From the IMG/VR virus record IMGVR_UViG_3300031565_000020, positions 758 to 64,757 of that record: a DNA stretch of 64,000 nucleotides. One strand, given 5' to 3'. The stretch's first letter is position 1. The number at the start of each line of letters is the position of its first letter. The DNA is from a virus (Duplodnaviria > Caudoviricetes). The notes under the pieces were generated by a model, which was not told where the DNA came from, did not search any database, and saw nothing but the letters and a program-made list of their open reading frames with translations. Both the position numbers and the translations under genes were made by a program. Below are positions 1 through 64,000 of this stretch, piece after piece.

Positions 1-2
1 TA

Positions 3-899
3 GAAGATCTTAAATCATATGTAACAACTTATTGTGGATATGTAATAAGAGATTGTGATCCCGCATTACATAATGGAAATAATTTTTATGTTGATGGTAC
101 AGAGTGTACAGACGATGTTAAGCCGTATTTGGGTACCATCTATTATGAAAAGATGATCGATGTAAAAAATAGCATTGATCAGCGCAGAAAGTTACAGGAA
201 GAGATGAAAAAAGAACATACTGACAAAACGAATACAGTACGGCATATATATTTTCAAAATATAGAAATTGCAGTGGATTGTTTAGGTCGTTGTAGGTATA
301 AGAATGATGGTATATATCATGCCTCTTATAATATATTGGCGGCTATAAAAATTATTAAAAGTTTGGATCTTATGCCCTGGGCTGGTCCTAGAAATTTTAT
401 AACGTATAAAGGTTATACATGTACAATTAAGAATTTTCGATTTGTATATCAAGATGATGCAGGTATACTTTGGAAAGAGTGGGATAATATAAATGATTTT
501 TTGGACTATATAGACATGGTAGAAAAGGAAAAACAAGAAAAAAGAACAGTAAACGAACATACTACCGTATACAAAAAAGAGGCCCTAAGAAAATCAAGAC
601 CTTCACCAGATGTTTTTGTGTTCAAAACATCTGGTGAAGGCAATATAAGAATGTATAAGGGACGTGTGATAAGTAAAGCCAGACGCGACGACACAACAGG
701 ATATTACCAAGTCAAATGTTTTCATAGGAAGACAAAAAATGCAAAAATGTTTACGCTAATTACTACGGAAAAAGTATATCCATCTACCCCGGAACTTGAA
801 AAAGAGTATAATTTCTATTTGGAACGTGTATGTTATATGCAGGAACAAATTAACCGATTAATTAAAAAACTAAATAGGCCAAAAAGGAAAGACAAGTGA
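3..899 (+). CDS. hypothetical early protein, 5' end outside the window
   Basis: Frame of ORF 129..899 is open back to position 3 (EDLKSYVTTYCGY...), so the TTG at 129 is probably not the true start; shares a domain with the next ORF. Confidence 0.75.
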   Translation, partial: EDLKSYVTTYCGYVIRDCDPALHNGNNFYVDGTECTDDVKPYLGTIYYEKMIDVKNSIDQRRKLQEEMKKEHTDKTNTVRHIYFQNIEIAVDCLGRCRYKNDGIYHASYNILAAIKIIKSLDLMPWAGPRNFITYKGYTCTIKNFRFVYQDDAGILWKEWDNINDFLDYIDMVEKEKQEKRTVNEHTTVYKKEALRKSRPSPDVFVFKTSGEGNIRMYKGRVISKARRDDTTGYYQVKCFHRKTKNAKMFTLITTEKVYPSTPELEKEYNFYLERVCYMQEQINRLIKKLNRPKRKDK

Positions 900-1435
900 T
901 AAAAGAAAAATATATTTGGTATGGTATAGACCAAATAGTATATAAAGATAATCGTTTTTACTGTGATATTTGCGGAACAATAGAACATAAACCAAATATA
1001 CAGTTAGCTTTGCAAAGTATTGATAATATGCATAATAAAACATCTATTTTTTTTGGGTATAAAACTGTTACGTATATTGGTTATACTATAACCGTGTTTT
1101 CGCTACATGTGGATCTGCATGTAGATAATAATGTGTTATCTTTTCCAGACATATCTGAGGCTATTGCTTGGGTGGATAGGATAAAAAAAGAAAAACAAGA
1201 AAAAAGAATACTGGAAATTTCACAAAAAGACGTAAAAGCGGCCATAAGCGATGCATTAGAAAAAGTATTATTGAAAGGTGCAAGGGAAGCGAATGAAAAG
1301 ACCGATAAAGTCTATCACGTAACGTCAGAACTTGAAACTACATATACAAATTATATTACAGAAAAAGATAAATTTGAAAAACATTTGAATACGCTTCTGG
1401 CCGAAATAAAAAAGAATGTAGAAGCTAACCAATGA
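896..1435 (+). CDS. hypothetical protein, partial paralogue of the upstream ORF
   Basis: 179 aa, GTGA overlap with upstream stop; shares TY.GYT and KEKQEKR segments. Confidence 0.75.
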   Translation: MIKEKYIWYGIDQIVYKDNRFYCDICGTIEHKPNIQLALQSIDNMHNKTSIFFGYKTVTYIGYTITVFSLHVDLHVDNNVLSFPDISEAIAWVDRIKKEKQEKRILEISQKDVKAAISDALEKVLLKGAREANEKTDKVYHVTSELETTYTNYITEKDKFEKHLNTLLAEIKKNVEANQ

Positions 1436-1484
1436 TATTCAGTAACGGATATCAGCAAACAGTAAAGGTGACTGGAGTTAAACA

Positions 1485-1733
1485 ATGAGTACAGAATTTG
1501 ATACTTTTATTTTTATAATGCTAAGAATAGATGAGGACGTAAAAGCGTACCAATCCGAAAACGGCATAATATATTTTGATAAAGACGGTTTGTTTGTTCT
1601 GAGAGATATCATAAAAAACATATTAGATACGCTAATTGACGGACTTGCAAACACGGATTTAGCCGCGAGTCTCTTTCTTTCCGGATACGGCTTTAGATTA
1701 CCAAAGAGGGATATGACAAATGAACAAGATTAA
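1485..1733 (+). CDS. hypothetical protein
   Basis: 82 aa, GGAG RBS. Confidence 0.65.
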   Translation: MSTEFDTFIFIMLRIDEDVKAYQSENGIIYFDKDGLFVLRDIIKNILDTLIDGLANTDLAASLFLSGYGFRLPKRDMTNEQD

Positions 1734-1932
1734 AGGTAGAGACTATGGAGTGGGTAAATTTCAAAAACATCTGTATGGCAAACCACGTCATTTTAGATCA
1801 GACTACACACAGAAAAATAGCCCCTTCAAAGGTTGTTTTGGCCGGTGTAAATATTTAATCGTTAGACAACTACCAGTGTTAAAAAAAAATAATATATTAC
1901 AATTATTCGTGGATTATGGACTGGAACGATAA
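1720..1932 (+). CDS. small basic hypothetical protein
   Basis: 70 aa, overlaps upstream gene end. Confidence 0.5.
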   Translation: MNKIKGRDYGVGKFQKHLYGKPRHFRSDYTQKNSPFKGCFGRCKYLIVRQLPVLKKNNILQLFVDYGLER

Positions 1933-1963
1933 AAAATAACATGCAGAAAGGGAGCGTAAGAGG

Positions 1964-2320
1964 ATGATGAAAATGGAAAGATTTTACGGGATATTATATA
2001 GGGATTGCGAAGCAGTACAACGCGGAATGAAAGACTTTGCCACAATAACGATTAAGGTCGACGCAATTGATGCTGTCGTTGAAGCGGTGCAAAATTATGA
2101 TGTATTGTACCACATACAAAAGGCGGACGATTTGGACGTATGGGTAGCATTGCACATATATAAAGACCCCATCATGAAAGAAATTATACAACAACTACCG
2201 GACGATCCAAATACAGCATATGATCATTATACCAATGGCAAGGCATATGGGTACCGGTCGGATCAGATTTTTAATTTTATCCGGGAACTACAAATGTCAG
2301 GAAAGATAAGGAAACAATAA
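1964..2320 (+). CDS. hypothetical protein
   Basis: 118 aa, purine-rich RBS. Confidence 0.7.
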   Translation: MMKMERFYGILYRDCEAVQRGMKDFATITIKVDAIDAVVEAVQNYDVLYHIQKADDLDVWVALHIYKDPIMKEIIQQLPDDPNTAYDHYTNGKAYGYRSDQIFNFIRELQMSGKIRKQ

Positions 2321-2491
2321 AGAAATATGCATGCTATGCGGGTAAAAATACAATACCTGTGTGAAAAAACAGTATACCACCAGTATACTTGCATAGCAAA
2401 ATGTAGATGATAGTACTCATTATGTATACTTTTTCGCATAATGAGTACTTTGACCATAAATTAAAAAATAAACAATAGAAGAGGGGTTAAA

Positions 2492-3616
2492 ATGAGATTA
2501 GAAAAATTCAAAAATGTATGGGATATCATAGTATTCTTTACAAGTATACCGATTATACTTGTGTTTACGTTCGGTATAATTCTTATGAGAATAGACGGAC
2601 TGTCAAGATATGTCGTTAGTTTGGTGGTAATGGGCGCAGTGGGTATAACCTCTATCGAATATATTGTTGGTTTCATTGTAAGTAGTATAATAAAAGAAAG
2701 AAAAGCAAAAGAAAAAAACATAAAAGAATATAGTGAACAATATGCAAAGATAATTAACCGTGCAGACACTACTAGCAATCCTTGTGGAGTAGTGAAAAAA
2801 AAACAAACAGACATATTGAAATACATTAAGAATTTCGCTGATCATCAAAAAGTCATAATCCGGATAAGTACTGCTAGTCCATATATGGCAGACAGTGTTA
2901 CCATGTTTATACAAAGCAAGGAAGAAAGACTTGATAAACCCGGATTATGTGCCACGTATCAACTCAATGGCGATAAACCCCTTGCGCAGTATCTACATGG
3001 TTTTTATGCTGCATATGTTGAACATAATCAATCACAAGAAACGCGGGAAGGTGTTAATGTGGATCATAAGGCAGGCCATACACAACTGGTTTGTAGCAGT
3101 AAGGATTGTAATAATGTGTTTAAACATGGTGATGCTAATTGGGATAGTATACAATGGTGTGAGTTAACAAAAGCATTTCTATGTGTGGTGTGTTGTAACG
3201 AAACACACAGGCATGCTTCTATTAATATGTGTTGCGAATGTCGTGTGTTTGATGATGTTGAATATACAAAAGAAGAAGGCAGTGATTGTGGTAAGAAGGA
3301 AGAGCAGGAATATAAAGAAAAATACTGGAATAATGTTTACGCCACAATGGGAATTGGTGATCTTGCACGAGAAAGCAAACACAACAGAACTTGCTGTGTT
3401 TGCGCTTATAGTGTAGCTCCAAGCGAGAAAGATTACACTGAATTTAGGTTTTGTAGTAGTAGAGATTCTACTATATGTCACAGCTGTTGTGATCATATAT
3501 GTAACTTAATTGGTGATCGGGAGTGTCAAGACTGTACAGTGTTTAACAAAGCGGCTACACCCAAAACAACTAAAGAACGAAAAACATCCGTTGGCGGTAG
3601 AGTGGATGAGGGATAA
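2492..3616 (+). CDS. membrane-anchored protein with two Cys-rich repeats
   Basis: Two N-terminal hydrophobic helices; two C-terminal blocks ending C..CC...C.(E/D)C.VF. Confidence 0.75.
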   Translation: MRLEKFKNVWDIIVFFTSIPIILVFTFGIILMRIDGLSRYVVSLVVMGAVGITSIEYIVGFIVSSIIKERKAKEKNIKEYSEQYAKIINRADTTSNPCGVVKKKQTDILKYIKNFADHQKVIIRISTASPYMADSVTMFIQSKEERLDKPGLCATYQLNGDKPLAQYLHGFYAAYVEHNQSQETREGVNVDHKAGHTQLVCSSKDCNNVFKHGDANWDSIQWCELTKAFLCVVCCNETHRHASINMCCECRVFDDVEYTKEEGSDCGKKEEQEYKEKYWNNVYATMGIGDLARESKHNRTCCVCAYSVAPSEKDYTEFRFCSSRDSTICHSCCDHICNLIGDRECQDCTVFNKAATPKTTKERKTSVGGRVDEG

Positions 3617-3794
3617 TTGAATTATCACCTATTAAGGGTTTGGCCTGGTTAACATAGTCACGTAATCACTCGGTATGAGTGATATAATTATATTTATTTT
3701 TGAATGATATGTATGGATCTGGGATGTTTGTTACATGTTCCGGATCTTTTTAGTTGGTACCATAAAATAATTATAAAAATAAATAAAAAACTTG

Positions 3795-3823
3795 TTGACA
3801 AAAACAAAGAACTGTATTATACT
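3795..3823 (+). promoter_or_regulatory. sigma70-type early promoter, repeat copy 1
   Basis: TTGACA-17nt-TATACT; identical to copies at 9398 and 14917(-). Confidence 0.85.
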
Positions 3824-3872
3824 TAGTATAGTAAGGCAGTTAGCCCGAACAAATAACTTTAAGGTGGTACTT

Positions 3873-4103
3873 ATGGAAATTATACAAGTAACTAATGGTT
3901 GGGGAAGCAAATCAGATCAAGAGGGTATAGCAGTAGGTAGAAAATATTTTTACACCTATTACCTTAATAATAATGGAGAGTGGATTAAAAATGGAAAACA
4001 TAAAATAAACAAAAACAAAGAATTAGTTAAAGCTTATCGGGATAATGACAAGAGTGTATTGAAAGAAGAATGTAACAAAGAAAAATACTGGATAAATGAC
4101 TAG
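3873..4103 (+). CDS. small early protein
   Basis: ATG preceded by AAGGTGGTACTT leader; the track's 3792 start lies inside the promoter. Confidence 0.7.
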   Translation: MEIIQVTNGWGSKSDQEGIAVGRKYFYTYYLNNNGEWIKNGKHKINKNKELVKAYRDNDKSVLKEECNKEKYWIND

Positions 4104-4144
4104 GAATATTTTTAGGTAAAATAAAAGAAATTAAGGTGGTATGT

Positions 4145-4513
4145 ATGAACAAAGACAAACAGCAGTATGAATTTAAAGCACGTAGCAGCAGCACGGCAGT
4201 TCAAAAACAACGTGCTATATTAGATGATCGTGCGTATGACTGGTACTTTGATTTTGCGTTGGATTACATTGAAGTTAGTATAGATGTGCGAGGTTTAGAC
4301 TTTTCATTCAAACCGGATGAAATGAGATTGTACATCAAAGCAAGGACTATGAACATCAAAGCAAGGACTATGATTCCTAATTCAAAAGAATGGTTTACGG
4401 TTGTATTTAAAAGCCTTAAGCAGTCCGGAATTATTAAACAAGTGTTGACTGGTAATGTACACGGTATTGTATATGACAATCCGTTTTTAGGGTACTTGCT
4501 GGCAAGTAGGTAG
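4145..4513 (+). CDS. hypothetical early protein
   Basis: AAGGTGGT leader before ATG 4145; followed by hairpin AAAGGCGG/CCGCCTTT. Confidence 0.7.
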   Translation: MNKDKQQYEFKARSSSTAVQKQRAILDDRAYDWYFDFALDYIEVSIDVRGLDFSFKPDEMRLYIKARTMNIKARTMIPNSKEWFTVVFKSLKQSGIIKQVLTGNVHGIVYDNPFLGYLLASR

Positions 4514-4728
4514 TAACAAAGGCGGTGTAAAAGCCGCCTTTGTTATAATATATGGAGTAAAACAATGACAGTAAATAAATGTAGCATCCGTGGCATACAT
4601 TATTACACATACACAGGAAATAATGTATTTATTGCTGGTGATCTGGTTGGTATATGCCACGGATGCTACACAACGAGAAAAGAAATACAACGAAAGTGGC
4701 TACGAAGAGCCAACATAAGGAAATATAA

Positions 4729-5001
4729 ATGAAAAAGTTAAAACCAATTAACGCGGCATTACAGTTTTTAAGCCGGTACGTGCAAAAAGGGGCGCCAAAT
4801 AACCAATATTTTACAAAAAAGGCTTTATTTACTTACATGGATGAACATGGGGTGAAAATCAACAAATTTGATAAATGTCTTATACTGCTTAACTTAGAGA
4901 CAGCACATTTCATTGAATATGATGAACATTGTGACGCATTTCATGTGGATATTGGCAGTAGCTTAGTTTGTGAAATTTTAAAAAAATATATTGTGTATTA
5001 G
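4729..5001 (+). CDS. hypothetical protein
   Basis: 90 aa, AAGGA RBS. Confidence 0.65.
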   Translation: MKKLKPINAALQFLSRYVQKGAPNNQYFTKKALFTYMDEHGVKINKFDKCLILLNLETAHFIEYDEHCDAFHVDIGSSLVCEILKKYIVY

Positions 5002-5011
5002 GAGTACAACA

Positions 5012-5242
5012 ATGAGTAGCAGTATCGAAATATCTGCGAAACAATATGAGATACAGGGCAATGTGTATGATGCAAAGATAATAGTCAAGACAAATGAAAT
5101 GACCCGTTTAGATCTAAACGGGTTGTCAGATGAACAGCTAAAAGAGGCGTTAATGACTGTTGATTTTGATCAACTAATGGATTTCATATCTAGCAATTAT
5201 GATGAGGAATTCAAATCATATATTAATGATTTGGAAGATTAA
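5012..5242 (+). CDS. small acidic hypothetical protein
   Basis: AGGAG RBS before ATG 5012; followed by hairpin AACCAGG/CCTGGTT and T-run. Confidence 0.65.
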   Translation: MSSSIEISAKQYEIQGNVYDAKIIVKTNEMTRLDLNGLSDEQLKEALMTVDFDQLMDFISSNYDEEFKSYINDLED

Positions 5243-5288
5243 CACATAACCAGGCAATAAACCTGGTTATTTTTTTATATATTTTTTG

Positions 5289-5317
5289 TTGACAAAAACA
5301 ACTTATTGCAGTAATAT
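5289..5317 (+). promoter_or_regulatory. early promoter, same family
   Basis: TTGTTGACAAAAACAA core; TTGACA-17nt-TAATAT. Confidence 0.7.
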
Positions 5318-5347
5318 ACGTATATCAACATAATAGGAAGGTGAGGA

Positions 5348-6493
5348 ATGAAAGACTACAAATATATTAAGGTAAAAAATAAGTTTTATAAGCGGGTATA
5401 TAGTACAAGACCACATCACAACAGGTGTGATGTATGCGATTTAGATTCGAAATGTATTAGTGGTGATATATATGGTTGCCAGGCTTATAATTATAAGCCT
5501 GGCAACACAGCTTGTTCATTCAAAGAAGTATTAGAATTGCCCGTTGGCGCCGTGATATGGTCATATGATGAAAATATGGCAATGATCTTTAAATCGGCAG
5601 TTGTTCAAAATTCGCAATGTAGGCATTGTCTTTTTGGCATTGCATCAAGAGCTGGGGTTTGTGATGTTCCATACGAACTAAATTGTGGTAACGTAAACGG
5701 TATTCATTTTGAACATCACAAACCACACAGAAACACAGAGCAGCTTTTAGCCATGGGTAAAGGGCACAATCAATCTAAGGCGTTTCGTCGGTATAGTGTT
5801 TATGATTGTATTTATGTAGGTCTGGACAAAAGCGACGGTGCCGACAGTACGGTAAATGATTTTGAACAGGCAATGAAGGATACCCAAGAAACATTGCAGC
5901 AGACGCACAAAAAGGCACTAAATACGGCATTTTTTAAGCTTGGCGGAAAAATATACGAAGAATGTAAAGATTGTGCTACCTGTCGTGATTGCGTTGCTGT
6001 TCATAGTGTGTCTCTATGTAAGATTTTGAAGGGAGTAAGGAAAAAATGCGGTACCTGTGGAACGGTGATCTTCAAACAGGTTAATACATTGCTGCCTGGT
6101 ACAGTGCTATATGATTATGATACAGGGCGTTATTTGATTGTAATGAAAGACACTGATAGGGGTCAACGTGTTACATGCTTTCCTGTATGTGTAGCAGCGA
6201 ACGCAGATGGAAGTTGTACAACAGGGAAAAAATTTAATTGTGCCAATATACATTTTGCAATGTATACACAGGAGCAACCGAAAATTAAAGACCCTGCATA
6301 TTATGTAATAAAAGACGGTGACAAATACTTTACGGGTGTATATGGTGAACAACCAATGCATTTAGCACAGATACATTTTGCGCGGATATTTGATGACATT
6401 ACGGTTGCACATAGAATGCTTACTGTGTACAAAACAGACAATAAAAAATATACCGGCGCAATCCGAACGATTACAATTAGTGAAATAGATTAA
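5348..6493 (+). CDS. Cys-rich early protein with duplicated domain
   Basis: 381 aa, many CxxC; N-terminus MKDYKYIK.KNKFY shared with 6551..6928. Confidence 0.8.
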   Translation: MKDYKYIKVKNKFYKRVYSTRPHHNRCDVCDLDSKCISGDIYGCQAYNYKPGNTACSFKEVLELPVGAVIWSYDENMAMIFKSAVVQNSQCRHCLFGIASRAGVCDVPYELNCGNVNGIHFEHHKPHRNTEQLLAMGKGHNQSKAFRRYSVYDCIYVGLDKSDGADSTVNDFEQAMKDTQETLQQTHKKALNTAFFKLGGKIYEECKDCATCRDCVAVHSVSLCKILKGVRKKCGTCGTVIFKQVNTLLPGTVLYDYDTGRYLIVMKDTDRGQRVTCFPVCVAANADGSCTTGKKFNCANIHFAMYTQEQPKIKDPAYYVIKDGDKYFTGVYGEQPMHLAQIHFARIFDDITVAHRMLTVYKTDNKKYTGAIRTITISEID

Positions 6494-6500
6494 AAAGTTG

Positions 6501-6529
6501 TTGACAAAAACAAGTTAATGGATTATAAA
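6501..6529 (+). promoter_or_regulatory. early promoter, same family
   Basis: TTGTTGACAAAAACAA core; TTGACA-17nt-TATAAA. Confidence 0.7.
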
Positions 6530-6550
6530 TTAAGATAAAGGAGTAGAGAA

Positions 6551-6928
6551 ATGAAAGACTACAAATATATTAAATTTAAAAATAAATTTTATGAATGCAT
6601 CCCAGGTCAATTGGAATGTGATAAAGATTGTGATTTACAAAAGATGTGTACGACGAGCGAGGCAATGGATGGTTGTTATGAAGATTGGAAAGACGAAGAG
6701 AGTTGCGTATTAAAGCAAATAACTCAAATCCCAATTGGTGCTGCGGTGTGGTCATATGATGAAAATAAAGCGATTGTTGTAGTAGTTGATATAAAAGATA
6801 AAACATGCGGTAGTTGTAGGCCGTGTGTGTATTATGGAAATTGTCCGTTTCCTGATGACAGACATTGTTATGTCTATAACCGAAAAGGCTATCGAGCCTC
6901 GCATTTTGAAGTGTATAAATTAGGATAA
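6551..6928 (+). CDS. Cys-rich early protein, paralogue of 5348..6493
   Basis: Shares MKDYKYIK.KNKFY and GA..WSYDEN.A motifs. Confidence 0.8.
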   Translation: MKDYKYIKFKNKFYECIPGQLECDKDCDLQKMCTTSEAMDGCYEDWKDEESCVLKQITQIPIGAAVWSYDENKAIVVVVDIKDKTCGSCRPCVYYGNCPFPDDRHCYVYNRKGYRASHFEVYKLG

Positions 6929-6940
6929 AGGGGGTAAATA

Positions 6941-7189
6941 ATGAGAATGCGGAAGATAAATTTTTCAAGATTTTATGGCAGCGACATAAAAAATGCTTAT
7001 AGAGGCAGTGAACCAATTGATTACATATTATTGCACGAAATTGCAGCAGAGGATATTGGCTGCCTTAAATGTGGCGGTGATAATTTTGTTTGGGACTGTG
7101 TAAGACAAGATGGTTGTATTGAATTTACATGTCGCGAATGTGGTTGTGTTGCAAAGTTGGAATGGCATGTAAAGTGGAGTCAAAAATGA
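6941..7189 (+). CDS. small zinc-ribbon-like protein
   Basis: CLKCG...CRECG. Confidence 0.6.
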   Translation: MRMRKINFSRFYGSDIKNAYRGSEPIDYILLHEIAAEDIGCLKCGGDNFVWDCVRQDGCIEFTCRECGCVAKLEWHVKWSQK

Positions 7190-7269
7190 ATAAATGAACA
7201 GATATTCCATGGTTAATAAGGCAAAATAACACAAACATAGTTTGTGAATATATATTTATAGGAGATAAA

Positions 7270-7926
7270 ATGAGAAAGATGATTTTTTTAGTGCTGCTTT
7301 TGGCACTGCTTACAACAGGGATTAACGCAATTGGACTTATGCAGTACGAGCAAACAATTATACAGGATAATGTCAGAGCGTCTTGCGCGGCCTCTTCGAT
7401 ACTGGTAGTGTATAGTGAAATATTCGGTACACCTCTTGACCCGTCATTAGAACAGTATGTGCACGAGAGAGTGTATACACCGGGACTGGGAGCAATGGCT
7501 ACAGACATGTTTAATTTTCTTCAAACGCATTGGCAAATGGCCGGACGCGTCAAGATTATCACATATAAGCAATATAATTTTGATGCTGTGACAGCCGAGC
7601 TCAAACCAATTTATGAGGCCGTCTTCACACAGGAAGAAGCGCGGCTTTTTGAGCTGCAAAAAAAGTATCAAAAAGAAATTAAAATCTATGATGGTGCGCC
7701 GAATATTAAGGAGTTTGTTGATTACATTTTGACAACGCCTGCTGCAAAATCAATTAACTTAATTGTTGTGAACAACCAAATATTGCATTGGGTACTGATA
7801 AGAGGGATTGACGGTTTCATTGCAGTTATGGACCCGCTAACGGGTGAAAACACACTATATACCCCGGATCAATATGTGAAAGAATTTAAGCTGGTGACAA
7901 CAGGAATATCGATTGAAGTGTTATAA
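7270..7926 (+). CDS. exported C39-like (papain-fold) peptidase
   Basis: Signal-peptide-like MRKMIFLVLLLALLTTGINA; Q...SCAASS (Cys), HWVLIRG (His), VMDP (Asp) in C39-like order. Confidence 0.65.
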   Translation: MRKMIFLVLLLALLTTGINAIGLMQYEQTIIQDNVRASCAASSILVVYSEIFGTPLDPSLEQYVHERVYTPGLGAMATDMFNFLQTHWQMAGRVKIITYKQYNFDAVTAELKPIYEAVFTQEEARLFELQKKYQKEIKIYDGAPNIKEFVDYILTTPAAKSINLIVVNNQILHWVLIRGIDGFIAVMDPLTGENTLYTPDQYVKEFKLVTTGISIEVL

Positions 7927-8235
7927 ATAAGTGTTAAGTGACCATAATTAAACACAGCATTAAATGAACAATACAGGGGGTAAATTAAACAAACGGTACA
8001 AAAAGTGGTATGTAACCCATACATATGTACACGTTTAATTTACCCCTTTTTAGTGTAAATGAGAGGAGGGTATAAATGGGTAAATGTAAAGATTGTAAAA
8101 AATGGTGGTACTGCTCTGTTTTTTATTTTACAAGCTTTGTCACTTATATTGTGAATACATTAGACAGGATAACGGAAGGACTTAAAAAAACTTATAGAAG
8201 AAAATAAAGAAAAGAAGAAAGGAGAATAAAAAGAA

Positions 8236-8391
8236 TTGTCGAACACGTCAAATGAAAAAAGTGGTAAATATTATGAATGTATACCAGCGCAAGAGAGGGT
8301 GTATGTAGATAAGTGGTGCCTTGTGATATTCAAAAACTATCAAGGCACCACACACATAAAAGAATTTAAATTATTAAATAAGGAGTGGTAA
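8236..8391 (+). CDS. small ORF, possible remnant of the Cys-rich family
   Basis: TTG start after GGAG; KYYECIP resembles KFYECIP of 6551..6928; stop abuts ATG 8392. Confidence 0.35.
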   Translation: MSNTSNEKSGKYYECIPAQERVYVDKWCLVIFKNYQGTTHIKEFKLLNKEW

Positions 8392-8625
8392 ATGTTTATA
8401 GAATTAACGGTAGCAGTAATTTTTGTTGGAATTAGGGACCAACCTATATACGTCAATGTAAATAATATTACAACAATAGAACCCTGCATCACTGTAGATA
8501 GTGATGCAGTATGGGGTAGTACTGTAACTTGTGGGAGTGGGAACCATTTTACGGTAAAAGAAAAATATGAAGAAATTAAGAAAATGATTAACAACGTATT
8601 AATAGGAGTACACAATGACGTATAA
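8392..8625 (+). CDS. FlbD/SwrD-like small protein
   Basis: MFIELT...IYVNVNNITTIEP...TVT...FTVKEKYEEI pattern; AGGAG RBS. Confidence 0.5.
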   Translation: MFIELTVAVIFVGIRDQPIYVNVNNITTIEPCITVDSDAVWGSTVTCGSGNHFTVKEKYEEIKKMINNVLIGVHNDV

Positions 8626-9253
8626 AAAAGCCCAAATACAGACACCAATAGGTGCGAAAGAAGCTTATGACGTGCAGCAATTACATTATATTGATAATAT
8701 TGAGCCCTACTTACGTGATGATGGCAAATACGATTTCCCGCTTAACATATTGTTCAAATATGAGAATGCAATATATCAAGTAGCGGAGGGTTATCTTTGT
8801 ATGCAGTGTGATATGGAGAAATGTAAAAACTTTTGGTGTTCAAGCGTACACCGTTCGGATGCAACGTATGCATGGTATAAAAAAATATGTGACATACCAA
8901 AAACCCACACAAAAGAGCAAGTGGATAAAAAATCAATCACTGCCGCCGACCAACGAAATGAAATGAAGAAGTTTGTAAATATTAATTACAAATTGAAAAC
9001 AACACAGAAAAAAATCAAGACATTAACAGAGCTAAACAAGCCATACCAGGATAACAGCCTACCACACTTCAAAAATGCACCCTTCAACGAGATTATACGT
9101 AGCAGGTTGCAACTATGTGATCATTTACTATTCTTTCAATTTGGACAGCATATACAAGCCGTAATCAAAGATAATCAAATTATTGAAGTTCGTTTTACCA
9201 AATCCAATGAAAAAATTATTACTTTTCCACTTGACAATGAGAAAAATAAGTAG
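8615..9253 (+). CDS. hypothetical protein
   Basis: 212 aa, AGGAG RBS, central Cys cluster. Confidence 0.7.
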   Translation: MTYKKAQIQTPIGAKEAYDVQQLHYIDNIEPYLRDDGKYDFPLNILFKYENAIYQVAEGYLCMQCDMEKCKNFWCSSVHRSDATYAWYKKICDIPKTHTKEQVDKKSITAADQRNEMKKFVNINYKLKTTQKKIKTLTELNKPYQDNSLPHFKNAPFNEIIRSRLQLCDHLLFFQFGQHIQAVIKDNQIIEVRFTKSNEKIITFPLDNEKNK

Positions 9254-9322
9254 TACTGTAGTAATACTTTAATACTACTAATATTAATACTTACCTTTCC
9301 AAAATCCTAAAAATCCTTATGT

Positions 9323-9370
9323 AAAAGCTTTTCCGGTATTTCCTAATTTAACCGGAAAAGCTTTTTATTT
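9323..9370. terminator. bidirectional terminator-like hairpin
   Basis: AAAAGCTTTTCCGGT / ACCGGAAAAGCTTTT perfect inverted repeat with T-run. Confidence 0.65.
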
Positions 9371-9397
9371 TATTTCAAACAATTATTTAAATAATTG

Positions 9398-9426
9398 TTG
9401 ACAAAAACAAAGAACTGTATTATACT
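9398..9426 (+). promoter_or_regulatory. sigma70-type early promoter, repeat copy 2
   Basis: TTGACAAAAACAAAGAACTGTATTATACT identical to 3795-3823. Confidence 0.85.
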
Positions 9427-9479
9427 TAAAGTAACCGGTTGTTAACCGTATTTATTTACTTTTTTTTGAGGTGGTACTT

Positions 9480-9977
9480 ATGACTTATGCAGATTATACA
9501 GAGCAAACAAACAAAGTTGATACATATTATACTTATTGTCCGAAATGTGGAAATTTCGATATAATAGAAAGTGTTAGTAATAACCCTGTTAGTTTCACAT
9601 GTGAATGTGGTTGTGAAACTGTTGAAGCGGCAATTTGTCAAGAGTGCGATGGTTTGTACATCGTCGGTGAGGGTCTTTGTTGTGAACCGAGTGAATTACC
9701 AGTCATTGAAAACTGGCTTTTTGATGATGGTATCCCTGGTTACACCGTTGCATTCAACACGATAAAAACCGAAGTGAAATTTGATAAAGTTAGTGTATTT
9801 ATGGCCCGTGCAAAAAAAACTGATCCGATACAATTTGATTACGAAAGTATGTCGGTTTTTTTTGCAAAAGAACTGTACATAACTGTGGACATGGGTTATT
9901 ATGTAGCCGAAAAACTCGCCGAAAGTATGGGTATAAGACAACTGGAAAGACTTCGACTAACTAAGTTTGACAATTAA
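9480..9977 (+). CDS. zinc-finger early protein
   Basis: AGGTGGTACTT leader; CPKCG, CECGC, CQECD. Confidence 0.75.
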   Translation: MTYADYTEQTNKVDTYYTYCPKCGNFDIIESVSNNPVSFTCECGCETVEAAICQECDGLYIVGEGLCCEPSELPVIENWLFDDGIPGYTVAFNTIKTEVKFDKVSVFMARAKKTDPIQFDYESMSVFFAKELYITVDMGYYVAEKLAESMGIRQLERLRLTKFDN

Positions 9978-10061
9978 TCAGTACCACCTGATTTATATAT
10001 ACCGGCTGTATGCTTGTTAAGTGTATGGTCGGTTATTTTTTTAATTTAAAAGGAGTAAGGT

Positions 10062-10265
10062 ATGAGTAAAAATGAAGAGCGAAGCGTAATAAACGTAGTA
10101 AAAAGCCATATAAATAGTTTGTCGTATATACAAAATGACATTTCCAGTATATTGTTTACTGGAAATTATTGCTTGCTAAATGAGGTGCAAGTGCTGTTGC
10201 AGAATTGCATAGATGGTCAAACGGCTGTATTAGATGAAATGCTAAAAATACACAATAAGGATTAA
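10062..10265 (+). CDS. hypothetical protein
   Basis: 67 aa, AAGGAG RBS. Confidence 0.6.
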   Translation: MSKNEERSVINVVKSHINSLSYIQNDISSILFTGNYCLLNEVQVLLQNCIDGQTAVLDEMLKIHNKD

Positions 10266-10267
10266 AA

Positions 10268-10744
10268 ATGACAACACAACAAGCAAAAGAAGGCCTCAGA
10301 AAAATTGAGACGGCAGAAAAGTTACTTATCGGTTTAACACAAAAGCAAAAAGTTGATTTATGTTTGTATGCCGTATGTTATTTTTACAAAAATGTAACAG
10401 TACAAACCGATAATACACAAAAAATTAAATTACTCATTGACCGGATCGACGCGCTTAACTGTAAGTCTCAGAACAGAGCAAAATATAAAAGCATTGTCTT
10501 AGAGTCCGCGGAAGTGGTAAAGAAAATAAAGAAATCCGCAACAGATCAAACAACAATCATATACAAAATTGCGCAATTGGCGTATGATATGTCAATTGCT
10601 GCAACAAGTTCGAGTGATGCTACAAGTACAAAATACGCCCAATATGTGATTTACTATGCATTAAAATTTAGTGGCAATAAGATCATAGACGATTTAGCTA
10701 AAATAAAAGAGTTTCTTATTACTGAGGAAATCATCCAAAATTAA
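10268..10744 (+). CDS. hypothetical helical protein
   Basis: 158 aa; followed by terminator AAGCCGGG/CCCGGCTT and T-run at 10765-10799. Confidence 0.7.
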   Translation: MTTQQAKEGLRKIETAEKLLIGLTQKQKVDLCLYAVCYFYKNVTVQTDNTQKIKLLIDRIDALNCKSQNRAKYKSIVLESAEVVKKIKKSATDQTTIIYKIAQLAYDMSIAATSSSDATSTKYAQYVIYYALKFSGNKIIDDLAKIKEFLITEEIIQN

Positions 10745-10909
10745 CCACCTTTTTATAACATATAAGCCGGGTATGCAGCATCTACGCCCGGCTTTTTTTA
10801 TGTTGATATTTTAACAACAATATAATATACTTACTCATTATGTTAATTCTAAGATTTGCAGCAATAATAATCACTATTATTATGCTAGTGTTACTAACAA
10901 GGAATAATA

Positions 10910-12238
10910 ATGAGTAAGAAAAAGAATAGAAATAAGAAAAAAATAAGGCGTGACAGTTGGAGTAACGTATATGCAGGAATCGGAAAGAAAAACGACAAAT
11001 CTATATATACTAATTTCACTTCGTCTGTTACACTGTCAGACAGGCTTCTAAGTGATTTGTGGTGTGGCGATGGATTCGCCGCAAAAGTCGTTAGGACCAT
11101 ACCAGATGATATGACCCGTGAGGGCGTCACGATAGAAAACGATACTGAAAATGTTATTGATAAAAAACTTGATGATCTTGATAGTGATTTGGTTTTTAAT
11201 CAAGTGTTAATCTGGAAACGTTTGTATGGAGGCGGTGTGGTTGTAATGGGTGTAAACGACCAACAAGACCTGGAAGAAGAACTAAACGAAAACAATATAC
11301 AGTCAATCGACTGGTTGCGAGTGTATCCGCGTACACAAATTGATTTGCCCTTTGAAAATTTTGACACTGATACACAATCAAAATTTTATTGTATGCCTGA
11401 ATTTTATACAATTATGCCTATGCGATATGGTGTGCAGTATCGTGTACACAGGTCAAGAGTACTTGAATTTAAAGGTGTGATGGTCCCACCTGATAGAGAA
11501 AGCGGAAATTTATGGTATTGGGGTATGTCGGCATTACAACAAATATGGGATCAAATCAAAGACATTGCAGCGGGAGAAAGGAATCTTTCAAAGTTGTTAT
11601 ATGAATTAGTGATCGGAAAAATTAAAATCAAAGGACTTTCGTCATTAATTGCTAGTAAGAACTGGGAAGCAATTCACAATATGGTAGAAGCTATTGACCT
11701 TGGTAAGTCGACAATTAACAGTATGATACTGGACGCAGATGGGGACGACTTCGGGCGCGATACTGTCAATGTAGCAGGCTTTGATAAAATATTGCAAGTT
11801 TTCATGTCATTTCTGGCAGGTGTGGCGGGATATCCAATCACAAGATTATTTGGTCAATCCGCAATGGGTATGAACGCGACCGGCGACGGGGACGAAAAAA
11901 ACTACAATGCAGAAGTCGAAGCCGCACAAAATACAACTCTTCGAAAACCGTACCAGCGACTTGTTGACTTGATTAACATGTCAAAAGAAATTGTAAAAAA
12001 AGTCACAAATCCAACTGTAAAATTCAATCCATTATTTCAACAGACACAAACTGAGATTATAACAAATCAAAAAATACAAGCCGACATTGATAATATATAC
12101 ATGCAGAATAGTGTATTAAGTCCCGAAGAGGTGAGGGAAAACAGATTTGCTAATGGTTATTCACACGACACTGTTGTAGAGGGTGAAATTGAGTTTGAAG
12201 AAGAAGAAGAAGAGGTAGAAGATGAGAGTATAACATGA
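10910..12238 (+). CDS. portal protein (DUF1073-like)
   Basis: 442 aa; R.DSW.N start, RLYGG, VHRSRVL, WGMS.LQ, P.TRLFGQS..G.NATG..D..NY motifs; first gene of head module. Confidence 0.88.
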   Translation: MSKKKNRNKKKIRRDSWSNVYAGIGKKNDKSIYTNFTSSVTLSDRLLSDLWCGDGFAAKVVRTIPDDMTREGVTIENDTENVIDKKLDDLDSDLVFNQVLIWKRLYGGGVVVMGVNDQQDLEEELNENNIQSIDWLRVYPRTQIDLPFENFDTDTQSKFYCMPEFYTIMPMRYGVQYRVHRSRVLEFKGVMVPPDRESGNLWYWGMSALQQIWDQIKDIAAGERNLSKLLYELVIGKIKIKGLSSLIASKNWEAIHNMVEAIDLGKSTINSMILDADGDDFGRDTVNVAGFDKILQVFMSFLAGVAGYPITRLFGQSAMGMNATGDGDEKNYNAEVEAAQNTTLRKPYQRLVDLINMSKEIVKKVTNPTVKFNPLFQQTQTEIITNQKIQADIDNIYMQNSVLSPEEVRENRFANGYSHDTVVEGEIEFEEEEEEVEDESIT

Positions 12239-13278
12239 AAGCATCATTAACAGAGTACCGGCAAGCCAAAAAAGATTACAGACAATTTCACGATTCACTT
12301 AATCTTAATTACGCAGATGACAGTATCCGATTTGATGCCGATCGAGAAAAAGCAACAGCCAAACTATTCAAACAGATTGTACAGCAAAAAATGTTACAAG
12401 GACCCTTACCAAATAAGAAGGCCGCCTGGTTATACCCATTTGCACAAGAAAGGGCATATCAAAAGCAATTAAAAAAAATACTTAATAAGTTTACCGCTAT
12501 AACAATATCCGCGATAAAGCCGAATTTAAGCCGTTGGTTAAGTGAGTTTAACGATTCGGCAAGCGATGACTTGGAAAATATCAATCCCCAATTTGAACGG
12601 CAAAAAGAGATTTTGCTAAATACATTTCTTTTTGAGCTAAAAGACATACTACTTGCACTCGGTATAACAGTATCATTATTCAACAAAAAACAATGGCAAA
12701 AAATACTTAAAGCCAGCCTGGACATTGAATTTCTTATACAAGAGTCCTGGGAAAAGCCGTTATTAAATGCGTGGGTAAATCGTAACGTAGGCTTAATCAA
12801 GGGTTTGTTGGATGATTACACGAAACAAATCAATGACGCCGTACAGCAGGGATTTCTTGAAGGCGTGACAGCCAATAAGTTGGCCCAGACATTAAGAAAA
12901 ATTAACAGAAATTTCAGTCAGTACCGAACAATGTTAATTGCCCGGGATCAGATTAATAAATTAAATGGAGCTTTTGCCAGGCGTAGACAACTTGACGCTG
13001 GGGTAGATAAATATACCTGGAACACTTCCATTGATGAGAGGGTGCGCGGCAGACCTGGTGGGAAGTATCCAAATGCGCGTCCGACACATTGGGCGCTGGA
13101 AGGTAAATTATGCAGGTGGGATAATTCGACCTTATACAGTGTTGACGGTGGTAAAACATGGTTACAGAGGTCAAGTCTTGGTGCTGTACAAGTACCGCCT
13201 GGATTCGCTATACTATGTCGCTGTTGGGGTAACCCATATTTTGAAGAAATAATAAACGAAATTGAAGAGGAGAAATAA
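12235..13278 (+). CDS. head morphogenesis protein (SPP1 gp7/Mu gpF family)
   Basis: LIARDQ..KLNG, Y.W.T..DERVR, H..LEGK, PG..I.CRC. Confidence 0.88.
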   Translation: MKASLTEYRQAKKDYRQFHDSLNLNYADDSIRFDADREKATAKLFKQIVQQKMLQGPLPNKKAAWLYPFAQERAYQKQLKKILNKFTAITISAIKPNLSRWLSEFNDSASDDLENINPQFERQKEILLNTFLFELKDILLALGITVSLFNKKQWQKILKASLDIEFLIQESWEKPLLNAWVNRNVGLIKGLLDDYTKQINDAVQQGFLEGVTANKLAQTLRKINRNFSQYRTMLIARDQINKLNGAFARRRQLDAGVDKYTWNTSIDERVRGRPGGKYPNARPTHWALEGKLCRWDNSTLYSVDGGKTWLQRSSLGAVQVPPGFAILCRCWGNPYFEEIINEIEEEK

Positions 13279-13279
13279 A

Positions 13280-13690
13280 ATGATAGAAAATACTAAAAAA
13301 TACAGATCCAAAACAAACCCGGATATGTTTGTTGATGCCATTAAATTTAAATTGGGGTGTGGAATGCAAGATGGTTTTTCACGTGAACACACTTCAAAAC
13401 AAGACAGGCCATACATATACGCAAGTGTATCCGGCCGGTGGCGTAATGTTACTGTCACAGAAAAAGACACAATTGTGTATTATAAGAAAAAAATGAAAAA
13501 CGGTAATGTAATCAATCATGTGATCATTATGGGCACTAAACAATTTAATCTACATTATGAGAGGGTGCGAGAAGATGTCAGACAAACAGTTGGACCGGAA
13601 GATCCGAGCGGTGATATTATACCCCGAACAGAAAAAAGAAAGAAAAGCAGAAAGAAAGAAGAACCGGAAAGCAATAAAGAAGCTGAATAA
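13280..13690 (+). CDS. hypothetical protein
   Basis: GAGGAG RBS before ATG 13280; KKYRSK...VDAIKF N-terminus. Confidence 0.65.
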   Translation: MIENTKKYRSKTNPDMFVDAIKFKLGCGMQDGFSREHTSKQDRPYIYASVSGRWRNVTVTEKDTIVYYKKKMKNGNVINHVIIMGTKQFNLHYERVREDVRQTVGPEDPSGDIIPRTEKRKKSRKKEEPESNKEAE

Positions 13691-13710
13691 TTTGCCATAT
13701 AAGACATAAG

Positions 13711-13748
13711 AAAGGCCGGGTAGACTGTGTAGCAGCTTTCGGCCTTTT
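13711..13748. terminator. bidirectional terminator between convergent units
   Basis: AAAGGCCGGG ... TTCGGCCTTTT hairpin. Confidence 0.6.
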
Positions 13749-13751
13749 ATA

Positions 13752-13895
13752 TTATATTAACTTGAAGGGTGGTTTCTTAGATGGTGTTCTTTTTTCTTTT
13801 TCTTTCTCTTTTCGTTTTCGTTTTCGTTTTCGTATACATATGTCTTTTTGTTCGTTTTCCCATTTCTTGTATTGATCAAACCAATTGCGTAGCAT
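13752..13895 (-). CDS. small basic peptide
   Basis: 47 aa MLRNWFDQ...RKRKRKRKEKEKEKR, AAAGGA RBS; explains the (TTTTCG)n tract. Confidence 0.5.
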   Translation of the reverse strand: MLRNWFDQYKKWENEQKDICIRKRKRKRKEKEKEKRTPSKKPPFKLI

Positions 13896-14255
13896 TATTT
13901 TGATTTCCTTTTATAGTAGAAGTGGGTGAATTTTTCCCGCTTCTTTGATTTTAACTTGAATGTGAATGATTGCACACCATCCACGGCATCGATTGTTATT
14001 CCTTCTTTTGTAAATGTTATATTCATTTTAAATCCTTTTTGTATAAACTACGTTGTCCATTTATTATCTCCCTTTTAAACTCCAAATATAACGTAATAAG
14101 TTGTACACAACATAAACCCGGCTAATAATACAGCAATCCAAAAACCTATTGATTTCAATAATTTCATGAATCACCCCCTTTATTCTTCGATTGTGGTGCA
14201 GCTAAAACATCTGCAAGTATGTCCGCTTCTTTTGTTTCTAATTTTAAGACGTCAT

Positions 14256-14447
14256 TCATTTTACAGCCTTTCTTTTTAAATTGTCACGCAGGCAGTACAT
14301 ACAATTGTAATCATCACCTTCGCCTACTTTATAATATTTAGAAGCACATTCCTGTTCTTTACCATTTGCTATTTGTAACCAGCATCCGCAATCTTCCCCG
14401 TTCTCAATAGCTTGTAAAATCTTGTATAATTTTTTCTTTTCTCCCAT
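14256..14447 (-). CDS. small Cys-containing hypothetical protein
   Basis: ATG at 14447 downstream of 14465..14857. Confidence 0.55.
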   Translation of the reverse strand: MGEKKKLYKILQAIENGEDCGCWLQIANGKEQECASKYYKVGEGDDYNCMYCLRDNLKRKAVK

Positions 14448-14464
14448 AAGCAACTTCTTTTATT

Positions 14465-14857
14465 TTACGCAATTCTTTTGTCTTTTCTTGTGATTTTAGG
14501 CCCGCCGCCGTATACAGGATCAACTACGACTACGTTATAATCATATTCCAAAATAACTTTGCCTAAAAATCTAATCTCGTCTTTTTTGCCAAGATTAATT
14601 CTAACTTCATCACAGAAAGTAGGGAGTTTTCTTTCTTCTTTTAAGGTATATTCATAACAATAATTCTTGCCTGAATCTCTTGTGTCAAAAAAACAAGTTT
14701 CTTTGTTAAGAAACAAAGACAAGAGGGTGTCTGACCAGTGATAAAATTTTGTTCCCTTTTTAAAAAGCTTCATCCCGGTACACTCTTCTGTCCATTTCAT
14801 ATCTTGTCCGTTGTATCTCGCACGATCACTCACAAGCACCATGTCACCCTTTTTCAT
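14465..14857 (-). CDS. early hypothetical protein
   Basis: AAAGGAG RBS before ATG 14857; the track's 14920 start lies in the promoter. Confidence 0.7.
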   Translation of the reverse strand: MKKGDMVLVSDRARYNGQDMKWTEECTGMKLFKKGTKFYHWSDTLLSLFLNKETCFFDTRDSGKNYCYEYTLKEERKLPTFCDEVRINLGKKDEIRFLGKVILEYDYNVVVVDPVYGGGPKITRKDKRIA

Positions 14858-14888
14858 ATTGTTCTCCTTTAAACACCTCACTATACTA

Positions 14889-14917
14889 AGTATAATACAG
14901 TTCTTTGTTTTTGTCAA
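14889..14917 (-). promoter_or_regulatory. sigma70-type early promoter, repeat copy 3
   Basis: Reverse complement of TTGACA-17nt-TATACT; about 47 bp identical to the copy at 3786-3832. Confidence 0.85.
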
Positions 14918-15045
14918 CAAGTTTTTATTAAATAATTAAAATTTATTTAAAATTTCCTTGACACAACTGTATACTTTTTTATACACTGTATACAAAATCA
15001 TACACCAATTGTCAATATATTGACAGGTGTTGAAATATCAACGGG

Positions 15046-16536
15046 TTGGAAAATATGTGTACAGAGTTTGAAAACATTACAAATACAAACTTTTCAGAAG
15101 ATGGTGATAAAGATAGCAAAGCCGTAAAAGCCGCAAAGAATAAAATCTCAAACGGTATTATTGCAGGCAAAATTAAAAAGCCCGCAACGTGTAAAAAGTG
15201 CGGCAAAAACACAAAACTCGAAGCACACCATAACAAAGGGTATGACGAAAAAAACCAAACTTCAATCATATGGCTTTGTCCTACTTGCCACGTAGCTGCA
15301 CATAAGAAGCTTAACGCGTGTAAGAAAAAATCAAAAGACACAATCAATCGTATTGATGTATTCAACAACATTAATGAATATATGATTGAACCTTTTATGA
15401 TTGACCAGGAAACAGGCTTTTACAGTGGTGTTGCTGTTGTTACAAATACTGGTATATTCAATTATAGAATTAATGGTAAAACAGTAAGAGAACTTAGAAC
15501 GCCCGATGAGGTAGGCAGATCATCGAGCCTTGACTCACTGAAAATGATACCGATTACAAATGAACATCCAAAGGAATTTGTAACATCTGAAAATGCACAA
15601 AAATTAAGTATTGGTATGTCAGGTGAGATTGTAAATTTTGATAATACAGCTGTAAGTGTGCGCCTTACAATTACAGACAAAAAAGCGATTGAAGACATCA
15701 AAGCCGGCAAAGTGGCATTATCCTGTGGCTACAAAGCAACCACAGTTGATAATGGTGGTGGTTTTGCATTTGGCAATAATAGGTATGATGTCGAGCAAAC
15801 GGACATCATATACAATCACATTGCCCTGGTTGGTATGGGTCGTGCGGGTGATTTGGCAAGATTGAAATTCGATCGTGATGACGTAGGAATCAATGAAAGT
15901 ACTATTAATAGTACTGATAATATAGAAACTAATGAAAAAGGAGCAATAAACATGGCTACTGAGTTACAAACATTGAGAATTGACGGCGTTGACTATTCAG
16001 TTGACAAAGACGTAATCAAAGAAGTCAACCGATTAAACAAAGACAGCGTTGAAAAAGATACGATAATTGAAGCACTGAAAAAAGATAAAGATGTCTTACA
16101 GGCAAAAGCCGACACGCTTGACATTAAAGTCAAAGAGGCAGTTGAAATTATGAAAGCGGATGAAGGAAAATTCACTAATGAAGATGTGAAAGAAAGGATC
16201 GAATTATTCAAAATTGCCGACTCACTGAAAGTCGAATATACAGACAATGACAATAATGGCGCGATTAAAAAATTAATAATTAAAACCAAAAACGATAAAA
16301 TTAATCTTGATGCAAAATCGGATGATTATATCAATGCTGCGTTCGACATTCTCAAAGAAGACATCAAGAATGAACCGGCAAAAAAGAACGTACAAAAAGC
16401 GATGTTTGACAATATGCCAGGCGACAACGCTAGTAAAAAAGATACGCGAACAGCAAGAGAAAAATTTTGTGCTGACAATCAAGAGCGCGCTGAAAATTAT
16501 AAAGGCGCTGTAAAAAATACAGGAGGTAACGCATAA
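15046..16536 (+). CDS. DUF2213-type prohead protease/scaffold with N-terminal HNH-like domain
   Basis: C..CG...AHH..Y...WLC..CH N-terminus; PITNEHP, LSCGY, YNHIALV..GRAG; coiled-coil C-terminus; start may be ATG 15055. Confidence 0.85.
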   Translation: MENMCTEFENITNTNFSEDGDKDSKAVKAAKNKISNGIIAGKIKKPATCKKCGKNTKLEAHHNKGYDEKNQTSIIWLCPTCHVAAHKKLNACKKKSKDTINRIDVFNNINEYMIEPFMIDQETGFYSGVAVVTNTGIFNYRINGKTVRELRTPDEVGRSSSLDSLKMIPITNEHPKEFVTSENAQKLSIGMSGEIVNFDNTAVSVRLTITDKKAIEDIKAGKVALSCGYKATTVDNGGGFAFGNNRYDVEQTDIIYNHIALVGMGRAGDLARLKFDRDDVGINESTINSTDNIETNEKGAINMATELQTLRIDGVDYSVDKDVIKEVNRLNKDSVEKDTIIEALKKDKDVLQAKADTLDIKVKEAVEIMKADEGKFTNEDVKERIELFKIADSLKVEYTDNDNNGAIKKLIIKTKNDKINLDAKSDDYINAAFDILKEDIKNEPAKKNVQKAMFDNMPGDNASKKDTRTAREKFCADNQERAENYKGAVKNTGGNA

Positions 16537-17330
16537 TGGCTCAATATGGAAATATGGAAATTGCAATTCCAGGTCTGCTCGATAGTTATTACCCGTTTTT
16601 CAAATCAACACGATGTGCAAAACAAGATATTCAGTATGGCAAACCTGTAATGGGTTATCTGGATGATGTTACAAACGGTTATAATTATGCGTTAGATACT
16701 TCAAAAATAGTTTGGGACGCTGATTTTGTAACCAGCAACTTAATAGATATTGTGGTAAATGGTGTAACAATAACACAAGTTCCTTTCAACACGGATCATG
16801 ATACCACAATGGATGATGTTGTTACACAGGTAACAGCAAAGTCTATTACAGACAGTGTGTTGGGTGTTGTTACGTTCAAGGCTGCCCTGGACGCTACTGA
16901 TGCCAATAACAGAACCTTATACATCCGGACAACAGGTCTTGATTCTACTGTAACCGAAGCTGTTACAGCCGGTGCAACACAAGCGACCGGTACAATTACA
17001 ACACAATCCGATCAAGTACTAATCGGCGGGGCCGTTTTTCTACAAAGAGAAGTTGCTGCGAGCACTGGGGCAAAATACTATGTTAATGACGATATCACAG
17101 TAATTGAACAGGGTAGAATTTGGATGTATGCCAATTCTGCAACTGGTGACGGTATAGCATATATTGATAATGCTGGGGCCGACAAAGGCAACTTTGCAAA
17201 TGCGGCAGGCGATACGGTTAACACTGTATTCAGGTCGTTAAAAATAACCAATGCAGATACTACCGATGATCTTGCGCTTGTTGAATTTTTCGGTATCAAA
17301 AAAATAAATGCTGTACTGGCATGGGTATAA
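16536..17330 (+). CDS. head decoration/cement protein
   Basis: Between protease and capsid; I.YGKPV and V...GRIW motifs. Confidence 0.65.
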   Translation: MAQYGNMEIAIPGLLDSYYPFFKSTRCAKQDIQYGKPVMGYLDDVTNGYNYALDTSKIVWDADFVTSNLIDIVVNGVTITQVPFNTDHDTTMDDVVTQVTAKSITDSVLGVVTFKAALDATDANNRTLYIRTTGLDSTVTEAVTAGATQATGTITTQSDQVLIGGAVFLQREVAASTGAKYYVNDDITVIEQGRIWMYANSATGDGIAYIDNAGADKGNFANAAGDTVNTVFRSLKITNADTTDDLALVEFFGIKKINAVLAWV

Positions 17331-17340
17331 GGAGTAACAA

Positions 17341-18357
17341 ATGAGAGAACAACGAGTAACAAAAACAGATATTGAAACGTATAAAAACGACAATGCCGAA
17401 CGTGTTGACCATTTGGCGGCCGTGTATGGCTGGTATGACGATGAAACGGGTAGAGTAGATTCTAATCTATCAGCCTTTTTTCTGCGAGAGCTTGAAAGTA
17501 TTGAGGCTCAAAGTTATGATACAAAATTTAAATTAATTAAATACTTAGATCATTTTCCTACCGACTACTCAGACGACGAAGGGGCGGAGACACTTACTTA
17601 TCGCGTATTCACAGAAACCGGTACAGCAAAAATTATTGCTGATTATGGCGACGATGTGCCACGAGTAGACCTGTATGGCGAAGAAGTAAGCAAGAAAGTG
17701 TATTCACTAGGAAATATGTTCACTTATACTGATAGAGAGGTGCGCCGTGCACGAATGGCGGGAAAACCACTCGAACAGCGTAGAGCAAACGCCGCACGCA
17801 GGGCAGTTGAGCAAGAATGTAATACTATTGCATACACAGGTAATGCTACATATAACATACCAGGATTTATTAATAACGCCAATATTTCAGAATACACTAT
17901 TCCTAATGGTGTAGGAGGAAATGAAGAGTGGAACACGAAAACACCAGACGAAATTATTGCGGATCTTTCAGGAATTGCAACAAGTATTATAGATGGTACA
18001 AACGGTGTAGAAGAGCCAGACACAATGTTGTTGCCTATTGAGCAATTTAATTATCTGAATAATACACGTATGACCGGCGGTAGTGACATAAATATTATGC
18101 AATATTTTTTGACTACCAACGGGCACATTAAGTATGTCGATTGGGTAACCGAGTTAAAAGGCGCAGGTGCTGGTGGATCTGATAGAATGATGGTATATGC
18201 AAAAGATCGAGAAAAATTAGTCTTTAAAGCGCCTATGGAGTACCGACAGTTAGCACCGGAAAGACGGGGTTACGGTACAGAAATTCTAACTGAAAAAAGA
18301 ATTGCTGGCGTAACTATCTATTACCCGCAATCGGTCGCGTTTGCTGACAATATCTAA
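17341..18357 (+). CDS. major capsid protein (DUF2184-like, HK97 fold)
   Basis: F..RELE.IE, AKIIADYGDDVP.VD, IAYTG...IPGFIN, W..KTPDEI..D, GV.IYYP. Confidence 0.9.
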   Translation: MREQRVTKTDIETYKNDNAERVDHLAAVYGWYDDETGRVDSNLSAFFLRELESIEAQSYDTKFKLIKYLDHFPTDYSDDEGAETLTYRVFTETGTAKIIADYGDDVPRVDLYGEEVSKKVYSLGNMFTYTDREVRRARMAGKPLEQRRANAARRAVEQECNTIAYTGNATYNIPGFINNANISEYTIPNGVGGNEEWNTKTPDEIIADLSGIATSIIDGTNGVEEPDTMLLPIEQFNYLNNTRMTGGSDINIMQYFLTTNGHIKYVDWVTELKGAGAGGSDRMMVYAKDREKLVFKAPMEYRQLAPERRGYGTEILTEKRIAGVTIYYPQSVAFADNI

Positions 18358-18381
18358 CACTACACTATATAGGAGGTAAAA

Positions 18382-18945
18382 ATGAATATATTAATTAAAA
18401 ATAATGAAAAACGACAAATAACAATACCTGGAAGTACAGGGCAGAAAAAAACAGCCCTGTCGCCTGGTTATAATGAATTATCTATTGATGTGTGGCTTAC
18501 ACACAAAGATTGCAAAGCAATCAAATATAAACTCGATAATAAATTACTGGAAGTTGAATTCAAAGAAAACAGCGAATCTAAAAAACATACAAAAAAAATA
18601 CATGAATTAAAAACAAGACTTGGTGAACACAAAGCCGCACTCGAAAAAACAAACAAAGCAATTCTAAAAGAAACTGTTGAGGCTAAAATTGCAATTCTTG
18701 TGACAGAAAAAAAAGAGACTGAAAAAAATGTTGAAGAATTGAACAACCAATTAGCCGAAACACAGGTTGCAGAAATAGCCACGCGAGGCGATTTTAATCT
18801 ACTTTCCCACGAAGAAAAAGAGAACGTTATCAATAACACATATAACGTGAAAGTGCTGGAAAAATGGAAAGCTGATGACGGCAGAGCCGAGATTAGAAAT
18901 TTAATTTTGGATCAAATGAAAAAAATTAAGAAAAATAAAAAATAA
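18382..18945 (+). CDS. hypothetical coiled-coil protein
   Basis: 187 aa after capsid, AGGAGG RBS, L.PG.N motif. Confidence 0.7.
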   Translation: MNILIKNNEKRQITIPGSTGQKKTALSPGYNELSIDVWLTHKDCKAIKYKLDNKLLEVEFKENSESKKHTKKIHELKTRLGEHKAALEKTNKAILKETVEAKIAILVTEKKETEKNVEELNNQLAETQVAEIATRGDFNLLSHEEKENVINNTYNVKVLEKWKADDGRAEIRNLILDQMKKIKKNKK

Positions 18946-18956
18946 GAGAATAAATT

Positions 18957-19346
18957 ATGAGTCTTACAATTGAGCAAACACTTGATAGCATTGCACCACA
19001 ACTAGCAGCAGATACTGAAAAAGCAAACCATATCACATTTGCTATACAGCAGACTAATCTTACAAAGTTTGGTGACAATTATAATCTTGCTGTTGCCCTG
19101 CGTGCGGCTCACTCTCTTACTCTGAAAGATATACAAAATGGAATAGGTGCAGGCACAGGTGGAAAGATCATTTCAAAAAGGGAAGGTGATTTGGCTGTTA
19201 ATTTTGCGGCTACTCGTTTTGTAAGTGACGGAGATCCATACCTTAATCAAACAGCATACGGTACGCAACTACTATCACTAATTAATAGTACAATCATGTC
19301 TGTTAGTTTGACTGGTTTAGGTTTGTTCAATACAGGGGGCGTGTAA
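18957..19346 (+). CDS. head-tail adaptor (DUF4054-like)
   Basis: AAH.L.L, I.SKREGDL.V.F, L.QT.YG. Confidence 0.75.
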   Translation: MSLTIEQTLDSIAPQLAADTEKANHITFAIQQTNLTKFGDNYNLAVALRAAHSLTLKDIQNGIGAGTGGKIISKREGDLAVNFAATRFVSDGDPYLNQTAYGTQLLSLINSTIMSVSLTGLGLFNTGGV

Positions 19347-19697
19347 ATGGCTATTGCATACATGACATCCGTTAATATATCAGAATATGACAAAAATATT
19401 ACTAATGAAGCGTGGGAATTCAAAGAGGTTTTGTCCGCTCCCGGTACAGGAAGTAGTGTACTGATACCCGTTAATGTAGATAATATTGGTATACAATTAA
19501 CTATTCTTCCAAATGCTGCTGCAAAAGTACAGGTGACAAACGACACAGTTGCAGCTGTACTAAATGACACAGCTACTTGGATAGACTGGGAATTAGGTGA
19601 AATTGGATTGACCGGAATTGATACTATATATGCTGTAACAGCAATTAGACATGTGTGTACACTAATAGAATCTACAATGACAGTGAGGGCGCAATAA
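19347..19697 (+). CDS. putative virion accessory protein
   Basis: 116 aa, coupled within late operon. Confidence 0.6.
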   Translation: MAIAYMTSVNISEYDKNITNEAWEFKEVLSAPGTGSSVLIPVNVDNIGIQLTILPNAAAKVQVTNDTVAAVLNDTATWIDWELGEIGLTGIDTIYAVTAIRHVCTLIESTMTVRAQ

Positions 19698-20441
19698 ATG
19701 GGAGTCTCGAAAACGAATAAGGATGTGTCACAGCAATCAAGTGTTGATAATTTTTTTCAATATACAGGTATACGCGAATTGAAAAACGATATCACATTAA
19801 CCACACAGGTTCAAAAAGATGATACCATTATTAATGTATCTTCCGGGCATGGTTTTGTTATTGGTGATATATTGACAATTTGGGAAGATACCCGTTTTGA
19901 ACAAACGGAAGTGATCCTTGTTACTGTTGATGCAATAACAATAACTATACCAAGTGCAAGTGTTTTTAGTGTTGCAGGCGCGCGCGTGGTACGTGGAAAT
20001 AGTAATCTTAATGTAGATGGGAGTGTAACGCCTGTTTCAGTGCTGTTTAAAACGTACAACTCTTTTGTGCCAATCGATATATCAAAAACTGTAATTCTTA
20101 TGTCACACAGTGCAGCAGCAGATGATTCGAAATTTGGCGGGATCACTGCACTAATCAACGGTATATATTTTAGGAAAGAAGATGGTGTTCGCACAAACTT
20201 TGGTAACTACCGGAAAAATATAGATTTTAAAGGGTTCGGTGCAACAGTGGCGTACACAGACAAAGCCGGCGGCGGTATATATGCAACAGAAATTACATTT
20301 GATTTTGTGACAATTTTCGGGCGTGAACTGCGCTTAAACACAAGACTTGAAGAATTTATTTGCGGGGTGATACGCGACGACCTAAGCGGATTATCTGGAC
20401 TCAAAGTTGTATTAACAGGCTCTTTCACGGAGGGTGAATAG
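19698..20441 (+). CDS. putative virion accessory protein
   Basis: 247 aa beta-rich; NVDGS.TP and FGGI.AL.NG motifs. Confidence 0.6.
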   Translation: MGVSKTNKDVSQQSSVDNFFQYTGIRELKNDITLTTQVQKDDTIINVSSGHGFVIGDILTIWEDTRFEQTEVILVTVDAITITIPSASVFSVAGARVVRGNSNLNVDGSVTPVSVLFKTYNSFVPIDISKTVILMSHSAAADDSKFGGITALINGIYFRKEDGVRTNFGNYRKNIDFKGFGATVAYTDKAGGGIYATEITFDFVTIFGRELRLNTRLEEFICGVIRDDLSGLSGLKVVLTGSFTEGE

Positions 20442-21293
20442 ATGGGATTGGATACATATTACAAAGATATTACAAGTGATGATTACATTGTAGAAATTAA
20501 TAAAGGTAATGTTGCCGGTCATTATCATATACGAAAGTTTTTTGAAAATCCTGATTTTGGTACAACCACGGAAGACATGTGGAATTATCCCGGATCGGGA
20601 GCCGGTGTATACACATACACTGCCTATGCTGGTGCTGATTACTACATTGCGAGTAGCAATGATAGTGATACACAAGAAATTATTATAGGTCTTTTTGATA
20701 CTGATTTCAATCTGCACGGACACACTTTGACACTTACAGGGCGGACACCCGTAAAAATAGTTAGTGGTACAACGTTATGGACGAGAGCTTTTCGGATTGT
20801 GAATAATTCAAATACACCTTTTCTCGGCAACATCGCATTAACGGAAGGAAATGCGTTTACGCTGGGTGTACCGAATGTAACTACCTCAGTAAGAGCGTAT
20901 GTCAAATTAGGCCCCCTTGAAAATCAAACACTAATGTGTCATATGTCGACACCCGCTAATTATTACGCGTATCTAACAAATATAAAAATTGATACACTAC
21001 GAAAAGTAGCCGCACAAATTAACGTACGTCTTTATATACGAAAATACGGAAAAGTATTTACAACACAGGATAGCACCGGATATGTTACATCTGGTACGTC
21101 TGCAACACAATACTCAATTAACACCACTGGACTTATTGCGCCGAAGAGCGACATAAAAATTGATGCTATCAGTGATGCCGCAAGTATGGCGGTAACAGGT
21201 AGCTACGATGTTACTTTCATTCGTTCCGATTTGGTTAATCGTTATAATATTTTTGATGGTAGTGATCCTAATTTTATACAGGGCTCTCAATAA
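20442..21293 (+). CDS. putative virion accessory protein
   Basis: 283 aa Thr-rich, predicted beta-rich, coupled within late operon. Confidence 0.6.
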   Translation: MGLDTYYKDITSDDYIVEINKGNVAGHYHIRKFFENPDFGTTTEDMWNYPGSGAGVYTYTAYAGADYYIASSNDSDTQEIIIGLFDTDFNLHGHTLTLTGRTPVKIVSGTTLWTRAFRIVNNSNTPFLGNIALTEGNAFTLGVPNVTTSVRAYVKLGPLENQTLMCHMSTPANYYAYLTNIKIDTLRKVAAQINVRLYIRKYGKVFTTQDSTGYVTSGTSATQYSINTTGLIAPKSDIKIDAISDAASMAVTGSYDVTFIRSDLVNRYNIFDGSDPNFIQGSQ

Positions 21294-21763
21294 TGACTAC
21301 TACTAATTACAGACTCATAATTAAGGATCGAGGTTGGAACGAAATAAAAAAAGAACATAAACGGCTTGACGGTGTCAAAATCGAGGTTGGCCTATTTAAT
21401 GATGGTGGTGGGGACACGCCAGAAGATAATATTGCTATGCGCGGCGCTGTACACGAGTACGGCACAACAAACATACCCCAAAGACCCTTTATGCGAAAAG
21501 CAATGTTGGGTAAAAATAAAAAAGAATTACAACACTTTATAAGTGTTATCTATACACAATATGTTAAAAAAAAGCAAACACTATCTTTATTTTTAAAAAA
21601 AATAGGTGTGTTTCATGAATCACAGATAAAAAACAGTATAAAAAACGGAAGGTACAAGAAACTAAGTCCCATTACTATTAGACGCAAGCTTAGTAGTAAA
21701 CCACTCATAGATACAGGTGAAATGCTAAACAGTGTTGAATACAGAATAAAGATGAGGTTATAG
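21293..21763 (+). CDS. neck/virion morphogenesis protein
   Basis: HEYGT..IP.RPFMR and L.P.TI.RK.SSKPLIDTG. Confidence 0.8.
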   Translation: MTTTNYRLIIKDRGWNEIKKEHKRLDGVKIEVGLFNDGGGDTPEDNIAMRGAVHEYGTTNIPQRPFMRKAMLGKNKKELQHFISVIYTQYVKKKQTLSLFLKKIGVFHESQIKNSIKNGRYKKLSPITIRRKLSSKPLIDTGEMLNSVEYRIKMRL

Positions 21764-21764
21764 C

Positions 21765-22115
21765 ATGTCAATATTTTTTCCGCAAACATGGTCAAAAACA
21801 CAATATACGGCTGGAAGTTATGTCAATGGAAAATGGGTAGAAGGCACGCCGACTGTATCGGCTCTTATAGCAGACATACAGCCGATATCAGGCAAAGAAC
21901 TAGATACATTAACTATTGGTGATAGAAATATTGGAAAGATAAAAGTATACACCAGTGAGGCACTTATAATAATGAATGAGGGTACATACCAATCAGGGGA
22001 CCGGGTAACATGGAACGGTGAAATATATGAACTTATTGGAAAACAAGAAAGAAATGGTGGCTTAATTATGCATACTAAATATATTGGAGAATTGAGAAAA
22101 AATGACAATCGATGA
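21765..22115 (+). CDS. head closure protein
   Basis: G.YVNG.WV.G, IQP, D.V.W.G..YE; position in neck module. Confidence 0.7.
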   Translation: MSIFFPQTWSKTQYTAGSYVNGKWVEGTPTVSALIADIQPISGKELDTLTIGDRNIGKIKVYTSEALIIMNEGTYQSGDRVTWNGEIYELIGKQERNGGLIMHTKYIGELRKNDNR

Positions 22116-22623
22116 AATGTACACATTTATACGGTCATGGATCAATCAAATTCTTAACACCCAATACAGTCTAAGTATACCTGTTATTTTTTCAAATGAA
22201 AATGCAGCACGGCCACCATTGCCATATTTTGTTATACACCGTCCGCCAATTTCAAATATACAATTGCCAGGTGAGAATTATTGTCCGTGGCAATTCACAA
22301 ACGAACAAACAGACACCGGTAATGTAGAATATAGCACCAACTATCAAGCTTCTATTTCACTAGAAGAAGTGGGGGGTGATGACGGGCAAACATTACAATA
22401 CTTAACTTTGTCACGAAAACAAGATGATATATTGCAATTATGGAAAAACAACAAAATAACACTACTCAGTCAGACGGCTATTGCAGATATATCCGATATT
22501 ACTGAGAATGTAATTGAAAAACGTGCGGTAATGGACATTACTGTAATTTATAATGTACAAACTAGCTACGATCCGGGGTATATCGGTACTGTCGAATTTT
22601 CCGGAACTATTTCACTAAACTAA
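22102..22623 (+). CDS. tail terminator/completion protein
   Basis: 173 aa immediately before sheath; N..RP..PY motif. Confidence 0.65.
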   Translation: MTIDEMYTFIRSWINQILNTQYSLSIPVIFSNENAARPPLPYFVIHRPPISNIQLPGENYCPWQFTNEQTDTGNVEYSTNYQASISLEEVGGDDGQTLQYLTLSRKQDDILQLWKNNKITLLSQTAIADISDITENVIEKRAVMDITVIYNVQTSYDPGYIGTVEFSGTISLN

Positions 22624-22643
22624 AATAAAAGGAGCGAATTCAA

Positions 22644-23708
22644 ATGGCAACAGACGCACCATTAAAGAATTTAATTCAAATTACAATCACACGCGAAACA
22701 CAAACAATCAAAGTTGCGAGTTTCAACACTATACTACTTGTTGATGAAGTTGACGACGCAAGCCCCCCATTTGTAGGCCGTACAAAAAGCTACGCATCAA
22801 TACTGGAACTTGCAGGAGACGGTTACACAGCAGGTGACTATGTATACGATTCGGCTGCAAACATTTTTGCACAAAATCCAAGTGTTTCAAGTATCAAAGT
22901 CGGCCTCAAATACATTACTACTACACCGGATGCAAGTTGGACGGCTGCAATGAACGCGATACAAACTGCAGATCCCGATTGGTACGGCTTTACAATTATT
23001 TCAGAAGTTCTCGCAGATCAATCAGAAGTTGCGGATTGGGCGGAAGCTGCTGCACCAAAAGTACTCTTTGCTATTCGTTCTAATTCCGCCGATATAATTG
23101 ACCCTGTAAGCACTACTGACATTGCATATTATATACAAAATAGTTCATATGAAAGAAGCTTTGTATATTATCATTCGGGCACAAACGCAGAATACATTGA
23201 CGCGGCCGCACTGGGGGAACGCTTTCCACGCAATCCGGGAACAGGCACATGGATGTACAAGACCCTTGCAAGTGTTTCTATCTATGCGCTAACCAGTGCA
23301 GAAAGAACAGCAGCACTTGATAAAAATTGTAACATATATATTAGCTATGCAGGTGTTGGAACCACAGAGGCCGGAACGGTTGGTGTGGGTGAATACATAG
23401 ACATTATGCGGGGTACGGACTGGTTGGAATCGACTATACAGGCCGACTTGTTTACTGTCTTGAAAAATATTGAAAAAGTACCGTATACCGATCCCGGTGT
23501 AGATTCCATGGTGAGCATCATCAAGGGATCACTACAAAAAGGCGTGAACAGAAATTTCATTAACGCCGGTTTCACAGTTACAGCGCCACTTGTTGCAGAC
23601 GTAAGTGTCAATGACAAAGGCAATAGAATACTACCAGACATAACATTTACAGCCACGTATTCAGGTGCTATACACACAATTCAAATAACTGGAACAATCA
23701 GTTTATAA
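22644..23708 (+). CDS. tail sheath protein (DUF3383-like)
   Basis: FAQNP, DWYG, PG..TW.YKTL, GEYID..RG.DWL, KVPYTD.G, GAIH. Confidence 0.9.
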   Translation: MATDAPLKNLIQITITRETQTIKVASFNTILLVDEVDDASPPFVGRTKSYASILELAGDGYTAGDYVYDSAANIFAQNPSVSSIKVGLKYITTTPDASWTAAMNAIQTADPDWYGFTIISEVLADQSEVADWAEAAAPKVLFAIRSNSADIIDPVSTTDIAYYIQNSSYERSFVYYHSGTNAEYIDAAALGERFPRNPGTGTWMYKTLASVSIYALTSAERTAALDKNCNIYISYAGVGTTEAGTVGVGEYIDIMRGTDWLESTIQADLFTVLKNIEKVPYTDPGVDSMVSIIKGSLQKGVNRNFINAGFTVTAPLVADVSVNDKGNRILPDITFTATYSGAIHTIQITGTISL

Positions 23709-23720
23709 AGGAGGTAGATC

Positions 23721-24155
23721 ATGGCATTAGATACGAAACTTAGAACATATGATCCTAAACTAGTTGCGTTGAGTTTTAAAGGCGCAATAGTTACCGGATA
23801 TACTGACGGTGACTTTATTGCCGTCACCAATGATGACGGCTTCGAATCCCGCACAGGTGCGGACGGATCAGAAGACCGTGTAAACAAAAATATAACAGGT
23901 GTTAATGTAGATGTAACGTTGATGGGCTCATCAATTACAAACGATGTCTTAAATGATTTTTATGAGATCGACAAAGCCACAAATGTAGGGTATGGCGCGT
24001 TTAGTATTAAAGATCTTAACGGTACAATGCTGTTAACATCTGGTGAAGCGTACATTACAAAAAAGGCTGACAAATCATTAGGTAACGGTGTGGGATCTGT
24101 AACATGGACTTTCAGGTGTCCACAGGCGATTTACAACCCTGGCAGTAACCTGTAA
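23721..24155 (+). CDS. tail tube protein (DUF3277-like)
   Basis: TYDPK, GADG, S.TN..L, IKDLNG, W.F. Confidence 0.85.
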   Translation: MALDTKLRTYDPKLVALSFKGAIVTGYTDGDFIAVTNDDGFESRTGADGSEDRVNKNITGVNVDVTLMGSSITNDVLNDFYEIDKATNVGYGAFSIKDLNGTMLLTSGEAYITKKADKSLGNGVGSVTWTFRCPQAIYNPGSNL

Positions 24156-24177
24156 TTACGTAAATAGGAGTTTTTGA

Positions 24178-24636
24178 ATGAAAATAGAAACGGTTAAAAG
24201 GATCATTGATGGTATTGAATTTAATGTTCAGCAATTCAAATGGTCAAAATCTATTGAGCTTGAAATAGAAGTTATCGAGGTTCTTAGTCCTGCGCTTGAT
24301 GTACTGAAAAACTTTAAGAACATGGATGATGAGATTGAATTCAATGAATTGGGAATGGCTATACAAAAAGCTATCACAACATTGCGCGGTAAGGGTGCCT
24401 TTGAATTCATATCAAAATTAGTGTGTCAAACGTTTGCAACCATTAATGGAAAAGAGACATTACTTGATAACGAAAACATAATTAATGAGGTTTTTCACGG
24501 CCAAACAATGACAGCAATCAAACTTGTTATAGAGGTCATGAAAATAAATAAATTTGCTTTTATCGCGGGGTTGGCTGGACGGGATGCGATAACCGGTATC
24601 TTTACGCCGGACGGCAAAAACAAAAACAAAAAATGA
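24178..24636 (+). CDS. tail assembly chaperone
   Basis: Between tube and tape measure genes. Confidence 0.7.
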   Translation: MKIETVKRIIDGIEFNVQQFKWSKSIELEIEVIEVLSPALDVLKNFKNMDDEIEFNELGMAIQKAITTLRGKGAFEFISKLVCQTFATINGKETLLDNENIINEVFHGQTMTAIKLVIEVMKINKFAFIAGLAGRDAITGIFTPDGKNKNKK

Positions 24637-24866
24637 AAATGATAGGGAAAGTGGGTGAATTATCTAGTACATTGGAAGCGCAGCATATGTACTTTCATGT
24701 ACTTGATACATATCCACAACTGATGCTTGTTGAAGATCAATTGTCTTTTCCTGAGTTACAAAAATATTATGCTGTTTGCTGCATGAAAGAGGCTTATAAC
24801 ATGACTATGTATGAATATAATAACGAGCAGGCAGAAAAAGAAGCGGAAAGAGCAAGGCGTAAATAA
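24633..24866 (+). CDS. second tail chaperone ORF
   Basis: -1 frame overlap with upstream chaperone; stop abuts tape measure ATG. Confidence 0.6.
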   Translation: MKMIGKVGELSSTLEAQHMYFHVLDTYPQLMLVEDQLSFPELQKYYAVCCMKEAYNMTMYEYNNEQAEKEAERARRK

Positions 24867-26867
24867 ATGATAGTAAGAAAATTACTTAATTTGATAGGTT
24901 TTGATGTTGATAAAAATTCAATGAACAAAGCCGAAAAAGATGTAAAAGCTTTGCAATTCAGACTGCTAAAAGTAGGTAAGATTGTCGGCGCTTCGATTTT
25001 TGCAATTGGTATTGCTGCTGTGAAAACTGCTGCGGATATGGAAATGCTAGAAGTACAGTTTGAAGTCATGTTAGGTAGTGCAGAAGCCGCCGCCGCACTA
25101 ATGGAAAAATTAAAAACTTTTGCGGCTGCAACGCCTTTCGCGTTGCAGGATCTTGCACAAGGCACACAAACACTACTTGCAGCAGGTATAGAAGCCGAAA
25201 ATGTCGTAGGTGTAATGCGAATGTTAGGCGATGCTGCGCAGGGTAACAATGAAAAACTACAAAGTATGGCTCTAGTTTATGGGCGTATACAACAAAAAGG
25301 AAAGGCCTCACTAGAAGAAATTAACATGCTTGTTGAAAGACAAGTACCGATTATAAAAACATTAACTAATCAATTAGGATTGGACACTCCCGAAGCATTA
25401 TTCAAACTTATCAGTGCAGGTAAGGTCACGTCAAAAGACATGACTACCGCTTTTCAAACAATGACCAGTGAGGGCGGTGTTTTTTTCAAAGGAATGGAAA
25501 AACAAGGACAAACTTTTTTAGGTCTGCTGTCTACAATGAAAGATAATATTACTTTCGTGTTGGCAGACATTGGAAAAAAGTTACTGCCGACAATGAAGAT
25601 ACTGACTAAACGCGTAACAACATTATTTCAAGGCGTGTTAGGGGAATTGGCAATGCAATTAACCTCAATACTTAATCCAGTTCTTATAAGCGCTATTGAT
25701 ATATTTGAAGGGTTACTCAATGTATTACTACCTATAACAAAAGTACTTATAGATGTACTTGTGCCTGTGTTGGACTTGTTATTCAAAACATTACTTGACA
25801 TCCTAAAACCAGCTTTACAACTCATTAACGCAATTCTTGCACCAATACTCAATATTATATCAGCTATTACACCTATATTCTTAGAATTTGCTACACTTCT
25901 ATTAGAAACATTTACAAGTGAAATATTAAAAATACTAACAGACATGACAGATATATTCACGGAATTAGGGGTAATAGTCGAATCATTATTGCCAGCATTT
26001 ATACCTTTATTACAAATGGCTTTAAAATTTTTTGGGATATGGTTAAAAATACGGCTACTGATGCATACAGTATTGATTAGAATCATGCTAAAAGCAATTA
26101 AATTGATACTCGGTTTATTGTCACCACTCATACAAAAAATTGCAGGAGAATTACCAGCAGCAGTATTGGTGTTGGCAAAAGCATTTAAATTCCTTGAAAT
26201 TCTTGCTGGTAAAACGTTTGCTGCCATAAAAGAAGGATTAAGTGAGGCTTTTGCATCCGGGAGCGTAAAAGCAAAAGAGATTTTTCAGAATGCTTTTCAA
26301 GGCGCGAAAGAGTTTTTTTCAAATGTAATTGATGTCATTAACGTTGTCATTACTGCTATTGTAGATAGATTAATGATCATAAAGCAGACCATTAGAGATT
26401 TTTTGGTTGGAATATTTGGAGAAGCGTTCATCAAAAAAGTAAGTGATGCTTTCCGGTCTATTACTGACTTTCTGGCAAATGTAGTTGAAAGTATATTTAC
26501 CACAATATTCAAACAAATTAACAACGTGCTTGTAGCCATTAATAAGGCCATTAAATTTATTAACGATTTGCCGTTTGTCAAAGAATCTTTCAAAGAACTT
26601 GAATTATTGGAAGCGTCCGGAATATTTGACAAACTAAAAGGTGATGATGAGAAAACAAATCAAATACTTGCCGAATTATCGGGATTGACTACACCAGGTG
26701 CAGGCGACACAAAAATTACAAACCTTAATCTTAACAATGATATTAATATTACAAACCATAATAAGAATACTACTACAAACAAGATAAGTCAAAAATCACT
26801 TGCCGATACAACAAAAAACATATTTAGTATTGAGCTAAAACGTTTGTTAGTGGATGCGGGGGCGTAA
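24867..26867 (+). CDS. tape measure protein
   Basis: FAA.TPF, LGDAA.G...L...YG....GK...EE.N tape-measure domain then amphipathic repeats. Confidence 0.9.
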   Translation: MIVRKLLNLIGFDVDKNSMNKAEKDVKALQFRLLKVGKIVGASIFAIGIAAVKTAADMEMLEVQFEVMLGSAEAAAALMEKLKTFAAATPFALQDLAQGTQTLLAAGIEAENVVGVMRMLGDAAQGNNEKLQSMALVYGRIQQKGKASLEEINMLVERQVPIIKTLTNQLGLDTPEALFKLISAGKVTSKDMTTAFQTMTSEGGVFFKGMEKQGQTFLGLLSTMKDNITFVLADIGKKLLPTMKILTKRVTTLFQGVLGELAMQLTSILNPVLISAIDIFEGLLNVLLPITKVLIDVLVPVLDLLFKTLLDILKPALQLINAILAPILNIISAITPIFLEFATLLLETFTSEILKILTDMTDIFTELGVIVESLLPAFIPLLQMALKFFGIWLKIRLLMHTVLIRIMLKAIKLILGLLSPLIQKIAGELPAAVLVLAKAFKFLEILAGKTFAAIKEGLSEAFASGSVKAKEIFQNAFQGAKEFFSNVIDVINVVITAIVDRLMIIKQTIRDFLVGIFGEAFIKKVSDAFRSITDFLANVVESIFTTIFKQINNVLVAINKAIKFINDLPFVKESFKELELLEASGIFDKLKGDDEKTNQILAELSGLTTPGAGDTKITNLNLNNDINITNHNKNTTTNKISQKSLADTTKNIFSIELKRLLVDAGA

Positions 26868-27389
26868 ATGGCAATATTAAATAGTACTTTGTTTTTCAAA
26901 TCGAATCGCAGTTATGGCGTAGGCGCAATTGTATTTGATTTGATATTAGAAGAAACACACAGCCTTGTAAATAGTGTAACAGAGTTCAAAATAGAAGACG
27001 GCTCGACTATCACGGATCATATTCAAAACGAAAACCGCACTGGTACGACAAAAGGCTTAATAACCAATTTCAGTTTGACGCGTGGCATACTCACACAAAA
27101 TACCGCACAGACGGCATTTAATCAGATTGTACAGTTGTGGAAAGATCGGGAATTAGTAGACATTGTAACCGTCCTGGACGTGTACCGTAATGTACTAATC
27201 GATAATATAACAATGAAGCGTGATAACGGAGACGGGGAAAGCTTAACTGCCGACTTCGCTTTTACAACTGCAAAAATTGTAAAACTCCAACAATTAACTA
27301 TTGAGGCATCTGTCAATCTGACAGATATGGGAAATGATTTGAATCGTCAAAGTGCGCTCCTGCTTAATGCAGGAAAGACAGCGGGATAA
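26868..27389 (+). CDS. tail tube initiator / Dit-like baseplate protein
   Basis: D....E.H....VT...IE.G..I.DH. Confidence 0.7.
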   Translation: MAILNSTLFFKSNRSYGVGAIVFDLILEETHSLVNSVTEFKIEDGSTITDHIQNENRTGTTKGLITNFSLTRGILTQNTAQTAFNQIVQLWKDRELVDIVTVLDVYRNVLIDNITMKRDNGDGESLTADFAFTTAKIVKLQQLTIEASVNLTDMGNDLNRQSALLLNAGKTAG

Positions 27390-27393
27390 TAAA

Positions 27394-27750
27394 ATGAGTG
27401 TGGCAATACCACTTTTCAAAGAATCGAGTGCTGACTTTCAGCAAAATATAGACCTTAATAATGTCAATTACACCATCCGACTTACGTACAATGTGCGTGT
27501 CGGTTATTGGTTCATGACATTATCAACAGAAAACTATACAATAACGAGTGTAAAATGTACTCTTGAATTTCCGATTCTTTGGCAACATTATGCTCTTATG
27601 CCTGAATTATCCGGGGATTTTTTTATAAATCAAATCGAAGATCTGCAAAACCGACCCGACTTGACATATGATAATTTTGGATCCGTATTCAAATTATTTT
27701 ATTACACGCCGGAAGAAGTACTTGAATGGAGGTCTGCGAATGGCCTTTAA
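27394..27750 (+). CDS. baseplate protein
   Basis: Y.IRL.YN.R..YW motif; position. Confidence 0.65.
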   Translation: MSVAIPLFKESSADFQQNIDLNNVNYTIRLTYNVRVGYWFMTLSTENYTITSVKCTLEFPILWQHYALMPELSGDFFINQIEDLQNRPDLTYDNFGSVFKLFYYTPEEVLEWRSANGL

Positions 27751-28579
27751 GCGCGTAGTAACACTCGAAGTTATTAACAACAATACAACTCTTACTCAAA
27801 TATCAAATCTTGATATAGAATTCGATATTGAGCGGTCTATCACATTGCCAGATAATACAGCCGAGTTTGTTATTCATAATGCAAAAACTGAGACTCGAAA
27901 CAATATATTGAAGGCCGGTAATAATATAATTTTTAAAGCGGGTTATGAGGATGAAAAAAACATAGCTTCTATTTTTTTTGGTACAATCGATACAGCAATA
28001 TCAGTCAAAGACGGAGTTAATTGGATTACAACTATAAGCGCAAAAGACGCGGGAAACAACAAACAACCTCTTACACACCAGACATTAGCATACAGTTACA
28101 TACCAGGTAGCCCTGTAAGCCAATTAATAAGCGATTTAAAAACTTTTTTGAATATACCTGTATTTGGACTTGAAAATATAGCAGGTTTAAAATTAAATAA
28201 TGGGCTTAATTATTCTGGGGCGTTGGGGGGATTGCTTCGACAACTACAGCAAATATTGAATAATTCAGATATTGGCTTATTTTTTGATAGTTCCCAAATG
28301 GTTATTTTTAATAAGGCCGGTAGGGATTCGAAATTTGGAGTTGTGAACTTAACTCAAGATTCAGGACTTATTGGAAACGTTGAAGATGTTACGGATACAA
28401 CGAAAGACAGCAAGAAAAGAATAAAATTTAAATCTCTTATGAATCCAAGATTTCAACCGCTTGGGCTTGTTAACATCACAAGTCAAACAATAACAGGATT
28501 GTTTATAATTGAGAAATTAGTTTTTGCAGGTGATAATTTTGGTGGTGATTTTTCTGTAAGCGGCGAAGGAGTAGAGTAG
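27740..28579 (+). CDS. baseplate hub protein
   Basis: I.F.IE.S, N.A...I.N, AGY, IF.G, SGLIG, GDNFGG; GGAGG RBS before ATG 27740. Confidence 0.75.
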   Translation: MAFKRVVTLEVINNNTTLTQISNLDIEFDIERSITLPDNTAEFVIHNAKTETRNNILKAGNNIIFKAGYEDEKNIASIFFGTIDTAISVKDGVNWITTISAKDAGNNKQPLTHQTLAYSYIPGSPVSQLISDLKTFLNIPVFGLENIAGLKLNNGLNYSGALGGLLRQLQQILNNSDIGLFFDSSQMVIFNKAGRDSKFGVVNLTQDSGLIGNVEDVTDTTKDSKKRIKFKSLMNPRFQPLGLVNITSQTITGLFIIEKLVFAGDNFGGDFSVSGEGVE

Positions 28580-29346
28580 TGCTTGAAAATATAGTTGATG
28601 TAATGGACCAATTTTTGTTTAGTCGTCTGCTTAATGTACACACATGTTTGCCTGGTGAAATTCAAGAATATTATGGCCATAAAGAGCGAAAAGCAAAAGT
28701 CAAACCACTGGTCAAAATGAAGACTATCAAAAATGAAAATGTAGAAATCCAACCCATTGACGGCGTACCTATAATGTTTCCAGGTTCAACAAAAACACAC
28801 AATGAATTATTTCCATTAAAAAAGGGTGATGGTGTGTTACTGTTATTTGCAGAAAATCCAATTGGTAATTATCTATCTGGAAATTCCGAAGTCGATAGCG
28901 ATGATTTAACGCGTTTTGCTCTTACGGATTGTATCGCTATTCCTGGATTATGGAGTTTTTCAAACATACCCCAACCGGTACCGGAAAACGATAATGATTA
29001 TTTTTTTACATTTCAAAATGCAGCAATCACAATAAAAGACAATACTAACGATATTGAAATCAAAAATAATAATACAACAATTACAATGTCAACAGCGGGA
29101 AGTATCACACTTGAAACCACTACCGGAAAAATAGAAGTTGATACAGTTGGTAATATTACAATGAACAATGGTACAGAGCCATTTGTGTTGGGTACTACTT
29201 TTGACACCTGGATTACAGCAGCACTATTAACTGTATTCAACGCACACACACACGCAAGTCCGGCGGGGGGTAATACAGGACCACCAAACGCGCCACTTAC
29301 GCCGCCGATTGCGTATCTAAGCAATAGAATAAAAGGAAGTATATAG
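28579..29346 (+). CDS. baseplate spike (gp138/gpV-like)
   Basis: HT.LPG.I, VPI.FP, FPL..GD...L.F, D.IAIPG, C-terminal HTH(A) metal motif. Confidence 0.82.
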   Translation: MLENIVDVMDQFLFSRLLNVHTCLPGEIQEYYGHKERKAKVKPLVKMKTIKNENVEIQPIDGVPIMFPGSTKTHNELFPLKKGDGVLLLFAENPIGNYLSGNSEVDSDDLTRFALTDCIAIPGLWSFSNIPQPVPENDNDYFFTFQNAAITIKDNTNDIEIKNNNTTITMSTAGSITLETTTGKIEVDTVGNITMNNGTEPFVLGTTFDTWITAALLTVFNAHTHASPAGGNTGPPNAPLTPPIAYLSNRIKGSI

Positions 29347-29347
29347 A

Positions 29348-29749
29348 ATGGCTTATAATTTCTATCAAGATCCTGTTACGAAAGATCTTGTAATTGAAAA
29401 TAATAATTTCAAATTAACAGCGGGCAACACCGAATTCATAAGTCAAAAAATTGAAAATGAATTTCTTTTTTTCCTTGGTGAATATTGGTTAGATGTCTCG
29501 CAAGGTATCCCGTATCGATCAATAGAAAACAAAGACAGAGATAACCCAACAAAAAACATAGTAGGGATAAAAAATCCTGATATTAACTATATCAATAGTG
29601 TGTTTGTTTTGGCACTATCCAGTATAGAAGGTATTGATCAAATCATAGACTTAACCAGCAATTACAACAACATAAATAGAAAATTATTGATTAACTACAC
29701 TGTAAGAATTACAACAGGTGAGATTATAGTTAATCAAGTGGGAGTATAA
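29348..29749 (+). CDS. baseplate wedge protein (gp25-like)
   Basis: Q.I...FLGE.WLD...GIPY. Confidence 0.75.
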   Translation: MAYNFYQDPVTKDLVIENNNFKLTAGNTEFISQKIENEFLFFLGEYWLDVSQGIPYRSIENKDRDNPTKNIVGIKNPDINYINSVFVLALSSIEGIDQIIDLTSNYNNINRKLLINYTVRITTGEIIVNQVGV

Positions 29750-29752
29750 CAA

Positions 29753-31216
29753 ATGGGCACATATATAGACGCAACAGGATTTCACAAAAAAACACTCTCA
29801 ACACTATTGTCTGAAATGCAAACGGATTTTAAAACCGAATTTGGTAATGACTTGGATCTTGCACCATCCGGAACAGCTGGACAATTAATTAGTATTATGA
29901 CAAAAGATTTTGCTGATTTGTGGGATGGTGCAGAAGAAATTTACACTGCAAGAGACCCGGACGAGGCGACCAGTACGAGCTTAGATAATATCATTGTAGA
30001 AAACGGCATTAAAAGACTTGAAGCGACAAAAACAACTGTACTTGATGTAATGCTTACAGGTGATCAGGGCGTGATTATTGCAGCCGGGAAACGTGCAAAA
30101 AATCCTAATCAGATAATTGAATATATATTAGATAGTGCTGTAACTATTGATCAAACGGTTGCAAGAGAGGGTTACATTAGTGTGGGTACGCTTACAACAA
30201 TAGTAACTTACACAGTTACTATTGACGCTACACCTTACGCATATGTAGCACTAATTACCGACGACGAAGAAGCCGTATTAACAGAAATCAAAACCCTTAT
30301 CGATGCAGGCGCGTGGGGCGGTACTGTTACAGTAACAGGTAATTCAATGAAAATTGAAAACACTACACCTTTTGATTTTGATGTTACAAATTTGGATATA
30401 GATGGGATTTCCAATCCTGGTAATTTCACAGCCGATACTGCAGGAGCCTACACGCTTGCTGCAAATTCACTAACAGAAATTGTAACGCCTGTTACAAATT
30501 GGGATAGCATCAACAATGCTGGTGCAGGACTTACCGGTAGAAATGTAGAAACCGACAGCGAGGTAAGAATTCGCCGGTGGGTAAGTATTTTGAACGGATT
30601 GGCAACTGATCAATCCATTGCTGAAAGCATATTCAACAATGTAACAGGCGTCACGGCTGTGTCTGTCATAAGTAACAGGTCTGATATTGTTGATATAGAT
30701 GGGCGTGACGCTCATTCTTTTGAGTCAATTGTTGTGGGAGGTGGTGACACTACAATTGCCGAAGAAATTCTGCGAACACAACCGGCAGGAATTCAAAGTT
30801 TTGGGAACACAACCGAAATAGTTAATGATTCGCAGGGCGTCCCTCAAACAATTAATTTTTCAAGACCCGTCAATCAATATATACATGTACGAATTAGCAG
30901 AAGTCTATATAGTGAAGAGAGCTACCCCGCAAATGGTGATGAACTAATCAAAAGTAACATTGTTGCATGGTCGCTATTGTCTGCCAACATTGGTGTAGGA
31001 AAAGATGTAATTCGCCAACGGTTAGCCACACCCGTTTACGGCGTAAGTGGCAATACTATATATCCCCTTATACCGGGGATTGAAGACATATTAATTGAAT
31101 TGGATGTTACACCGAATCCAGGCGACACGCCTACATTCACGCAAACAAACATTACAATTGCAGCGCGTGAAATTGCCGTATTTGCTATAACAAGAATAAC
31201 TGTACAAGTGCTATAA
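29753..31216 (+). CDS. baseplate J-like protein
   Basis: GR..ETD.E.R.R, HS.E.IV.GG, PAGI..FG, FSRP. Confidence 0.88.
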   Translation: MGTYIDATGFHKKTLSTLLSEMQTDFKTEFGNDLDLAPSGTAGQLISIMTKDFADLWDGAEEIYTARDPDEATSTSLDNIIVENGIKRLEATKTTVLDVMLTGDQGVIIAAGKRAKNPNQIIEYILDSAVTIDQTVAREGYISVGTLTTIVTYTVTIDATPYAYVALITDDEEAVLTEIKTLIDAGAWGGTVTVTGNSMKIENTTPFDFDVTNLDIDGISNPGNFTADTAGAYTLAANSLTEIVTPVTNWDSINNAGAGLTGRNVETDSEVRIRRWVSILNGLATDQSIAESIFNNVTGVTAVSVISNRSDIVDIDGRDAHSFESIVVGGGDTTIAEEILRTQPAGIQSFGNTTEIVNDSQGVPQTINFSRPVNQYIHVRISRSLYSEESYPANGDELIKSNIVAWSLLSANIGVGKDVIRQRLATPVYGVSGNTIYPLIPGIEDILIELDVTPNPGDTPTFTQTNITIAAREIAVFAITRITVQVL

Positions 31217-31226
31217 GGAGTGAAAA

Positions 31227-31814
31227 ATGACAAAAGAATTAAGCCAAATAGCAGATTACACAAGTAATACGGAGTTACTATTAAGCGAATATTTCACAAA
31301 AGAAAATGTTCAAAAAATATTAAAAATATTTAGTCAGCAATGTGATGATCTTGAAACTGCACAGTTTGAAATACGTGACGAATTCTGGATTGACACCGCC
31401 GAAGGTGTACAACTTGATATACTCGGAAAGATCCAAGGCATCACACGTGACGGACTTAATGACACAGATTATCGTACGATAATAAAAACAAAAATAGTAA
31501 TCAATAATGGAAGTGGTGAATTTGAAACAATCATACAGGCCCTAACCGGCCTTTTCGGTGCCACAACTGTCATACTAAAAAACATAGGAAATGCCACATT
31601 GTCAGTAAGTGCAGACATATCATTGACAGTATCAGAATTTACAATCTTATTAGATCTGTTTGCGGCTGGCGTGGGTGTAATATTCAAAGAAATTACTACA
31701 AACCCTTTTCAATTTGACACAATTAATCAAGGGTTTGGTATACCGACTGTACCAGGCAACTTACCAGACAACACAGCAGCAGGTGGCAATCTTAGTGCCG
31801 TGCTTTCAACATAA
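31227..31814 (+). CDS. baseplate wedge / tail protein I (DUF2612-like)
   Basis: IDTA.GVQLDILG.I.G..R...D..YR..IK.KI. Confidence 0.8.
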   Translation: MTKELSQIADYTSNTELLLSEYFTKENVQKILKIFSQQCDDLETAQFEIRDEFWIDTAEGVQLDILGKIQGITRDGLNDTDYRTIIKTKIVINNGSGEFETIIQALTGLFGATTVILKNIGNATLSVSADISLTVSEFTILLDLFAAGVGVIFKEITTNPFQFDTINQGFGIPTVPGNLPDNTAAGGNLSAVLST

Positions 31815-31835
31815 ATTTATTAAGGAGTTAACACA

Positions 31836-33968
31836 ATGGCAATAAAACCATTAGATGATCTTACTTTTGCAACAGCATCAATAACAGATCCGGCTACCGG
31901 ACAGCCAAACAAGATAGTACCTAACGTAACTTATCAGACAAATGGGTGGGTGAGTTTTGATACAGCCCCTTTTTCTTGGTTTAATTACTTGTTTAACGGC
32001 TATTACACGTGGCAACAATATTTTGAAGCCACTACTGACGATATTTTACTAAATAATCTGACAATTGCAGGGAATAAAACTTTTTCAGGGAGTACTATAT
32101 TTCAAGCTAACATTAATGTAGACATTAATGTGTTTTCGGTTAACACAACGTCAAATTTAGTTGGCGTCAAAGCTGATTTGGCTGTGGTATCGCCGGGGGC
32201 CGACGGTCTAATTGCAGAAGGCATTTTTCCAGTTACTTCACGCCGTGACACAAGCACAGTTGGTTTCAGTGTATTACAGTCTTTTCAAATGAAAAACAGT
32301 AGCGGCGACTACACACCTTATGCTAATTTTCTGTCTGTTATCGATGATAACACCGCCGGAGCCGAGTGTGGTTCTTTTCACATACGCTGTGTGAGTGCGG
32401 GCAATATAAGCACCCCTCAATTTATTTTCAACGATACTGGAAATTTTACAGCAATTACAAGTATAACGATTAATGATACATTTATTAATGCTTCCGAAAT
32501 AGGGATTAATAAATTAACAACGGGCAACAGGACTGCAAAACTTGATTTGTATTCGGATGATACAAATCCTTTTGGTTTAGAAATTCTAAGAAGTAGTGGT
32601 GTAAATGGTACTACGCAGCTATTGCATCATGGTACTGGCAATCTAAGCTTTGAAACATTAGACACAAGTGCAATGAATTTTTCGACTGGAAGTACCAGCC
32701 GTGCTGTTATAGAGGCAAATGGTAATTTTGCATATAAAACAAATTTACTTTTCGTAGATTATGTTAATAGCCGAATCGGTATCAAAAAAACTCCAACGGT
32801 GCACAACCTGGAAGTGCTAACAAGCGCTGCTATTGGAAGCACTGTTGTAGCATCAAGCATGATTGGTATTAATCAATTAGGTACTGGTGATAGGGGCGCC
32901 TATATAGATTTTGTAGCAGAGGATACCAACCCAAATTCCGTAAGAATTATAAGAAATAGCGGAGTGAATGGTAGTTACAGCACAACTAATCAAGGCGACG
33001 GTCAAACGGTATATGAAAATGTTGGTATCGGATCACATAGATTTCGAAATAATGGCGCCGATTCATTATATGTAACTTCTGCAAATCAAATACAAGCAGT
33101 TGCGAATACCAATGCGACATCAAAAGACACCGGCGCCTTTGTGGTGACATTGGGCGGAATGGGAATTGAACAGGATGTATGGCTGGGTGGCAGCCTTAAT
33201 CATGCGAGTGCGCTGTTATTCAAGACGGGGGGAAATGAAGGCTTACGCCTTAGTAATAGTAAACTTAGTACATTAGGAGAACTTACTCCTGATTGCAGCC
33301 CTGGGGGACTTACTTTACAGCAAGGGCCTAACGATGGTTATATTTTAACATGTAAATCAACCGATGTTGCTCATGGTATGACAACAATAGCGGAAACAGA
33401 CACATATGCAACCTTTGACAAGTTCCAAGGAGGACAAGGGGGATTGCAAATTATAGGACTAAACGGAGGTACTGGAATTAGGGGTATCTCTATATCTAGT
33501 TACGCGCCCACAACAGATAATACTACTAGTGTGGCGGGAACTGGTCAAATCGAACTTGTCAGTTACTTAAAAACCGGAACAACCGGAGGAAGTTTAGCAA
33601 GTGACGCCAATTTACTTGCTATGCGTAATGCTGGACTAACTAGACACCTTTTTAAGGGTGATGGAGATATACGCACAAGTACAGGAGTTCTAAGTATATA
33701 TGATAACGAAAACGACATGTTATTAGTACACGCAGCAAGAAACGTGCTATCAGGGAATACCTCACCATTTAAGGATAATAAAGAGTTTAAAAAATACGCC
33801 ACAAGACTAAACGAATTGGGTATCATTGAAAATGGATTTGTAAGTCATCACAAAATGATGCAGCTCAACTTAGGCGCAATGGGGCAAGTTTGGAATATGA
33901 TTAAAGGTATGGCAAAAGAATTCAATATTTCAGAAAAAAAACTATTAACCTTTGCAAAACAATATTAA
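31836..33968 (+). CDS. tail fibre protein
   Basis: 710 aa Gly/Thr/Asn-rich; GW....P...FNYLF baseplate-attachment motif; internal repeat. Confidence 0.8.
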   Translation: MAIKPLDDLTFATASITDPATGQPNKIVPNVTYQTNGWVSFDTAPFSWFNYLFNGYYTWQQYFEATTDDILLNNLTIAGNKTFSGSTIFQANINVDINVFSVNTTSNLVGVKADLAVVSPGADGLIAEGIFPVTSRRDTSTVGFSVLQSFQMKNSSGDYTPYANFLSVIDDNTAGAECGSFHIRCVSAGNISTPQFIFNDTGNFTAITSITINDTFINASEIGINKLTTGNRTAKLDLYSDDTNPFGLEILRSSGVNGTTQLLHHGTGNLSFETLDTSAMNFSTGSTSRAVIEANGNFAYKTNLLFVDYVNSRIGIKKTPTVHNLEVLTSAAIGSTVVASSMIGINQLGTGDRGAYIDFVAEDTNPNSVRIIRNSGVNGSYSTTNQGDGQTVYENVGIGSHRFRNNGADSLYVTSANQIQAVANTNATSKDTGAFVVTLGGMGIEQDVWLGGSLNHASALLFKTGGNEGLRLSNSKLSTLGELTPDCSPGGLTLQQGPNDGYILTCKSTDVAHGMTTIAETDTYATFDKFQGGQGGLQIIGLNGGTGIRGISISSYAPTTDNTTSVAGTGQIELVSYLKTGTTGGSLASDANLLAMRNAGLTRHLFKGDGDIRTSTGVLSIYDNENDMLLVHAARNVLSGNTSPFKDNKEFKKYATRLNELGIIENGFVSHHKMMQLNLGAMGQVWNMIKGMAKEFNISEKKLLTFAKQY

Positions 33969-34006
33969 TTATATATTATAATGTAACAAAAACATAGGAG
34001 ATATGA

Positions 34007-34384
34007 ATGATAAAAACAACGATTCAAAAATTACTTACAACCAAACACAGCATGGAAATGCTAATTGCAAAAGATTTTGACATGAAGAAAAGTTGGGAAA
34101 TAGTGAAACTAATACAAGCCTGCGATGTCGAATTACTGGCTTTTGAAAAATTAAGAGATCAGTTATTGAAAAAGTACGAGCTTACTATCGAAACACTACA
34201 ACAAGACATAACAGATCCGGTAATTATCGAAAATAAAAGAAAGCTTAATTCAGATATTAAAGCACTATTGGATAATGAAATTAGTCTTAATATTAACAAA
34301 ATTGAAATTGATGTAAACACAAATATCAATATTGCACCAGGCGTGTTACTGGCATTATCTGATTTCATTACAATTTTGGAGTAA
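34007..34384 (+). CDS. hypothetical protein (possible fibre assembly factor)
   Basis: 125 aa, AGGAG RBS, follows fibre. Confidence 0.65.
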   Translation: MIKTTIQKLLTTKHSMEMLIAKDFDMKKSWEIVKLIQACDVELLAFEKLRDQLLKKYELTIETLQQDITDPVIIENKRKLNSDIKALLDNEISLNINKIEIDVNTNINIAPGVLLALSDFITILE

Positions 34385-34391
34385 ACAAAAA

Positions 34392-34781
34392 ATGAGTGAT
34401 TACGAAAAAGCATTATATGAAATCATTGAAAAATTCAGATCGGAAATGACAGCGTTTCGAGAAGATGCAAAAACAGAAATCAGAGCCCAAACACAGGACA
34501 TCAAAGAAATTATGGTAATCGAGTTCAACAAAATCCACACAGAATTAAGTACAATGAGTGACAAAATCTCAAATGAACATGACAAAAATATAGTGCAAGA
34601 TATGTTAATCACACAGCTCGCAGCAGATATTGGTGGGCTGTCAAAACGGTTTACCGGGAAAATTGAGACGATGGAAAAAAACAAAACCAAATTAAATTTT
34701 TTGTGGGGTGGAGCTATACTATTATTATCTGTACTTTTTACAAAAATATTACCCTCAATTTTAACAAAATTCACACCTTAA
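34392..34781 (+). CDS. coiled-coil protein with C-terminal TM helix (possible lysis-related)
   Basis: GGAG RBS before ATG 34392; FLWGGAILLLSVLF helix; last late gene. Confidence 0.6.
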   Translation: MSDYEKALYEIIEKFRSEMTAFREDAKTEIRAQTQDIKEIMVIEFNKIHTELSTMSDKISNEHDKNIVQDMLITQLAADIGGLSKRFTGKIETMEKNKTKLNFLWGGAILLLSVLFTKILPSILTKFTP

Positions 34782-34870
34782 AAAATAGCTTGCTGCATAT
34801 CCGGAAACACCACAGCAAGCATTTTAATAAATAAATTAACTCCTATTTATTTAACCCGGCGCTTTATCAT

Positions 34871-35040
34871 TCAAGAGCCGGGTGTTTTACTCGTATTTTT
34901 CAAAATAACCCTTTCTTTTAAACTCTTTCCGTACCCGTACCAACTATTCCCCCTCCCATCTTCTAAACATTCTAATATGCAAGCGTCTCTCATTAATCGG
35001 TCATACTCTTTTTTGTAATTGTAATCATTTCATTATTCAT
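34871..35040 (-). pseudogene. frameshifted small gene after the LRR array
   Basis: MNNEMITITKK then, in another frame across an A6 run, EYDRLMRDACILECLE; resembles 43184..43312. Confidence 0.4.
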
Positions 35041-35697
35041 TTATTTTCTCCTTTGTTTTTCTGTTTTATTCCCATATTTCCAGCCGACAGAACATCCATT
35101 ATTTATATTCCAATTCACAACATCAAGATTGGCTTGCCCCTGGGGAGTGCCTGGTTTGATTTCCATATTGTTGTTATTTAAATAAAGGCGTGTAAGTCCC
35201 ATAAGTCCATTAAGCGGACTTATGGGACTTATTGAGTTACCGTCTAAATCAAGGTCCGTAAGTCCACTTAATGGGCTGATGTCGCTTATTGAATTGCTGT
35301 ATAAATAAAGGTATTCACGCTCTGTAAGTCCTCTTAATGGGCTGAGGTCACTTATTGAGTTGTATGATAAATCAAGATATGTAAGCGCTGTAAGCCCACT
35401 TAATGGGCTTATGTCACTTATTTTGTTGTCGTCTAAATCAAGGGATGTAAGCGCTGTAAGCCCGCTTAATGGGTTTATGTCGCTTATTGAGTTGTTATAT
35501 AAATTAAGGTCTGTAAGCGTTGTGCAGTATTCTAAACCGGCAATATTTGAAATCTTTTTCATACTAGCACTTAATGATTTTATCAATACCAAATCAAAAG
35601 CCAAAATCTTTCCAGTTGGCTTGCCAATCTTTAAACGGATGACAGATTCTAAATTTGGATCAGGAAAATTCACAACCATATTATTTTCATTTTTCAT
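35041..35697 (-). CDS. internalin-type LRR protein 7 (5 internal modules, one shortened by 3 aa)
   Basis: VNFPDPNLE N-cap; LxxLxLxxNxIxDISPLxxLxx repeats; MEIKPGT..GQ.NLD C-cap. Confidence 0.92.
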   Translation of the reverse strand: MKNENNMVVNFPDPNLESVIRLKIGKPTGKILAFDLVLIKSLSASMKKISNIAGLEYCTTLTDLNLYNNSISDINPLSGLTALTSLDLDDNKISDISPLSGLTALTYLDLSYNSISDLSPLRGLTEREYLYLYSNSISDISPLSGLTDLDLDGNSISPISPLNGLMGLTRLYLNNNNMEIKPGTPQGQANLDVVNWNINNGCSVGWKYGNKTEKQRRK

Positions 35698-36554
35698 TTA
35701 TTTTCTCCTCTGATTTCCGTTTTATTTCCATATTTCCAGTTAACGTCACACTCATTATCCAGATGCCTGTTAACAATATCAAGGTTAGTTTGTCCCTGGG
35801 TGGTGCCTGGTTTGATTTCCATGTCGTTGTTCTGTAAATAAAGGTATTTAAGCGCTGTAAGCCTGTTTAATGGTGTGATGTCACTTATTGAGTTGTTAGC
35901 TAAATGAAGGTATGTAAGAGCTGTAAGGCCGCTTAATGGGCTGATATCAGTTATTGAGTTGTTATCTAAACCAAGGATTTCAAGCGCTGTAAGCCTGCTT
36001 AATGGGCTTACGTCAGTTATTGAGTTGTATGATAAACAAAGTTCTGTAAGCCCTGTAAGCCTGCTTAATGTGCTTATGTCAGTTATTGAGTTACCGTCTA
36101 AATAAAGGTCTTCAAGTTCTGCAAGTCCACTTAATGGGCTGATATCACTTATTGAGTTGTTATCTAAATGAAGATATGTAAGCGCTGTAAGTCCGCTTAA
36201 TGGACTGATGTCACTTATTAAGTTATAGTATAAATAAAGTTCTGTAAGTGCTGTAAGCCTGCTTAATGAGCTTATGTCGGTTATTGAGGTGTTGTGTAAA
36301 TCAAGGGATGTAAGCTCTGTAAGCTCTCTTATTGGGCTTAGATCACTTATTGAGTTGTTATCTAAACCAAGGTATGTAAGAGCTGTACAACATTCTAAAC
36401 CGGTAATATTTGAAATATCTTTATTGCTAGCACTTAATGATTTTATTCCGAACAAATCACAAGCCAAAATCTCCCCAATTGGCTTGTTGATCTCTAAACG
36501 GATGATAGATTCTAAATTTGGATCAGGAAAATTCACAACCATATTATTTTTCAT
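35694..36554 (-). CDS. internalin-type LRR protein 6 (8 internal modules)
   Basis: Same caps; 22-aa repeats. Confidence 0.92.
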   Translation of the reverse strand: MKNNMVVNFPDPNLESIIRLEINKPIGEILACDLFGIKSLSASNKDISNITGLECCTALTYLGLDNNSISDLSPIRELTELTSLDLHNTSITDISSLSRLTALTELYLYYNLISDISPLSGLTALTYLHLDNNSISDISPLSGLAELEDLYLDGNSITDISTLSRLTGLTELCLSYNSITDVSPLSRLTALEILGLDNNSITDISPLSGLTALTYLHLANNSISDITPLNRLTALKYLYLQNNDMEIKPGTTQGQTNLDIVNRHLDNECDVNWKYGNKTEIRGENK

Positions 36555-37086
36555 TTATTTCTCCTTTGTTTTCAGTTTTATTCCCATATTTCCAGTTAAC
36601 ATAACAACCATTATCTATATGCCAATTAACAACATCAAGATTAGTCTGCCCTTGGGTAGTGTCTGGTTTGATTTCCATGTCGTTGTAATTTAAATCAAGG
36701 TATGTAAGAGCTGTAAGCCCACTTAATGGACTTATGTCACTTATTTTGTTGTTATCTAAATAAAGCTTTGTAAGCTTTATAAGTCCACTTAATGGACTTA
36801 TGTCAGTTATTAAGTTACCGTCTAAATAAAGTTCTGTAAGCTTTATAAGTCCATTAAGTGGACTTAGGTCACTTATTGAGTTGTCATTTAAACTAAGGTA
36901 TATAAGCGCTGTGCAACATTCTAAACCGTTAATATTTGAAATATCCTTAAAACCAGCAATTAATGATTTTATCACGATCAAATCAGATTCTAAAATATCC
37001 CCAGTTGGTTTATTGATCTTAAAACGGATGATAGCTTCTAAATTTGGATCAGGGAAATTCACAGCCATATTATTTTTATTTTTCAT
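36544..37086 (-). CDS. internalin-type LRR protein 5 (3 internal modules)
   Basis: Same caps; 22-aa repeats. Confidence 0.92.
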   Translation of the reverse strand: MKNKNNMAVNFPDPNLEAIIRFKINKPTGDILESDLIVIKSLIAGFKDISNINGLECCTALIYLSLNDNSISDLSPLNGLIKLTELYLDGNLITDISPLSGLIKLTKLYLDNNKISDISPLSGLTALTYLDLNYNDMEIKPDTTQGQTNLDVVNWHIDNGCYVNWKYGNKTENKGEINEK

Positions 37087-37816
37087 TTATTTCTCCTTTG
37101 TTTTCCGTTTTATTTCCATATTTCCAGCCGACATAACACCCATTATTTAGATGCCAATTAACAACATCAAGATTTATTTGCCCTTGGGGAGTGCCTGGTT
37201 TAATTTCCATGTCGTTGTTATCTAAATCAAGGGATGTAAGCGCTGTAAGCCCACTTAATGGGCTGATATCAGTTATTGAGTTGTTAGATAAACCAAGGTG
37301 TTTAAGCGCTGTAAGCCCACTTAATGTGCTGATATCAACTATTTCGTTCATGTCTAAATCAAGGAATGTAAGCCCTGTAAGGCTGCTTAATGGTGTTAGG
37401 TCAGTTATTTTGTTGCCGGATAAATCAAGGGATGCAAGCCCTTTAAGGCCGCTTAAAGGGCTTATGTCGCTTATTAAGGTGACAGATAAATCAAGGGATG
37501 TAAGCTCTGTAAGCCCTCTTAATGGGCTGATGTCACTTATTGAGTTATCAGATAAATCAAGGCCTGTAAGAGCTGTAAGCCTGCTTAATGGGCTGATGTC
37601 GCTTATTGAGTTGCCGTATAAATAAAGGGATGTAAGCGCTGTACAGTACTCTAAACCGGTAATATCAGAAATATCTTTATTGCTAGCACCTAATGATTTT
37701 ATTTTGACCAACTCAGATGATAGGATATCCCCTGTTGGTTTGTTGATCTTAAAACGGATGACATCTTCAAGATTTGGATCAGGAAAATTCACACCCTTAT
37801 TATTTTTATTTTTCAT
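37076..37816 (-). CDS. internalin-type LRR protein 4 (6 internal modules)
   Basis: Same caps; 22-aa repeats. Confidence 0.92.
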   Translation of the reverse strand: MKNKNNKGVNFPDPNLEDVIRFKINKPTGDILSSELVKIKSLGASNKDISDITGLEYCTALTSLYLYGNSISDISPLSRLTALTGLDLSDNSISDISPLRGLTELTSLDLSVTLISDISPLSGLKGLASLDLSGNKITDLTPLSSLTGLTFLDLDMNEIVDISTLSGLTALKHLGLSNNSITDISPLSGLTALTSLDLDNNDMEIKPGTPQGQINLDVVNWHLNNGCYVGWKYGNKTENKGEINEK

Positions 37817-38672
37817 TTATTTCTCCTTTGATTTCTGTTTTATTCCCATATTTCCAGTTAACATAACATCCGTCATTCAGATGCCAATTAACAATATCAA
37901 GATTAGTTTGTCCCTGGGTGGTGTCTGGTTTGATTTCCATGTCGTTGTTAGATAAATCAAGGTATGTAAGCTTTGTAAGTTCGCTTAGTGGACTTATGTC
38001 ACTTATTGAGTTGCCGTCTAAATAAAGTTCTGTAAGCTTTATAAGTCCACTTAATGGACTGAGGTCACTGATTGAGTTGACATTTAAACTAAGGTATATA
38101 AGCTTTATAAGTCCACTTAATGGACTTATGTCACTTATTGAGTTGTCGCATAAACCAAGGCGTGTAAGCGCTGTAAGCCCGTTTAATGGGGTGATATCAG
38201 TTATTGAGTTGCTATTAAAACTAAGTGATGTAAGCGCTGTAAGCCTGCTTAATGGTGTTAGGTTAGTTATTTTGTTGCCGGCTAAACCAAGAAATGTAAG
38301 CTTTGTAAGCCCTCTTAATGGGCTTATGTCTCTTATTGAGTTGTTGTCTAAACCAAGGCGTGTAAGTCCTGTAAGTTCACTTAATGGGCTTAGGTCACTG
38401 ATTACGTTGTATGATAAACTAAGGTATATAAGCGCTGTAAGTTCGCTTAATGGACTGATGTCACTTATTGAGTTGCTATTTAAACTAAGGTCTGTAAGAG
38501 CTGTACAGTACTCTAAACCAGTTATATTTGAAATACCCTTAAAACCAGCAATTAATGATTTTATCCCGACCAAATCAGATGATAGAATATCCCCTTTTGG
38601 CTTGTTGATCTCTAACCGGATGACAGCTTCAAGATTTAGATCAGGAAAATTCACAACCATATTATTTTTCAT
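37806..38672 (-). CDS. internalin-type LRR protein 3 (8 internal modules)
   Basis: Same caps; 22-aa repeats. Confidence 0.92.
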   Translation of the reverse strand: MKNNMVVNFPDLNLEAVIRLEINKPKGDILSSDLVGIKSLIAGFKGISNITGLEYCTALTDLSLNSNSISDISPLSELTALIYLSLSYNVISDLSPLSELTGLTRLGLDNNSIRDISPLRGLTKLTFLGLAGNKITNLTPLSRLTALTSLSFNSNSITDITPLNGLTALTRLGLCDNSISDISPLSGLIKLIYLSLNVNSISDLSPLSGLIKLTELYLDGNSISDISPLSELTKLTYLDLSNNDMEIKPDTTQGQTNLDIVNWHLNDGCYVNWKYGNKTEIKGEINEK

Positions 38673-39266
38673 TTATTTTCTCCTCTGATTTTCTGTTTTA
38701 TTTCCATGTTTCCAGTTAACGTCACACCCATTATTCAGATGCCAATTAATAACATCAAGATTAGTTTGTCCCTGGGTAGTGCCTGGTTTTATTTCCATGT
38801 TGTTGTTATATAAATCAAGTTCTGTAAGAGCTGTAAGTTCACTTAATGGGCTGATGTCACTTATTTTGTTGTCATATAAACGAAGGAATGTAAGCGTTGT
38901 AAGTCCTCTTAATGGACTGATGTCACTGATTGAGTTGCTATCTAAATAAAGCTTTGTAAGCTTTGTAAGCCCACTTAATGGACTGATGTCACTGATTGAG
39001 TTGCTATCTAAATAAAGCTTTGTAAGCTTTGTAAGCCCACTTAACGGACTGATATTGGTTATTGGGTTATCTTCTAAATCAAGTTCTGTAAGCGCTGTAC
39101 AGTATTCTAAGCCGGTAATATCAGAAATATCAGACGAACTAGCATATAATTCAGTTATCACGATCAAATCAGATTCTAAAATATCCCCAGTTGGTTTATT
39201 GATCTTAAAACGAATGATATCTTCTAGATTTTTATCAGGGAAATTCACAACCATATTATTTTTCAT
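38673..39266 (-). CDS. internalin-type LRR protein 2 (4 internal modules)
   Basis: Same caps; contains an exact 66-bp tandem duplication. Confidence 0.92.
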   Translation of the reverse strand: MKNNMVVNFPDKNLEDIIRFKINKPTGDILESDLIVITELYASSSDISDITGLEYCTALTELDLEDNPITNISPLSGLTKLTKLYLDSNSISDISPLSGLTKLTKLYLDSNSISDISPLRGLTTLTFLRLYDNKISDISPLSELTALTELDLYNNNMEIKPGTTQGQTNLDVINWHLNNGCDVNWKHGNKTENQRRK

Positions 39267-39866
39267 TTATTTTCTCCTTTGTTTTTCCGTTTTATTCCCA
39301 TGTTTCCAGCCGACATAACATCCGTTATCCAGATGCCAATTAACAATATCAAGATTAGTCTGCCCCGGGGCAGTGCCTGGTTTGATTTCCATGTCGTTGT
39401 AATTTAAAACAAGGGATGTAAGCTTTGTAAGTCCACTAAGCGAACTTATGTCGGTTATTTTGTTGTAGTCTAAATAAAGGTATATAAGCCCTGTAAGCCT
39501 GCTTAATGTGCTTATGTCACTGATTGAGTTGCCGTCTAAATAAAGTTCTGTAAGCTTTATAAGCCCTCTTAATGGGTTGATGTCACTTATTGAGTTGTCA
39601 TTTAAACTAAGGTATATAAGCTCTGTAAGTTCGCTTAATGGGCTAATATCAGTTATTTTGTTGTTATATAAGTAAAGGTCTGTAAGAGCTGTACAGTACT
39701 CTAAACCAGTTATATTTGAAATCTTTTTATTGCTAGCACGTAATGATTTTATTCCGACCAAATCAGAAGCTAAAATATCCCCAGTTGGTTTATTGATCTT
39801 TAAACGGATGACAGCTTCTAGATTTTTATCAGGGAAATTCACAACCATATTATTTTCATTTTTCAT
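39267..39866 (-). CDS. internalin-type LRR protein 1 (4 internal modules)
   Basis: Start reassigned to ATG 39866 (GGGGAG RBS, MKNENNMVVNFPD as in paralogues) rather than 40061. Confidence 0.92.
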   Translation of the reverse strand: MKNENNMVVNFPDKNLEAVIRLKINKPTGDILASDLVGIKSLRASNKKISNITGLEYCTALTDLYLYNNKITDISPLSELTELIYLSLNDNSISDINPLRGLIKLTELYLDGNSISDISTLSRLTGLIYLYLDYNKITDISSLSGLTKLTSLVLNYNDMEIKPGTAPGQTNLDIVNWHLDNGCYVGWKHGNKTEKQRRK

Positions 39867-40671
39867 TTGTTTCTCCCCACTCTTCCCTTTTACCATATTG
39901 TTTACACACATACCACCACCAATGATTGGTTTTGTCAATGCTACACGCATACCGCAATTTATGTTTTTGCATCTTTTTTTCCTCTGTACCGTCTTTTGTG
40001 TACATAGTCCTAAACGGGTTACAACAATAACCGGCAATACAGTTCTTACATGTGTCATCACTTTGTTTTATGACATACTGCTGATTACTAATCAAATCAA
40101 CACAAGTCTTTTCTTTGTATTCTTTTTTCCATATATACCAAGCATAGACTTGCATACCTGTTATATATTTTCCGTCATCCCTAATTTCATCGCTTAACAT
40201 AGGGTAACGGGTGAATGTCTCTATGTTTGTGAGGTAAAACCCATTAAGCCCTGTAAATATTTTTTCGGAAAACCTTTGTTGTCCGGAAAAATACGATTGC
40301 GGTAGTAAAAAAGCAAATGCTTTTTGCGCAACAAGGCCTGCTTGCTGGATAAAAGCGCCAGCGTGTATAAACGGCGGATTACCTATTATGTAAGCTGGTT
40401 TTTCTGCAACAAAATCAAAAGGTTTTAAGAAATCAAATTCAGGATACTGAATTGCCTTAACAGTCTTAAAATATTGCTGCAACACCTTTACCATCGCACC
40501 CTTACCCGCTGCTGGCTCCAATACTGGCAGCGTAAAATCAAAAAAATCTTTATACTTATCTATAAATTGTCTTGTCATAGAATAAGGTGTCTGGTAATCA
40601 TCATCCTTATTGCGTTGACCCTGGTTAACCTTACTATAACATTTACCCGTTTTATTTTTTTCTTTTTCCAT
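39856..40671 (-). CDS. amino-type DNA methyltransferase (probably N6-adenine)
   Basis: D.Y.TP, VLEPAAGKG (SAM motif I), NPPF (motif IV), YAW..W; Cys-rich C-terminal tail. Confidence 0.85.
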   Translation of the reverse strand: MEKEKNKTGKCYSKVNQGQRNKDDDYQTPYSMTRQFIDKYKDFFDFTLPVLEPAAGKGAMVKVLQQYFKTVKAIQYPEFDFLKPFDFVAEKPAYIIGNPPFIHAGAFIQQAGLVAQKAFAFLLPQSYFSGQQRFSEKIFTGLNGFYLTNIETFTRYPMLSDEIRDDGKYITGMQVYAWYIWKKEYKEKTCVDLISNQQYVIKQSDDTCKNCIAGYCCNPFRTMYTKDGTEEKKMQKHKLRYACSIDKTNHWWWYVCKQYGKREEWGETNEK

Positions 40672-40788
40672 TCTTTTTCCTTAATCCGTATTTATTTAAT
40701 TCTTGCATTATATAAGCATCCAATAACCAATATAGAATCAATCCACCAATAAACATCATGTACAAAAGAAACCACAATTGATAACCCA

Positions 40789-41136
40789 TTAATAATCTCC
40801 CTTTTCCTTATTCTCTTTTGCCGTCTTAATATCCGCACGTATACCATCACGCCACGGTGTCTTAACACCTTTGACCCGATGTTCTTTTTTCATACTATAA
40901 TGATTATGTTCAACTCCTGTAAATTCTTTTCCTTTTTCTGTTATATACCAAAAACCGCCTTTTTTGTGCACTCTGTAACCGGTTCCATACAACACCTGTT
41001 TCAGCGTGACTTTTTTTGTTTTGATGCTGTCGGGCCATTCCATATATATGTTAATTGATTTGACTCCGTGTACACTAACCTTACAAGCCCTTAAAAGTAT
41101 ATCGGCATCTTTTTGTAATTGTTCTGATATTTTCAT
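40789..41136 (-). CDS. basic hypothetical protein
   Basis: 115 aa, ATGA overlap with upstream gene. Confidence 0.65.
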   Translation of the reverse strand: MKISEQLQKDADILLRACKVSVHGVKSINIYMEWPDSIKTKKVTLKQVLYGTGYRVHKKGGFWYITEKGKEFTGVEHNHYSMKKEHRVKGVKTPWRDGIRADIKTAKENKEKGDY

Positions 41137-42179
41137 TCCAAAATCCCCCTTAATATTATATGCAGGCCCACAACAGGCAGAAAATCAATAAGTATCGCAA
41201 TAATTACGAAAATAATCAACTGTAATATATTCGCATCGAGATTAAACATACTTTGAAAGTGCTCAAAAGGACTTTTAATCTCGATTTTTTCAAACTGGAT
41301 TTTTTTTGCTTCAATCATTGTGGCCTTTTCATTTTCAAGTCTGTCAATATCCTTTTCATATTTTTGAATTTGTAAAACCTTTTTCCAGATCCGATCATAC
41401 AATTTCTTATACTCGTTTGAATCGCTTTCATATTTTTCCATACGCGTTTTTAAGTCTTCCCTCATTGAATTTCGATCGGTAATTTCATTATAACAGAAAT
41501 CTATTTTTTTCTGCAAAGCGGCATATAAGTCAATGTCATTCTGGTTATTATTGTTTTGAAATCTAATATTATTCTCTTTTGCATCTTTCACAGCCGATTG
41601 ACCTGTGATCGACGTAAAAACGCTAAACATTGTAATGACTAACCATATTGCCAGGTATGTTATCCGTTTTTGTTTGATGCCAAAGTAAAAACACACAATA
41701 CCAGCAAGAGTCACACTCCCGGAAAATGAGTAGGCAAGATGTTTGCTTTCAATAAAAAACACAAAAAACTCTTTGGCATACAAAACAGTCAAAATAAGCG
41801 GTGTTACTATGGTTGCAAGCACTAACACTAAAAACACAGTTTTCTTTAATTTTACCCCCTTTTTGTTCGTCTCCTGTGGTGTTTTTACAGGGTCTTTAAT
41901 TTGCGGTTTTTCTTGTGTTTCTTCCTGTATTTCTTTCTGTATTTCTTCCGGAGTCTTTAAAACTTTATAATGTGCCACATTTCTTCCTAATGCTTTTCTT
42001 TTTATAAGCGCTTTTAATAGGTCTTGAAGTGTGCCCATATCACACTTCATGTACTCAACCATTACAGGGAAAGTCGGAAATGTGTCACGACTTTTTTTTA
42101 ATCCCTGACTTTTTTTATCTTTTACATAATCAGAAATAAACTGGTATAAAAGCTTTTGTTGTTTTTCAAACTCTGTCAT
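41133..42179 (-). CDS. membrane protein with coiled coil and possible N-terminal winged helix
   Basis: Three hydrophobic helices, coiled coil, C-terminal helix; AAAGGAG RBS. Confidence 0.75.
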   Translation of the reverse strand: MTEFEKQQKLLYQFISDYVKDKKSQGLKKSRDTFPTFPVMVEYMKCDMGTLQDLLKALIKRKALGRNVAHYKVLKTPEEIQKEIQEETQEKPQIKDPVKTPQETNKKGVKLKKTVFLVLVLATIVTPLILTVLYAKEFFVFFIESKHLAYSFSGSVTLAGIVCFYFGIKQKRITYLAIWLVITMFSVFTSITGQSAVKDAKENNIRFQNNNNQNDIDLYAALQKKIDFCYNEITDRNSMREDLKTRMEKYESDSNEYKKLYDRIWKKVLQIQKYEKDIDRLENEKATMIEAKKIQFEKIEIKSPFEHFQSMFNLDANILQLIIFVIIAILIDFLPVVGLHIILRGILE

Positions 42180-42211
42180 TTCACATTCTCCTTTCTTGAT
42201 TTACTATCATT

Positions 42212-42781
42212 TTAATCCTTCCAACCCAGTTTTTTTAAAAGCGATTCTTTACTTTTCCGCCACGCATCCAATGTCGATATACGCATTTGAATAACGGTAA
42301 ATGGATCTTTACTGTCAATCACGCTTTGTAATATGTTAATCTCTGTTGTTAGTGAGGTAATTTCTGTTTTAGTTGCTTCTATTAATTTATAATCAGTATA
42401 ATGTTGTGTAGACTTAACGGGAAATAGTGTAGTGAGATCATCTGCCATTTGTGCTTTATTACCAGTCATAGACTGCGGTTTAAGTATTTTTTTATACTTT
42501 ATATGCGGTTGAAAATATCCTGCGGCATTCGCTTTATTCAAAAACGAACTAATATTAGCAATTATTGTTTTCTTTGTCTTATCGCCTGTATTTTTTTGTT
42601 TGTTTATCACTGCCATATATAGTTCTAAGTCTTCTAATGACAATGTAAAAACACTTCTAGCCGAATGATTTGTTATGTTAAGTAGCTCAATAATGTTGCG
42701 TCTATATGTTGCTTTTACGCCTGAATTTAAATGTGAAAAAAACACTTTCATGATACCATTTATACTTTGAATTTTATTCAT
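42212..42781 (-). CDS. integrase N-terminal SAM-like domain protein without catalytic domain
   Basis: TYRRNI..L...SLEDL..Y...T....IANISSFL......GY pattern; no R..HxxR..Y motifs. Confidence 0.55.
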   Translation of the reverse strand: MNKIQSINGIMKVFFSHLNSGVKATYRRNIIELLNITNHSARSVFTLSLEDLELYMAVINKQKNTGDKTKKTIIANISSFLNKANAAGYFQPHIKYKKILKPQSMTGNKAQMADDLTTLFPVKSTQHYTDYKLIEATKTEITSLTTEINILQSVIDSKDPFTVIQMRISTLDAWRKSKESLLKKLGWKD

Positions 42782-42866
42782 TCTTTACCTTCCTTTTTTA
42801 ATTGTACACTTCATGCCATTTGTTATAATTTCTAATCTCTTCTTTCATTTTCCTTCCCCCTTTTAT

Positions 42867-43103
42867 TCAATCTAATTCCAATACTTTTGCTCGCTGATTT
42901 TCTGTAATTTCTTTTCTGTAAATCCAACGGTCCCTGTGCTCCCGACATGCTTCTAATGTAGAACGTACACAAGAAAATAAACCATGTACTTTATGTCGAA
43001 AATCATATTGACACATTTCTTTTTTTATAAAAGAACTGTAAAACATTTCATAACTCTCTTTACCTTCTTTACAAACACTACAACCGTTTTTATCGCTTTT
43101 CAT
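42867..43103 (-). CDS. DUF3873-like small protein
   Basis: NGCS.C..GKE.YE.F...QYD.RH...LFSCV..TLE.CR..RD.W; AAGGTGGTACTT leader. Confidence 0.6.
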   Translation of the reverse strand: MKSDKNGCSVCKEGKESYEMFYSSFIKKEMCQYDFRHKVHGLFSCVRSTLEACREHRDRWIYRKEITENQRAKVLELD

Positions 43104-43183
43104 AAGTACCACCTTATTTAAAGTTAATTCGCCTACCTTTTATTTTTAATGCCGGACGCACTAAACACCCGGCATATTATTAT

Positions 43184-43312
43184 TTAATATTCCTTTTTAA
43201 TATGCCCCATACTCTCGTAAGATCGCAATCTCTGTGACCGCGCTTTTAATTTTTCATATTCCGCTTTTGTAATTGTACCCATTATTTCATTGTTTGTATT
43301 CTTCTTCTTCAT
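43184..43312 (-). CDS. small early protein
   Basis: 42 aa MKKKNTNNEIMGTITKAEYEKL..., AACTTTAAGGTGGTACTT leader identical to that before 3873. Confidence 0.6.
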   Translation of the reverse strand: MKKKNTNNEIMGTITKAEYEKLKARSQRLRSYESMGHIKKEY

Positions 43313-43363
43313 AAGTACCACCTTAAAGTTAATTTTTAAGCTAGTTGCCAACTAACTAATATT

Positions 43364-43392
43364 AGTATATTACATAAGTTTGTTTATGTCAA
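43364..43392 (-). promoter_or_regulatory. early promoter facing the minus-strand block that ends in the LRR array
   Basis: TTGACA-17nt-TATACT with CTTGTTGACA.AAACAAA core. Confidence 0.75.
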
Positions 43393-44292
43393 CAAGTTTT
43401 TATATGTTTTCTTAACTTTCTTCATAAACAACTTACTTTCATCTTGTGTAAGGTTGTCGGCGGCCTTTTCAGCACTTATAATAAAACTAACTACACCCAA
43501 GCTATCAAGTAACAAACTAAGTTTTTGACTACCGTCTCTGCCTGCGCTATCAGGATCAAAGTAGATGAAAACTACCTTGAAACAAGATAGTAACAAGACT
43601 TGTTGCTCTGTGAAGATACGACCTAAGGTCGCGCAAGTGTTATCGCCTAACTTCCAAACTTTCATAAATCCCTCTGTTACTATACACCAATCTTTTTGAC
43701 AGTTATCGAAGTTGTAAAGTATATGCTTATGGTGCACTATCTCTTTTGGCTTTGAACACGCTTTGTACCGTTGCTCGCTTTGATTAGTTATGTCTCTTCC
43801 TTGGTAGCTAACCAACTTTTTATTGTAAAAAAAGGGTACAACAACCCTTAATCGATATGCACCAAGTGGGCCGGTCCCTGTTATCTTATACTTATGTATG
43901 AGGTAATCAGGGCTAAATCCTCTTTGTTTCAAGTAGTTTTTATGTAATTTTGTTAGATTTTGCCCTGGTAATATAACTTTTTTGGGTATTTCTTTTAGTT
44001 TTCTTTCATTATTGTTTAATTTTAATAATAATTGATAACCTGGACGATACTGTTTTACGATCTGTTGTGGGCTCGTATCCGGTGCAAGTAGTTTTAGTGT
44101 GGCAAAAATTGATTTTTTACCACATTTCCAACAGCTCGCACCCATACCATTTTTTGCAATTCCAAAATGGTACCCGTGATCATCACAGCCAGGGAAAGGG
44201 CAATGAATATTTAAGAAATTTTCAGACGTGTTTGGACCTTCCGTAATGAAATCAATATTGTAATCCCCTAGAAACCGTTCAACATCGAACAT
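43384..44292 (-). CDS. DNA primase (Zn-finger plus TOPRIM)
   Basis: CPF..C.D...CWKCG, YLKQRG, YQGRDI, VTEG, FDPD.AG. Confidence 0.85.
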   Translation of the reverse strand: MFDVERFLGDYNIDFITEGPNTSENFLNIHCPFPGCDDHGYHFGIAKNGMGASCWKCGKKSIFATLKLLAPDTSPQQIVKQYRPGYQLLLKLNNNERKLKEIPKKVILPGQNLTKLHKNYLKQRGFSPDYLIHKYKITGTGPLGAYRLRVVVPFFYNKKLVSYQGRDITNQSEQRYKACSKPKEIVHHKHILYNFDNCQKDWCIVTEGFMKVWKLGDNTCATLGRIFTEQQVLLLSCFKVVFIYFDPDSAGRDGSQKLSLLLDSLGVVSFIISAEKAADNLTQDESKLFMKKVKKTYKNLLT

Positions 44293-44353
44293 TATTTTAA
44301 AATTCCTTTTCTGTGATATTAATCTTATTCATTCTTGTACTTCTTTTTAACGC

Positions 44354-44638
44354 CTACTTGTGACGGTGCCGATGATGTTGTGGTGGTGCCGATAATGGGT
44401 GTGGTTTTGGGTAATCAGGTGCGTCACTGTTTTTTGTATATACTCTTTTTCTCCCATCCCTGGTTTTTGCATATGCATTATTTATCTTCTCTTCAATTAT
44501 CTGGTATTTTTTATCAAATTTATGTATAGTTTTCTTTTGTTCTGCAAAGATTTTTTTTAATTCATACCGCATAATAGTAAACAAACAACCGGATAAAAAC
44601 ACACAAAAACATAACATTCCTGTTTGAAAATCTGTCAT
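44354..44638 (-). CDS. small membrane-anchored protein
   Basis: AAGGAGG RBS; N-terminal hydrophobic helix. Confidence 0.65.
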   Translation of the reverse strand: MTDFQTGMLCFCVFLSGCLFTIMRYELKKIFAEQKKTIHKFDKKYQIIEEKINNAYAKTRDGRKRVYTKNSDAPDYPKPHPLSAPPQHHRHRHK

Positions 44639-44651
44639 TTAAAAACCTCCT

Positions 44652-46289
44652 TTATAAGTTCACAATATCCGTAAACCCTTCTTTCTTATAATCATCAATC
44701 CTCATAAGTGTATGTTTTTCAAGTATGCAATTATGACTATCAAAAAAATCATATACATTAACACTAGTTTTACCTGTATCAATCCTTAACGCACGCCCTA
44801 ACCTTTGTATTGTTTGTATATAGCTTTTTCCCCCGCCGGCAATTATCAATGTGCGTATACAATTAATAGATATACCCTGATCAAATATACCGGACGCGAT
44901 TAATACAAAGTCATCTGTATCATTGAAAAGCTCCACATTATATTCACGGATAGACACAGCATCGCTACCGGAAATAAATACGCTGTTAGGGATGATGGAA
45001 GCAAGTTTTTGCCCGTGTTCGATCCTTTTCACCAATATCATAGTTTTGTTTGATTTTAGGGTTATTTCTTTGATCTTTTGATTCCTTATGTCGTTGTCAA
45101 TAATTCCCATTTGTTCGGCATTTCTCCAGCGTTTCTCGTATAAGTTATCTGGTTTGGTAATTGGCACCATGAATATTCTAGGCTTTGCTATTTTTTCCTG
45201 GGCAATGAGATTTACAGCCGGCAATGTATACTCAATATCTCCAATGTACTCTTGCACTTTAAGTTTTTTTACTCTTTCTTTTTCGACAAATGGCGTTGCA
45301 GAAAAGCCAAACCGGTAAATAAAATCATTACTTTGAAGAAATGACCGAAATGTGTATGACACTGCTGTGTGACATTCATCAACAATTACAGTATCATATT
45401 TTTCTTTCAACTTGTGTACAGAATTGATACTACACATAATTATTTTTCTACCTTTCTCATCAACTACCGCACCTGTAATAATGCCTACATTGAGTCCGGC
45501 ATCCTGTGCGCGTTTGTAGGTTTGTCTTAATACCGATACCGCTTTGAACAGTAATAATACTTTTCTATTCATTAATTTACAAAGGGCGAGAAATATTTCA
45601 GATTTTCCGCCGCTTGTCGGAAGCTTAATTACCACGTTTACTTTTTTAAGACAGACCTTAACGGCCTTTATTTGGTAATCATATAATGACAAGTAACCGA
45701 GACAATCCTTAATTTCACTGTTTGTAAACTTGTACTTAGTTTTGTTTCTTTTATCGTTAGTTTTGACCTTGTTATTATCTAGTTTTAATCTAGCTACAAG
45801 CCCTTTTTTGAACCCTATACCCATTTTTACATAAGGGTTAGTTTTGTTTTTTTCTAAACTAGCAAACTCTACTATTTGGCGTTTGCTTGCGTCATATGAT
45901 CCCGATAAGTAACACATACTATAATCATACGTTTGATATACAATCAATAATCTATTGAGAAAATCAGTATCTTTTGATTCTACCGTCAAATGGTTGTTAT
46001 ACAATTGAACGGTAATCGGCTTATTGCTAATTAGTTTGTCTGAGTTAGTTTCTTTGCAGCCTGGTTTGAAAGTTATATCGAAACCTAATTTTCTAATTAT
46101 CTTCAATGTTTCCGGGCGGTTATGTACTATCCATTGTTTGTTATAGTCTGTGTATTTTCTGTATTTACTTGGAATTGTTCTTATTGCAGCAATGATTTTA
46201 ATAAATTCCGGACGTGGTAGATATTTTATTTTCAGTGTGAATTTGTCATCAACGCAAATCGCCTCAAGCACGATTTCTTTACTAATCAA
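44652..46289 (-). CDS. superfamily 2 DNA helicase (UvsW-like)
   Basis: YQ, PTSGGKS, DECH, SATP, QRLGRALR. Confidence 0.9.
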   Translation of the reverse strand: MISKEIVLEAICVDDKFTLKIKYLPRPEFIKIIAAIRTIPSKYRKYTDYNKQWIVHNRPETLKIIRKLGFDITFKPGCKETNSDKLISNKPITVQLYNNHLTVESKDTDFLNRLLIVYQTYDYSMCYLSGSYDASKRQIVEFASLEKNKTNPYVKMGIGFKKGLVARLKLDNNKVKTNDKRNKTKYKFTNSEIKDCLGYLSLYDYQIKAVKVCLKKVNVVIKLPTSGGKSEIFLALCKLMNRKVLLLFKAVSVLRQTYKRAQDAGLNVGIITGAVVDEKGRKIIMCSINSVHKLKEKYDTVIVDECHTAVSYTFRSFLQSNDFIYRFGFSATPFVEKERVKKLKVQEYIGDIEYTLPAVNLIAQEKIAKPRIFMVPITKPDNLYEKRWRNAEQMGIIDNDIRNQKIKEITLKSNKTMILVKRIEHGQKLASIIPNSVFISGSDAVSIREYNVELFNDTDDFVLIASGIFDQGISINCIRTLIIAGGGKSYIQTIQRLGRALRIDTGKTSVNVYDFFDSHNCILEKHTLMRIDDYKKEGFTDIVNL

Positions 46290-46573
46290 TTTGAGCTCCT
46301 ATTTTTTGTTTTTATATTATTACCATATCCATAGATTTTTGTCAAGTAATTTGTATTCTTGTAATCAATTGATGTACAAAACTGTAACTAAAAGTATTGA
46401 TATGTTGTGTAATACGAGAGGTCAATTATAACCAAAATTATACAAAAGTGTAACGCATAATGAATGAAAATGTTTAAAATATAAGAAATATGTTTATAAA
46501 CTTTGTAGAATCAAAAGTATAAAACATACAAGACTACTACATAAATGTATAGTAAAAATAGTTAAAATATATG

Positions 46574-46624
46574 TTGACAGCTTTAACCTATTATAGTAGA
46601 CTCTTTTAACCTATTTAGGTTAAA
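46574..46624 (+). promoter_or_regulatory. promoter with overlapping operator-like palindrome
   Basis: TTGACA-17nt-TAGACT; TTTAACCTA half-site in spacer and TTTAACCTA-TT-TAGGTTAAA at 46605-46624. Confidence 0.55.
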
Positions 46625-46729
46625 GTAATAAGCATATATGGTAAACGTCATTAATCTATATAGTAAAAACCATGTACTATTATTTATAGTTTTTATAAGA
46701 AAAATCTGAGATTATAGGAGAAAAATAGC

Positions 46730-48133
46730 ATGAACGATATTGAAACTGTGGCAAGTGCTGACACGTGGTATTTGTATGGCGATGGATTGCTTTTGGAATT
46801 AGGCATGGATACCACTTTACTTTTGTCACGAATAATAAATATATACACCCAATTGAATTTTACAACCGATTACTTTGAGTGTAGTGTTGTATCTATAAGA
46901 AGAGAGATTGAAATGTCTGCTCATAGACAACGGATTTCAATAGAAAAACTAACAAAGTTGGGAATAATAAAGACTAAAAATAGCGATTTGCCTGCAACAC
47001 GAAAAGTAAAACTTTGTAACACAAACATTATCAATACTGTAAAGGATGTTTATGGTGGTGAAGAGGGGGGTGGTTTTGAGCAAAACAAAAGTGTCGAATT
47101 TGAGTTGATTTTTCCAAAAACACAGTTATATATTACATATATAACATTATATTCTCTTTATTATTTATTAATAATAAATAATAGAGTTATCAAAAATGAT
47201 AACTCCTATTTGTCCACTTTAAATTTTTTTTCAAATAGGAAAATACTTTCTTTTGAAGAGAGAGAAAAAAAAACAAAAGAAAAAAACAATGAACTAAAAA
47301 ACAAAATTTTATCCGATGAAAATTTCTTGGAAATTATAAGAACATTTTCAGATTTTCCGGCCCCGGCAGTTACACACAATGTGAACAAAATAACGAACAC
47401 ACTTGCAGAAGCGTACAGTCTATACCAGCACTTGCTTAACGGTACATTTTTCGATAATTGTAAACAAATCACAGAGCCGTGGATCGTTGCCAATAAAGGC
47501 GATTGGAGTAAATTAAAGGAAAAAAAATGGAAACACAAGAAAATTATGAAAGTACTGAAAGAGGCCGGAAAACCATATTTACCAGACTATTACCCATTTT
47601 CAAAAGATGACAAAAAAAAGATTTTGCCGAAGAGCTTGCCACAATTATTTTATAATCCCTTCGTAAAAAAATGCCCGTCTTCTTTTATTCGTGCCTATTT
47701 ACAGCCGCCGAAACTATCTCCGGTACAAGAAATCACAGACAAGTACCCGGGAATTACTACTGAAATTTCGCAGATGTGCGACGTAACACCTCGGATAATT
47801 ATACGTGCTATCACATATTTAGAGCCCTTCTACAATGAAATTTGTAACAAGTCGATTATTTTTGAAGATGGTAAAAAATACACCCGGTTATCCCTTGACA
47901 TGGAGTTTTCGCGCCATTTGGGAACGTTTGTAAAGTTTTTAGGCGTGTATGTCGAGTGGTTAGGGTCTTTATCGGAAAAATGGCGCAACCAGCAATCAGT
48001 AAGGCTCGCGGGTGTTACGCGTGGTTGGTTCGACGAGTACTTGAAAAAAAATTATGATATTATTTTAGAGCCTAATGACAGCTATTTACAACGGTTGGCG
48101 CGAGATTTGAAAAGAATGAAATCCGGTTATTGA
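46730..48133 (+). CDS. putative replication initiator-like DNA-binding protein
   Basis: N-terminal winged-helix-like pattern (I..E..MS...Q...I.KL..LGII......P), AT-rich linker; divergent from helicase. Confidence 0.55.
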   Translation: MNDIETVASADTWYLYGDGLLLELGMDTTLLLSRIINIYTQLNFTTDYFECSVVSIRREIEMSAHRQRISIEKLTKLGIIKTKNSDLPATRKVKLCNTNIINTVKDVYGGEEGGGFEQNKSVEFELIFPKTQLYITYITLYSLYYLLIINNRVIKNDNSYLSTLNFFSNRKILSFEEREKKTKEKNNELKNKILSDENFLEIIRTFSDFPAPAVTHNVNKITNTLAEAYSLYQHLLNGTFFDNCKQITEPWIVANKGDWSKLKEKKWKHKKIMKVLKEAGKPYLPDYYPFSKDDKKKILPKSLPQLFYNPFVKKCPSSFIRAYLQPPKLSPVQEITDKYPGITTEISQMCDVTPRIIIRAITYLEPFYNEICNKSIIFEDGKKYTRLSLDMEFSRHLGTFVKFLGVYVEWLGSLSEKWRNQQSVRLAGVTRGWFDEYLKKNYDIILEPNDSYLQRLARDLKRMKSGY

Positions 48134-48153
48134 AAAAAAATTAAAAAAATATC

Positions 48154-48182
48154 TTGACATGTTAAAAAAAATAGGTTATTAT
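48154..48182 (+). promoter_or_regulatory. promoter of the RNA island
   Basis: TTGACA-17nt-TATTAT; predicted +1 near 48189 coincides with first stem strand. Confidence 0.65.
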
Positions 48183-48188
48183 GGCGAA

Positions 48189-48680
48189 CAATTAACGATG
48201 ACAAGGGAAACCAGGGAGACGGCAAGATGAAAAACTTAGTGAAAATTATTTTTATAACGATCGTGAATAATCTCACTAAGAAAAATAATTTTGTAATAAA
48301 ATCCTTTACGACACGTGTGCTTACAGTTTATGATGGTTTATGGCCTGTAAAAAACACTACTTCGGAAGCAGGAACGGTGACAAGGCTGATAACCGTAAAC
48401 CGTGATAGCAAAAGGATTGCTAATACCATTCGTATCAATGGTCTACCTGGTTATGGTTAATTGAGGTTTAGCATGGTCTGTGATTTTGGATCAGTTCGGT
48501 GGGTGTCATACACTTTCCGGAAGGCAAAATCTAGAATCGGATTGACTTCTGTTGTGTTTGTGCAACGTGCAACGTCGCATGATAAACATGATGGGAAAAA
48601 TCAGGATCTTGTTGAAGGGGTTCGGGGTGGTGCTGCCAGGTCTCACCCCGAAAAACCTTTAACGAATGATTATTTTTTTT
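48189..48680 (+). ncRNA. candidate large structured non-coding RNA
   Basis: At least 7 nested stems closed by 48189-96/48456-63, then a long hairpin 48611-48663 and T-run. Confidence 0.5.
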
Positions 48681-48693
48681 GTAGGGTGGTCAT

Positions 48694-48879
48694 GTGTCTA
48701 ATATTTGGAATGATGGGATTTGTAATGCGTGTGGTGCAGTAGTTGAAGAAATGTCAAGTGCAAGACTTGGTCAAGGTTTTGATTATCAAAATAGGTGTAC
48801 CAATTGCAAATGTGTTAACCATTGCTGGCATCATTGCGGAGATATGGAAGAACTTGATTATTACAAGCATAATCAATAA
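48694..48879 (+). CDS. small Cys/His-rich protein
   Basis: GTG start, AGGGTGG RBS; CNACG...CTNCKC..H.WH. Confidence 0.55.
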   Translation: MSNIWNDGICNACGAVVEEMSSARLGQGFDYQNRCTNCKCVNHCWHHCGDMEELDYYKHNQ

Positions 48880-48993
48880 GTGTATTGACAGAGTAGTATG
48901 GTACTAACGCTACCGTTCAGGCCTTACAAGCTTGGTAAATCGGATGGTTTGTACTGTACTCTGTGAATGCACTTGTATTTAAAGCCTGTTAAA

Positions 48994-49067
48994 CGGGGTA
49001 TATGTATGATTTGGTGTAATAAACAGGTCGTACCTGTTTATCGGAGGTTCAAGTCCTCCCGCCCCGA
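48994..49067 (+). ncRNA. aberrant tRNA-like element 1
   Basis: Acceptor CGGGGTA/CGCCCCG, T-arm GGAGG-TTCAAGT-CCTCC, 9-bp stem with 5-nt loop in place of anticodon arm. Confidence 0.6.
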
Positions 49068-49120
49068 ATACATACAGTCTGCCAGGTAGGCAGACTGTAT
49101 AATCTAAAGTTTTTTTCAAA

Positions 49121-49213
49121 CGGGCTGTGGTCTAATTGGGAGCGGCTATCTGATCCATAGCAGTAAGACAAGGGCAAACGCCTTTATTGTGAGTTCGAAT
49201 CTTACCGGTCCGA
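49121..49213 (+). ncRNA. aberrant tRNA-like element 2
   Basis: Acceptor CGGGCTG/CGGTCCG, T-arm GTGAG-TTCGAAT-CTTAC, two internal hairpins, no canonical cloverleaf. Confidence 0.6.
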
Positions 49214-49282
49214 TTGAAAAAACAGTATTGCTAATTTTTAATTTCATTAATACTTATGGGGTGTCACTCTCATAAGTATTAT

Positions 49283-49353
49283 GGCCTAATAATCTAATGG
49301 TAGGATATTAGATTTTCGATCTAAGTACCGGGGTTCGACTCCCTGTTAGGCTA
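49283..49353 (+). tRNA. tRNA-Glu(TTC), no encoded CCA
   Basis: GGCCTAA/TTAGGCT acceptor, D-loop AATGGT, TTAGA-TT[TTC]GA-TCTAA, CGGGG-TTCGACT-CCCTG. Confidence 0.8.
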
Positions 49354-49553
49354 ATGAACAAGCACGAACTGAGCAATAGGAATTATGATAAACGACACAC
49401 TTTAAGTTTTTAATTCCTCCCTTTTGAGCTATACGAGAACAAGGTAGACACAAAAGGGCAGCGTGTTACGTGGGTGGCGAAGGAAAGTCGATGACTAAAC
49501 CCGTTTACCGCTAGACGAACAAGCGGAAATCTAATTAGTACAAAGCAGGATTA

Positions 49554-49591
49554 TACCCGCGCCTGTTGAAATAATGGCGGGTACATTTTTT
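49554..49591 (+). terminator. terminator-like hairpin ending the RNA island
   Basis: TACCCGC/GCGGGTA followed by T-run. Confidence 0.55.
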
Positions 49592-49791
49592 AAAAATTAT
49601 ATTTATATATGGCTACTCCTTTTAATTTATTTTACCGGTTACATATATTGATAATATGTAACCGGGTTATTTTACACGCAATCTCTTTTTGAGATCATTA
49701 TATATATTCCATTTTAGTCAGTTCTTTTTTGCCGGTTGTTATTTATCCTTTTTGTAATAACCGGTTATTTTTTTCTTAAAGTGAGACGTTA

Positions 49792-51264
49792 ATGAATTTT
49801 ACGATTGATAGAGTTGACAATAAAAAATTAAAAATGCTTGTTATATCAATGATAGTGTCAACAAAAGTGTGCAGTGAAATTATACCTGTACTGAGAGTTA
49901 ATCTTGATTTATTTTACGAGGTGTTCGAAAGTTTCTATAAGCCGGTTGTAACCTGGATCATTGAATTTTACGAACTTACAGAGAAAGCACCAGAAAAACA
50001 TATACAAAATATATTTGACGACAAATCAGAAAAACTTGAAGGTACTGAGAAAAGTTTAATTCAGACTTTTCTGAAAACTCTTAATGATGAATATGTGAAA
50101 TATGAAAAATACAATGAAGATTACGCAATTGATCAGGCAAAAATATACTTGCGTGAAGCGAATCTGGCATTACTCACAAAAAAAATAAGTGCTGCAACAA
50201 AAGCAGGGAAACTAGATGATGCTGAAAATTATATTGCAACATATAACCAGATCGAAGCCAAAACACAGATATGCCAAGAGACGTCTATTGTGTATGGTAA
50301 AGAATTTTGGGATGATGATCCGGATAACAATCCCGATTCACTTTTTATAATGCCTGGTGCACTGGGCGACATTGCAGGCCCATTTGCACGCGGTGATTTT
50401 GTAGCGTTTAACGGCCCCAAAAAGCGCGGGAAATCATTCTGGCTCAAGCAAATAGCAATATGGGCGATGGAAAGTAATCTCAATGTAATCTATTTCAATA
50501 TGGAAATGGCACATAAGAAATGCATACGCAGATTTAGACAATATTTCAGTGCCGAAACTCTACGATTGAAAGATAAAAAAACTGGATATGATGAAATCAG
50601 AATTCCGAAATTCATTGAAGCGGGTGACGAGTCTGGACAATGGGAAATGTCATACACAATGAAAAAGAAAAAGGGTGTAACAAAAGAGAAATCTAAAAAT
50701 AAACAAAAACAATTACAAATCAAATACAGGGGCGATATCCGATTCATTACGTATGCAGCAAACTCATTAACGCTGTCTATTGCTGATAAGAAAATTGACG
50801 AGTATTTCAACAATGGCTTTGTTGCAGACGTGATAATATTTGACTCAATGGATTTGTTGAAATCTGGAAAACGGGACCAGGTACGGCAGGAAATCAATGA
50901 AAAATGGGGTGTAGGTCGAGAACTCGCACAAAAAAAACACGCGTTAATTGTTACAGTATCGCATACAAACAAGGAAACTAATAAAAGAGCTATTACAGGT
51001 TCGGACTTTCAAGAGGATGATAGAAAAGGCAATTGGTTAACTGCTGGATTTGGGCTTAACCAAACAGAGGATGAAAAAGAGACCGGTATTATGCGCGTGA
51101 ATTGTTTAGTGAGTCGTGACAATTTTTTCACATCAAAAAATTTTGTATATGTTTTGGAGTGTCGAGATATTGGGAAAATTTATCTGGATTCAAGACATCA
51201 ATGGGAAATAAAAAATAATGAGAGGAGTAGCAATGAAAATAAGCAAAAGCCAGCTTATCAGTAA
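49792..51264 (+). CDS. replicative DNA helicase (DnaB/gp41-like)
   Basis: GPKKRGKS Walker A, YFNMEM, IIFDSMDL, SH.NK. Confidence 0.85.
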   Translation: MNFTIDRVDNKKLKMLVISMIVSTKVCSEIIPVLRVNLDLFYEVFESFYKPVVTWIIEFYELTEKAPEKHIQNIFDDKSEKLEGTEKSLIQTFLKTLNDEYVKYEKYNEDYAIDQAKIYLREANLALLTKKISAATKAGKLDDAENYIATYNQIEAKTQICQETSIVYGKEFWDDDPDNNPDSLFIMPGALGDIAGPFARGDFVAFNGPKKRGKSFWLKQIAIWAMESNLNVIYFNMEMAHKKCIRRFRQYFSAETLRLKDKKTGYDEIRIPKFIEAGDESGQWEMSYTMKKKKGVTKEKSKNKQKQLQIKYRGDIRFITYAANSLTLSIADKKIDEYFNNGFVADVIIFDSMDLLKSGKRDQVRQEINEKWGVGRELAQKKHALIVTVSHTNKETNKRAITGSDFQEDDRKGNWLTAGFGLNQTEDEKETGIMRVNCLVSRDNFFTSKNFVYVLECRDIGKIYLDSRHQWEIKNNERSSNENKQKPAYQ

Positions 51265-52294
51265 GATAGGCTTTTTTAAAAAACTAAAAAACCAGGCGGA
51301 TGATAACCGTATATACATAGATGGTTCTGCTATGTACAAAGACGGTAGAATTTCTTTTTTGGTTGTACAGTTAGAAACTGAAAATTTAAAAAAATATGTA
51401 ATACCATACGCAGAATTTGTGAAGTTTCTTGACCGGGTGAAGGCCGACAAAGGCGATGAGATTACAATCGAGTATAACGAAGAAGGTACACAATTACAAA
51501 TCAAATGTGGGCGGAAATGCTGTAATTTACCGGTTCTTAAATGGGATGAGAAAAACGATAAAAAGATTGAAACATTTTACGATATACAACAAGGAAACGA
51601 GCTGTCTGTTGATTTTGTACAGGCGTTACAGCACTGTAAGGGCACAATTGACAAACAACGCGGCACGCCTAATAATAATATTGTAGTCGAAAAAGATTAC
51701 ACATGGTCATTCAACAGATACGCTTTTGCTAGGATGAAAAATAATATAAGTTGTTTGGACACTTTGTACATTCCCGTTGAATATGTAGATATCTTAACGG
51801 TTTTGGGGCCCGTTAAAATTAGTCAAACAAAAAATGGCTTATTTTTTGCAAGTGCTGGTAATGATATATTACAAATACACCAACCTGCATATCAAAGCCA
51901 GCATACCCCGAAAGATTTTTTCGATAAAATCACCATGTCGCCGGACATCTTCGACAGTAAAGCGTTGTTAGATGGAATTAGAACAGCCGAAATACTTGTT
52001 GAAAAAGAAGAAATTAAGCGTAGGAAGGTACTACTCAATTTTCAATTGGAAAAAATAACAATTACCGCTGAAAATGATAGCAGTAGTATTCTGTGTGAAA
52101 TTTCACACAAGAGCCGGACGCTACAAAAAATTATTATAGACCCTGTAAATTTCACAAAGGGCATAAGTTTGTGTGAAAAAAATAATGTAATCAATATAAT
52201 TTTTCATGATATTAACGAAAAAGCCGGATACGTGTTGTTTACCAATGATAACAAAGAATATTTGGCAACTTATGAGAGAGTTATTAATGAATGA
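51233..52294 (+). CDS. putative sliding clamp (beta-clamp-like)
   Basis: About 353 aa, MKISKSQL start, located between helicase and polymerase with a clamp loader nearby. Confidence 0.55.
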   Translation: MKISKSQLISKIGFFKKLKNQADDNRIYIDGSAMYKDGRISFLVVQLETENLKKYVIPYAEFVKFLDRVKADKGDEITIEYNEEGTQLQIKCGRKCCNLPVLKWDEKNDKKIETFYDIQQGNELSVDFVQALQHCKGTIDKQRGTPNNNIVVEKDYTWSFNRYAFARMKNNISCLDTLYIPVEYVDILTVLGPVKISQTKNGLFFASAGNDILQIHQPAYQSQHTPKDFFDKITMSPDIFDSKALLDGIRTAEILVEKEEIKRRKVLLNFQLEKITITAENDSSSILCEISHKSRTLQKIIIDPVNFTKGISLCEKNNVINIIFHDINEKAGYVLFTNDNKEYLATYERVINE

Positions 52295-54848
52295 AGGGTT
52301 TTTTGATTTTGAAAAAGCACAAGCGGAAATAAAGGAGCTTTCCTCCATACGCTCGGATACTCTAAAAAAAAGTGTCTGTGAAAAATGTAAACTTTGTAAA
52401 AATCAAATTCCAAAAATGGACGCAATCGGGAAAGGGAAAAAAAAGATTCTTATTGTAACTAATAATCCCGAATGTATTGATGGTCAGATAGAAAAAGAAA
52501 AGCTTAGAAACATTCTAAAAGCAGAAAATATTGATTTGAATAAAGATTGTTGGTACGCATACGCGGTAAAGTGTTACACCGATACTGTATCAATTGCGCG
52601 GGTTAAGCACTGCAAACAATTTCTAATTGATCAAATAGAAGAACTTAAACCCCATAAGATACTTATACTCGGTAAGGCCAGTATGCAGGCATTGTATTGT
52701 GATGAAATCACTATTAGCGATATGGAAAGATATTACCAGGCTGAAATTCCTTGTCAAAAATACAAAGCTTTTGTATATCCGTTCTATTCAATTGAATATA
52801 TGGATTACCAGAAAAATACGATACTATGGGGCCGCTTCAAAAAAACAATACACAGGTTAGCAGTAAGAAAAATTGAAGATTTTAAAGATTATGGTGATTT
52901 AAAAAAAGATTACAATCATTTACTGTCAACTGATCTAGTCAAAATCAAAAAGTTTTTGGCTAAAATCATTCCAAATCAAGACCCTCTGTTTTTTGATTAC
53001 GAGACAACCGGATTAAAGCCGCACGCACCAGGGCATGAAATAATCTGTGTATCTATGCAGCAGGGTAAAAACGCGCTGGCATTTCCAATGTATGATGAGT
53101 TAAAGCCAATAATAGCCGAAATTTTATTCGATAAAAAGATTAAAAAAGTGGCGCACAACATGGCTTTTGAAGATGATTGGAGTTATTTCATTTTGAATAC
53201 CAATGTAAATGGGTGGTTTTGGGATACACAATTAACTGCACATGTTATAGACAACCGGCAATATTTTACCAGTCTCAAACATCAAGTGTTTTTGAATTGC
53301 GGTGTTTTGGGATATGAAAAAGAAGTATCCACACACATAAAGTCTACGAACGGTACTGCCAATGGGTTCAATCGCATGAAAGAGCTTGATATTGAAAAAG
53401 TATTACTTTATTGTTTCTTTGATACTATGTTTATGGCGGATTTATACCCCTATCAAAAAGCCATTATAAAAAAAGACAAACATCTTGCAAAAGGAAATAA
53501 ATTTTTATTACGTTCCATGAGAGGTTTAAATTGTGTACAAAAAGCGGGAATTTGTGTGGACATGGTACAAATACTTAAAAATGAAGAATCGTTAAATAAG
53601 CGGTTGTTTTCGATCAATGAGAGTATACAAAAATGTAAGGAAGTCAAAAAGCTTAATTTGCCGCCTGGTCAAAAGTTCGACCATACTAGCAATAATAAAT
53701 TGAAAGACCTATTATACTGTGTGCTAGGCTATGAGACAGAAAATGCTACTACCGGTGGGGCGAAGTCAGTAGAAAAAGAAGCACTTGAAAAGATCAATTC
53801 TGAATTGTGTAAGTTGGTGTTGGAGTACAGACGATTATTCAAAGCATTGTCTTACGTATTACAGCTCAAAAGGGAGGCAGTAGAGATTGAAGGACTTTGG
53901 AAAATATTCCCGATGTACAGGCTGTCGGGTGTAGTAACATATCGCGGTAGTGCAAGTAATCCCAGTTGGCAGAATATACCGGTTCGAGATCCGGAAATTA
54001 AGAAACTCATTAGAGGTTGCGTAATTCCGAGTCCTAACAATCAAATAGCGGAAGCGGATTACTCAGCCATTGAGGTTGCCGCAAGTGCCTGCTACAACGA
54101 AGATCCAAAATTGATAGAGTATGTAACTGATCCCACAAAAGATATGCATAGAGACGTTGCATCGTTGGTTTTTGGTTGCAAGCCGGAAGAGGTTTCAAAA
54201 CCAATGAGGCAAATGGTTAAGGGCGGTTTTGTATTCAGTCAATTCTACGGTGATTGGTGGAAACAATGTGCGGAAAATATGTGGATTGAAATGACATCGG
54301 AATTTAAGAAAATTTTAAAAGCCAATACGGGAATTTCAACACTCGGAAAATTAAAATATAATGATCGTGGGTACATTGATAAGGCGGCCGGATTTTATAA
54401 TCATATTCAAGAAATTGAATATGATTTTTGGTACAAAAGATTTAGGGTGTATAACCAATGGAAAAAGGATAATTGGACGGCTTACCAGAAAAATGGATAT
54501 GTAGAATTAAAAACCGGTTTTCGAATGACCACTATTCAAAAACGAACTAAAGTTAATAATGGATGTATACAAGGAAGTGCCTTTCATATATTATTATGGA
54601 GCCTTTACGAAATTGTAAAGTATCTAAAAAAAGGAAATTATAAGACTTGTATAATTGGACAAATACATGACTCACTAATTTTTGATTTTGCGCCGGGTGA
54701 GCGGGAAGAGCTTTTACCTGCGATAAAATATATAATGGAAAAAAAAATTAAAAAACATTGGAAATGGATTATTATACCGCTGCGTGTAGAGTTTGAAATT
54801 ACACCGGTAAATGGTTCATGGGATCAAAAAAAGGAGATAACAGAATGA
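52287..54848 (+). CDS. family A DNA polymerase with N-terminal UDG-like and 3'-5' exonuclease domains
   Basis: C..C.LC/VKC/C UDG4-like N-terminus; FDYETTGL, AHN..FE; ADYSAIE, R...K....F...YG, IHDSL. Confidence 0.92.
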   Translation: MNEGFFDFEKAQAEIKELSSIRSDTLKKSVCEKCKLCKNQIPKMDAIGKGKKKILIVTNNPECIDGQIEKEKLRNILKAENIDLNKDCWYAYAVKCYTDTVSIARVKHCKQFLIDQIEELKPHKILILGKASMQALYCDEITISDMERYYQAEIPCQKYKAFVYPFYSIEYMDYQKNTILWGRFKKTIHRLAVRKIEDFKDYGDLKKDYNHLLSTDLVKIKKFLAKIIPNQDPLFFDYETTGLKPHAPGHEIICVSMQQGKNALAFPMYDELKPIIAEILFDKKIKKVAHNMAFEDDWSYFILNTNVNGWFWDTQLTAHVIDNRQYFTSLKHQVFLNCGVLGYEKEVSTHIKSTNGTANGFNRMKELDIEKVLLYCFFDTMFMADLYPYQKAIIKKDKHLAKGNKFLLRSMRGLNCVQKAGICVDMVQILKNEESLNKRLFSINESIQKCKEVKKLNLPPGQKFDHTSNNKLKDLLYCVLGYETENATTGGAKSVEKEALEKINSELCKLVLEYRRLFKALSYVLQLKREAVEIEGLWKIFPMYRLSGVVTYRGSASNPSWQNIPVRDPEIKKLIRGCVIPSPNNQIAEADYSAIEVAASACYNEDPKLIEYVTDPTKDMHRDVASLVFGCKPEEVSKPMRQMVKGGFVFSQFYGDWWKQCAENMWIEMTSEFKKILKANTGISTLGKLKYNDRGYIDKAAGFYNHIQEIEYDFWYKRFRVYNQWKKDNWTAYQKNGYVELKTGFRMTTIQKRTKVNNGCIQGSAFHILLWSLYEIVKYLKKGNYKTCIIGQIHDSLIFDFAPGEREELLPAIKYIMEKKIKKHWKWIIIPLRVEFEITPVNGSWDQKKEITE

Positions 54849-55768
54849 ATTTTGCAGTAGAAAACAGGCCGGATAATCTTGATGATTATTGGGGAAATGA
54901 AAAGACAAAAAAGATTATAACAAAAATGGCAGAAGCGGAAACGCGTCCAACTACATACTTATTTCACGGCCCGCACGGAAGCGGTAAGACTACACTTGCA
55001 AGAATTTTCTCTAAAATGGTTAATTGTCCGGAAGACAATATTTTTGAGATTAACGCGGGTCTTGATAAGGGTATTGGTGCTGTACGAGATATGACAGACA
55101 GTGTCGCAGTTCCCACATTCGCGGGTGCAAAAAAAGTATACATTCTTGATGAGGCGCACAATTTTACCACACAAGCCGAAGAAGGTCTATTAAAGCTATT
55201 GGAGGAGCCCCCAAAAGATGTGTATTTTGTTCTTTGTTCGACCAATCCACAAAAAATTGTTAAGACTGTGATAAGTCGGTGTACAAAGTTTGAGATTGAA
55301 AGATTACAGGTAAAGGAGCTTACAAAGTGTTTGTTTTCTTTTGCTGAAAAAAACAATATACAGGTAACAAAAAAAATATGTAAGGCGATTGTGAAACGGG
55401 TTAATAGACATAATAGGGACGCAATCATATTACTGGAAAAGCTGTCACATCTGGAAAGCGAAGACGAACAGCAAGCGATGATTGACCAGGTAATTATTGA
55501 ACTCGATGAAAAGGAAGCGATTGATTTGTGTAGAATTTTGCTTACTGGTGGTTGGAAAGATGTTGCAGAAGTGCTCGCAGCCATACCGGATACTGCAAAT
55601 GTTGAAACAATAAGACTAACCATTTGTGGTTACATGCAAAAAGTGTTGCTGTATGGGGAAAAAAACACAAGAGCAGCTAATGTTTTGAATGCGTGTAAGA
55701 ATGATTTTTTTAGGTCCGGTTTTTCTGGTCTCGTACATGCATGTTATCAGGCTGTTAATGCAAAATAG
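54845..55768 (+). CDS. clamp loader AAA+ subunit (DnaX-like)
   Basis: RP..LDD..GN, GPHGSGKTT, ILDEAH, LLK.LEEPP, SRC. Confidence 0.9.
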   Translation: MNFAVENRPDNLDDYWGNEKTKKIITKMAEAETRPTTYLFHGPHGSGKTTLARIFSKMVNCPEDNIFEINAGLDKGIGAVRDMTDSVAVPTFAGAKKVYILDEAHNFTTQAEEGLLKLLEEPPKDVYFVLCSTNPQKIVKTVISRCTKFEIERLQVKELTKCLFSFAEKNNIQVTKKICKAIVKRVNRHNRDAIILLEKLSHLESEDEQQAMIDQVIIELDEKEAIDLCRILLTGGWKDVAEVLAAIPDTANVETIRLTICGYMQKVLLYGEKNTRAANVLNACKNDFFRSGFSGLVHACYQAVNAK

Positions 55769-55817
55769 TTATTGACATCAACAAAAATAACGGGTATAAT
55801 TAGTATGGGAGTTGAAA

Positions 55818-56312
55818 ATGAATGATAGAGAGATTGACATAATAGTTAATCCAGACCAGCTTGATGAGCTTTTTGAACGTCAAGCTTTGTTGACACTACG
55901 TTATAGGGATCTTGCAGACGATTTTCTTGATGAGGTGCAGCGGTGTAAGTTGATTGTTGATAAGAAAAAAGAAGAATTAGGAATATTGGAAAATAAAATG
56001 TTTGCGCAGTTCAAAACAACTATAAAGTTGGATGGAAAAACGCCGACCGATTCATATGTTAACGCGCTGGTCAAATCCGATCCTGCACGAAAAACAATTA
56101 TAGATAATCTGTATACGTTACGTGAAGAGTTGGACAAAGCGTATTCTGATCATAGAAAAGCCGAAACAATGGTATTTGCTTTACAGGTCCGGAAAAACAG
56201 CGCCGAGCGTATCAATTCACGAATCGAACAAGGGTTATACATTCGCGGATCTGCAAAAAAAACACAAAAAAAAATAACAAACAAAAAATTAAATAAACAT
56301 TTTGAAAAATAA
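55818..56312 (+). CDS. UvsY-like recombination mediator
   Basis: Helical protein with K.PT...V...V..DP motif upstream of SSB and RecA; promoter TTGACA-17nt-TATAAT at 55772-55800. Confidence 0.55.
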   Translation: MNDREIDIIVNPDQLDELFERQALLTLRYRDLADDFLDEVQRCKLIVDKKKEELGILENKMFAQFKTTIKLDGKTPTDSYVNALVKSDPARKTIIDNLYTLREELDKAYSDHRKAETMVFALQVRKNSAERINSRIEQGLYIRGSAKKTQKKITNKKLNKHFEK

Positions 56313-56325
56313 AGGAGATTGTGAA

Positions 56326-57174
56326 ATGAAAAAAAAAGATTTGAATAAAAAAAGAAAAGAGAACCGTATAAATGATCAAAATAGTAGATTCGGTGCGAAC
56401 TTTTACGATTACGAGGTGTTGAGTGATAAAGGTTTTGACAGGTTCAATCCCAAGGATGCGAAGTACACGATAACATTAGTACCGTTCTTAATCGGCAAGA
56501 ACCCCTTTAAGGGAGAAACTACCGGCAGCCCTGCTTATGCTGTGTATCCTTATGTACATTACGGGCAAGGTGTGAACGGTAAAGACTCCGTCGTGTGTCT
56601 AATGGACACCTACGGGGAGCCTTGTCCTATTTGTGATCACATCAATAAATCAGATTTGACAGAAGAAGAACGTAAACCATTAAAAGCAAAAAAAAGAATG
56701 TTCTGTCTAGTTTTAGAAAAAGGTGAAAAAAAAGTAAAGTTTTTTGCAGTGTCCGCGCCTTTGTTTGATATACCTCTTGATAGAGCTGTCACAGCTTTTA
56801 CGCAGAAAGCTGAAGAAGCGCCTGCACCTTATTACATAGAAGGTGGATCGTATTTTACTTTTTTTGACCAAATATCACAGAAAAAAGGGTTGGACCGGTT
56901 CCATTCGTTCATTATCCACTCCGAAGAGTCAAAGTTGTTTGGAAAGATTAATAAAAAAATTACTGAACAGGTTTTTTCATTAGATGAGTTGGTGTATAAA
57001 CCCACACATGCAGAAGTGCAGAAAGCTATGTATTTTGATATGGATGAATTAGATGATTCAGAGACAGATGAAAACGAAGAGCCGTTAGAAGCATATGTTG
57101 AACATTTGCCAAAAGAAAAGAAAAAGAAAAAGAAAAAGAAAGATAAAAAGAAGAAGGATAAGGATAAGGATTAA
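56326..57174 (+). CDS. single-stranded DNA-binding protein (gp32-like)
   Basis: VH.G....VCL..TYGEPCPIC Zn motif; acidic segment near C-terminus; context. Confidence 0.65.
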   Translation: MKKKDLNKKRKENRINDQNSRFGANFYDYEVLSDKGFDRFNPKDAKYTITLVPFLIGKNPFKGETTGSPAYAVYPYVHYGQGVNGKDSVVCLMDTYGEPCPICDHINKSDLTEEERKPLKAKKRMFCLVLEKGEKKVKFFAVSAPLFDIPLDRAVTAFTQKAEEAPAPYYIEGGSYFTFFDQISQKKGLDRFHSFIIHSEESKLFGKINKKITEQVFSLDELVYKPTHAEVQKAMYFDMDELDDSETDENEEPLEAYVEHLPKEKKKKKKKKDKKKKDKDKD

Positions 57175-57176
57175 TC

Positions 57177-57446
57177 ATGAATACAGAAGACCATGAATTT
57201 ATTAATGGCCTTTGCAATCTTGCAGGGGCCATTGCATATTTGAAAAAAAACAAAAAGCCCATGAATTCCGGGACATTCAAAAACTGGTTTCAGCAAATTG
57301 GATGGTCAGACCAAATAGGATATATGCGAATATACAAAAAAAGTGATTTGGATAAAATAATTAAAGGTGTTGTAAAATATGGAGAATGGAAAGCCGAAGA
57401 CCACAGGAAAAAAATTAAAAGTAACAAAGATAGAAAAAATAATTAA
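57177..57446 (+). CDS. small putative DNA-binding protein
   Basis: 89 aa; A..YL...T...W...RIYKKSDLD pattern recalls MerR/excisionase-like HTH. Confidence 0.5.
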   Translation: MNTEDHEFINGLCNLAGAIAYLKKNKKPMNSGTFKNWFQQIGWSDQIGYMRIYKKSDLDKIIKGVVKYGEWKAEDHRKKIKSNKDRKNN

Positions 57447-58437
57447 AAAAGCAATGAGGCGAAAGCCATTAGTTGAATTTATCACAACCGGCTGTGATAT
57501 GTATGATCTGGTGTTGGGCGGGGGTTACATTCAGGGTGGGCTCATAAACATCGTAGGTGATAAATCAACATGCAAGTCATTACTGGCTACTGAGTGTGTA
57601 GCGGCCAACAGGGATGTGCCGCACCAATATTTTGATGAGGAATCCGGCGCAAAATTTGACACACAAGCTGTATACGGTATGGACATATATGCCGAAGTGG
57701 TGCCAGAAACATTAGAAGAATTTGCATATTCGACCTTCCCTGTTTTTTATAGAGACAAACAACAGTCACTAACTGTTGTAGACAGTTATGATGCATTACA
57801 AAGCAAAGCTGCACGGATACGACAGCAGGAAGAGGAACAGCGGTACAAAAAAAATCAAGACCCTGATCCGGAAAATAAAGGTTCTTACAAACTTGAAAAG
57901 CCCAAATTACTGAAAGAATTTCTGGGCTCCCATATTGTGGCTATGCAAAAGAAAAAAGCGACGTTAATTTTTATATCCCAGTTGATAGCGAACCTGGACA
58001 ATCTTATGTACAAACCTAAGCACAAGAGAACGGGTGGTAAAGCACTCGATTTCTATTCAAGTCAAATAATCTGGCTAAGAGAGGTAGAAAAGCACTTCAA
58101 AAAAGGGCGGGCAATAGGCGTTACTGTCGAGATCCGAACCGAAAAATGTAGAAGCGCGACACCTTTTCGAAGTTGTTATATACAAGTATTGTTTGGCTAT
58201 GGTGTTGATAATGTCACAACTAATCTTTTATTTCTGTATGACATGTATACAGCGAAAGAGGGGAAATTAAAAAAAAGCGCAACTGTTGTATGGGATGGTG
58301 TGGAGATGACATTAGATCAGGCTGTCGAGCATATCGAAGTGAATAACCAGGAAGCGGAATTAAAAAAAAGAATCGTTGAAAAGTGGCATAAGATAGAAAA
58401 CGAGATTGGACCTGGCAAGCGGAAAAGGAAATATTAA
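57379..58437 (+). CDS. RecA/UvsX-like recombinase
   Basis: TG....D..LGGG...G, GDKSTCKS, VVDS, LIFISQ, GGKAL.FYSS. Confidence 0.9.
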   Translation: MENGKPKTTGKKLKVTKIEKIIKKAMRRKPLVEFITTGCDMYDLVLGGGYIQGGLINIVGDKSTCKSLLATECVAANRDVPHQYFDEESGAKFDTQAVYGMDIYAEVVPETLEEFAYSTFPVFYRDKQQSLTVVDSYDALQSKAARIRQQEEEQRYKKNQDPDPENKGSYKLEKPKLLKEFLGSHIVAMQKKKATLIFISQLIANLDNLMYKPKHKRTGGKALDFYSSQIIWLREVEKHFKKGRAIGVTVEIRTEKCRSATPFRSCYIQVLFGYGVDNVTTNLLFLYDMYTAKEGKLKKSATVVWDGVEMTLDQAVEHIEVNNQEAELKKRIVEKWHKIENEIGPGKRKRKY

Positions 58438-58438
58438 A

Positions 58439-59029
58439 ATGAAGAAGGGTGGGAGTAAAAATAAAGGTAATGCTTTTGAAAGAGAGGTAGCAAAAAAACT
58501 TAGTTTGTGGCTAACAGATAATGTATTATCTGATGCCGTATGGCGGTCGGACACATCCGGCGGACGTTCTACTTTGCGCATAAAGAAAGGTGAGAAAAAA
58601 ACACAGAACATGATTGATAATGCCGGAGATTTGAAATCAGTTATACCGCAAGGACAATATGACAATCTTGATAGATTTTTTAATCAGTTTTGTGTCGAGC
58701 TTAAATTTTATAAAGAAATTAATATGCGTATACCATTAAAAGGGCATCTGGTCAAGTTTTTTGACCAGTGTTTACAGCAGCAAGCACAAACACAGAAAGA
58801 CATATTTTTAGTTGTAAAATCTAATCGTAAAAAAACACTTATTTTTACAAGTATATACATTAAATGTGGTAATCGTTTATCTTTGTATATATATAAAGAT
58901 AAGGGTTTTCACTGCTATCTTTTAGACGATTTTTTTGTAGACACAAAAGATTGTGATTGTAGTAGTAGGATACCTGGTACTTTTTGCTTTTTGGATGGAT
59001 CTTTATATGTTAACAAAACTGATAATTGA
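58439..59029 (+). CDS. Holliday junction resolvase-like PD-(D/E)xK nuclease
   Basis: K.KG..FER.VAK.L, SGG, GDL, VELK. Confidence 0.75.
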   Translation: MKKGGSKNKGNAFEREVAKKLSLWLTDNVLSDAVWRSDTSGGRSTLRIKKGEKKTQNMIDNAGDLKSVIPQGQYDNLDRFFNQFCVELKFYKEINMRIPLKGHLVKFFDQCLQQQAQTQKDIFLVVKSNRKKTLIFTSIYIKCGNRLSLYIYKDKGFHCYLLDDFFVDTKDCDCSSRIPGTFCFLDGSLYVNKTDN

Positions 59030-59891
59030 AAATATACAGAGTCATAAGCACACTGTAACAAATTTCAAGTCTGGAATCAATGCCATTATAGGCCCATCTG
59101 GAACGGGGAAAAGTGCGCTGGTGAGGTCGATAATAATAAACCTCACCAACCAGCCGGCGCAAATGCAATCACAGTTAATCAGACATGGCGAGAAAGGTTA
59201 TTGTATAACCACAGAAGATGATAGAAACAACAGCATAACCCGTAAAAAAGCACCCGGTATAAATCAATATATTGTGAATGATAATGTATTGGAAGCGGTT
59301 AATAAATCCGTACCTGTTGACGTGCAGGATATATTTAATTTTACAGAAATTAATTATTCCAGTCAATTATCAGGTGCTTTTTTATTTCATTTTACTTCGG
59401 GTGAGATTGGAAAATACATTAATAGCATTGTGGACCTTGACATAATGACCAACTGTCTATCAAACATAGAAAAGCGAAAAAATAAAGAAAGTAGAAATAT
59501 AGAGCAGCTTGAAAAAGAGCTTACAGAAAAAGAGACAGAGTTAGAAAGGTATGCCGGGTTATCAGACATGGTGAAAGACATCAAAAAACTTAAAAAATTA
59601 GATAATAAAAAGAATACAATAATAAAGCTTATAAGCAATCTAAAAAAATTGTATGGTCAATATATTGAATGTAAGCAAAAACATACTGTTGGTATACCGA
59701 CAATGCCTGAAAAGTTATTGGCTGAGTACCAGGCGATTGACCAGAAGATTGTTCTGTTATCAGAGTATAGTGATTTGAAAGATCTGTATGATAATGGAAA
59801 TAAGCACTTACAGCAAATGGAGAAAGAGCTCAAAAGACTTACACCCGATAATATTTGCCCTTTATGCGGGAAAGAAGGAATTAACAGATGA
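59007..59891 (+). CDS. Rad50/SbcC N-terminal half
   Basis: IENIQSH, GPSGTGKS Walker A, Q-loop, coiled coil ending at CPLCG hook. Confidence 0.85.
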   Translation: MLTKLIIENIQSHKHTVTNFKSGINAIIGPSGTGKSALVRSIIINLTNQPAQMQSQLIRHGEKGYCITTEDDRNNSITRKKAPGINQYIVNDNVLEAVNKSVPVDVQDIFNFTEINYSSQLSGAFLFHFTSGEIGKYINSIVDLDIMTNCLSNIEKRKNKESRNIEQLEKELTEKETELERYAGLSDMVKDIKKLKKLDNKKNTIIKLISNLKKLYGQYIECKQKHTVGIPTMPEKLLAEYQAIDQKIVLLSEYSDLKDLYDNGNKHLQQMEKELKRLTPDNICPLCGKEGINR

Positions 59892-60022
59892 AATTAGCAA
59901 TAGTAGGATCAAGAGGTTTCTACAACGTTAACGATTATAACAAGGTGCAGGATGCTATACATAGATTTTTTATTGATACAGCTATCAAGTTACAGAAACT
60001 GGTAATAATAATGCCAATATAA
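59888..60022 (+). pseudogene. internally deleted SLOG/YspA-like gene
   Basis: 44 aa MKLAIVGSRGF...DY joined to I..A.KL.K.V.I end; central GGA.G.D region absent. Confidence 0.5.
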
Positions 60023-60034
60023 AGGAAGGCAAAA

Positions 60035-60823
60035 ATGAAATTATTATTTACAGCTGATTGGCACATTAGAACCACACAGCCCGTAAATCGAATTGACGAT
60101 TTTTTACTGCTACAAAAAGAAACTGTAAAATTCATATACGATACTGCATTTGATAATCATGTTGATTATGTAGTTATTGCTGGTGATCTTTTCCATTGCG
60201 CAAGGGACCGATATCCACAGGAAATGTTAATCTTTCTTAATGATAGCATGTTACAGTTTTCTACTGTGTACATACCGGGTAATCACGATCTGTTATACCA
60301 TGCAGACACTAAGGAATATATGTCAAATATAGGATTGCTTAATCGTATGTCTGACAGATCAGACATACCGAACAATATTGATGTCTATCATCAATATTGT
60401 TCAATTGTGGTACCACCATATATCGAAAAAGGCACCACTGCAAAAGATCTATGCGAACAGTCAATCAAAGACGTTATATTAGTTGGTGATAATCACCAAT
60501 CATTTGTGTATCGGCACCCGGAAACTATGCAATTATTAGTTAATCCTGGTTGTATCACGCGCCAAAAGCTATCAGAGAAAGATTACAAACCCTCAATATA
60601 TATTTATGATTTTGATAATAAAAGCGCACAGCGTGTGTATCTCTTAGATAAGAGAGATAACGTGTTTGCAGAAAATAGAGCAAAAAACTTGAAATCAATA
60701 GAATCATATCGACGCATTGACGGTGTTGAAGGTCTTGATTTTGAAGAAAAAATATTAAATTATAATAAAAAAATGATGGTAAAAGAACCTGTCAAGGCAA
60801 TAATCATGGAGTGTTTGTCATGA
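60035..60823 (+). CDS. Mre11/SbcD-like metallophosphoesterase nuclease
   Basis: ADWH, AGDLF, GNHD, GDNH, NPG. Confidence 0.9.
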   Translation: MKLLFTADWHIRTTQPVNRIDDFLLLQKETVKFIYDTAFDNHVDYVVIAGDLFHCARDRYPQEMLIFLNDSMLQFSTVYIPGNHDLLYHADTKEYMSNIGLLNRMSDRSDIPNNIDVYHQYCSIVVPPYIEKGTTAKDLCEQSIKDVILVGDNHQSFVYRHPETMQLLVNPGCITRQKLSEKDYKPSIYIYDFDNKSAQRVYLLDKRDNVFAENRAKNLKSIESYRRIDGVEGLDFEEKILNYNKKMMVKEPVKAIIMECLS

Positions 60824-61056
60824 ATGACATTGTTGTAGCGTATACAGCACTTACAAAAAGAATAGAAAGAAATAATACAAAGCAGGCCGAATTAGCAGGG
60901 CAGCTAAAAGCACTACAAAAAGAGTTAACCGGTGCAGGGCTTACGGCATTTGAATCGGTCCCAGAAGAGTTGAAAATATTGGAAGCGAAGAAACAAAAAA
61001 TCGCAAAAAAATTAAATAAGATACTTGACAAAATAGGTAGAGTATTGAATGATTGA
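60820..61056 (+). CDS. small coiled-coil protein
   Basis: 78 aa heptad-rich, between Mre11 and Rad50-C. Confidence 0.65.
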   Translation: MNDIVVAYTALTKRIERNNTKQAELAGQLKALQKELTGAGLTAFESVPEELKILEAKKQKIAKKLNKILDKIGRVLND

Positions 61057-61654
61057 CTGTATTATAGAGAAAGTGAATGAGAGAAAAGGTGCGTACAAAC
61101 TCTTACAGCAGCAAAAGAATAAAATAAAAGAAAGCCTTACAATTGAACGACAACAAAACAATTACACCTGCGAGGCCTTGGAAATAATTCAAAAATTAGC
61201 ATTGGAAACACAAGAGCAGTTAACTTTTCATATAACGGACATGGTTAATTTTGCCGTTAGTCAGATTCCGTTTCAGGCGGCATACACATTCGAAGCAAAA
61301 TTTCTTATTAAGAATAATAAGCCAGCCTGTGAATTTTTTTATGTTCGGGACGGGCAAAAGATGCAGCCCAAATTTGATAGCGGTGGTCTACTTGACGTGG
61401 TGTCATTGGCTTTACGGTTATCGCTGTGGAGTTTAAAAAAGGGTAAGAAGTCCAATATATTTATACTGGACGAGCCTTTCAAACATCTATCAGATGATTT
61501 ACTTCCATACGCTTGTGATATGCTAAGAGTGTTAACGGACAAATTACAATTACAAGTGATCTTGATTACACAAAAAAGAGATTTTGAAAATATAGCGGAC
61601 AACATACTACACACAATATTAGAAGATACAGAAACCACAATTAAGGCTTTATGA
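61049..61654 (+). CDS. Rad50/SbcC C-terminal half
   Basis: SGG signature, SLALR, ILDEPF Walker B/D-loop, LITQ. Confidence 0.85.
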   Translation: MIDCIIEKVNERKGAYKLLQQQKNKIKESLTIERQQNNYTCEALEIIQKLALETQEQLTFHITDMVNFAVSQIPFQAAYTFEAKFLIKNNKPACEFFYVRDGQKMQPKFDSGGLLDVVSLALRLSLWSLKKGKKSNIFILDEPFKHLSDDLLPYACDMLRVLTDKLQLQVILITQKRDFENIADNILHTILEDTETTIKAL

Positions 61655-62299
61655 ATGATTGAAAAGAAAAAAAGAGTGACACGAAAAGAAACCAAAGTCA
61701 GATCCTTACAAATATGTAAGGATCTTATTGGTGATAAGGTATACAAAGAGTTAAAGGCTGCAGGTTTAGAACCGCGAGAAATTAAATTTTGTGCAATATA
61801 TACACATACACTTGATGTTGTAGAGGCGTACCAGCAGTATAGTTTGCGGGGTGTGACAGAAAAAACAGCGTATCAATCGGGTAATGCATTATTACAGATA
61901 CAGCATATTAAGAAAGCAATTAACATGTTAATTAATAGAGCGTTTGATGCACTGAAACCAATATTGAAAAAAGAAATTATCGAAACTCTTCGACTACGCG
62001 CCTTTTATGACGTCGCTGCATTTGTGAATGAGGATGGTACAGCAAAGAAAATCAATGAAATAGACAAGTCATTAAGGAAGTCTGTCATTGACGGTGTAGA
62101 GCGCAAGCATTACGGAAAAGATGGTAACGAGATCGAAACTGTGTTGAAGCTGGCAAATAGAGATAAGGCACTGACTGAGATCATAGCCATTATAAATTTG
62201 ATAAATAAAGTAGAAAATAACACTGTAATAGGCATTAACGCAGAAGCACAAAAGACATTAATAAATATTTTCAGTGCGCGGAAAGATAATAATGAATGA
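61655..62299 (+). CDS. terminase small subunit
   Basis: F...Y.....AY...TA.......LL, KL..RDKAL; directly upstream of TerL. Confidence 0.75.
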   Translation: MIEKKKRVTRKETKVRSLQICKDLIGDKVYKELKAAGLEPREIKFCAIYTHTLDVVEAYQQYSLRGVTEKTAYQSGNALLQIQHIKKAINMLINRAFDALKPILKKEIIETLRLRAFYDVAAFVNEDGTAKKINEIDKSLRKSVIDGVERKHYGKDGNEIETVLKLANRDKALTEIIAIINLINKVENNTVIGINAEAQKTLINIFSARKDNNE

Positions 62300-63596
62300 T
62301 GATGTACTTGAAGCAATAGACCTTGAATACATTCGAGATAATCCATATGTATTAGGCCATTTGGCAGGGTTCACAAAACTTACACCCCTACATTCGGAGT
62401 GGATTAAGTATATTTGGAATCCTCAACAAGAAAAAAGAGCTTTACAGGCCCACCGCTATAGTTACAAAACCACAGCGATAATAGTAATTGGTGTAATATA
62501 TTGGCTTCTTTTTCATCCTAACGCTACAATAGGTATTGTTAGAAAAACCGTGACAGACGCGCAAGAATGTCTTAGAAATATATCCACACTGATGCAAAAG
62601 GACGAATTCAAAGCAATTTTTTTGAAAGCACACGGCATAACGCCCCGACTGGAAGAGGATAACGCCAACACATTAAGATTTAATTTCAAAGAAACCGTCA
62701 CCAGGGAAGGCTCTGTAAATGCCTACGGCATCAAGACAGGCGCAACCGGGAAACATGTCGATGCCGCTATATGTGATGATTTTGTAACGATCGATGATAA
62801 AATTAGTGTGGCAGAAAGAAAAAGAACTGCTGCAATGATGGAAGAATTGATTATCAATGTACTTAATCCGGCAGGTCTTATAGGGTTCATTGGTACGCCC
62901 TGGCATCGTAACGACTGTTGGAGTTTGAAAGCCATACCGGAACCGAAACAATGGGATGTGAACAGTACAGACATATTGACAGAAGTGGAAAAAGCGGATA
63001 AACGAAAAAACACAACGGCTATCACATGGGCGGCTAATTACCTATTGAAGCACGTATCCAGCGAAGACGCGTTGTTTAAAAATCCTCATTATGCAAAATG
63101 GCAATACCAGCACAAAAAAGCAATAGGGCATATAGACAAAGCGTATAGCGGCAATGACACAACGGCTATTACATTTTGTGAGAAGAAACCAGATGGTAGA
63201 TACCAGGTTATAGGGCTGGTGTTTACTGCAAATATAAAAGATAAATGGGATTTTATCTTACAGAAATACAAACAGTTTTATGTAGGCACTGTGCACACTG
63301 AGAACAATGATGATAAAGGTTTTGCAACCGATGAACTACGAAAGAAAGGAATTCTTGCAAGCGACTATCACGAGCACATGAACAAGCATGTCAAAATACA
63401 AACCTACTTACTTGAAAATGGCTTCTTTGATTTGATTGATTTTGATATTGAATTATCAGATCCGGAATATATCACACAGGTACTTGATTATGTAGAGAAT
63501 TCCACACCTGATGACGCGCCGGATTCGCTTGCATGCATTGGCCGTATTCTAATAGGCAAAGATGCACAGTTTATTGAGCGTTGGAAAAATAAATAA
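62292..63596 (+). CDS. terminase large subunit
   Basis: R.SYKTT Walker A-like, TG.H.D..I.DD, IGTPWH..D, nuclease ID.AY.G.D.TA and DDAPDS. Confidence 0.88.
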   Translation: MNDDVLEAIDLEYIRDNPYVLGHLAGFTKLTPLHSEWIKYIWNPQQEKRALQAHRYSYKTTAIIVIGVIYWLLFHPNATIGIVRKTVTDAQECLRNISTLMQKDEFKAIFLKAHGITPRLEEDNANTLRFNFKETVTREGSVNAYGIKTGATGKHVDAAICDDFVTIDDKISVAERKRTAAMMEELIINVLNPAGLIGFIGTPWHRNDCWSLKAIPEPKQWDVNSTDILTEVEKADKRKNTTAITWAANYLLKHVSSEDALFKNPHYAKWQYQHKKAIGHIDKAYSGNDTTAITFCEKKPDGRYQVIGLVFTANIKDKWDFILQKYKQFYVGTVHTENNDDKGFATDELRKKGILASDYHEHMNKHVKIQTYLLENGFFDLIDFDIELSDPEYITQVLDYVENSTPDDAPDSLACIGRILIGKDAQFIERWKNK

Positions 63597-63651
63597 AGTT
63601 TTTGTTGACAAGGATAAGAAAATATAGTATCAATATAGAAAAGGAAAGCGG

Positions 63652-63933
63652 ATGAATAGAAACGAAAAATTGTTAAAAATATTAAAGTATAAAGGTACAG
63701 CCACACAAATTTTAAAATTTTGTGAAGAGGCTGCCGAAGCCATACAGGCAGTAGCAAAGGCGGACCGGGAAAAGATTATTGAAGAATTTGCCGACTTGGA
63801 AAACCTAAAAGCACAAATACAAATTATGTATACAATTACAAGTAAAGAGATCCGAGACATGCAAGACAAAAAAATAACCCGGCAATTGGACCGGATCAAA
63901 AAAGAAAAGGATGGTAGGAATGAAAAAAGATAA
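63652..63933 (+). CDS. MazG-like nucleotide pyrophosphohydrolase
   Basis: Q..K..EE.AE.IQA..K....I.EE.AD. Confidence 0.7.
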   Translation: MNRNEKLLKILKYKGTATQILKFCEEAAEAIQAVAKADREKIIEEFADLENLKAQIQIMYTITSKEIRDMQDKKITRQLDRIKKEKDGRNEKR

Positions 63934-64000
63934 GTTTGAAAAAAAATGTAATGATTGGTTTAAACGATGTACAGATGATTTGGGGATTAATTCGCAATAT
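63920..64000 (+). CDS. ORF truncated by window end
   Basis: ATG 63920 open to the end (MKKDKFEKKCNDWFKRC...). Confidence 0.5.
   Translation, partial: MKKDKFEKKCNDWFKRCTDDLGINSQY

What the first reader, a model, noticed from the sequence alone, without database searches (positions are those of the whole stretch)
35041..39866. Phage-encoded variable LRR repertoire: seven genes with constant caps and variable module stacks
Seen: seven tandem, translationally coupled genes share an N-cap (VNFPD.NLE..IR..I.KP.G.IL..(D/E)L) and C-cap (MEIKP.T..GQ.NLD..N.....C.V.WK.GNKTE) but carry 4,4,8,6,3,8,5 internal 22-aa modules in transcription order. None has a signal peptide, TM helix, anchor or enzymatic domain. 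They end a minus-strand block that starts at an early-type promoter, outside the virion operon. Established: internalin/SDS22-type LRRs bind proteins via the concave face, and constant caps with variable modules is the architecture of lamprey VLRs. Inference: a diversifying set of cytoplasmic binders, e.g. against host defence proteins or competing phages. I know of no described phage system like this but cannot search.
Basis: partly seen in the sequence, partly recalled or inferred. Interest (0 to 1): 0.92.

Follow-up and report, generated by a model that had tools for sequence, protein, structure and literature searches.

The report
Shuffled LRR binder genes in phage
An uncultured soil phage carries seven back-to-back genes for small leucine-rich-repeat binding proteins that are reshuffled between sister phages and sit between two counter-defence-type genes, so they look like an inherited set of binders aimed at the host cell, but their targets are unknown.

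Summary
Window 35041-39866 (minus strand) holds seven translationally coupled genes. Each has a bacterial-type N-cap, a conserved first repeat, 4,4,8,6,3,8,5 internal 22-aa internalin/SDS22-class repeats, and a rare C-cap. None has a signal peptide, TM segment or enzyme domain.

Findings added here:
- A sibling phage (L017, backbone 95-98% identical) has only three such genes in the same slot. They are module-level mosaics of the window's genes: blocks with 0 synonymous changes lie next to modules whose best match is another paralogue.
- The array lies between a DNA methyltransferase and a T7 gp5.9-like RecBCD-inhibitor ORF. That ORF is frameshifted in the window and fused to the last LRR gene in L017.
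- The C-cap is very rare (9 of 1.84 billion representative proteins). Outside this phage lineage it occurs only on exported or membrane cellular proteins.
- Variation concentrates on four concave-face positions rich in Tyr, Asp, Ser and Asn. A formal test for positive selection was inconclusive.

Best reading: cytoplasmic, early/middle-expressed binders of host (probably defence) proteins, diversified by recombination. The function is inferred, not shown.

Closest published analogue: the secreted tandem LRR locus of Flavobacterium psychrophilum. Earlier notes of this scan report comparable phage LRR arrays on other DNA, so this is a new variant, not a unique system.

The parts
39856..40671 (-). 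DNA methyltransferase gene directly upstream. Its stop overlaps the g1 start by 11 nt, and its tail (…GETNEK) carries the same junction motif as the LRR genes.
   Evidence: phrog_799 DNA methyltransferase, E 5.1e-26. No Pfam hit. 97% identical orthologues in L011 and L017.
39267..39866 (-). LRR gene g1 (199 aa): N-cap, conserved LRR1, 4 internal modules, half repeat, C-cap.
38673..39266 (-). LRR gene g2 (197 aa): 4 internal modules, two of them identical.
   Evidence: The P0004 variant has one module fewer.
38908..39039 (.). Exact 2 x 66-bp tandem duplication (one LRR module) inside g2.
   Evidence: The two halves are identical. Unitig contigs cannot resolve its copy number.
37806..38672 (-). 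LRR gene g3 (288 aa): 8 internal modules. Modules 1-6 are shared with L017 gene A, with 0 synonymous and 2 non-synonymous changes.
37076..37816 (-). LRR gene g4 (246 aa): 6 internal modules. Modules 5-6 and the C-cap are 99-100% identical to L017 gene B; the other modules are diverged.
36544..37086 (-). LRR gene g5 (180 aa): 3 internal modules. This is the protein that was modelled.
   Evidence: AF2 pLDDT 89.3, pTM 0.84. Foldseek top hits are InlA/InlB, rmsd 0.8-1.5 A over 130-141 residues.
35694..36554 (-). LRR gene g6 (286 aa): 8 internal modules.
35041..35697 (-). LRR gene g7 (218 aa): 5 internal modules. One is shortened to 19 aa and one has a framework Leu replaced by Arg.
34871..35040 (-). 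Small ORF of the T7 gp5.9 (RecBCD inhibitor) family, coupled to g7 by the same TAA-ATG junction. In the window it is cut after 15 codons by an A-run one base shorter than in L017 (35008-35016, sequence A AAA AAG). In L017 it is fused in frame to the last LRR gene.
   Evidence: Alignment and frames. On the intact L017 copy: phrog_6234 E 2.7e-8 and Pfam PF25708 27.8 bits against a cut-off of 24.5. The short A-run is present in contigs of X1-X3; the longer one in X4.
46316..46345 (-). Sigma-70-like promoter match (TTGACA-18-AATAAT) upstream of the helicase gene that opens the minus-strand block.
   Evidence: Consensus match only; such sites are not enriched over shuffles.
31836..33968 (+). Tail-fibre-like gene convergent on the array. 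Its distal roughly 600 aa cannot be aligned with the L017 orthologue. This is context: the second hypervariable locus between the sibling phages.
   Evidence: No Pfam or PHROG family. It is called a fibre from its position after the baseplate genes, which is inference.

Best explanation
Shown:
- A lineage-specific multigene family of seven capped, signal-less LRR proteins of the 22-residue internalin/SDS22 class sits in a roughly 65-kb virulent-looking myovirus from soil metagenomes.
- The genes form one translationally coupled string: DNA methyltransferase, seven LRR genes, then a gp5.9-like RecBCD-inhibitor ORF. The string lies at the end of the helicase/primase (replication) block, on the strand opposite the virion genes.
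- Four positions per module (5, 7, 9, 10 of the 22) carry nearly all the variation. They lie on and just after the beta-strand of the concave face and are rich in Tyr, Asp, Ser and Asn.
- Gene number and module content differ between sibling phages through recombination at module boundaries.

Inferred:
- The proteins are made early or mid-infection and stay in the infected cell's cytoplasm.
- Each binds a different host protein through its concave face. Components of host anti-phage defence are the most likely targets, because of the neighbouring genes.
- They act stoichiometrically as blockers or decoys, since they have no catalytic domain.
- The phage's own recombination machinery (RecA-like protein, PDDEXK nuclease, SbcCD-like pair), acting on 66-bp modules and the shared gene junctions, generates new combinations. 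Selection by varying hosts then retains some of them.
For: - Architecture and coupling.
- LRR class: Pfam LRR_4. PDB profile hits to the Roco LRR domain (1e-120), InlA (about 1e-103) and SDS22 (about 1e-39). AF2 model with pLDDT 89.3, and Foldseek hits to InlA/InlB.
- Variation: entropy is 2.45-2.95 bits at positions 5, 7, 9, 10, against 0.3 or less at most framework positions. Asp, Tyr, Ser and Asn make up 106 of the 148 residues at these positions. DSSP strands fall at positions 5-7 of each module.
- Maintenance: caps have dS 0.39-0.40 and dN 0.13.
- Turnover: L017 has 3 genes against 7 in a backbone that is 95-98% identical.
- Mosaicism. The g3/L017-A block of 132 codons has 0 synonymous changes where 4.6-15.3 are expected from backbone pS (Poisson P 0.0099 to 2e-7). 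Neighbouring modules carry 8-18 changes.
- Context: methyltransferase. The gp5.9 family scores above Pfam's cut-off and matches phrog_6234 'host RecBCD nuclease inhibitor'.
- Recombination genes: RecA-like protein, PDDEXK nuclease and SbcCD-like proteins.
- Localisation: no leader or TM segment.
Against: - No expression, localisation or binding datum exists, and the host is unknown.
- All 7 non-phage proteins I read that carry this C-cap have lipoprotein-like leaders or TM segments. The domain's ancestral workplace is therefore outside the cell.
- The formal selection test is inconclusive. At the four concave codons dN is 0.83 and local dS 0.995, a ratio of 0.83. Only against framework dS (0.315) does dN look elevated.
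- Guilt by association is weak. It rests on two neighbours, and one of them (the gp5.9-like ORF) is frameshifted in the window.
- No PADLOC family and no known anti-defence family matches the LRR genes.
- The array lies next to the tail-fibre locus, which also differs between the siblings, so a host-range role at the cell surface fits the same pattern.
Confidence: 0.45

Rival explanations
1. The proteins work outside the cell. They are released at lysis and bind extracellular or surface ligands, such as host envelope receptors on debris or neighbouring cells, matrix polymers, or other soil organisms. This would repeat the job of their exported cellular homologues.
For: All 7 cellular proteins read that share the rare C-cap carry lipoprotein-type leaders or TM segments. 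The closest full-length homologues are secreted bacterial LRR proteins. The published F. psychrophilum tandem LRR locus is a surface-protein locus (PMC10392669).
Against: None of the seven has a leader or anchor. The genes are coupled to replication and counter-defence genes rather than to lysis or virion genes.
Confidence: 0.2
2. The proteins are host-range accessories of the virion. They would be adaptor or adhesin proteins that attach to the tail fibre or baseplate and extend receptor recognition.
For: The array is convergent on, and 1.1 kb from, the tail-fibre module. The fibre's distal part and the array are the two loci that differ most between the window and L017. LRR/beta-helix domains are predicted on fibre proteins of phage Goslar (preprint 10.64898/2026.04.21.720040, passages).
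Against: The array is on the opposite strand from all virion genes and in the replication block. The proteins have no virion-attachment module, only caps and repeats. No PHROG structural family matched; the only hits were to two unknown-function families, at E 8e-6 and 4e-7.
Confidence: 0.12
3. The proteins are weapons against competing mobile elements. The binders would recognise proteins of co-infecting phages or satellites, giving superinfection exclusion or a phage-encoded defence.
For: The same features apply as for the best explanation: a variable binder set, early operon position and rapid turnover.
Against: No PADLOC model matched any of the 9 proteins tested. No effector domain is present. 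Nothing specific points to this reading.
Confidence: 0.1
4. This is not a functional repertoire. It would be an assembly artefact, or a neutral or selfish expansion of a captured bacterial gene that is now decaying.
For: The copy number of the exact 66-bp duplicate cannot be verified, and another assembly has one copy. g7 has a shortened module and a framework Leu-to-Arg change. The downstream gp5.9-like ORF is frameshifted.
Against: All seven ORFs are intact with conserved ribosome-binding sites. The caps are under purifying selection. Unique pieces and two gene junctions are identical in three runs, at depths like the flanks. Sibling lineages keep LRR genes in the same slot.
Confidence: 0.05

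Closest known systems
Tandem cell-surface LRR locus of Flavobacterium psychrophilum (Duchaud 2007 and Castillo 2015 as cited in Altae-Tran et al. 2020, PMC10392669; passages read; supplements not seen)
   Same: Both are tandem arrays of paralogous genes. Each gene has constant ends and a variable number of roughly 22-residue LRRs (2-14 there, 3-8 internal here). Hypervariable positions lie on one face. Gene number and repeat content differ between strains while the flanks are conserved. Both show signatures of recombination.
   Different: That locus is chromosomal in a bacterium. Its proteins have a secretion peptide and a T9SS C-terminal signal, and it contains many broken gene fragments. Here the array is in a phage, has no leader or sorting signal and no fragments between genes, and lies between counter-defence-type genes. 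No sequence relationship was tested, and no named Flavobacterium protein appeared among the 120 best listed of 554 hits.
Listeria internalins (InlA, InlB, InlH) and SDS22/PPP1R7, the 22-residue LRR class
   Same: They share repeat length and consensus, Pfam LRR_4, and strong profile hits (InlA about 1e-103, SDS22 about 1e-39). The fold matches at rmsd 0.8-1.5 A over 130-141 residues.
   Different: The phage proteins have no signal peptide, Internalin_N cap, Ig-like inter-repeat domain or wall anchor. The N-cap is the FPDxNLE type shared with other bacterial secreted LRR proteins and with Pfam LRR_EndoS. The C-cap is a rare helix-plus-strand cap that no PDB chain covers.
Lamprey/hagfish variable lymphocyte receptors (recalled; also mentioned in PMC10392669)
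   Same: Both have constant N and C caps around a variable number of LRR modules, with diversity on the concave face. In both, module exchange creates new receptors.
   Different: VLR genes are assembled somatically from cassettes. Here complete genes are inherited, and shuffling is evolutionary, between paralogues and between phage lineages. The caps are not the Cys-rich LRRNT/LRRCT type, and there is no stalk or membrane anchor. The resemblance is in working logic only; this is not a family member.
LRR-only or LRR-targeting bacterial effectors delivered into host cytosol (Yersinia YopM; LRR domains of IpaH/SspH) (recalled; YopM-InlB chimeras appear among PDB hits)
   Same: These are signal-less LRR solenoids that act inside another organism's cytoplasm by binding its proteins. 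This is the proposed mode of action here.
   Different: They belong to a different LRR subclass (20-residue repeats), are delivered by T3SS, and target eukaryotic proteins. They do not occur as tandem variable arrays.
Phage LRR gene arrays noted earlier in this scan (e1-5991906, e1-5855445, e1-5712050, e1-5732812, e1-5325743; AI notes, unchecked)
   Same: These notes describe tandem arrays of small, signal-less LRR genes in uncultured phages. They report conserved scaffolds, hypervariable faces and mosaic recombination.
   Different: They involve other repeat classes (20-residue FlrP-like, BspA/LRR_5, 21-residue InlJ-like), mostly in jumbo phages or megaphages. This case is a 65-kb phage with 22-residue internalin-class repeats, a distinct rare C-cap, and a methyltransferase/gp5.9 context.

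Membership tests
Internalin/SDS22-class LRR domain (Pfam LRR_4, PF12799) | 22-residue repeat with consensus LxxLxLxxNxIxDIxPLxxLxx | tested here: met
   37 full internal modules of 22 aa. The framework positions Leu3, Leu6, Leu8, Asn11, Ile13, Asp15, Leu19 and Leu22 are each kept in 35-37 of the 37 modules.
Internalin/SDS22-class LRR domain (Pfam LRR_4, PF12799) | Score above the curated Pfam threshold | tested here: met
   All 7 of 7 proteins score 71.5-161.7 bits against a cut-off of 27.
Internalin/SDS22-class LRR domain (Pfam LRR_4, PF12799) | Right-handed LRR solenoid superposable on solved members | tested here: met
   AF2 model of g5 with pLDDT 89.3. Foldseek matches to InlA/InlB with TM(query) 0.66-0.72 and rmsd 0.8-1.5 A. 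This compares a predicted model, not an experimental structure.
Listeria-type internalin (protein family in the strict sense) | Sec signal peptide, Internalin_N cap, Ig-like LRR_adjacent domain, and an LPXTG or GW anchor | tested here: not met
   Pfam lists only LRR families for all 7 proteins. The N-terminal 20 residues are hydrophilic and no hydrophobic segment is present.
Variable lymphocyte receptor (VLR) | Cys-rich LRRNT and LRRCT caps | tested here: not met
   No LRRNT or LRRCT Pfam hit. There are 2-5 Cys per protein, and the two conserved ones lie far apart, in LRR1 and in the C-cap.
Variable lymphocyte receptor (VLR) | Somatic assembly of an incomplete germline gene from flanking cassettes | tested here: not met
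   All seven are complete ORFs, each with its own RBS, and there are no partial cassettes between them. Within-population rearrangement could not be assessed from unitig contigs.
F. psychrophilum-type tandem variable LRR locus | Tandem paralogues with variable repeat number and strain-to-strain differences in gene number despite conserved flanks | tested here: met
   7 genes with 3-8 internal modules. The sibling L017 has 3 genes, with flanks 95-98% identical.
F. psychrophilum-type tandem variable LRR locus | [quoted passage not shown] | tested here: not met
   There is no leader. The proteins end 6-9 residues after the C-cap, and no sorting-domain Pfam hit was found.
T7 gp5.9 RecBCD-inhibitor family (PF25708), for the small ORF after the array | Score above Pfam's curated cut-off over most of the model | tested here: met
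   The L017 copy scores 27.8 bits against a cut-off of 24.5, covering model positions 4-44 of 46. It also matches phrog_6234 at E 2.7e-8.
T7 gp5.9 RecBCD-inhibitor family (PF25708), for the small ORF after the array | Intact stand-alone ORF, and actual inhibition of RecBCD | tested here: not met
   The window copy stops after 15 codons unless a -1 shift occurs at A AAA AAG. The L017 copy is fused to the last LRR gene. Activity cannot be tested with these tools.
Diversity-generating retroelement target | Reverse transcriptase plus a template/variable repeat pair with adenine-specific changes | tested here: inconclusive
   No reverse transcriptase was found among the 36 window ORFs scanned with Pfam or the 20 scanned with PHROGs. 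Not every ORF was scanned. Repeat families within 34900-40100 are the LRR genes themselves.

The most novel reading that the evidence does not exclude
The phage keeps a heritable, recombination-shuffled repertoire of antibody-like LRR inhibitors. Each paralogue would neutralise a different host immune sensor or effector, and the set would be re-dealt among co-circulating phages as cassettes. This would be a viral mirror of the LRR-based recognition used by NLRs and VLRs, and a new structural class of anti-defence protein.
Probability: 0.25. Interest if true: 0.85.

Novelty: new variant of a known kind. Interest (0 to 1): 0.62.

Why it matters
Known phage counter-defence proteins are mostly small, idiosyncratic single-target inhibitors. 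A modular binder scaffold that phages can re-target by swapping 22-residue modules would be a general way to keep pace with diverse host defences. It would also explain why LRR gene arrays keep turning up in uncultured phages.

This example is compact: seven genes in a 65-kb genome. It has a sibling genome that shows shuffling in action, and its neighbours (a methyltransferase and a gp5.9-like ORF) give a testable hypothesis about its role. The scaffold may also be of practical interest: it is small, acidic, has only two conserved Cys, and is predicted with high confidence.

Tried and rejected
I reached the sibling contig through the search for related loci instead.

IMG/VR scans:
- Cap patterns, P0002, the 125-aa neighbour and the DUF2612 neighbour found nothing.
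- The N-cap alignment found only the G001 fragment again.
- Remote relatives that share the methyltransferase (G003, G004, and L012 in G002) have no LRR genes; other cargo follows the methyltransferase.

Other database searches:
- GenBank phages gave no DNA match.
- tblastn with g5 hit 24 of 50,697 records. 22 are multi-contig 'Listeria phage LM' records and 2 are Enterococcus. None covers 80% or more of the query. I judge the Listeria hits to be internalin-bearing host contigs, which is inference.
- A genome-contig scan with the C-cap alignment A3 matched 13 pattern stretches but no relative.

Host identification failed:
- Cluster names gave no taxa.
- The Atlas gave only generic bacterial LRR clusters.
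- The nearest cultured phages share 34% or less MCP identity and 24% or less DNA polymerase identity.

Sequencing runs:
- No RNA holder was listed.
- Read laying returned only Logan contigs that break at the repeats. Gene order across the whole array, the copy number of the 66-bp duplicate and within-sample variants therefore could not be checked.
- Joints with sides of 20-22 letters were disregarded.
- Low or zero cover of parts of the array in X3 and X4 is not interpreted.

Analyses that settled nothing:
- The positive-selection test on paralogous modules was inconclusive.
- The 2 non-synonymous against 0 synonymous changes in the shared g3/L017-A block are too few to test.
- PADLOC found no family for any of the 9 proteins tested.
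- Complex prediction was not used, because no partner hypothesis was specific enough.

Literature:
- Six full-text searches found no paper describing tandem LRR gene arrays in a phage.
- PMC10945359 reports a vibriophage tail-module protein with only a 10%-probability HHpred LRR match (passages).
- PMC12592517 concerns eukaryotic viruses (passages).
- 10.1101/2024.06.14.598830 and PMC12750041 mention LRR only in unrelated contexts (passages).
- Matsushima et al. 2021 (PubMed 33052487) is not held, so its content on LRRs in dsDNA viruses was not seen.
- Supplements are closed and were not requested.

Full report
**What the window is.** The window is bases 758-64757 of a 64,757-bp IMG/VR virus record that CheckV rates as complete. 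The record encodes a portal, a MuF-like head protein, a prohead protease, a major capsid protein, a tail sheath, a tape measure and baseplate proteins on the plus strand. Helicase, primase and DNA methyltransferase genes lie on a minus-strand block. DnaB, DNA polymerase, a clamp-loader-like ATPase, a RecA-like protein, a PDDEXK nuclease, SbcCD-like proteins and terminase lie further on. No integrase was found among the ORFs scanned. The nearest cultured phages share only 34% or less capsid identity. Three coded soil-metagenome runs hold the region. The host is unknown.

- Seven minus-strand genes fill 35041-39866.
- Every start codon is preceded by AGGAG/GGAG inside the previous gene's tail. 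It abuts or overlaps the previous stop by 0, 4 or 11 nt. The same junction links the methyltransferase to g1 and links g7 to a following small ORF.
- Each protein has a 34-36-aa N-cap (VNFPDxNLExxIRxxIxKPxGxILxx[D/E]L) and a conserved first repeat. Then come 4, 4, 8, 6, 3, 8 and 5 further 22-aa modules, a half repeat, and a 41-44-aa C-cap beginning MEIKP.
- Pfam sees only LRR families.
- A crude hydropathy scan finds no leader or TM segment. The maximum is 1.24, against 2.98 and 1.92 for two TM-bearing neighbours.
- Two caveats on the counts. One g7 module is 19 aa. One g2 module is an exact 66-bp duplicate that is absent from P0004, the g2 allele on a 64,693-bp contig from another assembly. 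With short-read assemblies I cannot tell a real polymorphism from collapse of the repeat.

**It is not an artefact.**
- Logan contigs of runs X1-X3 contain unique pieces of the array with zero differences, including the g6/g7 and g2/g3 junctions. Their depths are similar to the flanks.
- An IMG/VR fragment (G001) ends 186 bp into the first LRR gene.
- The metagenome contig L017 has LRR genes in the same slot.

**Class and structure.**
- A profile of the seven proteins hits the Chlorobium Roco LRR domain (1e-120), internalin A (about 1e-103), internalins B, H, C2 and F, and SDS22 (about 1e-39). No PDB chain aligns beyond the start of the C-cap.
- The AlphaFold2 model of g5 is confident (pLDDT 89.3, pTM 0.84). 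It superposes on InlA/InlB at 0.8-1.5 A.
- In the model the C-cap is a helix (residues 144-158) followed by a short strand.
- The N-cap is the FPDxNLE type, also seen in many secreted bacterial LRR proteins and in Pfam LRR_EndoS.

**The C-cap is rare.** A C-cap profile searched against 1.84 billion representative proteins gave 19 hits at E 0.001 or better. Nine of the 19 cover the cap.
- Two of the nine are from this phage lineage (P0004, P0002).
- The other seven are cellular. I read all seven. Judged by eye, five have lipoprotein-like leaders (P0121, P0122, P0126, P0127, P0136). P0125 has several TM segments. P0133 has a hydrophobic, Cys-ending N-terminal stretch.
- P0121 strings three complete cap-LRR-cap units in one polypeptide.
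- The cap pattern was not found in 185,579 species-representative genomes.
- A cap HMM run on all fetched loci hit only the window (7 genes) and L017 (3 genes).

**Where the variation lies.**
- Across 37 full internal modules, entropy is 2.45-2.95 bits at positions 5, 7, 9 and 10, and 2.0 bits at position 2.
- Entropy is 0.3 bits or less at framework positions 3, 6, 8, 11, 13, 15, 19 and 22. It is 0.7-1.6 bits at the convex-side positions.
- DSSP strands in the model fall at positions 5-7 of each module. Positions 5 and 7 therefore face the concave surface, and 9 and 10 follow in the ascending loop. By established LRR knowledge this is the ligand face of internalins and VLRs.
- The 148 residues at these four positions are 22% Asp, 22% Tyr, 16% Ser, 11% Asn and 9% Gly. 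Leu, Ile and Lys are almost absent. This composition is paratope-like rather than random for a 35% GC genome.
- The caps evolve under purifying selection among paralogues (dS 0.39-0.40, dN 0.13), so all seven genes appear to be maintained.
- The formal test for positive selection is inconclusive. dN at the four concave codons (0.83) exceeds framework dS (0.315) but not the noisy local dS (0.995).

**Relatives show turnover and shuffling.**
- L017 aligns to the window at 94.7-98.4% identity over the replication and structural flanks. Backbone genes show pooled dS 0.18 and dN/dS 0.13. The gene order is the same.
- L017 has three LRR genes where the window has seven.
- The module map gives these best matches:
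  - Modules 1-6 of L017 gene A equal g3 modules 1-6 (98-100% DNA identity). Modules 8-9 best match g1 modules 3-4 (92-95%).
  - Gene B shares modules 5-6 and the C-cap with g4 (99-100%). Its other modules best match g2, g3 or g6, or diverged g4 modules (85-92%).
  - Gene C has one module 97% identical to g2 module 2, and otherwise matches at 85% or less.
- In the 132-codon g3/A block there are 0 synonymous and 2 non-synonymous differences. Backbone divergence predicts 4.6-15.3 synonymous differences (P 0.0099 to 2e-7). Adjacent modules carry 8-18 differences.
- This pattern indicates recent exchange of module blocks between lineages and between paralogues, with breakpoints at module boundaries. 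The phage's own recombination genes offer a plausible engine, which is inference.
- G001 carries the L017-type first gene (100% over 194 nt), and run X4 holds an L017-like variant.
- The distal part of the adjacent tail-fibre-like gene is also unalignable between the two phages.

**Context.**
- Upstream and coupled to g1 is a DNA methyltransferase (phrog_799, E 5e-26).
- Downstream and coupled to g7 is a small ORF. Its intact L017 copy (52 aa) passes Pfam's threshold for the T7 gp5.9 RecBCD-inhibitor family (27.8 against 24.5 bits). It also matches phrog_6234 'host RecBCD nuclease inhibitor' (E 2.7e-8).
- In the window lineage an A-run one base shorter truncates this ORF after 15 codons. The site reads A AAA AAG in the phase of a classical -1 slippery heptamer, and a -1 shift would restore the L017 protein. 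Contigs of X1-X3 confirm the short allele.
- In L017 the stop of the last LRR gene is lost, so the small ORF is fused to it (P0002, 257 aa).
- Both neighbours therefore belong to gene types that phages use against host nucleases. That is my reason for favouring an intracellular, anti-host role. It remains guilt by association.
- A sigma-70-like site (11 of 12) lies upstream of the helicase gene at the head of the block, but such sites are not enriched over shuffles. No terminator-like site was predicted on the minus strand within the array.

**Mechanism, with steps marked.**
- Shown: the architecture, the fold class, the location of the variability, maintenance by selection, differences in gene number, the mosaic exchange, and the identity of the neighbours.
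- Inferred: co-transcription with the replication and methyltransferase genes; cytoplasmic localisation; stoichiometric binding of host proteins through the concave face; different targets for different paralogues; and recombination followed by selection as the source of diversity.
- I put this composite at 0.45. Rivals are an extracellular role after lysis (0.2), a virion or host-range accessory (0.12), action against competing elements (0.1), and a non-functional array or artefact (0.05).

**Comparison with what is known.**
- The fold and repeat class are those of internalins and SDS22. The defining accessory parts of internalins are absent, so this is not an internalin.
- The genetic architecture matches the published F. 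psychrophilum tandem LRR locus (PMC10392669, passages), except that those proteins are secreted surface proteins of a bacterium.
- The VLR analogy is one of logic only.
- Six literature searches found no described phage array of this kind. The only phage LRR mentions were predicted LRR/beta-helix domains on Goslar fibre proteins and a weak HHpred hit in a vibriophage.
- This scan's earlier notes report 31 findings in at least 25 genomes on phage LRR arrays of other repeat classes (unchecked). The theme has therefore been found before on other DNA.
- I rate this a new variant of a known kind. It is notable for its small size, its rare C-cap, the direct sibling evidence of module shuffling, and its position between a methyltransferase and a gp5.9-like gene.

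Noticed in passing
window 34871-35040 (minus); L017 10616-10771: A gp5.9-family (RecBCD inhibitor) small ORF follows the array. In the window it is interrupted at A AAA AAG (35008-35016), a sequence in the phase of a classical -1 slippery site. A -1 shift would restore the full protein seen in L017, where the ORF is instead fused to the last LRR gene. Whether this is a pseudogene, phase variation or programmed frameshifting is open.
   Followed up: partly
window 31836-33968 (+) vs L017 11692-13773: The tail-fibre-like protein keeps only about its first 80 residues between the two sibling phages. The rest cannot be aligned at DNA level, and the L017 version is built of internal repeats (…GFSDN[ND][AV]RN[ID]G…). 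This second hypervariable locus lies next to the LRR array.
   Followed up: partly
protein P0121 (394 aa, metagenomic, lipoprotein-like leader): A cellular protein strings three complete N-cap/LRR/C-cap units of this rare family in one polypeptide. It is the fused counterpart of the phage's separate tandem genes.
   Followed up: no
window 15046-16536 (+): The prohead protease ORF (phrog_530) carries an N-terminal stretch that matches HNH/endonuclease PHROGs (phrog_2340 at residues 23-91, phrog_5200 at residues 48-119).
   Followed up: partly
window 35360-39318 (+ strand ORFs): Long antisense ORFs of 87-203 aa run opposite the LRR genes (for example 38077-38688). They are mirror images of the repeats, and their matches to the LRR query contain stops. 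I treat them as non-coding by-products.
   Followed up: partly
window 57379-61654 (+): The phage encodes its own recombination set: a RecA-like protein, a PDDEXK nuclease, and an SbcC/SbcD-like ATPase plus phosphoesterase. These could drive the exchanges between modules.
   Followed up: no
window 46577-47107 vs L017 1392-1918: About 530 bp between two 98%-identical backbone segments gave no alignment piece of 250 bp or more between the siblings. The stretch overlaps the start of the unknown 467-aa ORF at 46730-48133 and the divergent promoter region.
   Followed up: no
window 41133-42179 (minus): A 348-aa protein of unknown family lies within the same minus-strand block. It has strongly hydrophobic segments (maximum hydropathy 2.98) and a coiled-coil-like middle, and is nearly identical in L017. 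It could be a membrane-acting early protein.
   Followed up: no

What the first reader, a model, noticed from the sequence alone, without database searches (positions are those of the whole stretch)
35100..39760. LRR variation concentrates on binding-face codons while framework codons are nearly frozen
Seen: in LxxLxLxxN, position 3 takes D/Y/E/S/K/F/R/G/H/I, position 5 takes Y/S/D/G/R/H/C/N/V, and the 7-8 pair has over 20 forms (YN, DG, SY, AG, CD, DM, YY...). The IS/TDISPL side barely changes, and framework Leu codons are position-fixed (CTT, CTT, TTA, TTA, CTT). Tyr/Ser/Asp are common at the variable sites. Inference: diversifying selection on a homogenised scaffold. No reverse transcriptase is present and Asn AAC codons are largely kept, so this is not DGR-like.
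Basis: partly seen in the sequence, partly recalled or inferred. Interest (0 to 1): 0.7.

Follow-up and report, generated by a model that had tools for sequence, protein, structure and literature searches.

The report
Phage array of diversified LRR binders
A soil phage carries seven back-to-back genes for small leucine-rich-repeat proteins whose predicted binding face varies while the scaffold stays fixed; this pattern is ordinary for such proteins but rare in a phage, and hints at a set of binders aimed at changeable host targets.

Summary
Window 35041-39866 (minus strand) holds seven tandem genes, each N-cap + 4-9 LRR modules of 22 residues + C-cap, 45 modules in all. The four most variable module columns are the four x positions of LxxLxLxxN.

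- dN/dS at the four sites is 1.4-2.75 against pooled synonymous change, but about 0.8-0.95 against those codons' own synonymous change.
- The scaffold is frozen only in the beta-strand half (4-fold third bases 225/226 identical). The convex half and the caps carry much synonymous change (cap dS 0.40-0.53).
- Between close relatives the array changes mainly by gene and module gain, loss and mosaic exchange. A sister phage with 96-98% identical flanks has three genes.

The proteins lack signal peptides and any effector domain. They are translationally coupled behind an orphan DNA methyltransferase at the end of the replication operon. LRR genes are nearly absent from known phages.

My best reading is an accordion-like family of soluble binder proteins evolving against variable targets, probably host proteins. 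The target is unknown. It is a new variant of a known kind.

The parts
39267..39866 (-). g7: LRR gene, 199 aa, N-cap + 5 modules + C-cap. First of the array; its start overlaps the end of the methyltransferase gene by 11 bases.
   Evidence: true start at MKNENNM, preceded by GGGGAG; Pfam LRR_4 E 2.8e-25
38673..39266 (-). g6: LRR gene, 197 aa, 5 modules. Modules 2 and 3 are identical copies.
   Evidence: A 71-nt exact internal repeat. A variant with one module fewer (P0022, 175 aa) is on record from a 64,693-base contig.
37806..38672 (-). g5: LRR gene, 288 aa, 9 modules.
   Evidence: AlphaFold2 model with mean pLDDT 91.9 and beta-strands at module positions 9-11 of all nine modules. Best fold matches are internalins InlA/InlF and the Roco LRR domain.
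37076..37816 (-). g4: LRR gene, 246 aa, 7 modules.
   Evidence: Pfam LRR_4 E 1.5e-37
36544..37086 (-). g3: LRR gene, 180 aa, 4 modules.
   Evidence: Pfam LRR_4 E 5e-20
35694..36554 (-). g2: LRR gene, 286 aa, 9 modules.
   Evidence: Pfam LRR_4 E 3.5e-46
35041..35697 (-). g1: LRR gene, 218 aa, 6 modules, one of them shortened to 19 residues. Last of the array.
   Evidence: Pfam LRR_4 E 1.7e-29
39856..40671 (-). DNA methyltransferase-like gene directly upstream, in the same operon. Its 3' end carries the same Shine-Dalgarno/start junction as the LRR genes.
   Evidence: phrog_799 DNA methyltransferase E 5.1e-26; NPPF motif read in the translation; junction sequences
34782..35040 (.). Convergent junction between the late (+) and early (-) blocks. 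On the minus strand it is the 3' flank of the array. It holds a reading frame that is broken here but fused in frame to the last LRR gene of the sister phage.
   Evidence: one terminator-like hairpin on + at 34879-34893 (consensus match only)
31836..33968 (+). Tail-fibre-like gene next to the array. Not part of the array, but it varies together with it.
   Evidence: Position after the baseplate genes. It has no Pfam or PHROG match of its own, so the name is my inference. Only the N-terminal ~85 residues resemble those of the sister phage. No blastn alignment over L006 13267-15113.

Best explanation
The region is a tandem family of seven phage genes. Each encodes only an LRR binding scaffold: N-terminal cap, 4-9 internalin-type 22-residue repeats, C-terminal cap. 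There is no signal peptide and no effector domain.

The genes sit at the distal end of the leftward replication/methyltransferase operon. Each has an AGGAG ribosome-binding site built into the tail of the previous gene. They are therefore most likely made together with the early or middle genes and stay in the infected cell's cytoplasm (inferred).

Each paralog presents a different concave beta-sheet face, built from four variable residues per repeat drawn mostly from Tyr, Asp, Ser, Asn and Gly. The set works as a small library of binders.

The library evolves in two ways:
- Homologous or unequal recombination between the near-identical scaffold segments adds, deletes and reshuffles whole modules and whole genes. 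This is shown by comparison with relatives.
- Amino-acid replacement at the four concave positions is faster than pooled synonymous change, which suggests diversifying selection. This evidence is moderate.

The most likely job (inferred, not shown) is to bind and neutralise or redirect variable host proteins such as defence or other host-range factors. This would resemble how LRR-only proteins such as ribonuclease inhibitor block enzymes (recalled analogy). The target is unknown.
For: Anatomy:
- Seven genes and 45 modules.
- Only LRR families are hit in Pfam.
- The model is a confident LRR solenoid, pLDDT 91.9, with strands at module positions 9-11. Best fold matches are internalins.
- N-termini begin directly with the cap (MKNNMVVNFPDPNLE...), with no hydrophobic leader.
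- The four bacterial proteins that share the rare C-cap and that I read (P0027, P0121, P0122, P0124, of the eight hits outside this lineage) all start with hydrophobic leaders: a Cys-containing, lipoprotein-like leader in three and a multi-span membrane N-terminus in P0122.

Expression context:
- The array is on the same strand as, and directly behind, the helicase, Toprim and methyltransferase genes.
- Every start is preceded by AGGAG, or GGGGAG for g7, and starts abut or overlap the previous gene.

Variation pattern:
- Per-column statistics.
- First and second bases of the variable codons differ at 0.28-0.34 per site in independent nearest pairs. Framework third bases differ at 0.10-0.15 (Fisher p 1.9e-6 and 5.6e-10).
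- Omega 1.5-2.5; parsimony ratio 1.43-2.75.
- 17 non-synonymous and 0 synonymous differences in 64 position-matched variable codons.
- Restricted residue alphabet.

Recombination and copy-number change:
- Sister phage L006 has 96.4-98.3% identical flanks but three LRR genes.
- Its first gene shares a 307-nt exact tract with g5, and modules 1-5 differ at 1 of 330 bases. It then switches to modules whose best window match is g4, g7, g5 and g7 in turn, at 89-94%.
- A one-module deletion variant of g6 exists.
- Contigs of run X4 join across 1533, 531, 660 and 141 bases of the array.

Accessory status:
- Distant relatives of the methyltransferase neighbourhood (L002, L003) have no LRR gene behind the methyltransferase.
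Against: - No expression, localisation or binding data exist.
- The host is unknown.
- The array abuts the tail-fibre module, and the tail fibre's distal part differs between the same two phages. A virion-associated or host-recognition role is therefore not excluded.
- Omega exceeds 1 only against pooled or neighbouring synonymous sites. Against the variable codons' own synonymous change it is about 0.8-0.95.
- One bootstrap interval includes 1.
- Synonymous change per site in the convex half is as high as non-synonymous change at the variable codons.
- Modules are short (66 nt) and recombining, so the trees are poorly resolved and all counts are approximate.
- The order and number of the seven genes rest on the original assembly. 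Public contigs confirm the pieces and some junctions, but none spans the array.
Confidence: 0.55

Rival explanations
1. There is no positive selection. The four positions are simply the solvent-exposed, structurally unconstrained residues of any LRR. They drift, within a hydrophilic alphabet, while the core is under purifying selection. The array is a recently expanded gene family.
For: - pN about equals pS at the variable codons themselves: 0.490 against 0.517 over all pairs, and 0.24-0.44 against 0.34-0.52 in nearest pairs.
- Synonymous changes per site in the convex half (about 10.7, derived from the per-position counts) match non-synonymous changes per site at the variable codons (10.5-13).
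- One bootstrap interval for omega includes 1 (0.94-2.40).
- With the all-column tree, 14 of 120 changes are synonymous, against about 16% expected under neutrality. This is not a significant deficit.
Against: - Omega is 1.67 (1.23-2.31) and 2.50 (1.69-3.94) in two other pairings.
- 131 non-synonymous against 9 synonymous changes on the framework tree.
- 17 non-synonymous and 0 synonymous in the sister-phage comparison.
- 4-fold sites interleaved with the variable codons are 225 of 226 identical.
- At positions 9, 11 and 14, 4-fold codons keep the column's own third base in 26 of 30 cases.
- D, Y, S, N and G make 82% of residues against a 28% background, and hydrophobic residues 5.6% against 37%. 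The sites are selected, not free.
Confidence: 0.25
2. The proteins are virion-associated or released adhesins, that is, accessory receptor-binding or surface-adhesion proteins. The array broadens what the particle sticks to, as multiple tailspikes do in some phages.
For: - The array lies next to the tail-fibre gene and the two small genes behind it.
- The tail fibre's distal part and the LRR set both differ between the window and L006, while everything around them is 94-98% identical.
- The closest solved folds are bacterial adhesins/invasins (internalins).
- The four bacterial proteins with the same C-cap that I read look exported or membrane-bound.
Against: - The genes are on the opposite strand from all structural genes and are translationally coupled to the methyltransferase/replication operon.
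- There is no domain besides cap-LRR-cap that could dock on a baseplate or fibre.
- There is no signal peptide.
Confidence: 0.15
3. Targeted hypermutation, DGR-like or another templated mechanism, writes the variable codons.
For: - The third base of the variable codons is largely kept while the first two bases vary. Position 11 is NNT in 44 of 45 modules. Position 14 is NNC in 38 of 45. Position 9 is NNC in 31 of 45. This is the look of mutagenised AAY codons.
- The neighbouring codons are invariant even at 4-fold sites, which gene conversion alone cannot produce without also copying the variable codons between them.
Against: - No reverse transcriptase in the complete record.
- No LRR-like template copy outside the seven genes.
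- Adenines in framework codons (AAC 42 of 45, ACA, TTA, ATA) are kept.
- Contigs of three runs match the window without differences over most of the array. Contigs hide rare variants, so this is weak evidence.
- Differences from the sister phage come in whole-module blocks.
Confidence: 0.04

Closest known systems
[quoted passage not shown]
   Same: - Up to 19 tandem paralogous genes.
- Each has a variable number (2-14) of ~22-residue LRRs, with a few hypervariable positions on one face.
- Strains differ in gene number and repeat number despite conserved flanks.
- There are signatures of recombination inside the locus.
   Different: [quoted passage not shown]
- That locus is littered with gene fragments.
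- Here the genes are in a phage, lack both signals, are tightly packed with overlapping or abutting stops and starts, and have their own rare C-cap.
Listeria internalins (InlA, InlB, InlF, InlH; PDB 2omv, 1o6v, 4fmz, 1h6u)
   Same: - 22-residue repeat type and N-terminal cap.
- Same fold: Foldseek E about 1e-20, 31-38% identity.
- Ligand binding through the concave face (established knowledge).
   Different: - Internalins have a signal peptide, an Ig-like inter-repeat domain and a wall anchor or GW modules (recalled from memory).
- Those features do not appear here.
Lamprey variable lymphocyte receptors and engineered repebodies
   Same: - Cap-LRR-cap binders.
- Diversity sits on the concave strand positions and is rich in Tyr/Asp/Ser/Asn/Gly.
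- Module number is variable.
- This comparison is an analogy recalled from memory; VLRs are mentioned in PMC10392669.
   Different: - VLRs are assembled somatically from cassettes by a deaminase-linked process.
- Here seven complete germline genes exist, and nothing suggests somatic assembly.
Gene 'accordions' of viral host-range or anti-defence genes (poxvirus K3L recalled from memory; phage segmental amplification of anti-defence loci, PMC13096335, abstract seen in the listing)
   Same: Copy number of an accessory gene family expands and contracts by recombination between closely related viruses.
   Different: - Those cases amplify a known antagonist.
- Here the function is not known, and the copies are already diversified.

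Membership tests
Leucine-rich repeat superfamily (bacterial/internalin-type 22-residue class) | LxxLxLxxN core repeated in tandem; Pfam LRR families matched | tested here: met
   LRR_4 E 5e-20 to 2.1e-48 and LRR_8 in all seven proteins. 45 modules; L at module positions 7, 10 and 12 and N at 15 in 43-45 of 44-45 modules.
Leucine-rich repeat superfamily (bacterial/internalin-type 22-residue class) | Curved solenoid with a parallel beta-sheet on the concave side | tested here: met
   AlphaFold2 pLDDT 91.9, with one short strand per module at positions 9-11. Foldseek matches to InlA, InlF, Roco LRR and designed LRRs, E 1e-15 to 1e-20.
Listeria-type internalins | N-terminal signal peptide | tested here: not met
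   All seven proteins start MKN(K/E)NN-VNFPDPNLE, which is the cap itself, with no hydrophobic stretch. This was read from the sequence; no predictor was run.
Listeria-type internalins | Ig-like inter-repeat domain and wall/membrane anchor after the LRRs | tested here: not met
   Only a ~45-residue C-cap follows the repeats. No further Pfam family was matched.
Diversity-generating retroelement target | Reverse transcriptase encoded nearby | tested here: not met
   PF00078: 0 matches at E<=1 in the whole 64,757-base record, while the control genomes gave matches. No RT among 67 ORFs.
Diversity-generating retroelement target | Template repeat, with variation confined to template adenines | tested here: not met
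   All LRR-like DNA lies within the array. Adenine-bearing framework codons are kept: AAC 42/45, ACA 36/45 and 33/44, TTA 44/45.
F. psychrophilum-type tandem LRR surface-protein locus | Tandem paralogs with variable repeat number and hypervariable face | tested here: met
   Seven genes with 4-9 modules. Three genes in the sister phage.
F. psychrophilum-type tandem LRR surface-protein locus | [quoted passage not shown] | tested here: not met
   No leader. No T9SS C-terminal domain family among the Pfam matches.

The most novel reading that the evidence does not exclude
Phages can carry their own evolvable binder library. This would be an early-expressed, accordion-like array of minimal cap-LRR-cap proteins, each paralog neutralising a different variant of a host immune or host-range protein. 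That would be a new structural class of anti-defence protein built on the scaffold that cellular immune receptors use.

A bolder part of this reading concerns the module itself. Hypervariable codons are interleaved with codons that are invariant even at 4-fold sites. This could reflect a so far undescribed, non-DGR way of focusing change on the binding face.
Probability: 0.2. Interest if true: 0.8.

Novelty: new variant of a known kind. Interest (0 to 1): 0.5.

Why it matters
The setting is the interesting part.

LRR genes are close to absent from catalogued phages:
- g5 matches no PHROG family, and g3 matches one family of unknown function only weakly.
- Only 29 of 50,697 phage records give any tblastn match. 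26 of these are unannotated multi-record 'Listeria phage' entries, which may be host DNA.
- The C-cap has only 10 relatives among 1.84 billion representative proteins.

This lytic-type phage devotes 4.8 kb (7% of its genome) to seven signal-less LRR proteins next to an orphan methyltransferase. Its closest relative keeps only three, in mosaic form. If the proteins bind host defence or host-range factors, they would be a natural, evolvable binder scaffold in phages. They would also be a tractable system for studying how repeat proteins diversify.

Tried and rejected
- **Ancestral reconstruction.** It was not available for a SLAC-type count. I used counts of fewest state changes instead.
- **Relatives by protein patterns.** Four viral-contig scans found nothing or only a contig that breaks inside the first LRR gene (L001/L007/L009). 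The first genome-contig scan found nothing. The second found one weak C-cap relative in an uncultured-bacterium MAG. The host therefore stays unknown.
- **blastn of the array against 50,697 phage records.** No match.
- **PADLOC.** No match for two LRR proteins, the methyltransferase or the membrane protein.
- **Earlier notes of this scan.** Nothing at this place. One unrelated note came up by sequence.
- **RNA evidence.** No RNA holder was listed, so nothing can be said on expression.
- **Within-population variation.** Only contigs could be laid, and they drop rare variants.
- **Antisense gene as the cause of the frozen synonymous sites.** Rejected. The long + strand frames (for example 38077-38688) share their third codon base with the sense codons (worked out from the coordinates), so they would not constrain them.
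- **Hairpin at each module junction** (TAAGCCCA-TTAAG-TGGGCTTA, flagged as terminator-like on +). No covariation support on the mRNA strand: 73.3% of cells paired against 73.0% in shuffles, and 191 of 500 shuffles were as high. Both strands fold better than shuffles (z -2.67 and -3.91), which repeats alone can cause. The + strand alignment was not counted.
- **Small reading frame behind g1.** It is broken in the window.
- **Literature.** Five searches listed no paper on tandem LRR genes in a phage.
- **Complex prediction.** Not used, because there was no candidate partner.

Full report
**What the window is.** The window is bases 758-64757 of a 64,757-base virus record that CheckV rates as complete. 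Pfam shows a tailed phage.
- The + strand from 10.9 to about 34.8 kb carries portal, capsid, a sheath-like protein (DUF3383), tape measure and baseplate genes.
- The - strand from 46.3 kb down to 39.9 kb carries a helicase, a Toprim protein and a methyltransferase.
- Further on lie a family A polymerase, a clamp-loader-like ATPase, a RecA-like protein, SbcCD-like proteins and terminase.
- No integrase and no reverse transcriptase were found.
- The capsid protein is at most 34% identical to any of 50,697 catalogued phages.

**The object.** Between the tail-fibre end of the late block and the methyltransferase lie seven tandem minus-strand genes, g1-g7 (35041-39866).
- Each protein is an N-terminal cap of ~52 residues, then 4-9 repeats of 22 residues, then a ~45-residue C-cap.
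- Nothing else is present: only LRR families match in Pfam.
- The N-termini start with the cap itself, with no hydrophobic leader.
- Every start codon is preceded by AGGAG (GGGGAG for g7) lying inside the tail of the previous gene. Starts abut or overlap the previous stop. The methyltransferase gene ends with the same junction.
- The genes therefore look like real, translationally coupled members of the leftward operon. That they are expressed early and stay in the cytoplasm is inference.

**Check of the observation.**
- The 7-8 pair has 27 forms.
- The four most variable of 22 columns (2.5-2.9 bits, next 1.96) are the four x positions of LxxLxLxxN. The chance of that coincidence is 1/7315.
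- Leu codons are position-fixed as CTT, CTT, TTA, TTA, CTT.
- Asn15 is AAC in 42 of 45 modules.
- D, Y, S, N and G fill 148 of 180 variable positions, against 27.7% in 16 other phage genes. Hydrophobic residues fill 10 of 180, against 37% (modules are not independent, so the p-values are overstated).
- The AlphaFold2 model of g5 is confident (pLDDT 91.9). It places one short strand per module at positions 9-11.
- By the established geometry of LRR solenoids, x9 and x11 point out of the concave sheet, and x13-x14 lie on the adjoining rim. I could not measure this on coordinates.
- The best fold matches are internalins and the Roco LRR domain.

**Is it diversifying selection?** The answer depends on the synonymous baseline.

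All-pairs Nei-Gojobori counts give:
- pN 0.490 and pS 0.517 at the four codons;
- pN 0.185 and pS 0.282 elsewhere.

Phylogenetically independent nearest-neighbour pairs give:
- first and second bases of the variable codons differing at 0.34 (60/176) or 0.28 (73/264) per site;
- framework third bases differing at 0.15 (54/351) or 0.10 (52/521).

Against all-site dS, omega is 1.52 (0.94-2.40), 1.67 (1.23-2.31) or 2.50 (1.69-3.94), depending on how the pairs are chosen. Framework omega is 0.40-0.49.

Fewest-change counts on module trees give 131 non-synonymous against 9 synonymous changes (per-site ratio 2.75), or 106 against 14 (ratio 1.43), at the four codons. The framework ratio is 0.45-0.47.

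In position-matched modules of g5/h1 and g4/h2, 17 of 64 variable codons differ, and all 17 differences are non-synonymous. Of 274 framework codons, 26 differ non-synonymously and 18 synonymously.

Together with the restricted residue alphabet, this favours selection for change. It is not conclusive.

**An unexplained feature.** Synonymous change is very uneven within the module.
- In the beta-strand half (codons 4-16), 4-fold third bases are identical in 225 of 226 codons. This holds although the hypervariable codons sit between them.
- 4-fold codons at variable positions 9, 11 and 14 keep their column's third base in 26 of 30 cases.
- In the convex half (codons 17-22 and 1-3), amino acids are conserved but AGC/AGT, GGG/GGA, GAC/GAT and ATA/ATC alternate freely.
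- Summing the framework-tree counts, synonymous changes per synonymous site are about 1.6 in the beta-strand half and about 10.7 in the convex half.
- The caps of the same paralogs have dS 0.40 and 0.53.
- Codon usage elsewhere in the phage is mixed (CTT 23%, TTA 32% of Leu), so codon bias does not explain it.
- Gene conversion cannot homogenise codons 10 and 12 without copying codons 9, 11 and 13.
- So either replacement at the variable codons is very fast after each module birth (local omega about 5-8), or the beta-strand half is constrained at the nucleotide level for an unknown reason.
- Two ideas failed. An antisense gene would share its wobble bases with the sense codons and so would not constrain them. 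A junction hairpin has no covariation support on the mRNA strand.

**How the array changes between relatives.** Locus L006 is a sister phage. Its flanks are 96.4-98.3% identical in DNA, yet it has three LRR genes of 288, 244 and 257 residues.
- Its first gene shares a 307-nt exact tract with g5, and modules 1-5 differ at 1 of 330 bases. That is more similar than the flanks.
- It then switches to modules whose best window match is g4, g7, g5 and g7 in turn, at 89-94%.
- Its second gene matches g4 exactly in module 5 and at 80-96% in the other modules.
- Its third gene is a chimera fused to a downstream frame that is broken in the window.
- A 175-residue form of g6 lacking one of its two identical modules is on record from a 64,693-base contig.
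- Contigs of run X4 (a relative, 90-99% alike) join across 1533, 531, 660 and 141 bases of the array.
- Contigs of runs X1-X3 match the window's pieces without differences, apart from an A>T at window 36574 in X1 and X2 and one variant stretch in X3. None spans the array, so the gene order rests on the original assembly.
- A 38-kb relative contig breaks inside the first LRR gene.
- More distant phages with a 44-45% identical methyltransferase have no LRR gene behind it.
- The tail fibre's distal part also differs between the window and L006.

**Where the family comes from.**
- A whole-protein search returns thousands of ordinary bacterial LRR proteins (3618 at E<=0.001 among 8000 candidates).
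- The C-cap is rare. A profile search of 1.84 billion representative proteins finds 10 at E<=0.001. Two of them are this phage lineage.
- The four bacterial ones I read carry hydrophobic N-terminal leaders: a Cys-containing, lipoprotein-like leader in three and a multi-span membrane N-terminus in P0122. One of them (P0027) strings three cap-LRR-cap units in a single chain.
- The phage family thus looks like a signal-less derivative of exported bacterial proteins (inference).
- Phage catalogues hardly know such genes.

**Reading.** Best explanation (confidence 0.55): a family of soluble LRR-only binders made from the early operon. It is diversified on the concave face, and reshuffled and resized by recombination. 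It most likely binds variable host proteins, and the neighbouring orphan methyltransferase fits an anti-defence setting.

Rivals:
- plain relaxed constraint without positive selection (0.25);
- a virion or adhesin role linked to the adjacent tail fibre (0.15);
- targeted hypermutation (0.04).

**Comparison with what is known.** The closest described system is the tandem LRR surface-protein locus of Flavobacterium psychrophilum (PMC10392669, passages read). It shares the architecture and the dynamics but is bacterial and exported. Five literature searches listed no paper on tandem LRR genes in a phage. I rate this a new variant of a known kind, interest 0.5.

Noticed in passing
window 35041-39866, module codons 4-16 versus 17-22 and 1-3: Synonymous sites are frozen in the beta-strand half of the module (4-fold third bases 225 of 226 identical). 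In the convex half they toggle freely (AGC/AGT 14:14, GGG/GGA 11:11). Neither gene conversion nor codon bias explains this.
   Followed up: partly
window, each module junction, e.g. 35389-35413 and 38304-38328 (+): The codons for I-S-P-L-S-G-L-T form an 8-bp inverted repeat (TAAGCCCA / TGGGCTTA, loop TTAAG), recurring every 66 bases. Two copies were flagged as terminator-like on the + strand. There is no covariation support on the mRNA strand, and the + strand was not counted.
   Followed up: partly
window 34870-35040 (-); L006 12180-12359 (+): A ~56-codon frame directly behind the last LRR gene is fused in frame to the last LRR gene of the sister phage (P0013, 257 aa). In the window it is cut off by a stop and shifted out of frame.
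   Followed up: partly
window 31836-33968 (+) versus L006 13277-15358 (-): The tail-fibre-like proteins of the two near-identical phages share only their first ~85 residues. The rest is unrelated at the DNA level, which suggests a host-range swap next to the LRR array.
   Followed up: partly
window 48994-49354 (+): A small tRNA cluster. It holds tRNA-Glu(TTC), a 93-base tRNA-like gene that ARAGORN reads with a four-base anticodon (ccat; Rfam tRNA 32.7 bits), and a third sub-threshold tRNA match (27.3 bits).
   Followed up: partly
window 52206-54848 (+): The family A DNA polymerase carries an N-terminal uracil-DNA-glycosylase-superfamily stretch (residues 97-166, E 3.7e-6) ahead of its exonuclease and polymerase domains.
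   Followed up: no
window 35360-35713, 36274-36693, 37191-37625, 38077-38688 (+): Long open frames lie antisense to the LRR genes (up to 203 codons). They share wobble positions with the sense codons and are most likely a by-product of stop-free repeats.
   Followed up: partly

What the first reader, a model, noticed from the sequence alone, without database searches (positions are those of the whole stretch)
48189..48680. Candidate ~490-nt structured non-coding RNA
Seen: just after a promoter, nested stems CAATTAAC(48189)/GTTAATTG(48456), AACCAGG(48209)/CCTGGTT(48446), CTTAGTGA(48235)/TCACTAAG(48273), AATCCTTT(48300)/AAAGGATT(48411), TTACAG(48321)/CTGTAA(48345), ACGGT(48374)/ACCGT(48392), ACCATT(48425)/AATGGT(48437) form a closed multi-branch domain. 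A second region ends in a long hairpin (48611-48663) and T-run. Overlapping ORFs look unconvincing. Established: large phage ncRNAs such as GOLLD and ROOL often lie near tRNAs. Inference: possibly a new class.
Basis: partly seen in the sequence, partly recalled or inferred. Interest (0 to 1): 0.7.

Follow-up and report, generated by a model that had tools for sequence, protein, structure and literature searches.

The report
Folded small-gene transcript in a phage
The stretch is a real, unusually well-folded transcript of a soil phage, but its first half most likely encodes a small protein, so it is probably a tightly folded small-gene messenger with a structured non-coding tail and not a new class of large non-coding RNA.

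Summary
All 7 stems are at the stated coordinates. A near-consensus sigma-70 promoter (11 of 12, 48154-48182) lies just upstream. A hairpin (48605-48671, -33.8 kcal/mol) followed by T8 closes the unit. Folding beats dinucleotide shuffles: z -5.59 for the whole, -5.55 and -5.13 for the halves.

The reading as one ~490-nt ncRNA of a new class is only partly supported. The 5' closed domain coincides with a 77-codon ORF (48227-48460). That ORF has a strong Shine-Dalgarno site, gene-like codon usage and strong three-base periodicity (0 of 400 stop-free random sequences reach it).

The 3' half (48464-48680) looks non-coding. Its fold is strand-specific (z -5.13 on +, -1.39 on -) and rich in G-U pairs (20 of 78). 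Its ORF has random-like codon usage and is cut short in the sister haplotype.

There is no Rfam match. The only relative that holds the region is a 96%-identical haplotype, so covariation cannot be tested. One of 34 coding control segments folds as well.

Best reading: a small ORFan gene in a 5'-3'-closed mRNA with a structured 3' tail and terminator. Interest is modest.

The parts
48154..48182 (+). Sigma-70-type promoter, TTGACA-17-TATTAT, preceded by an A-rich tract. The predicted start of transcription is about 48189.
   Evidence: 11 of 12 matches. One of 10 sites with 11 or more matches on both strands of the window. The position of the start is inferred from the usual spacing.
48189..48228 (+). 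5' arm of the closing rod. It covers the predicted first transcribed base, the 5' UTR, the Shine-Dalgarno site GGGAGA (48213-48218) and the first two bases of the ATG.
   Evidence: MFE and centroid folds. Inverted repeat I1, 33 nt, 76% complementary. Duplex -29.4 kcal/mol, reached by 6 of 9093 other 40-mers.
48227..48460 (+). ORF77, a probable small basic protein of 77 aa with no known relatives. ATG start, TAA stop.
   Evidence: Shine-Dalgarno strength; codon usage; periodicity, 0 of 400; intact with K62E in L002. Against: no homologue and low-confidence models.
48424..48463 (+). 3' arm of the closing rod. It covers the last codons and the stop codon of ORF77.
48464..48604 (+). Structured 3' region, two hairpin domains (48475-48547 and 48549-48594). 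Probably non-coding.
   Evidence: With the terminator hairpin: z -5.13 on +, -1.39 on -. 20 of 78 pairs are G-U. Domain limits.
48605..48680 (+). Long hairpin (48605-48671, -33.8 kcal/mol) followed by T8 (48673-48680): an intrinsic-terminator-like end of the unit.
   Evidence: It was not called by the simple scan. In the sister haplotype an 18-nt insertion interrupts the T-run.
48473..48742 (+). ORF89 (ATG start), a doubtful reading frame over the 3' region.
   Evidence: Codon score not above stop-free random sequences (z 0.83). Periodicity p 0.18. Stops after 67 aa in L002. Median-strength Shine-Dalgarno site.
48694..48879 (+). ORF61, a Cys/His-rich small ORF just after the terminator-like hairpin. 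Probably a gene, which implies some read-through.
   Evidence: Periodicity p 0.003. Shine-Dalgarno -8.1 kcal/mol. No + strand promoter-like site (at least 9 of 12) between 48334 and 49671. Only a 98%-identical cluster found. C38R and G49S in the sister haplotype.

Best explanation
This is a short early-type transcription unit of a lytic-looking soil phage. A strong host-type promoter (48154-48182) starts an RNA at about 48189. Its first 275 nt are the messenger of a 77-aa basic ORFan protein (48227-48460). The very first transcribed bases pair with the stop-codon region, and a ~40-nt imperfect rod encloses the whole reading frame and partly covers the ribosome-binding site and the start codon.

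The next ~220 nt are a non-coding, heavily paired 3' region: two hairpin domains, then a long hairpin with a U8 tract that ends most transcripts. Some read-through feeds a second small ORF and the tRNA and tRNA-like genes downstream.

Inferred mechanism: while the RNA is being made, the Shine-Dalgarno site and the AUG are open, so translation can start co-transcriptionally. The finished RNA closes on itself. That should protect both ends from exonucleases and damp further initiation. The 3' domain acts as a stabiliser and terminator.

Shown here: the promoter match, the fold statistics, the coding signals and the strand asymmetry. Inferred only: the transcript ends, translation, stability and read-through.
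For: Promoter: 11 of 12 matches, one of 10 such sites in the window.

Coding of ORF77:
- Shine-Dalgarno duplex -8.2 kcal/mol; only 2.6% of 2219 ATGs in the window have one as strong.
- Codon score 0.206 against 0.23 +/- 0.08 for 149 real-gene chunks. Reached by 0.75% of 400 stop-free random sequences and by 2 of 62 spurious ORFs.
- Periodicity chi2 24.8 against 7.5 +/- 3.7, reached by 0 of 400.
- Frame intact in L002.

Fold:
- z -5.55 and -5.13 for the two halves. For the 5' half the centroid is almost equal to the MFE (-74.5 against -74.6).
- Rod duplex reached by 6 of 9093 genomic 40-mers.
- Codon choice is tuned to the fold: synonymous-codon shuffles give z -2.55, with 4 of 150 as good. Among 34 control genes, 1 is as low.
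- Unpaired probability of the Shine-Dalgarno site and AUG is 0.74-0.86 and 0.42-0.78 in nascent RNA of 60-100 nt. It falls to 0.52 and 0.34 in the full RNA.

3' half as RNA-level and non-coding:
- z is -5.13 on + and -1.39 on -. 20 of 78 pairs are G-U.
- ORF89 has a random-like codon score and periodicity and is truncated in L002.

Terminator: hairpin of -33.8 kcal/mol followed by T8.
Against: - ORF77 has no homologue. Only itself was found among 5.8 billion clusters and among 1.84 billion representatives. Nothing was found in 50,697 phage records by tblastn, nor in Pfam, PHROGs, NCBIfam or PADLOC.
- Its predicted structures are poor: the ESM Atlas model has pLDDT 0.39 and AlphaFold2 gives a mean of 50.
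- The two haplotypes differ at only 2 positions in ORF77 (1 synonymous, 1 not), so selection on the protein is not shown.
- Of the 8 substitutions in the 492 nt, 3 keep a predicted pair through a wobble change, 3 break one and 2 lie unpaired. None is compensatory.
- Strong folds are not unique to this place. One of 34 coding control segments has z -5.86, and 60251-60570 has z -5.02 from perfect palindromes.
- The - strand of the 5' half also folds well (z -3.64), so part of that signal is plain inverted repeats.
- ORF89 has a usable Shine-Dalgarno site and borderline periodicity over its first 67 codons (p 0.035).
- The T-run is interrupted in the sister haplotype.
Confidence: 0.55

Rival explanations
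1. One reading: the whole ~490 nt is one non-coding structured RNA of a new class, made from its own promoter and ended by the hairpin and U-run. ORF77 is then accidental.
For: Fold z is -5.59, -5.55 and -5.13. The 5' half has a well-defined ensemble. It lies beside tRNA and tRNA-like genes in a 1.66-kb stretch, and 48880-49125, which holds no + strand ORF over 40 aa, also folds with z -5.88. ORF77 has no protein homologue and poor models. The ribosome site and AUG are partly paired in the full-length fold.
Against: An accidental ORF would need four things at once. It must be stop-free for 77 codons, which happens in about 0.2% of random sequences of this composition (400 of 181,381). It needs an ATG with a Shine-Dalgarno site as strong as the top 2.6% of ATGs. 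It needs gene-like codon usage (0.75% of 400; 2 of 62). And it needs periodicity reached by 0 of 400. There is no Rfam match and no covariation. Three distant relatives of the phage (loci L005, L008, L009) have protein genes, not this region, upstream of the helicase.
Confidence: 0.12
2. An ordinary small-gene operon (ORF77, perhaps ORF89, ORF61) whose strong folding is incidental. This phage carries many inverted repeats, so the structure would have no function of its own beyond a terminator.
For: Control coding segments reach similar z: 1 of 34 at -5.86 and another at -4.52. 60251-60570 has z -5.02. Perfect palindromes drive part of the 5'-half signal (the - strand has z -3.64). All three ORFs have usable Shine-Dalgarno sites. 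ORF61 shows periodicity (p 0.003).
Against: Three adjoining, non-overlapping segments all have z at or below -5, whereas such values occur in about 1-2 of 34 controls. The 3' half folds on one strand only and is rich in G-U pairs. The rod joins the predicted first base to the stop codon. The synonymous-codon test lies in the lowest ~3%. ORF89 does not look coding.
Confidence: 0.2
3. A type I toxin-antitoxin-like module. The 5'-3'-closed, translationally damped messenger would encode a small toxic protein, and an antisense RNA would be made from the opposite strand across the two-way terminator.
For: The whole frame is enclosed by a 5'-3' long-distance pairing that touches the ribosome site. 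This is the arrangement described for the aapA1 and hok messengers (PMC5416894, PMC6733600, PMC9841398; search listing and abstract starts only). The hairpin has an A-run before it and a U-run after it, so it could end transcripts from both strands.
Against: ORF77 is 77 aa and strongly basic, with only a short hydrophobic N-terminal stretch. That differs from the short membrane peptides typical of the class (sequence; class features recalled). The - strand promoter-like sites near it score only 9 of 12, and the region holds 28 such sites in all against 22.2 +/- 5.5 in shuffles. PADLOC, Pfam and NCBIfam give no match. The ribosome site stays half open (0.52).
Confidence: 0.05
4. A regulatory leader or attenuator. 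The structured RNA and its terminator would control how much transcription reads through into ORF61 and the tRNA and tRNA-like genes.
For: No + strand promoter-like site (at least 9 of 12) lies between 48334 and 49671, so ORF61 and the tRNAs appear to depend on read-through. The two haplotypes differ just at the U-run by an 18-nt insertion.
Against: No riboswitch, T-box or other leader family matches, up to E 10. No alternative anti-terminator pairing was tested or seen. The simple promoter scan can miss weak promoters.
Confidence: 0.08

Closest known systems
GOLLD and ROOL large ornate RNAs
   Same: Phage-borne, hundreds of nucleotides long, multi-branched, near tRNA genes. PMC12286853 was seen as a search listing and abstract start only.
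   Different: No match to any Rfam 15 model, at gathering thresholds or up to E 10. It is shorter, half of it is a probable protein gene, and there is no family of homologues.
Messengers of type I toxins (hok, aapA1) with 5'-3' long-distance pairing
   Same: A small ORF enclosed by pairing of the transcript's 5' end with its 3' part, touching the ribosome-binding site, behind a strong promoter, in a compact stable fold (papers listed, abstract starts only).
   Different: The protein is not a short hydrophobic peptide. No convincing antisense gene was found. No family match. Here the closing 3' arm lies at the stop codon, not at the RNA's 3' end.
Dual-function RNAs and 3'-UTR-derived small RNAs (such as SgrS/SgrT, RNAIII/hld, SR1/SR1P; recalled, not tested)
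   Same: One transcript that combines a small ORF with a large structured non-coding part ending in a terminator hairpin.
   Different: No target pairing or processing site has been identified. There are no expression data and no homology.
Small stable RNAs in the phage T4 tRNA gene cluster (recalled; the search found no paper on them)
   Same: Structured RNAs of unknown role encoded beside phage tRNA genes.
   Different: The T4 species are co-processed with tRNAs from one precursor. Here the unit has its own promoter and a terminator upstream of the tRNAs. No sequence comparison was possible.

Membership tests
GOLLD / ROOL / any Rfam 15 family | Score at or above the family's gathering threshold against its covariance model | tested here: not met
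   The whole window gives only two tRNA hits at gathering thresholds. In 47900-49800 at E up to 10, nothing credible lies in 48189-48680: only STnc310 at 21 bits over the promoter and mir-2006 at 17 bits on the - strand.
Structured non-coding RNA (new class) | Fold significantly more stable than shuffled sequence | tested here: met
   z is -5.59, -5.55 and -5.13, and 0 shuffles are as good. However, 1 of 34 coding controls is as low.
Structured non-coding RNA (new class) | Homologues that keep the helices through compensatory changes | tested here: inconclusive
   Only about 96%-identical haplotypes hold the region: L002/L007, L006 and contigs of runs X4-X6. Of the 8 substitutions, 3 keep a pair by wobble, 3 break one, 2 are unpaired and 0 are compensatory. 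Pattern scans found only the same record and one unrelated GC-rich hit.
Structured non-coding RNA (new class) | No protein-coding signal | tested here: not met
   ORF77 shows a Shine-Dalgarno site, gene-like codon usage and periodicity. The feature is met only for the 3' half.
Protein-coding gene (ORF77) | Start codon with a ribosome-binding site, gene-like codon usage and three-base periodicity | tested here: met
Protein-coding gene (ORF77) | Conserved homologues or purifying selection on the protein | tested here: inconclusive
   No homologue. Only 2 substitutions between the haplotypes, 1 synonymous and 1 K62E.
Intrinsic terminator | Stable G+C-containing hairpin followed directly by a U-run | tested here: met
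   Hairpin 48605-48671 (-33.8 kcal/mol), then T8 at 48673-48680. It is longer than the simple scan allows, so it was not listed. The U-run is interrupted in L002. Termination itself cannot be tested here.
Type I toxin-antitoxin | Short hydrophobic or membrane toxin peptide | tested here: not met
   77 aa, 12 K/R against 3 D/E, and a hydrophobic run of only about 10-13 residues (sequence). The AlphaFold2 model is of low confidence.
Type I toxin-antitoxin | Antisense RNA gene overlapping or beside the toxin messenger | tested here: inconclusive
   Only 9-of-12 promoter-like sites on the - strand, in a region that holds 28 such sites in all against 22.2 +/- 5.5 in shuffles. No RNA data.
Type I toxin-antitoxin | Long-distance 5'-3' pairing that limits translation of the full-length messenger | tested here: met
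   The rod 48189-48228 / 48424-48463. Unpaired probability of the Shine-Dalgarno site falls from 0.74-0.86 in nascent RNA to 0.52 in the full RNA. These are predictions only.

The most novel reading that the evidence does not exclude
The transcript is a dual-function or largely non-coding phage RNA. The 220-nt, G-U-rich 3' domain, possibly together with the closed 5' domain, would be a stable structured RNA of a so far undescribed class. It would be made early from a strong promoter beside a cluster of aberrant tRNA-like genes and would act on host or phage RNA metabolism. ORF77 would then be secondary or a second function.
Probability: 0.15. Interest if true: 0.6.

Novelty: new member of a known kind. 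Interest (0 to 1): 0.28.

Why it matters
If the best reading is right, this is one more small phage gene without known relatives, though with an unusually complete self-closure of its messenger. Its 5' end pairs with the stop-codon region, and a strand-specific structured tail follows. That makes it a compact natural case for studying how phages stabilise or gate small early transcripts.

It also carries a caution for ncRNA scans. A very low folding z-score, a promoter and a terminator are not enough. Here simple coding tests (ribosome site, codon usage, periodicity) overturn the 'non-coding' reading for half of the candidate, and coding regions of the same phage can fold just as well. Since the lineage is known from only two near-identical haplotypes, nothing general can be claimed yet.

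Tried and rejected
Searches for relatives:
- Rfam at gathering and at loose thresholds: no family for the region.
- blastn of 47900-49000 against GenBank phages: no match. tblastn of ORF77, ORF61 and the helicase against the same collection: no match.
- Relatives through the flanking proteins: viral contigs gave only one near-identical record and one distant one, L005. Metagenome contigs gave two near-identical and three distant loci, of which L010 is too short to show the upstream region. Genome contigs gave none.
- The distant relatives L005, L008 and L009 have protein ORFs and no tRNA or gap upstream of the helicase. The one tRNA-like gene in L005's record sits between genes elsewhere in that record.
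- DNA search of the two held relative records: only the near-identical copy. L006, L008 and L009 were not held, so they were not searched.
- Exact-pattern scans of viral contigs: the known sister record plus one unrelated GC-rich hit, L011.

Expression:
- No RNA holder is listed among the sequencing runs.
- The contigs of four soil DNA runs show only the two haplotypes and one mixture of them.

Protein level:
- Pfam, PHROGs, NCBIfam and PADLOC give nothing for ORF77, ORF89, ORF61 or the 467-aa neighbour.
- ESM Atlas hits are below 0.9, which is chance level. The AlphaFold2 single-sequence model is poor, so no fold search was run.

Ideas considered and dropped:
- Origin of replication: only two or three short direct repeats, and the 3' half folds on one strand only.
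- Degenerate tRNAs inside 48189-48680: no tRNA hit there up to E 10.
- Paralogues in the same phage: none.
- The six other places as complementary to the 5' arm as the real 3' arm lie in tandem paralogous genes on the opposite strand. I judge this a chance likeness.

Not done:
- No covariance model was built, because two near-identical sequences give no information beyond the BLAST and pattern searches.

Full report
CONTEXT

The window is nearly all of a 64,757-base IMG/VR virus record rated 100% complete. It is found in soil metagenomes and has about 35% G+C. PHROG matches show a tailed phage with its own replication module: primase, two helicases, DNA polymerase, a DNA polymerase processivity factor, clamp loader and a UvsX-like recombinase.

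The finding lies in a 1.66-kb stretch (48134-49791). On one side is a 467-aa protein of no known family (46730-48133). On the other is a DnaB-like helicase (49792-51264; phrog_19, E 1e-31). Downstream in the same stretch lie:
- a tRNA-Glu (49282-49354);
- an aberrant 93-nt tRNA-like gene (49121-49213);
- a sub-threshold tRNA-like element (48994-49067, 27.3 bits against a cut-off of 29).

THE OBSERVATION

Four of them dominate the Boltzmann ensemble. Three are replaced by other pairings, and the fold forced to hold all seven is 10 kcal/mol worse than the MFE. The domain 48189-48463 is nevertheless closed by a long imperfect rod in both the MFE and the centroid.

The promoter is real by consensus: TTGACA-17-TATTAT, 11 of 12. 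It is one of 10 sites that good on both strands of the window. By my comparison with the ORF list, several of the others sit just upstream of ORF starts in the right orientation.

The 3' hairpin is 48605-48671 (-33.8 kcal/mol), followed directly by T8.

Folding against dinucleotide shuffles:
- whole unit: z -5.59;
- 5' half: z -5.55;
- 3' half: z -5.13.
No shuffle folded as well.

The duplex between the two rod arms (-29.4 kcal/mol) is reached by 6 of 9093 other 40-mers of the window. All six lie in one stretch of tandem paralogous genes.

HOW UNUSUAL IS THE FOLD IN THIS PHAGE?

- In a scan of 2550 windows of 275 nt (both strands, MFE regressed on composition) the exact 5' domain would rank about 41st and the 3' domain about 52nd.
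- The top window is 48851-49125 on the + strand, just downstream. That segment has z -5.88.
- Among 34 mid-gene control segments the mean z is -0.92 (sd 1.47). One reaches -5.86 and one -4.52.
- The segment 60251-60570, inside an SbcD-like gene, has z -5.02 because of perfect palindromes.

So a z near -5.5 is rare here (about 3-6% of controls) but is not proof of an ncRNA. What stands out is three adjoining segments that all reach -5 or below.

CODING OR NOT: THE 5' HALF

ORF77 (48227-48460) fills the closed domain. The evidence that it is a gene:
- Ribosome site. It has an ATG preceded by GGGAGA. The duplex with the anti-Shine-Dalgarno motif is -8.2 kcal/mol, as strong as or stronger than in 71% of 34 long genes. 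Only 2.6% of 2219 ATGs in the window have one as strong.
- Codon usage. The frame-specific score is 0.206. For 149 leave-one-out chunks of real genes it is 0.23 +/- 0.08. For stop-free random sequences of the same dinucleotide make-up it is 0.06 +/- 0.06, and 0.75% of 400 reach the observed value. For 62 spurious ORFs inside genes it is 0.034 +/- 0.095, and 2 reach it.
- Periodicity. Independently of any training set, chi2 is 24.8 against 7.5 +/- 3.7 for stop-free random sequences, reached by 0 of 400. That is the 79th percentile of real-gene chunks.
- Conservation. The frame is intact in the sister haplotype, with one change, K62E.

The evidence against:
- No relative in 5.8 billion clusters, in 1.84 billion representatives or in GenBank phages, and no family.
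- Poor structure models.

I weigh the positive sequence signals more heavily. This phage lineage is so sparsely sampled that even its helicase has only four relatives at 38-42% identity and nothing closer except identical copies.

CODING OR NOT: THE 3' HALF

ORF89 (48473-48742) covers the 3' half.
- Its codon score (0.069) is not above stop-free random sequences (z 0.83) and lies at the 1st-2nd percentile of real genes.
- Its periodicity is not significant (p 0.18), or borderline (p 0.035) over the first 67 codons.
- In the sister haplotype an 18-nt insertion brings an in-frame TAG, so the frame ends after 67 aa.

The fold of this half is strand-specific: z -5.13 on +, -1.39 on -. Of its 78 pairs, 20 are G-U, against 8 of 86 in the 5' half. 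This points to selection at the RNA level on the + strand. I read it as non-coding, with about 70-75% confidence.

STRUCTURE AND CODING TOGETHER

Permuting synonymous codons within ORF77 weakens the fold. The native MFE is -74.6 against a mean of -64.2, z -2.55, and 4 of 150 permutations are as good. One of 34 control genes is as low. This gives modest support that codon choice is tuned to the fold.

In simulated nascent RNAs of 60-100 nt the Shine-Dalgarno site and the AUG are mostly unpaired (0.74-0.86 and 0.42-0.78). In the full RNA the values are 0.52 and 0.34.

COMPARATIVE EVIDENCE

Only one other haplotype holds the region: L002/L007, L006, and contigs of three soil runs (X4-X6), one of which is a mixture of the two haplotypes. 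It is about 96% identical over the 1.5-1.6-kb stretch around the region.
- It has 2 differences in the 5' half and 6, plus the indel, in the 3' half. The background between the two phages is mostly 1-6 differences per 250 nt.
- Of the 8 substitutions, 3 keep a predicted pair by a wobble change, 3 break one and 2 are unpaired. None is compensatory.
- Distant relatives of the phage (helicase 36-41% identical) carry protein ORFs and no tRNAs at the matching place. The whole RNA-rich stretch is therefore specific to this lineage.

Covariation, the decisive test, cannot be run with the data that exist.

VERDICT

The feature is real, but it is best described as a small ORFan gene in a self-closed, highly folded messenger. 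A structured non-coding 3' tail and a terminator follow, upstream of a second small ORF and a cluster of tRNA and tRNA-like genes.

Confidence:
- this reading: 0.55;
- pure ncRNA of a new class: about 0.12;
- incidental structure: about 0.2;
- attenuator: about 0.08;
- type I toxin-like module: about 0.05.

Noticed in passing
window 49121-49213 (+): A 93-nt tRNA-like gene. ARAGORN reports a four-base 'anticodon' (ccat). The Rfam tRNA alignment (32.7 bits) shows a 26-nt insertion in the D-loop region and a shortened anticodon loop. It could be an aberrant or decayed tRNA, or a tRNA-like RNA. The gene is also present in the sister haplotype.
   Followed up: partly
window 48994-49067 (+): A sub-threshold tRNA-like element (27.3 bits against a cut-off of 29; not called by ARAGORN) with a good T-arm and acceptor stem. 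Its T-stem substitution in the sister haplotype keeps the pair (C-G to U-G).
   Followed up: partly
window 48851-49125 (+): The most strongly folded 275-nt window of the whole 64 kb (residual -4.73 sd; z -5.88 for 48880-49125). It holds a ~95-nt imperfect hairpin (48877-48975) over the end of ORF61, the tRNA-like element, and a perfect 12-bp hairpin (49072-49100) followed after 10 nt by T7. Nine substitutions fall in the long hairpin in the sister haplotype: 4 keep pairs by wobble, 3 break pairs and 2 are unpaired.
   Followed up: partly
window 35041-39266 (-): Six tandem paralogous genes with very similar starts (MKNN..VNFPDPNLE..) and conserved upstream and C-terminal segments. By eye the repeats look leucine-rich; no family search was run. 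A conserved segment near their ends happens to be as complementary to the 5' arm of the candidate as its real partner is.
   Followed up: no
window 60251-60570 (+): A cluster of perfect palindromes (stems of 14, 10 and 8 bp) inside an SbcD/metallophosphoesterase-like gene, of which only the first ~104 residues match the family. z is -5.02, and the scan residuals are similar on both strands, so the signal is probably at DNA level. No Rfam match.
   Followed up: partly
window 4401-4725 (both strands): The second most structured place in the window (residuals -4.2 to -4.5 sd on both strands), among small ORFs without family matches. No credible Rfam match.
   Followed up: partly
window 48133-48182: The A-rich tract and promoter match short parts of many other, more abundant contigs in the four soil runs (5-9 differences in about 45 nt, depth 40-78). 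This may reflect a promoter type shared by other elements in those soils, or just low sequence complexity.
   Followed up: no
window 48198-48230 (+): A 10-codon upstream ORF starts 9 nt after the predicted transcript start, and its TGA overlaps the ATG of ORF77 (ATGA). It has no ribosome-binding site, so it is probably not meaningful.
   Followed up: no
window 48694-48879 (+), ORF61: A Cys/His-rich 61-aa ORF with significant periodicity. In the sister haplotype one cysteine of a CxxC pair is replaced (C38R), and G49S also differs. No relatives were found beyond a 98%-identical cluster.
   Followed up: partly
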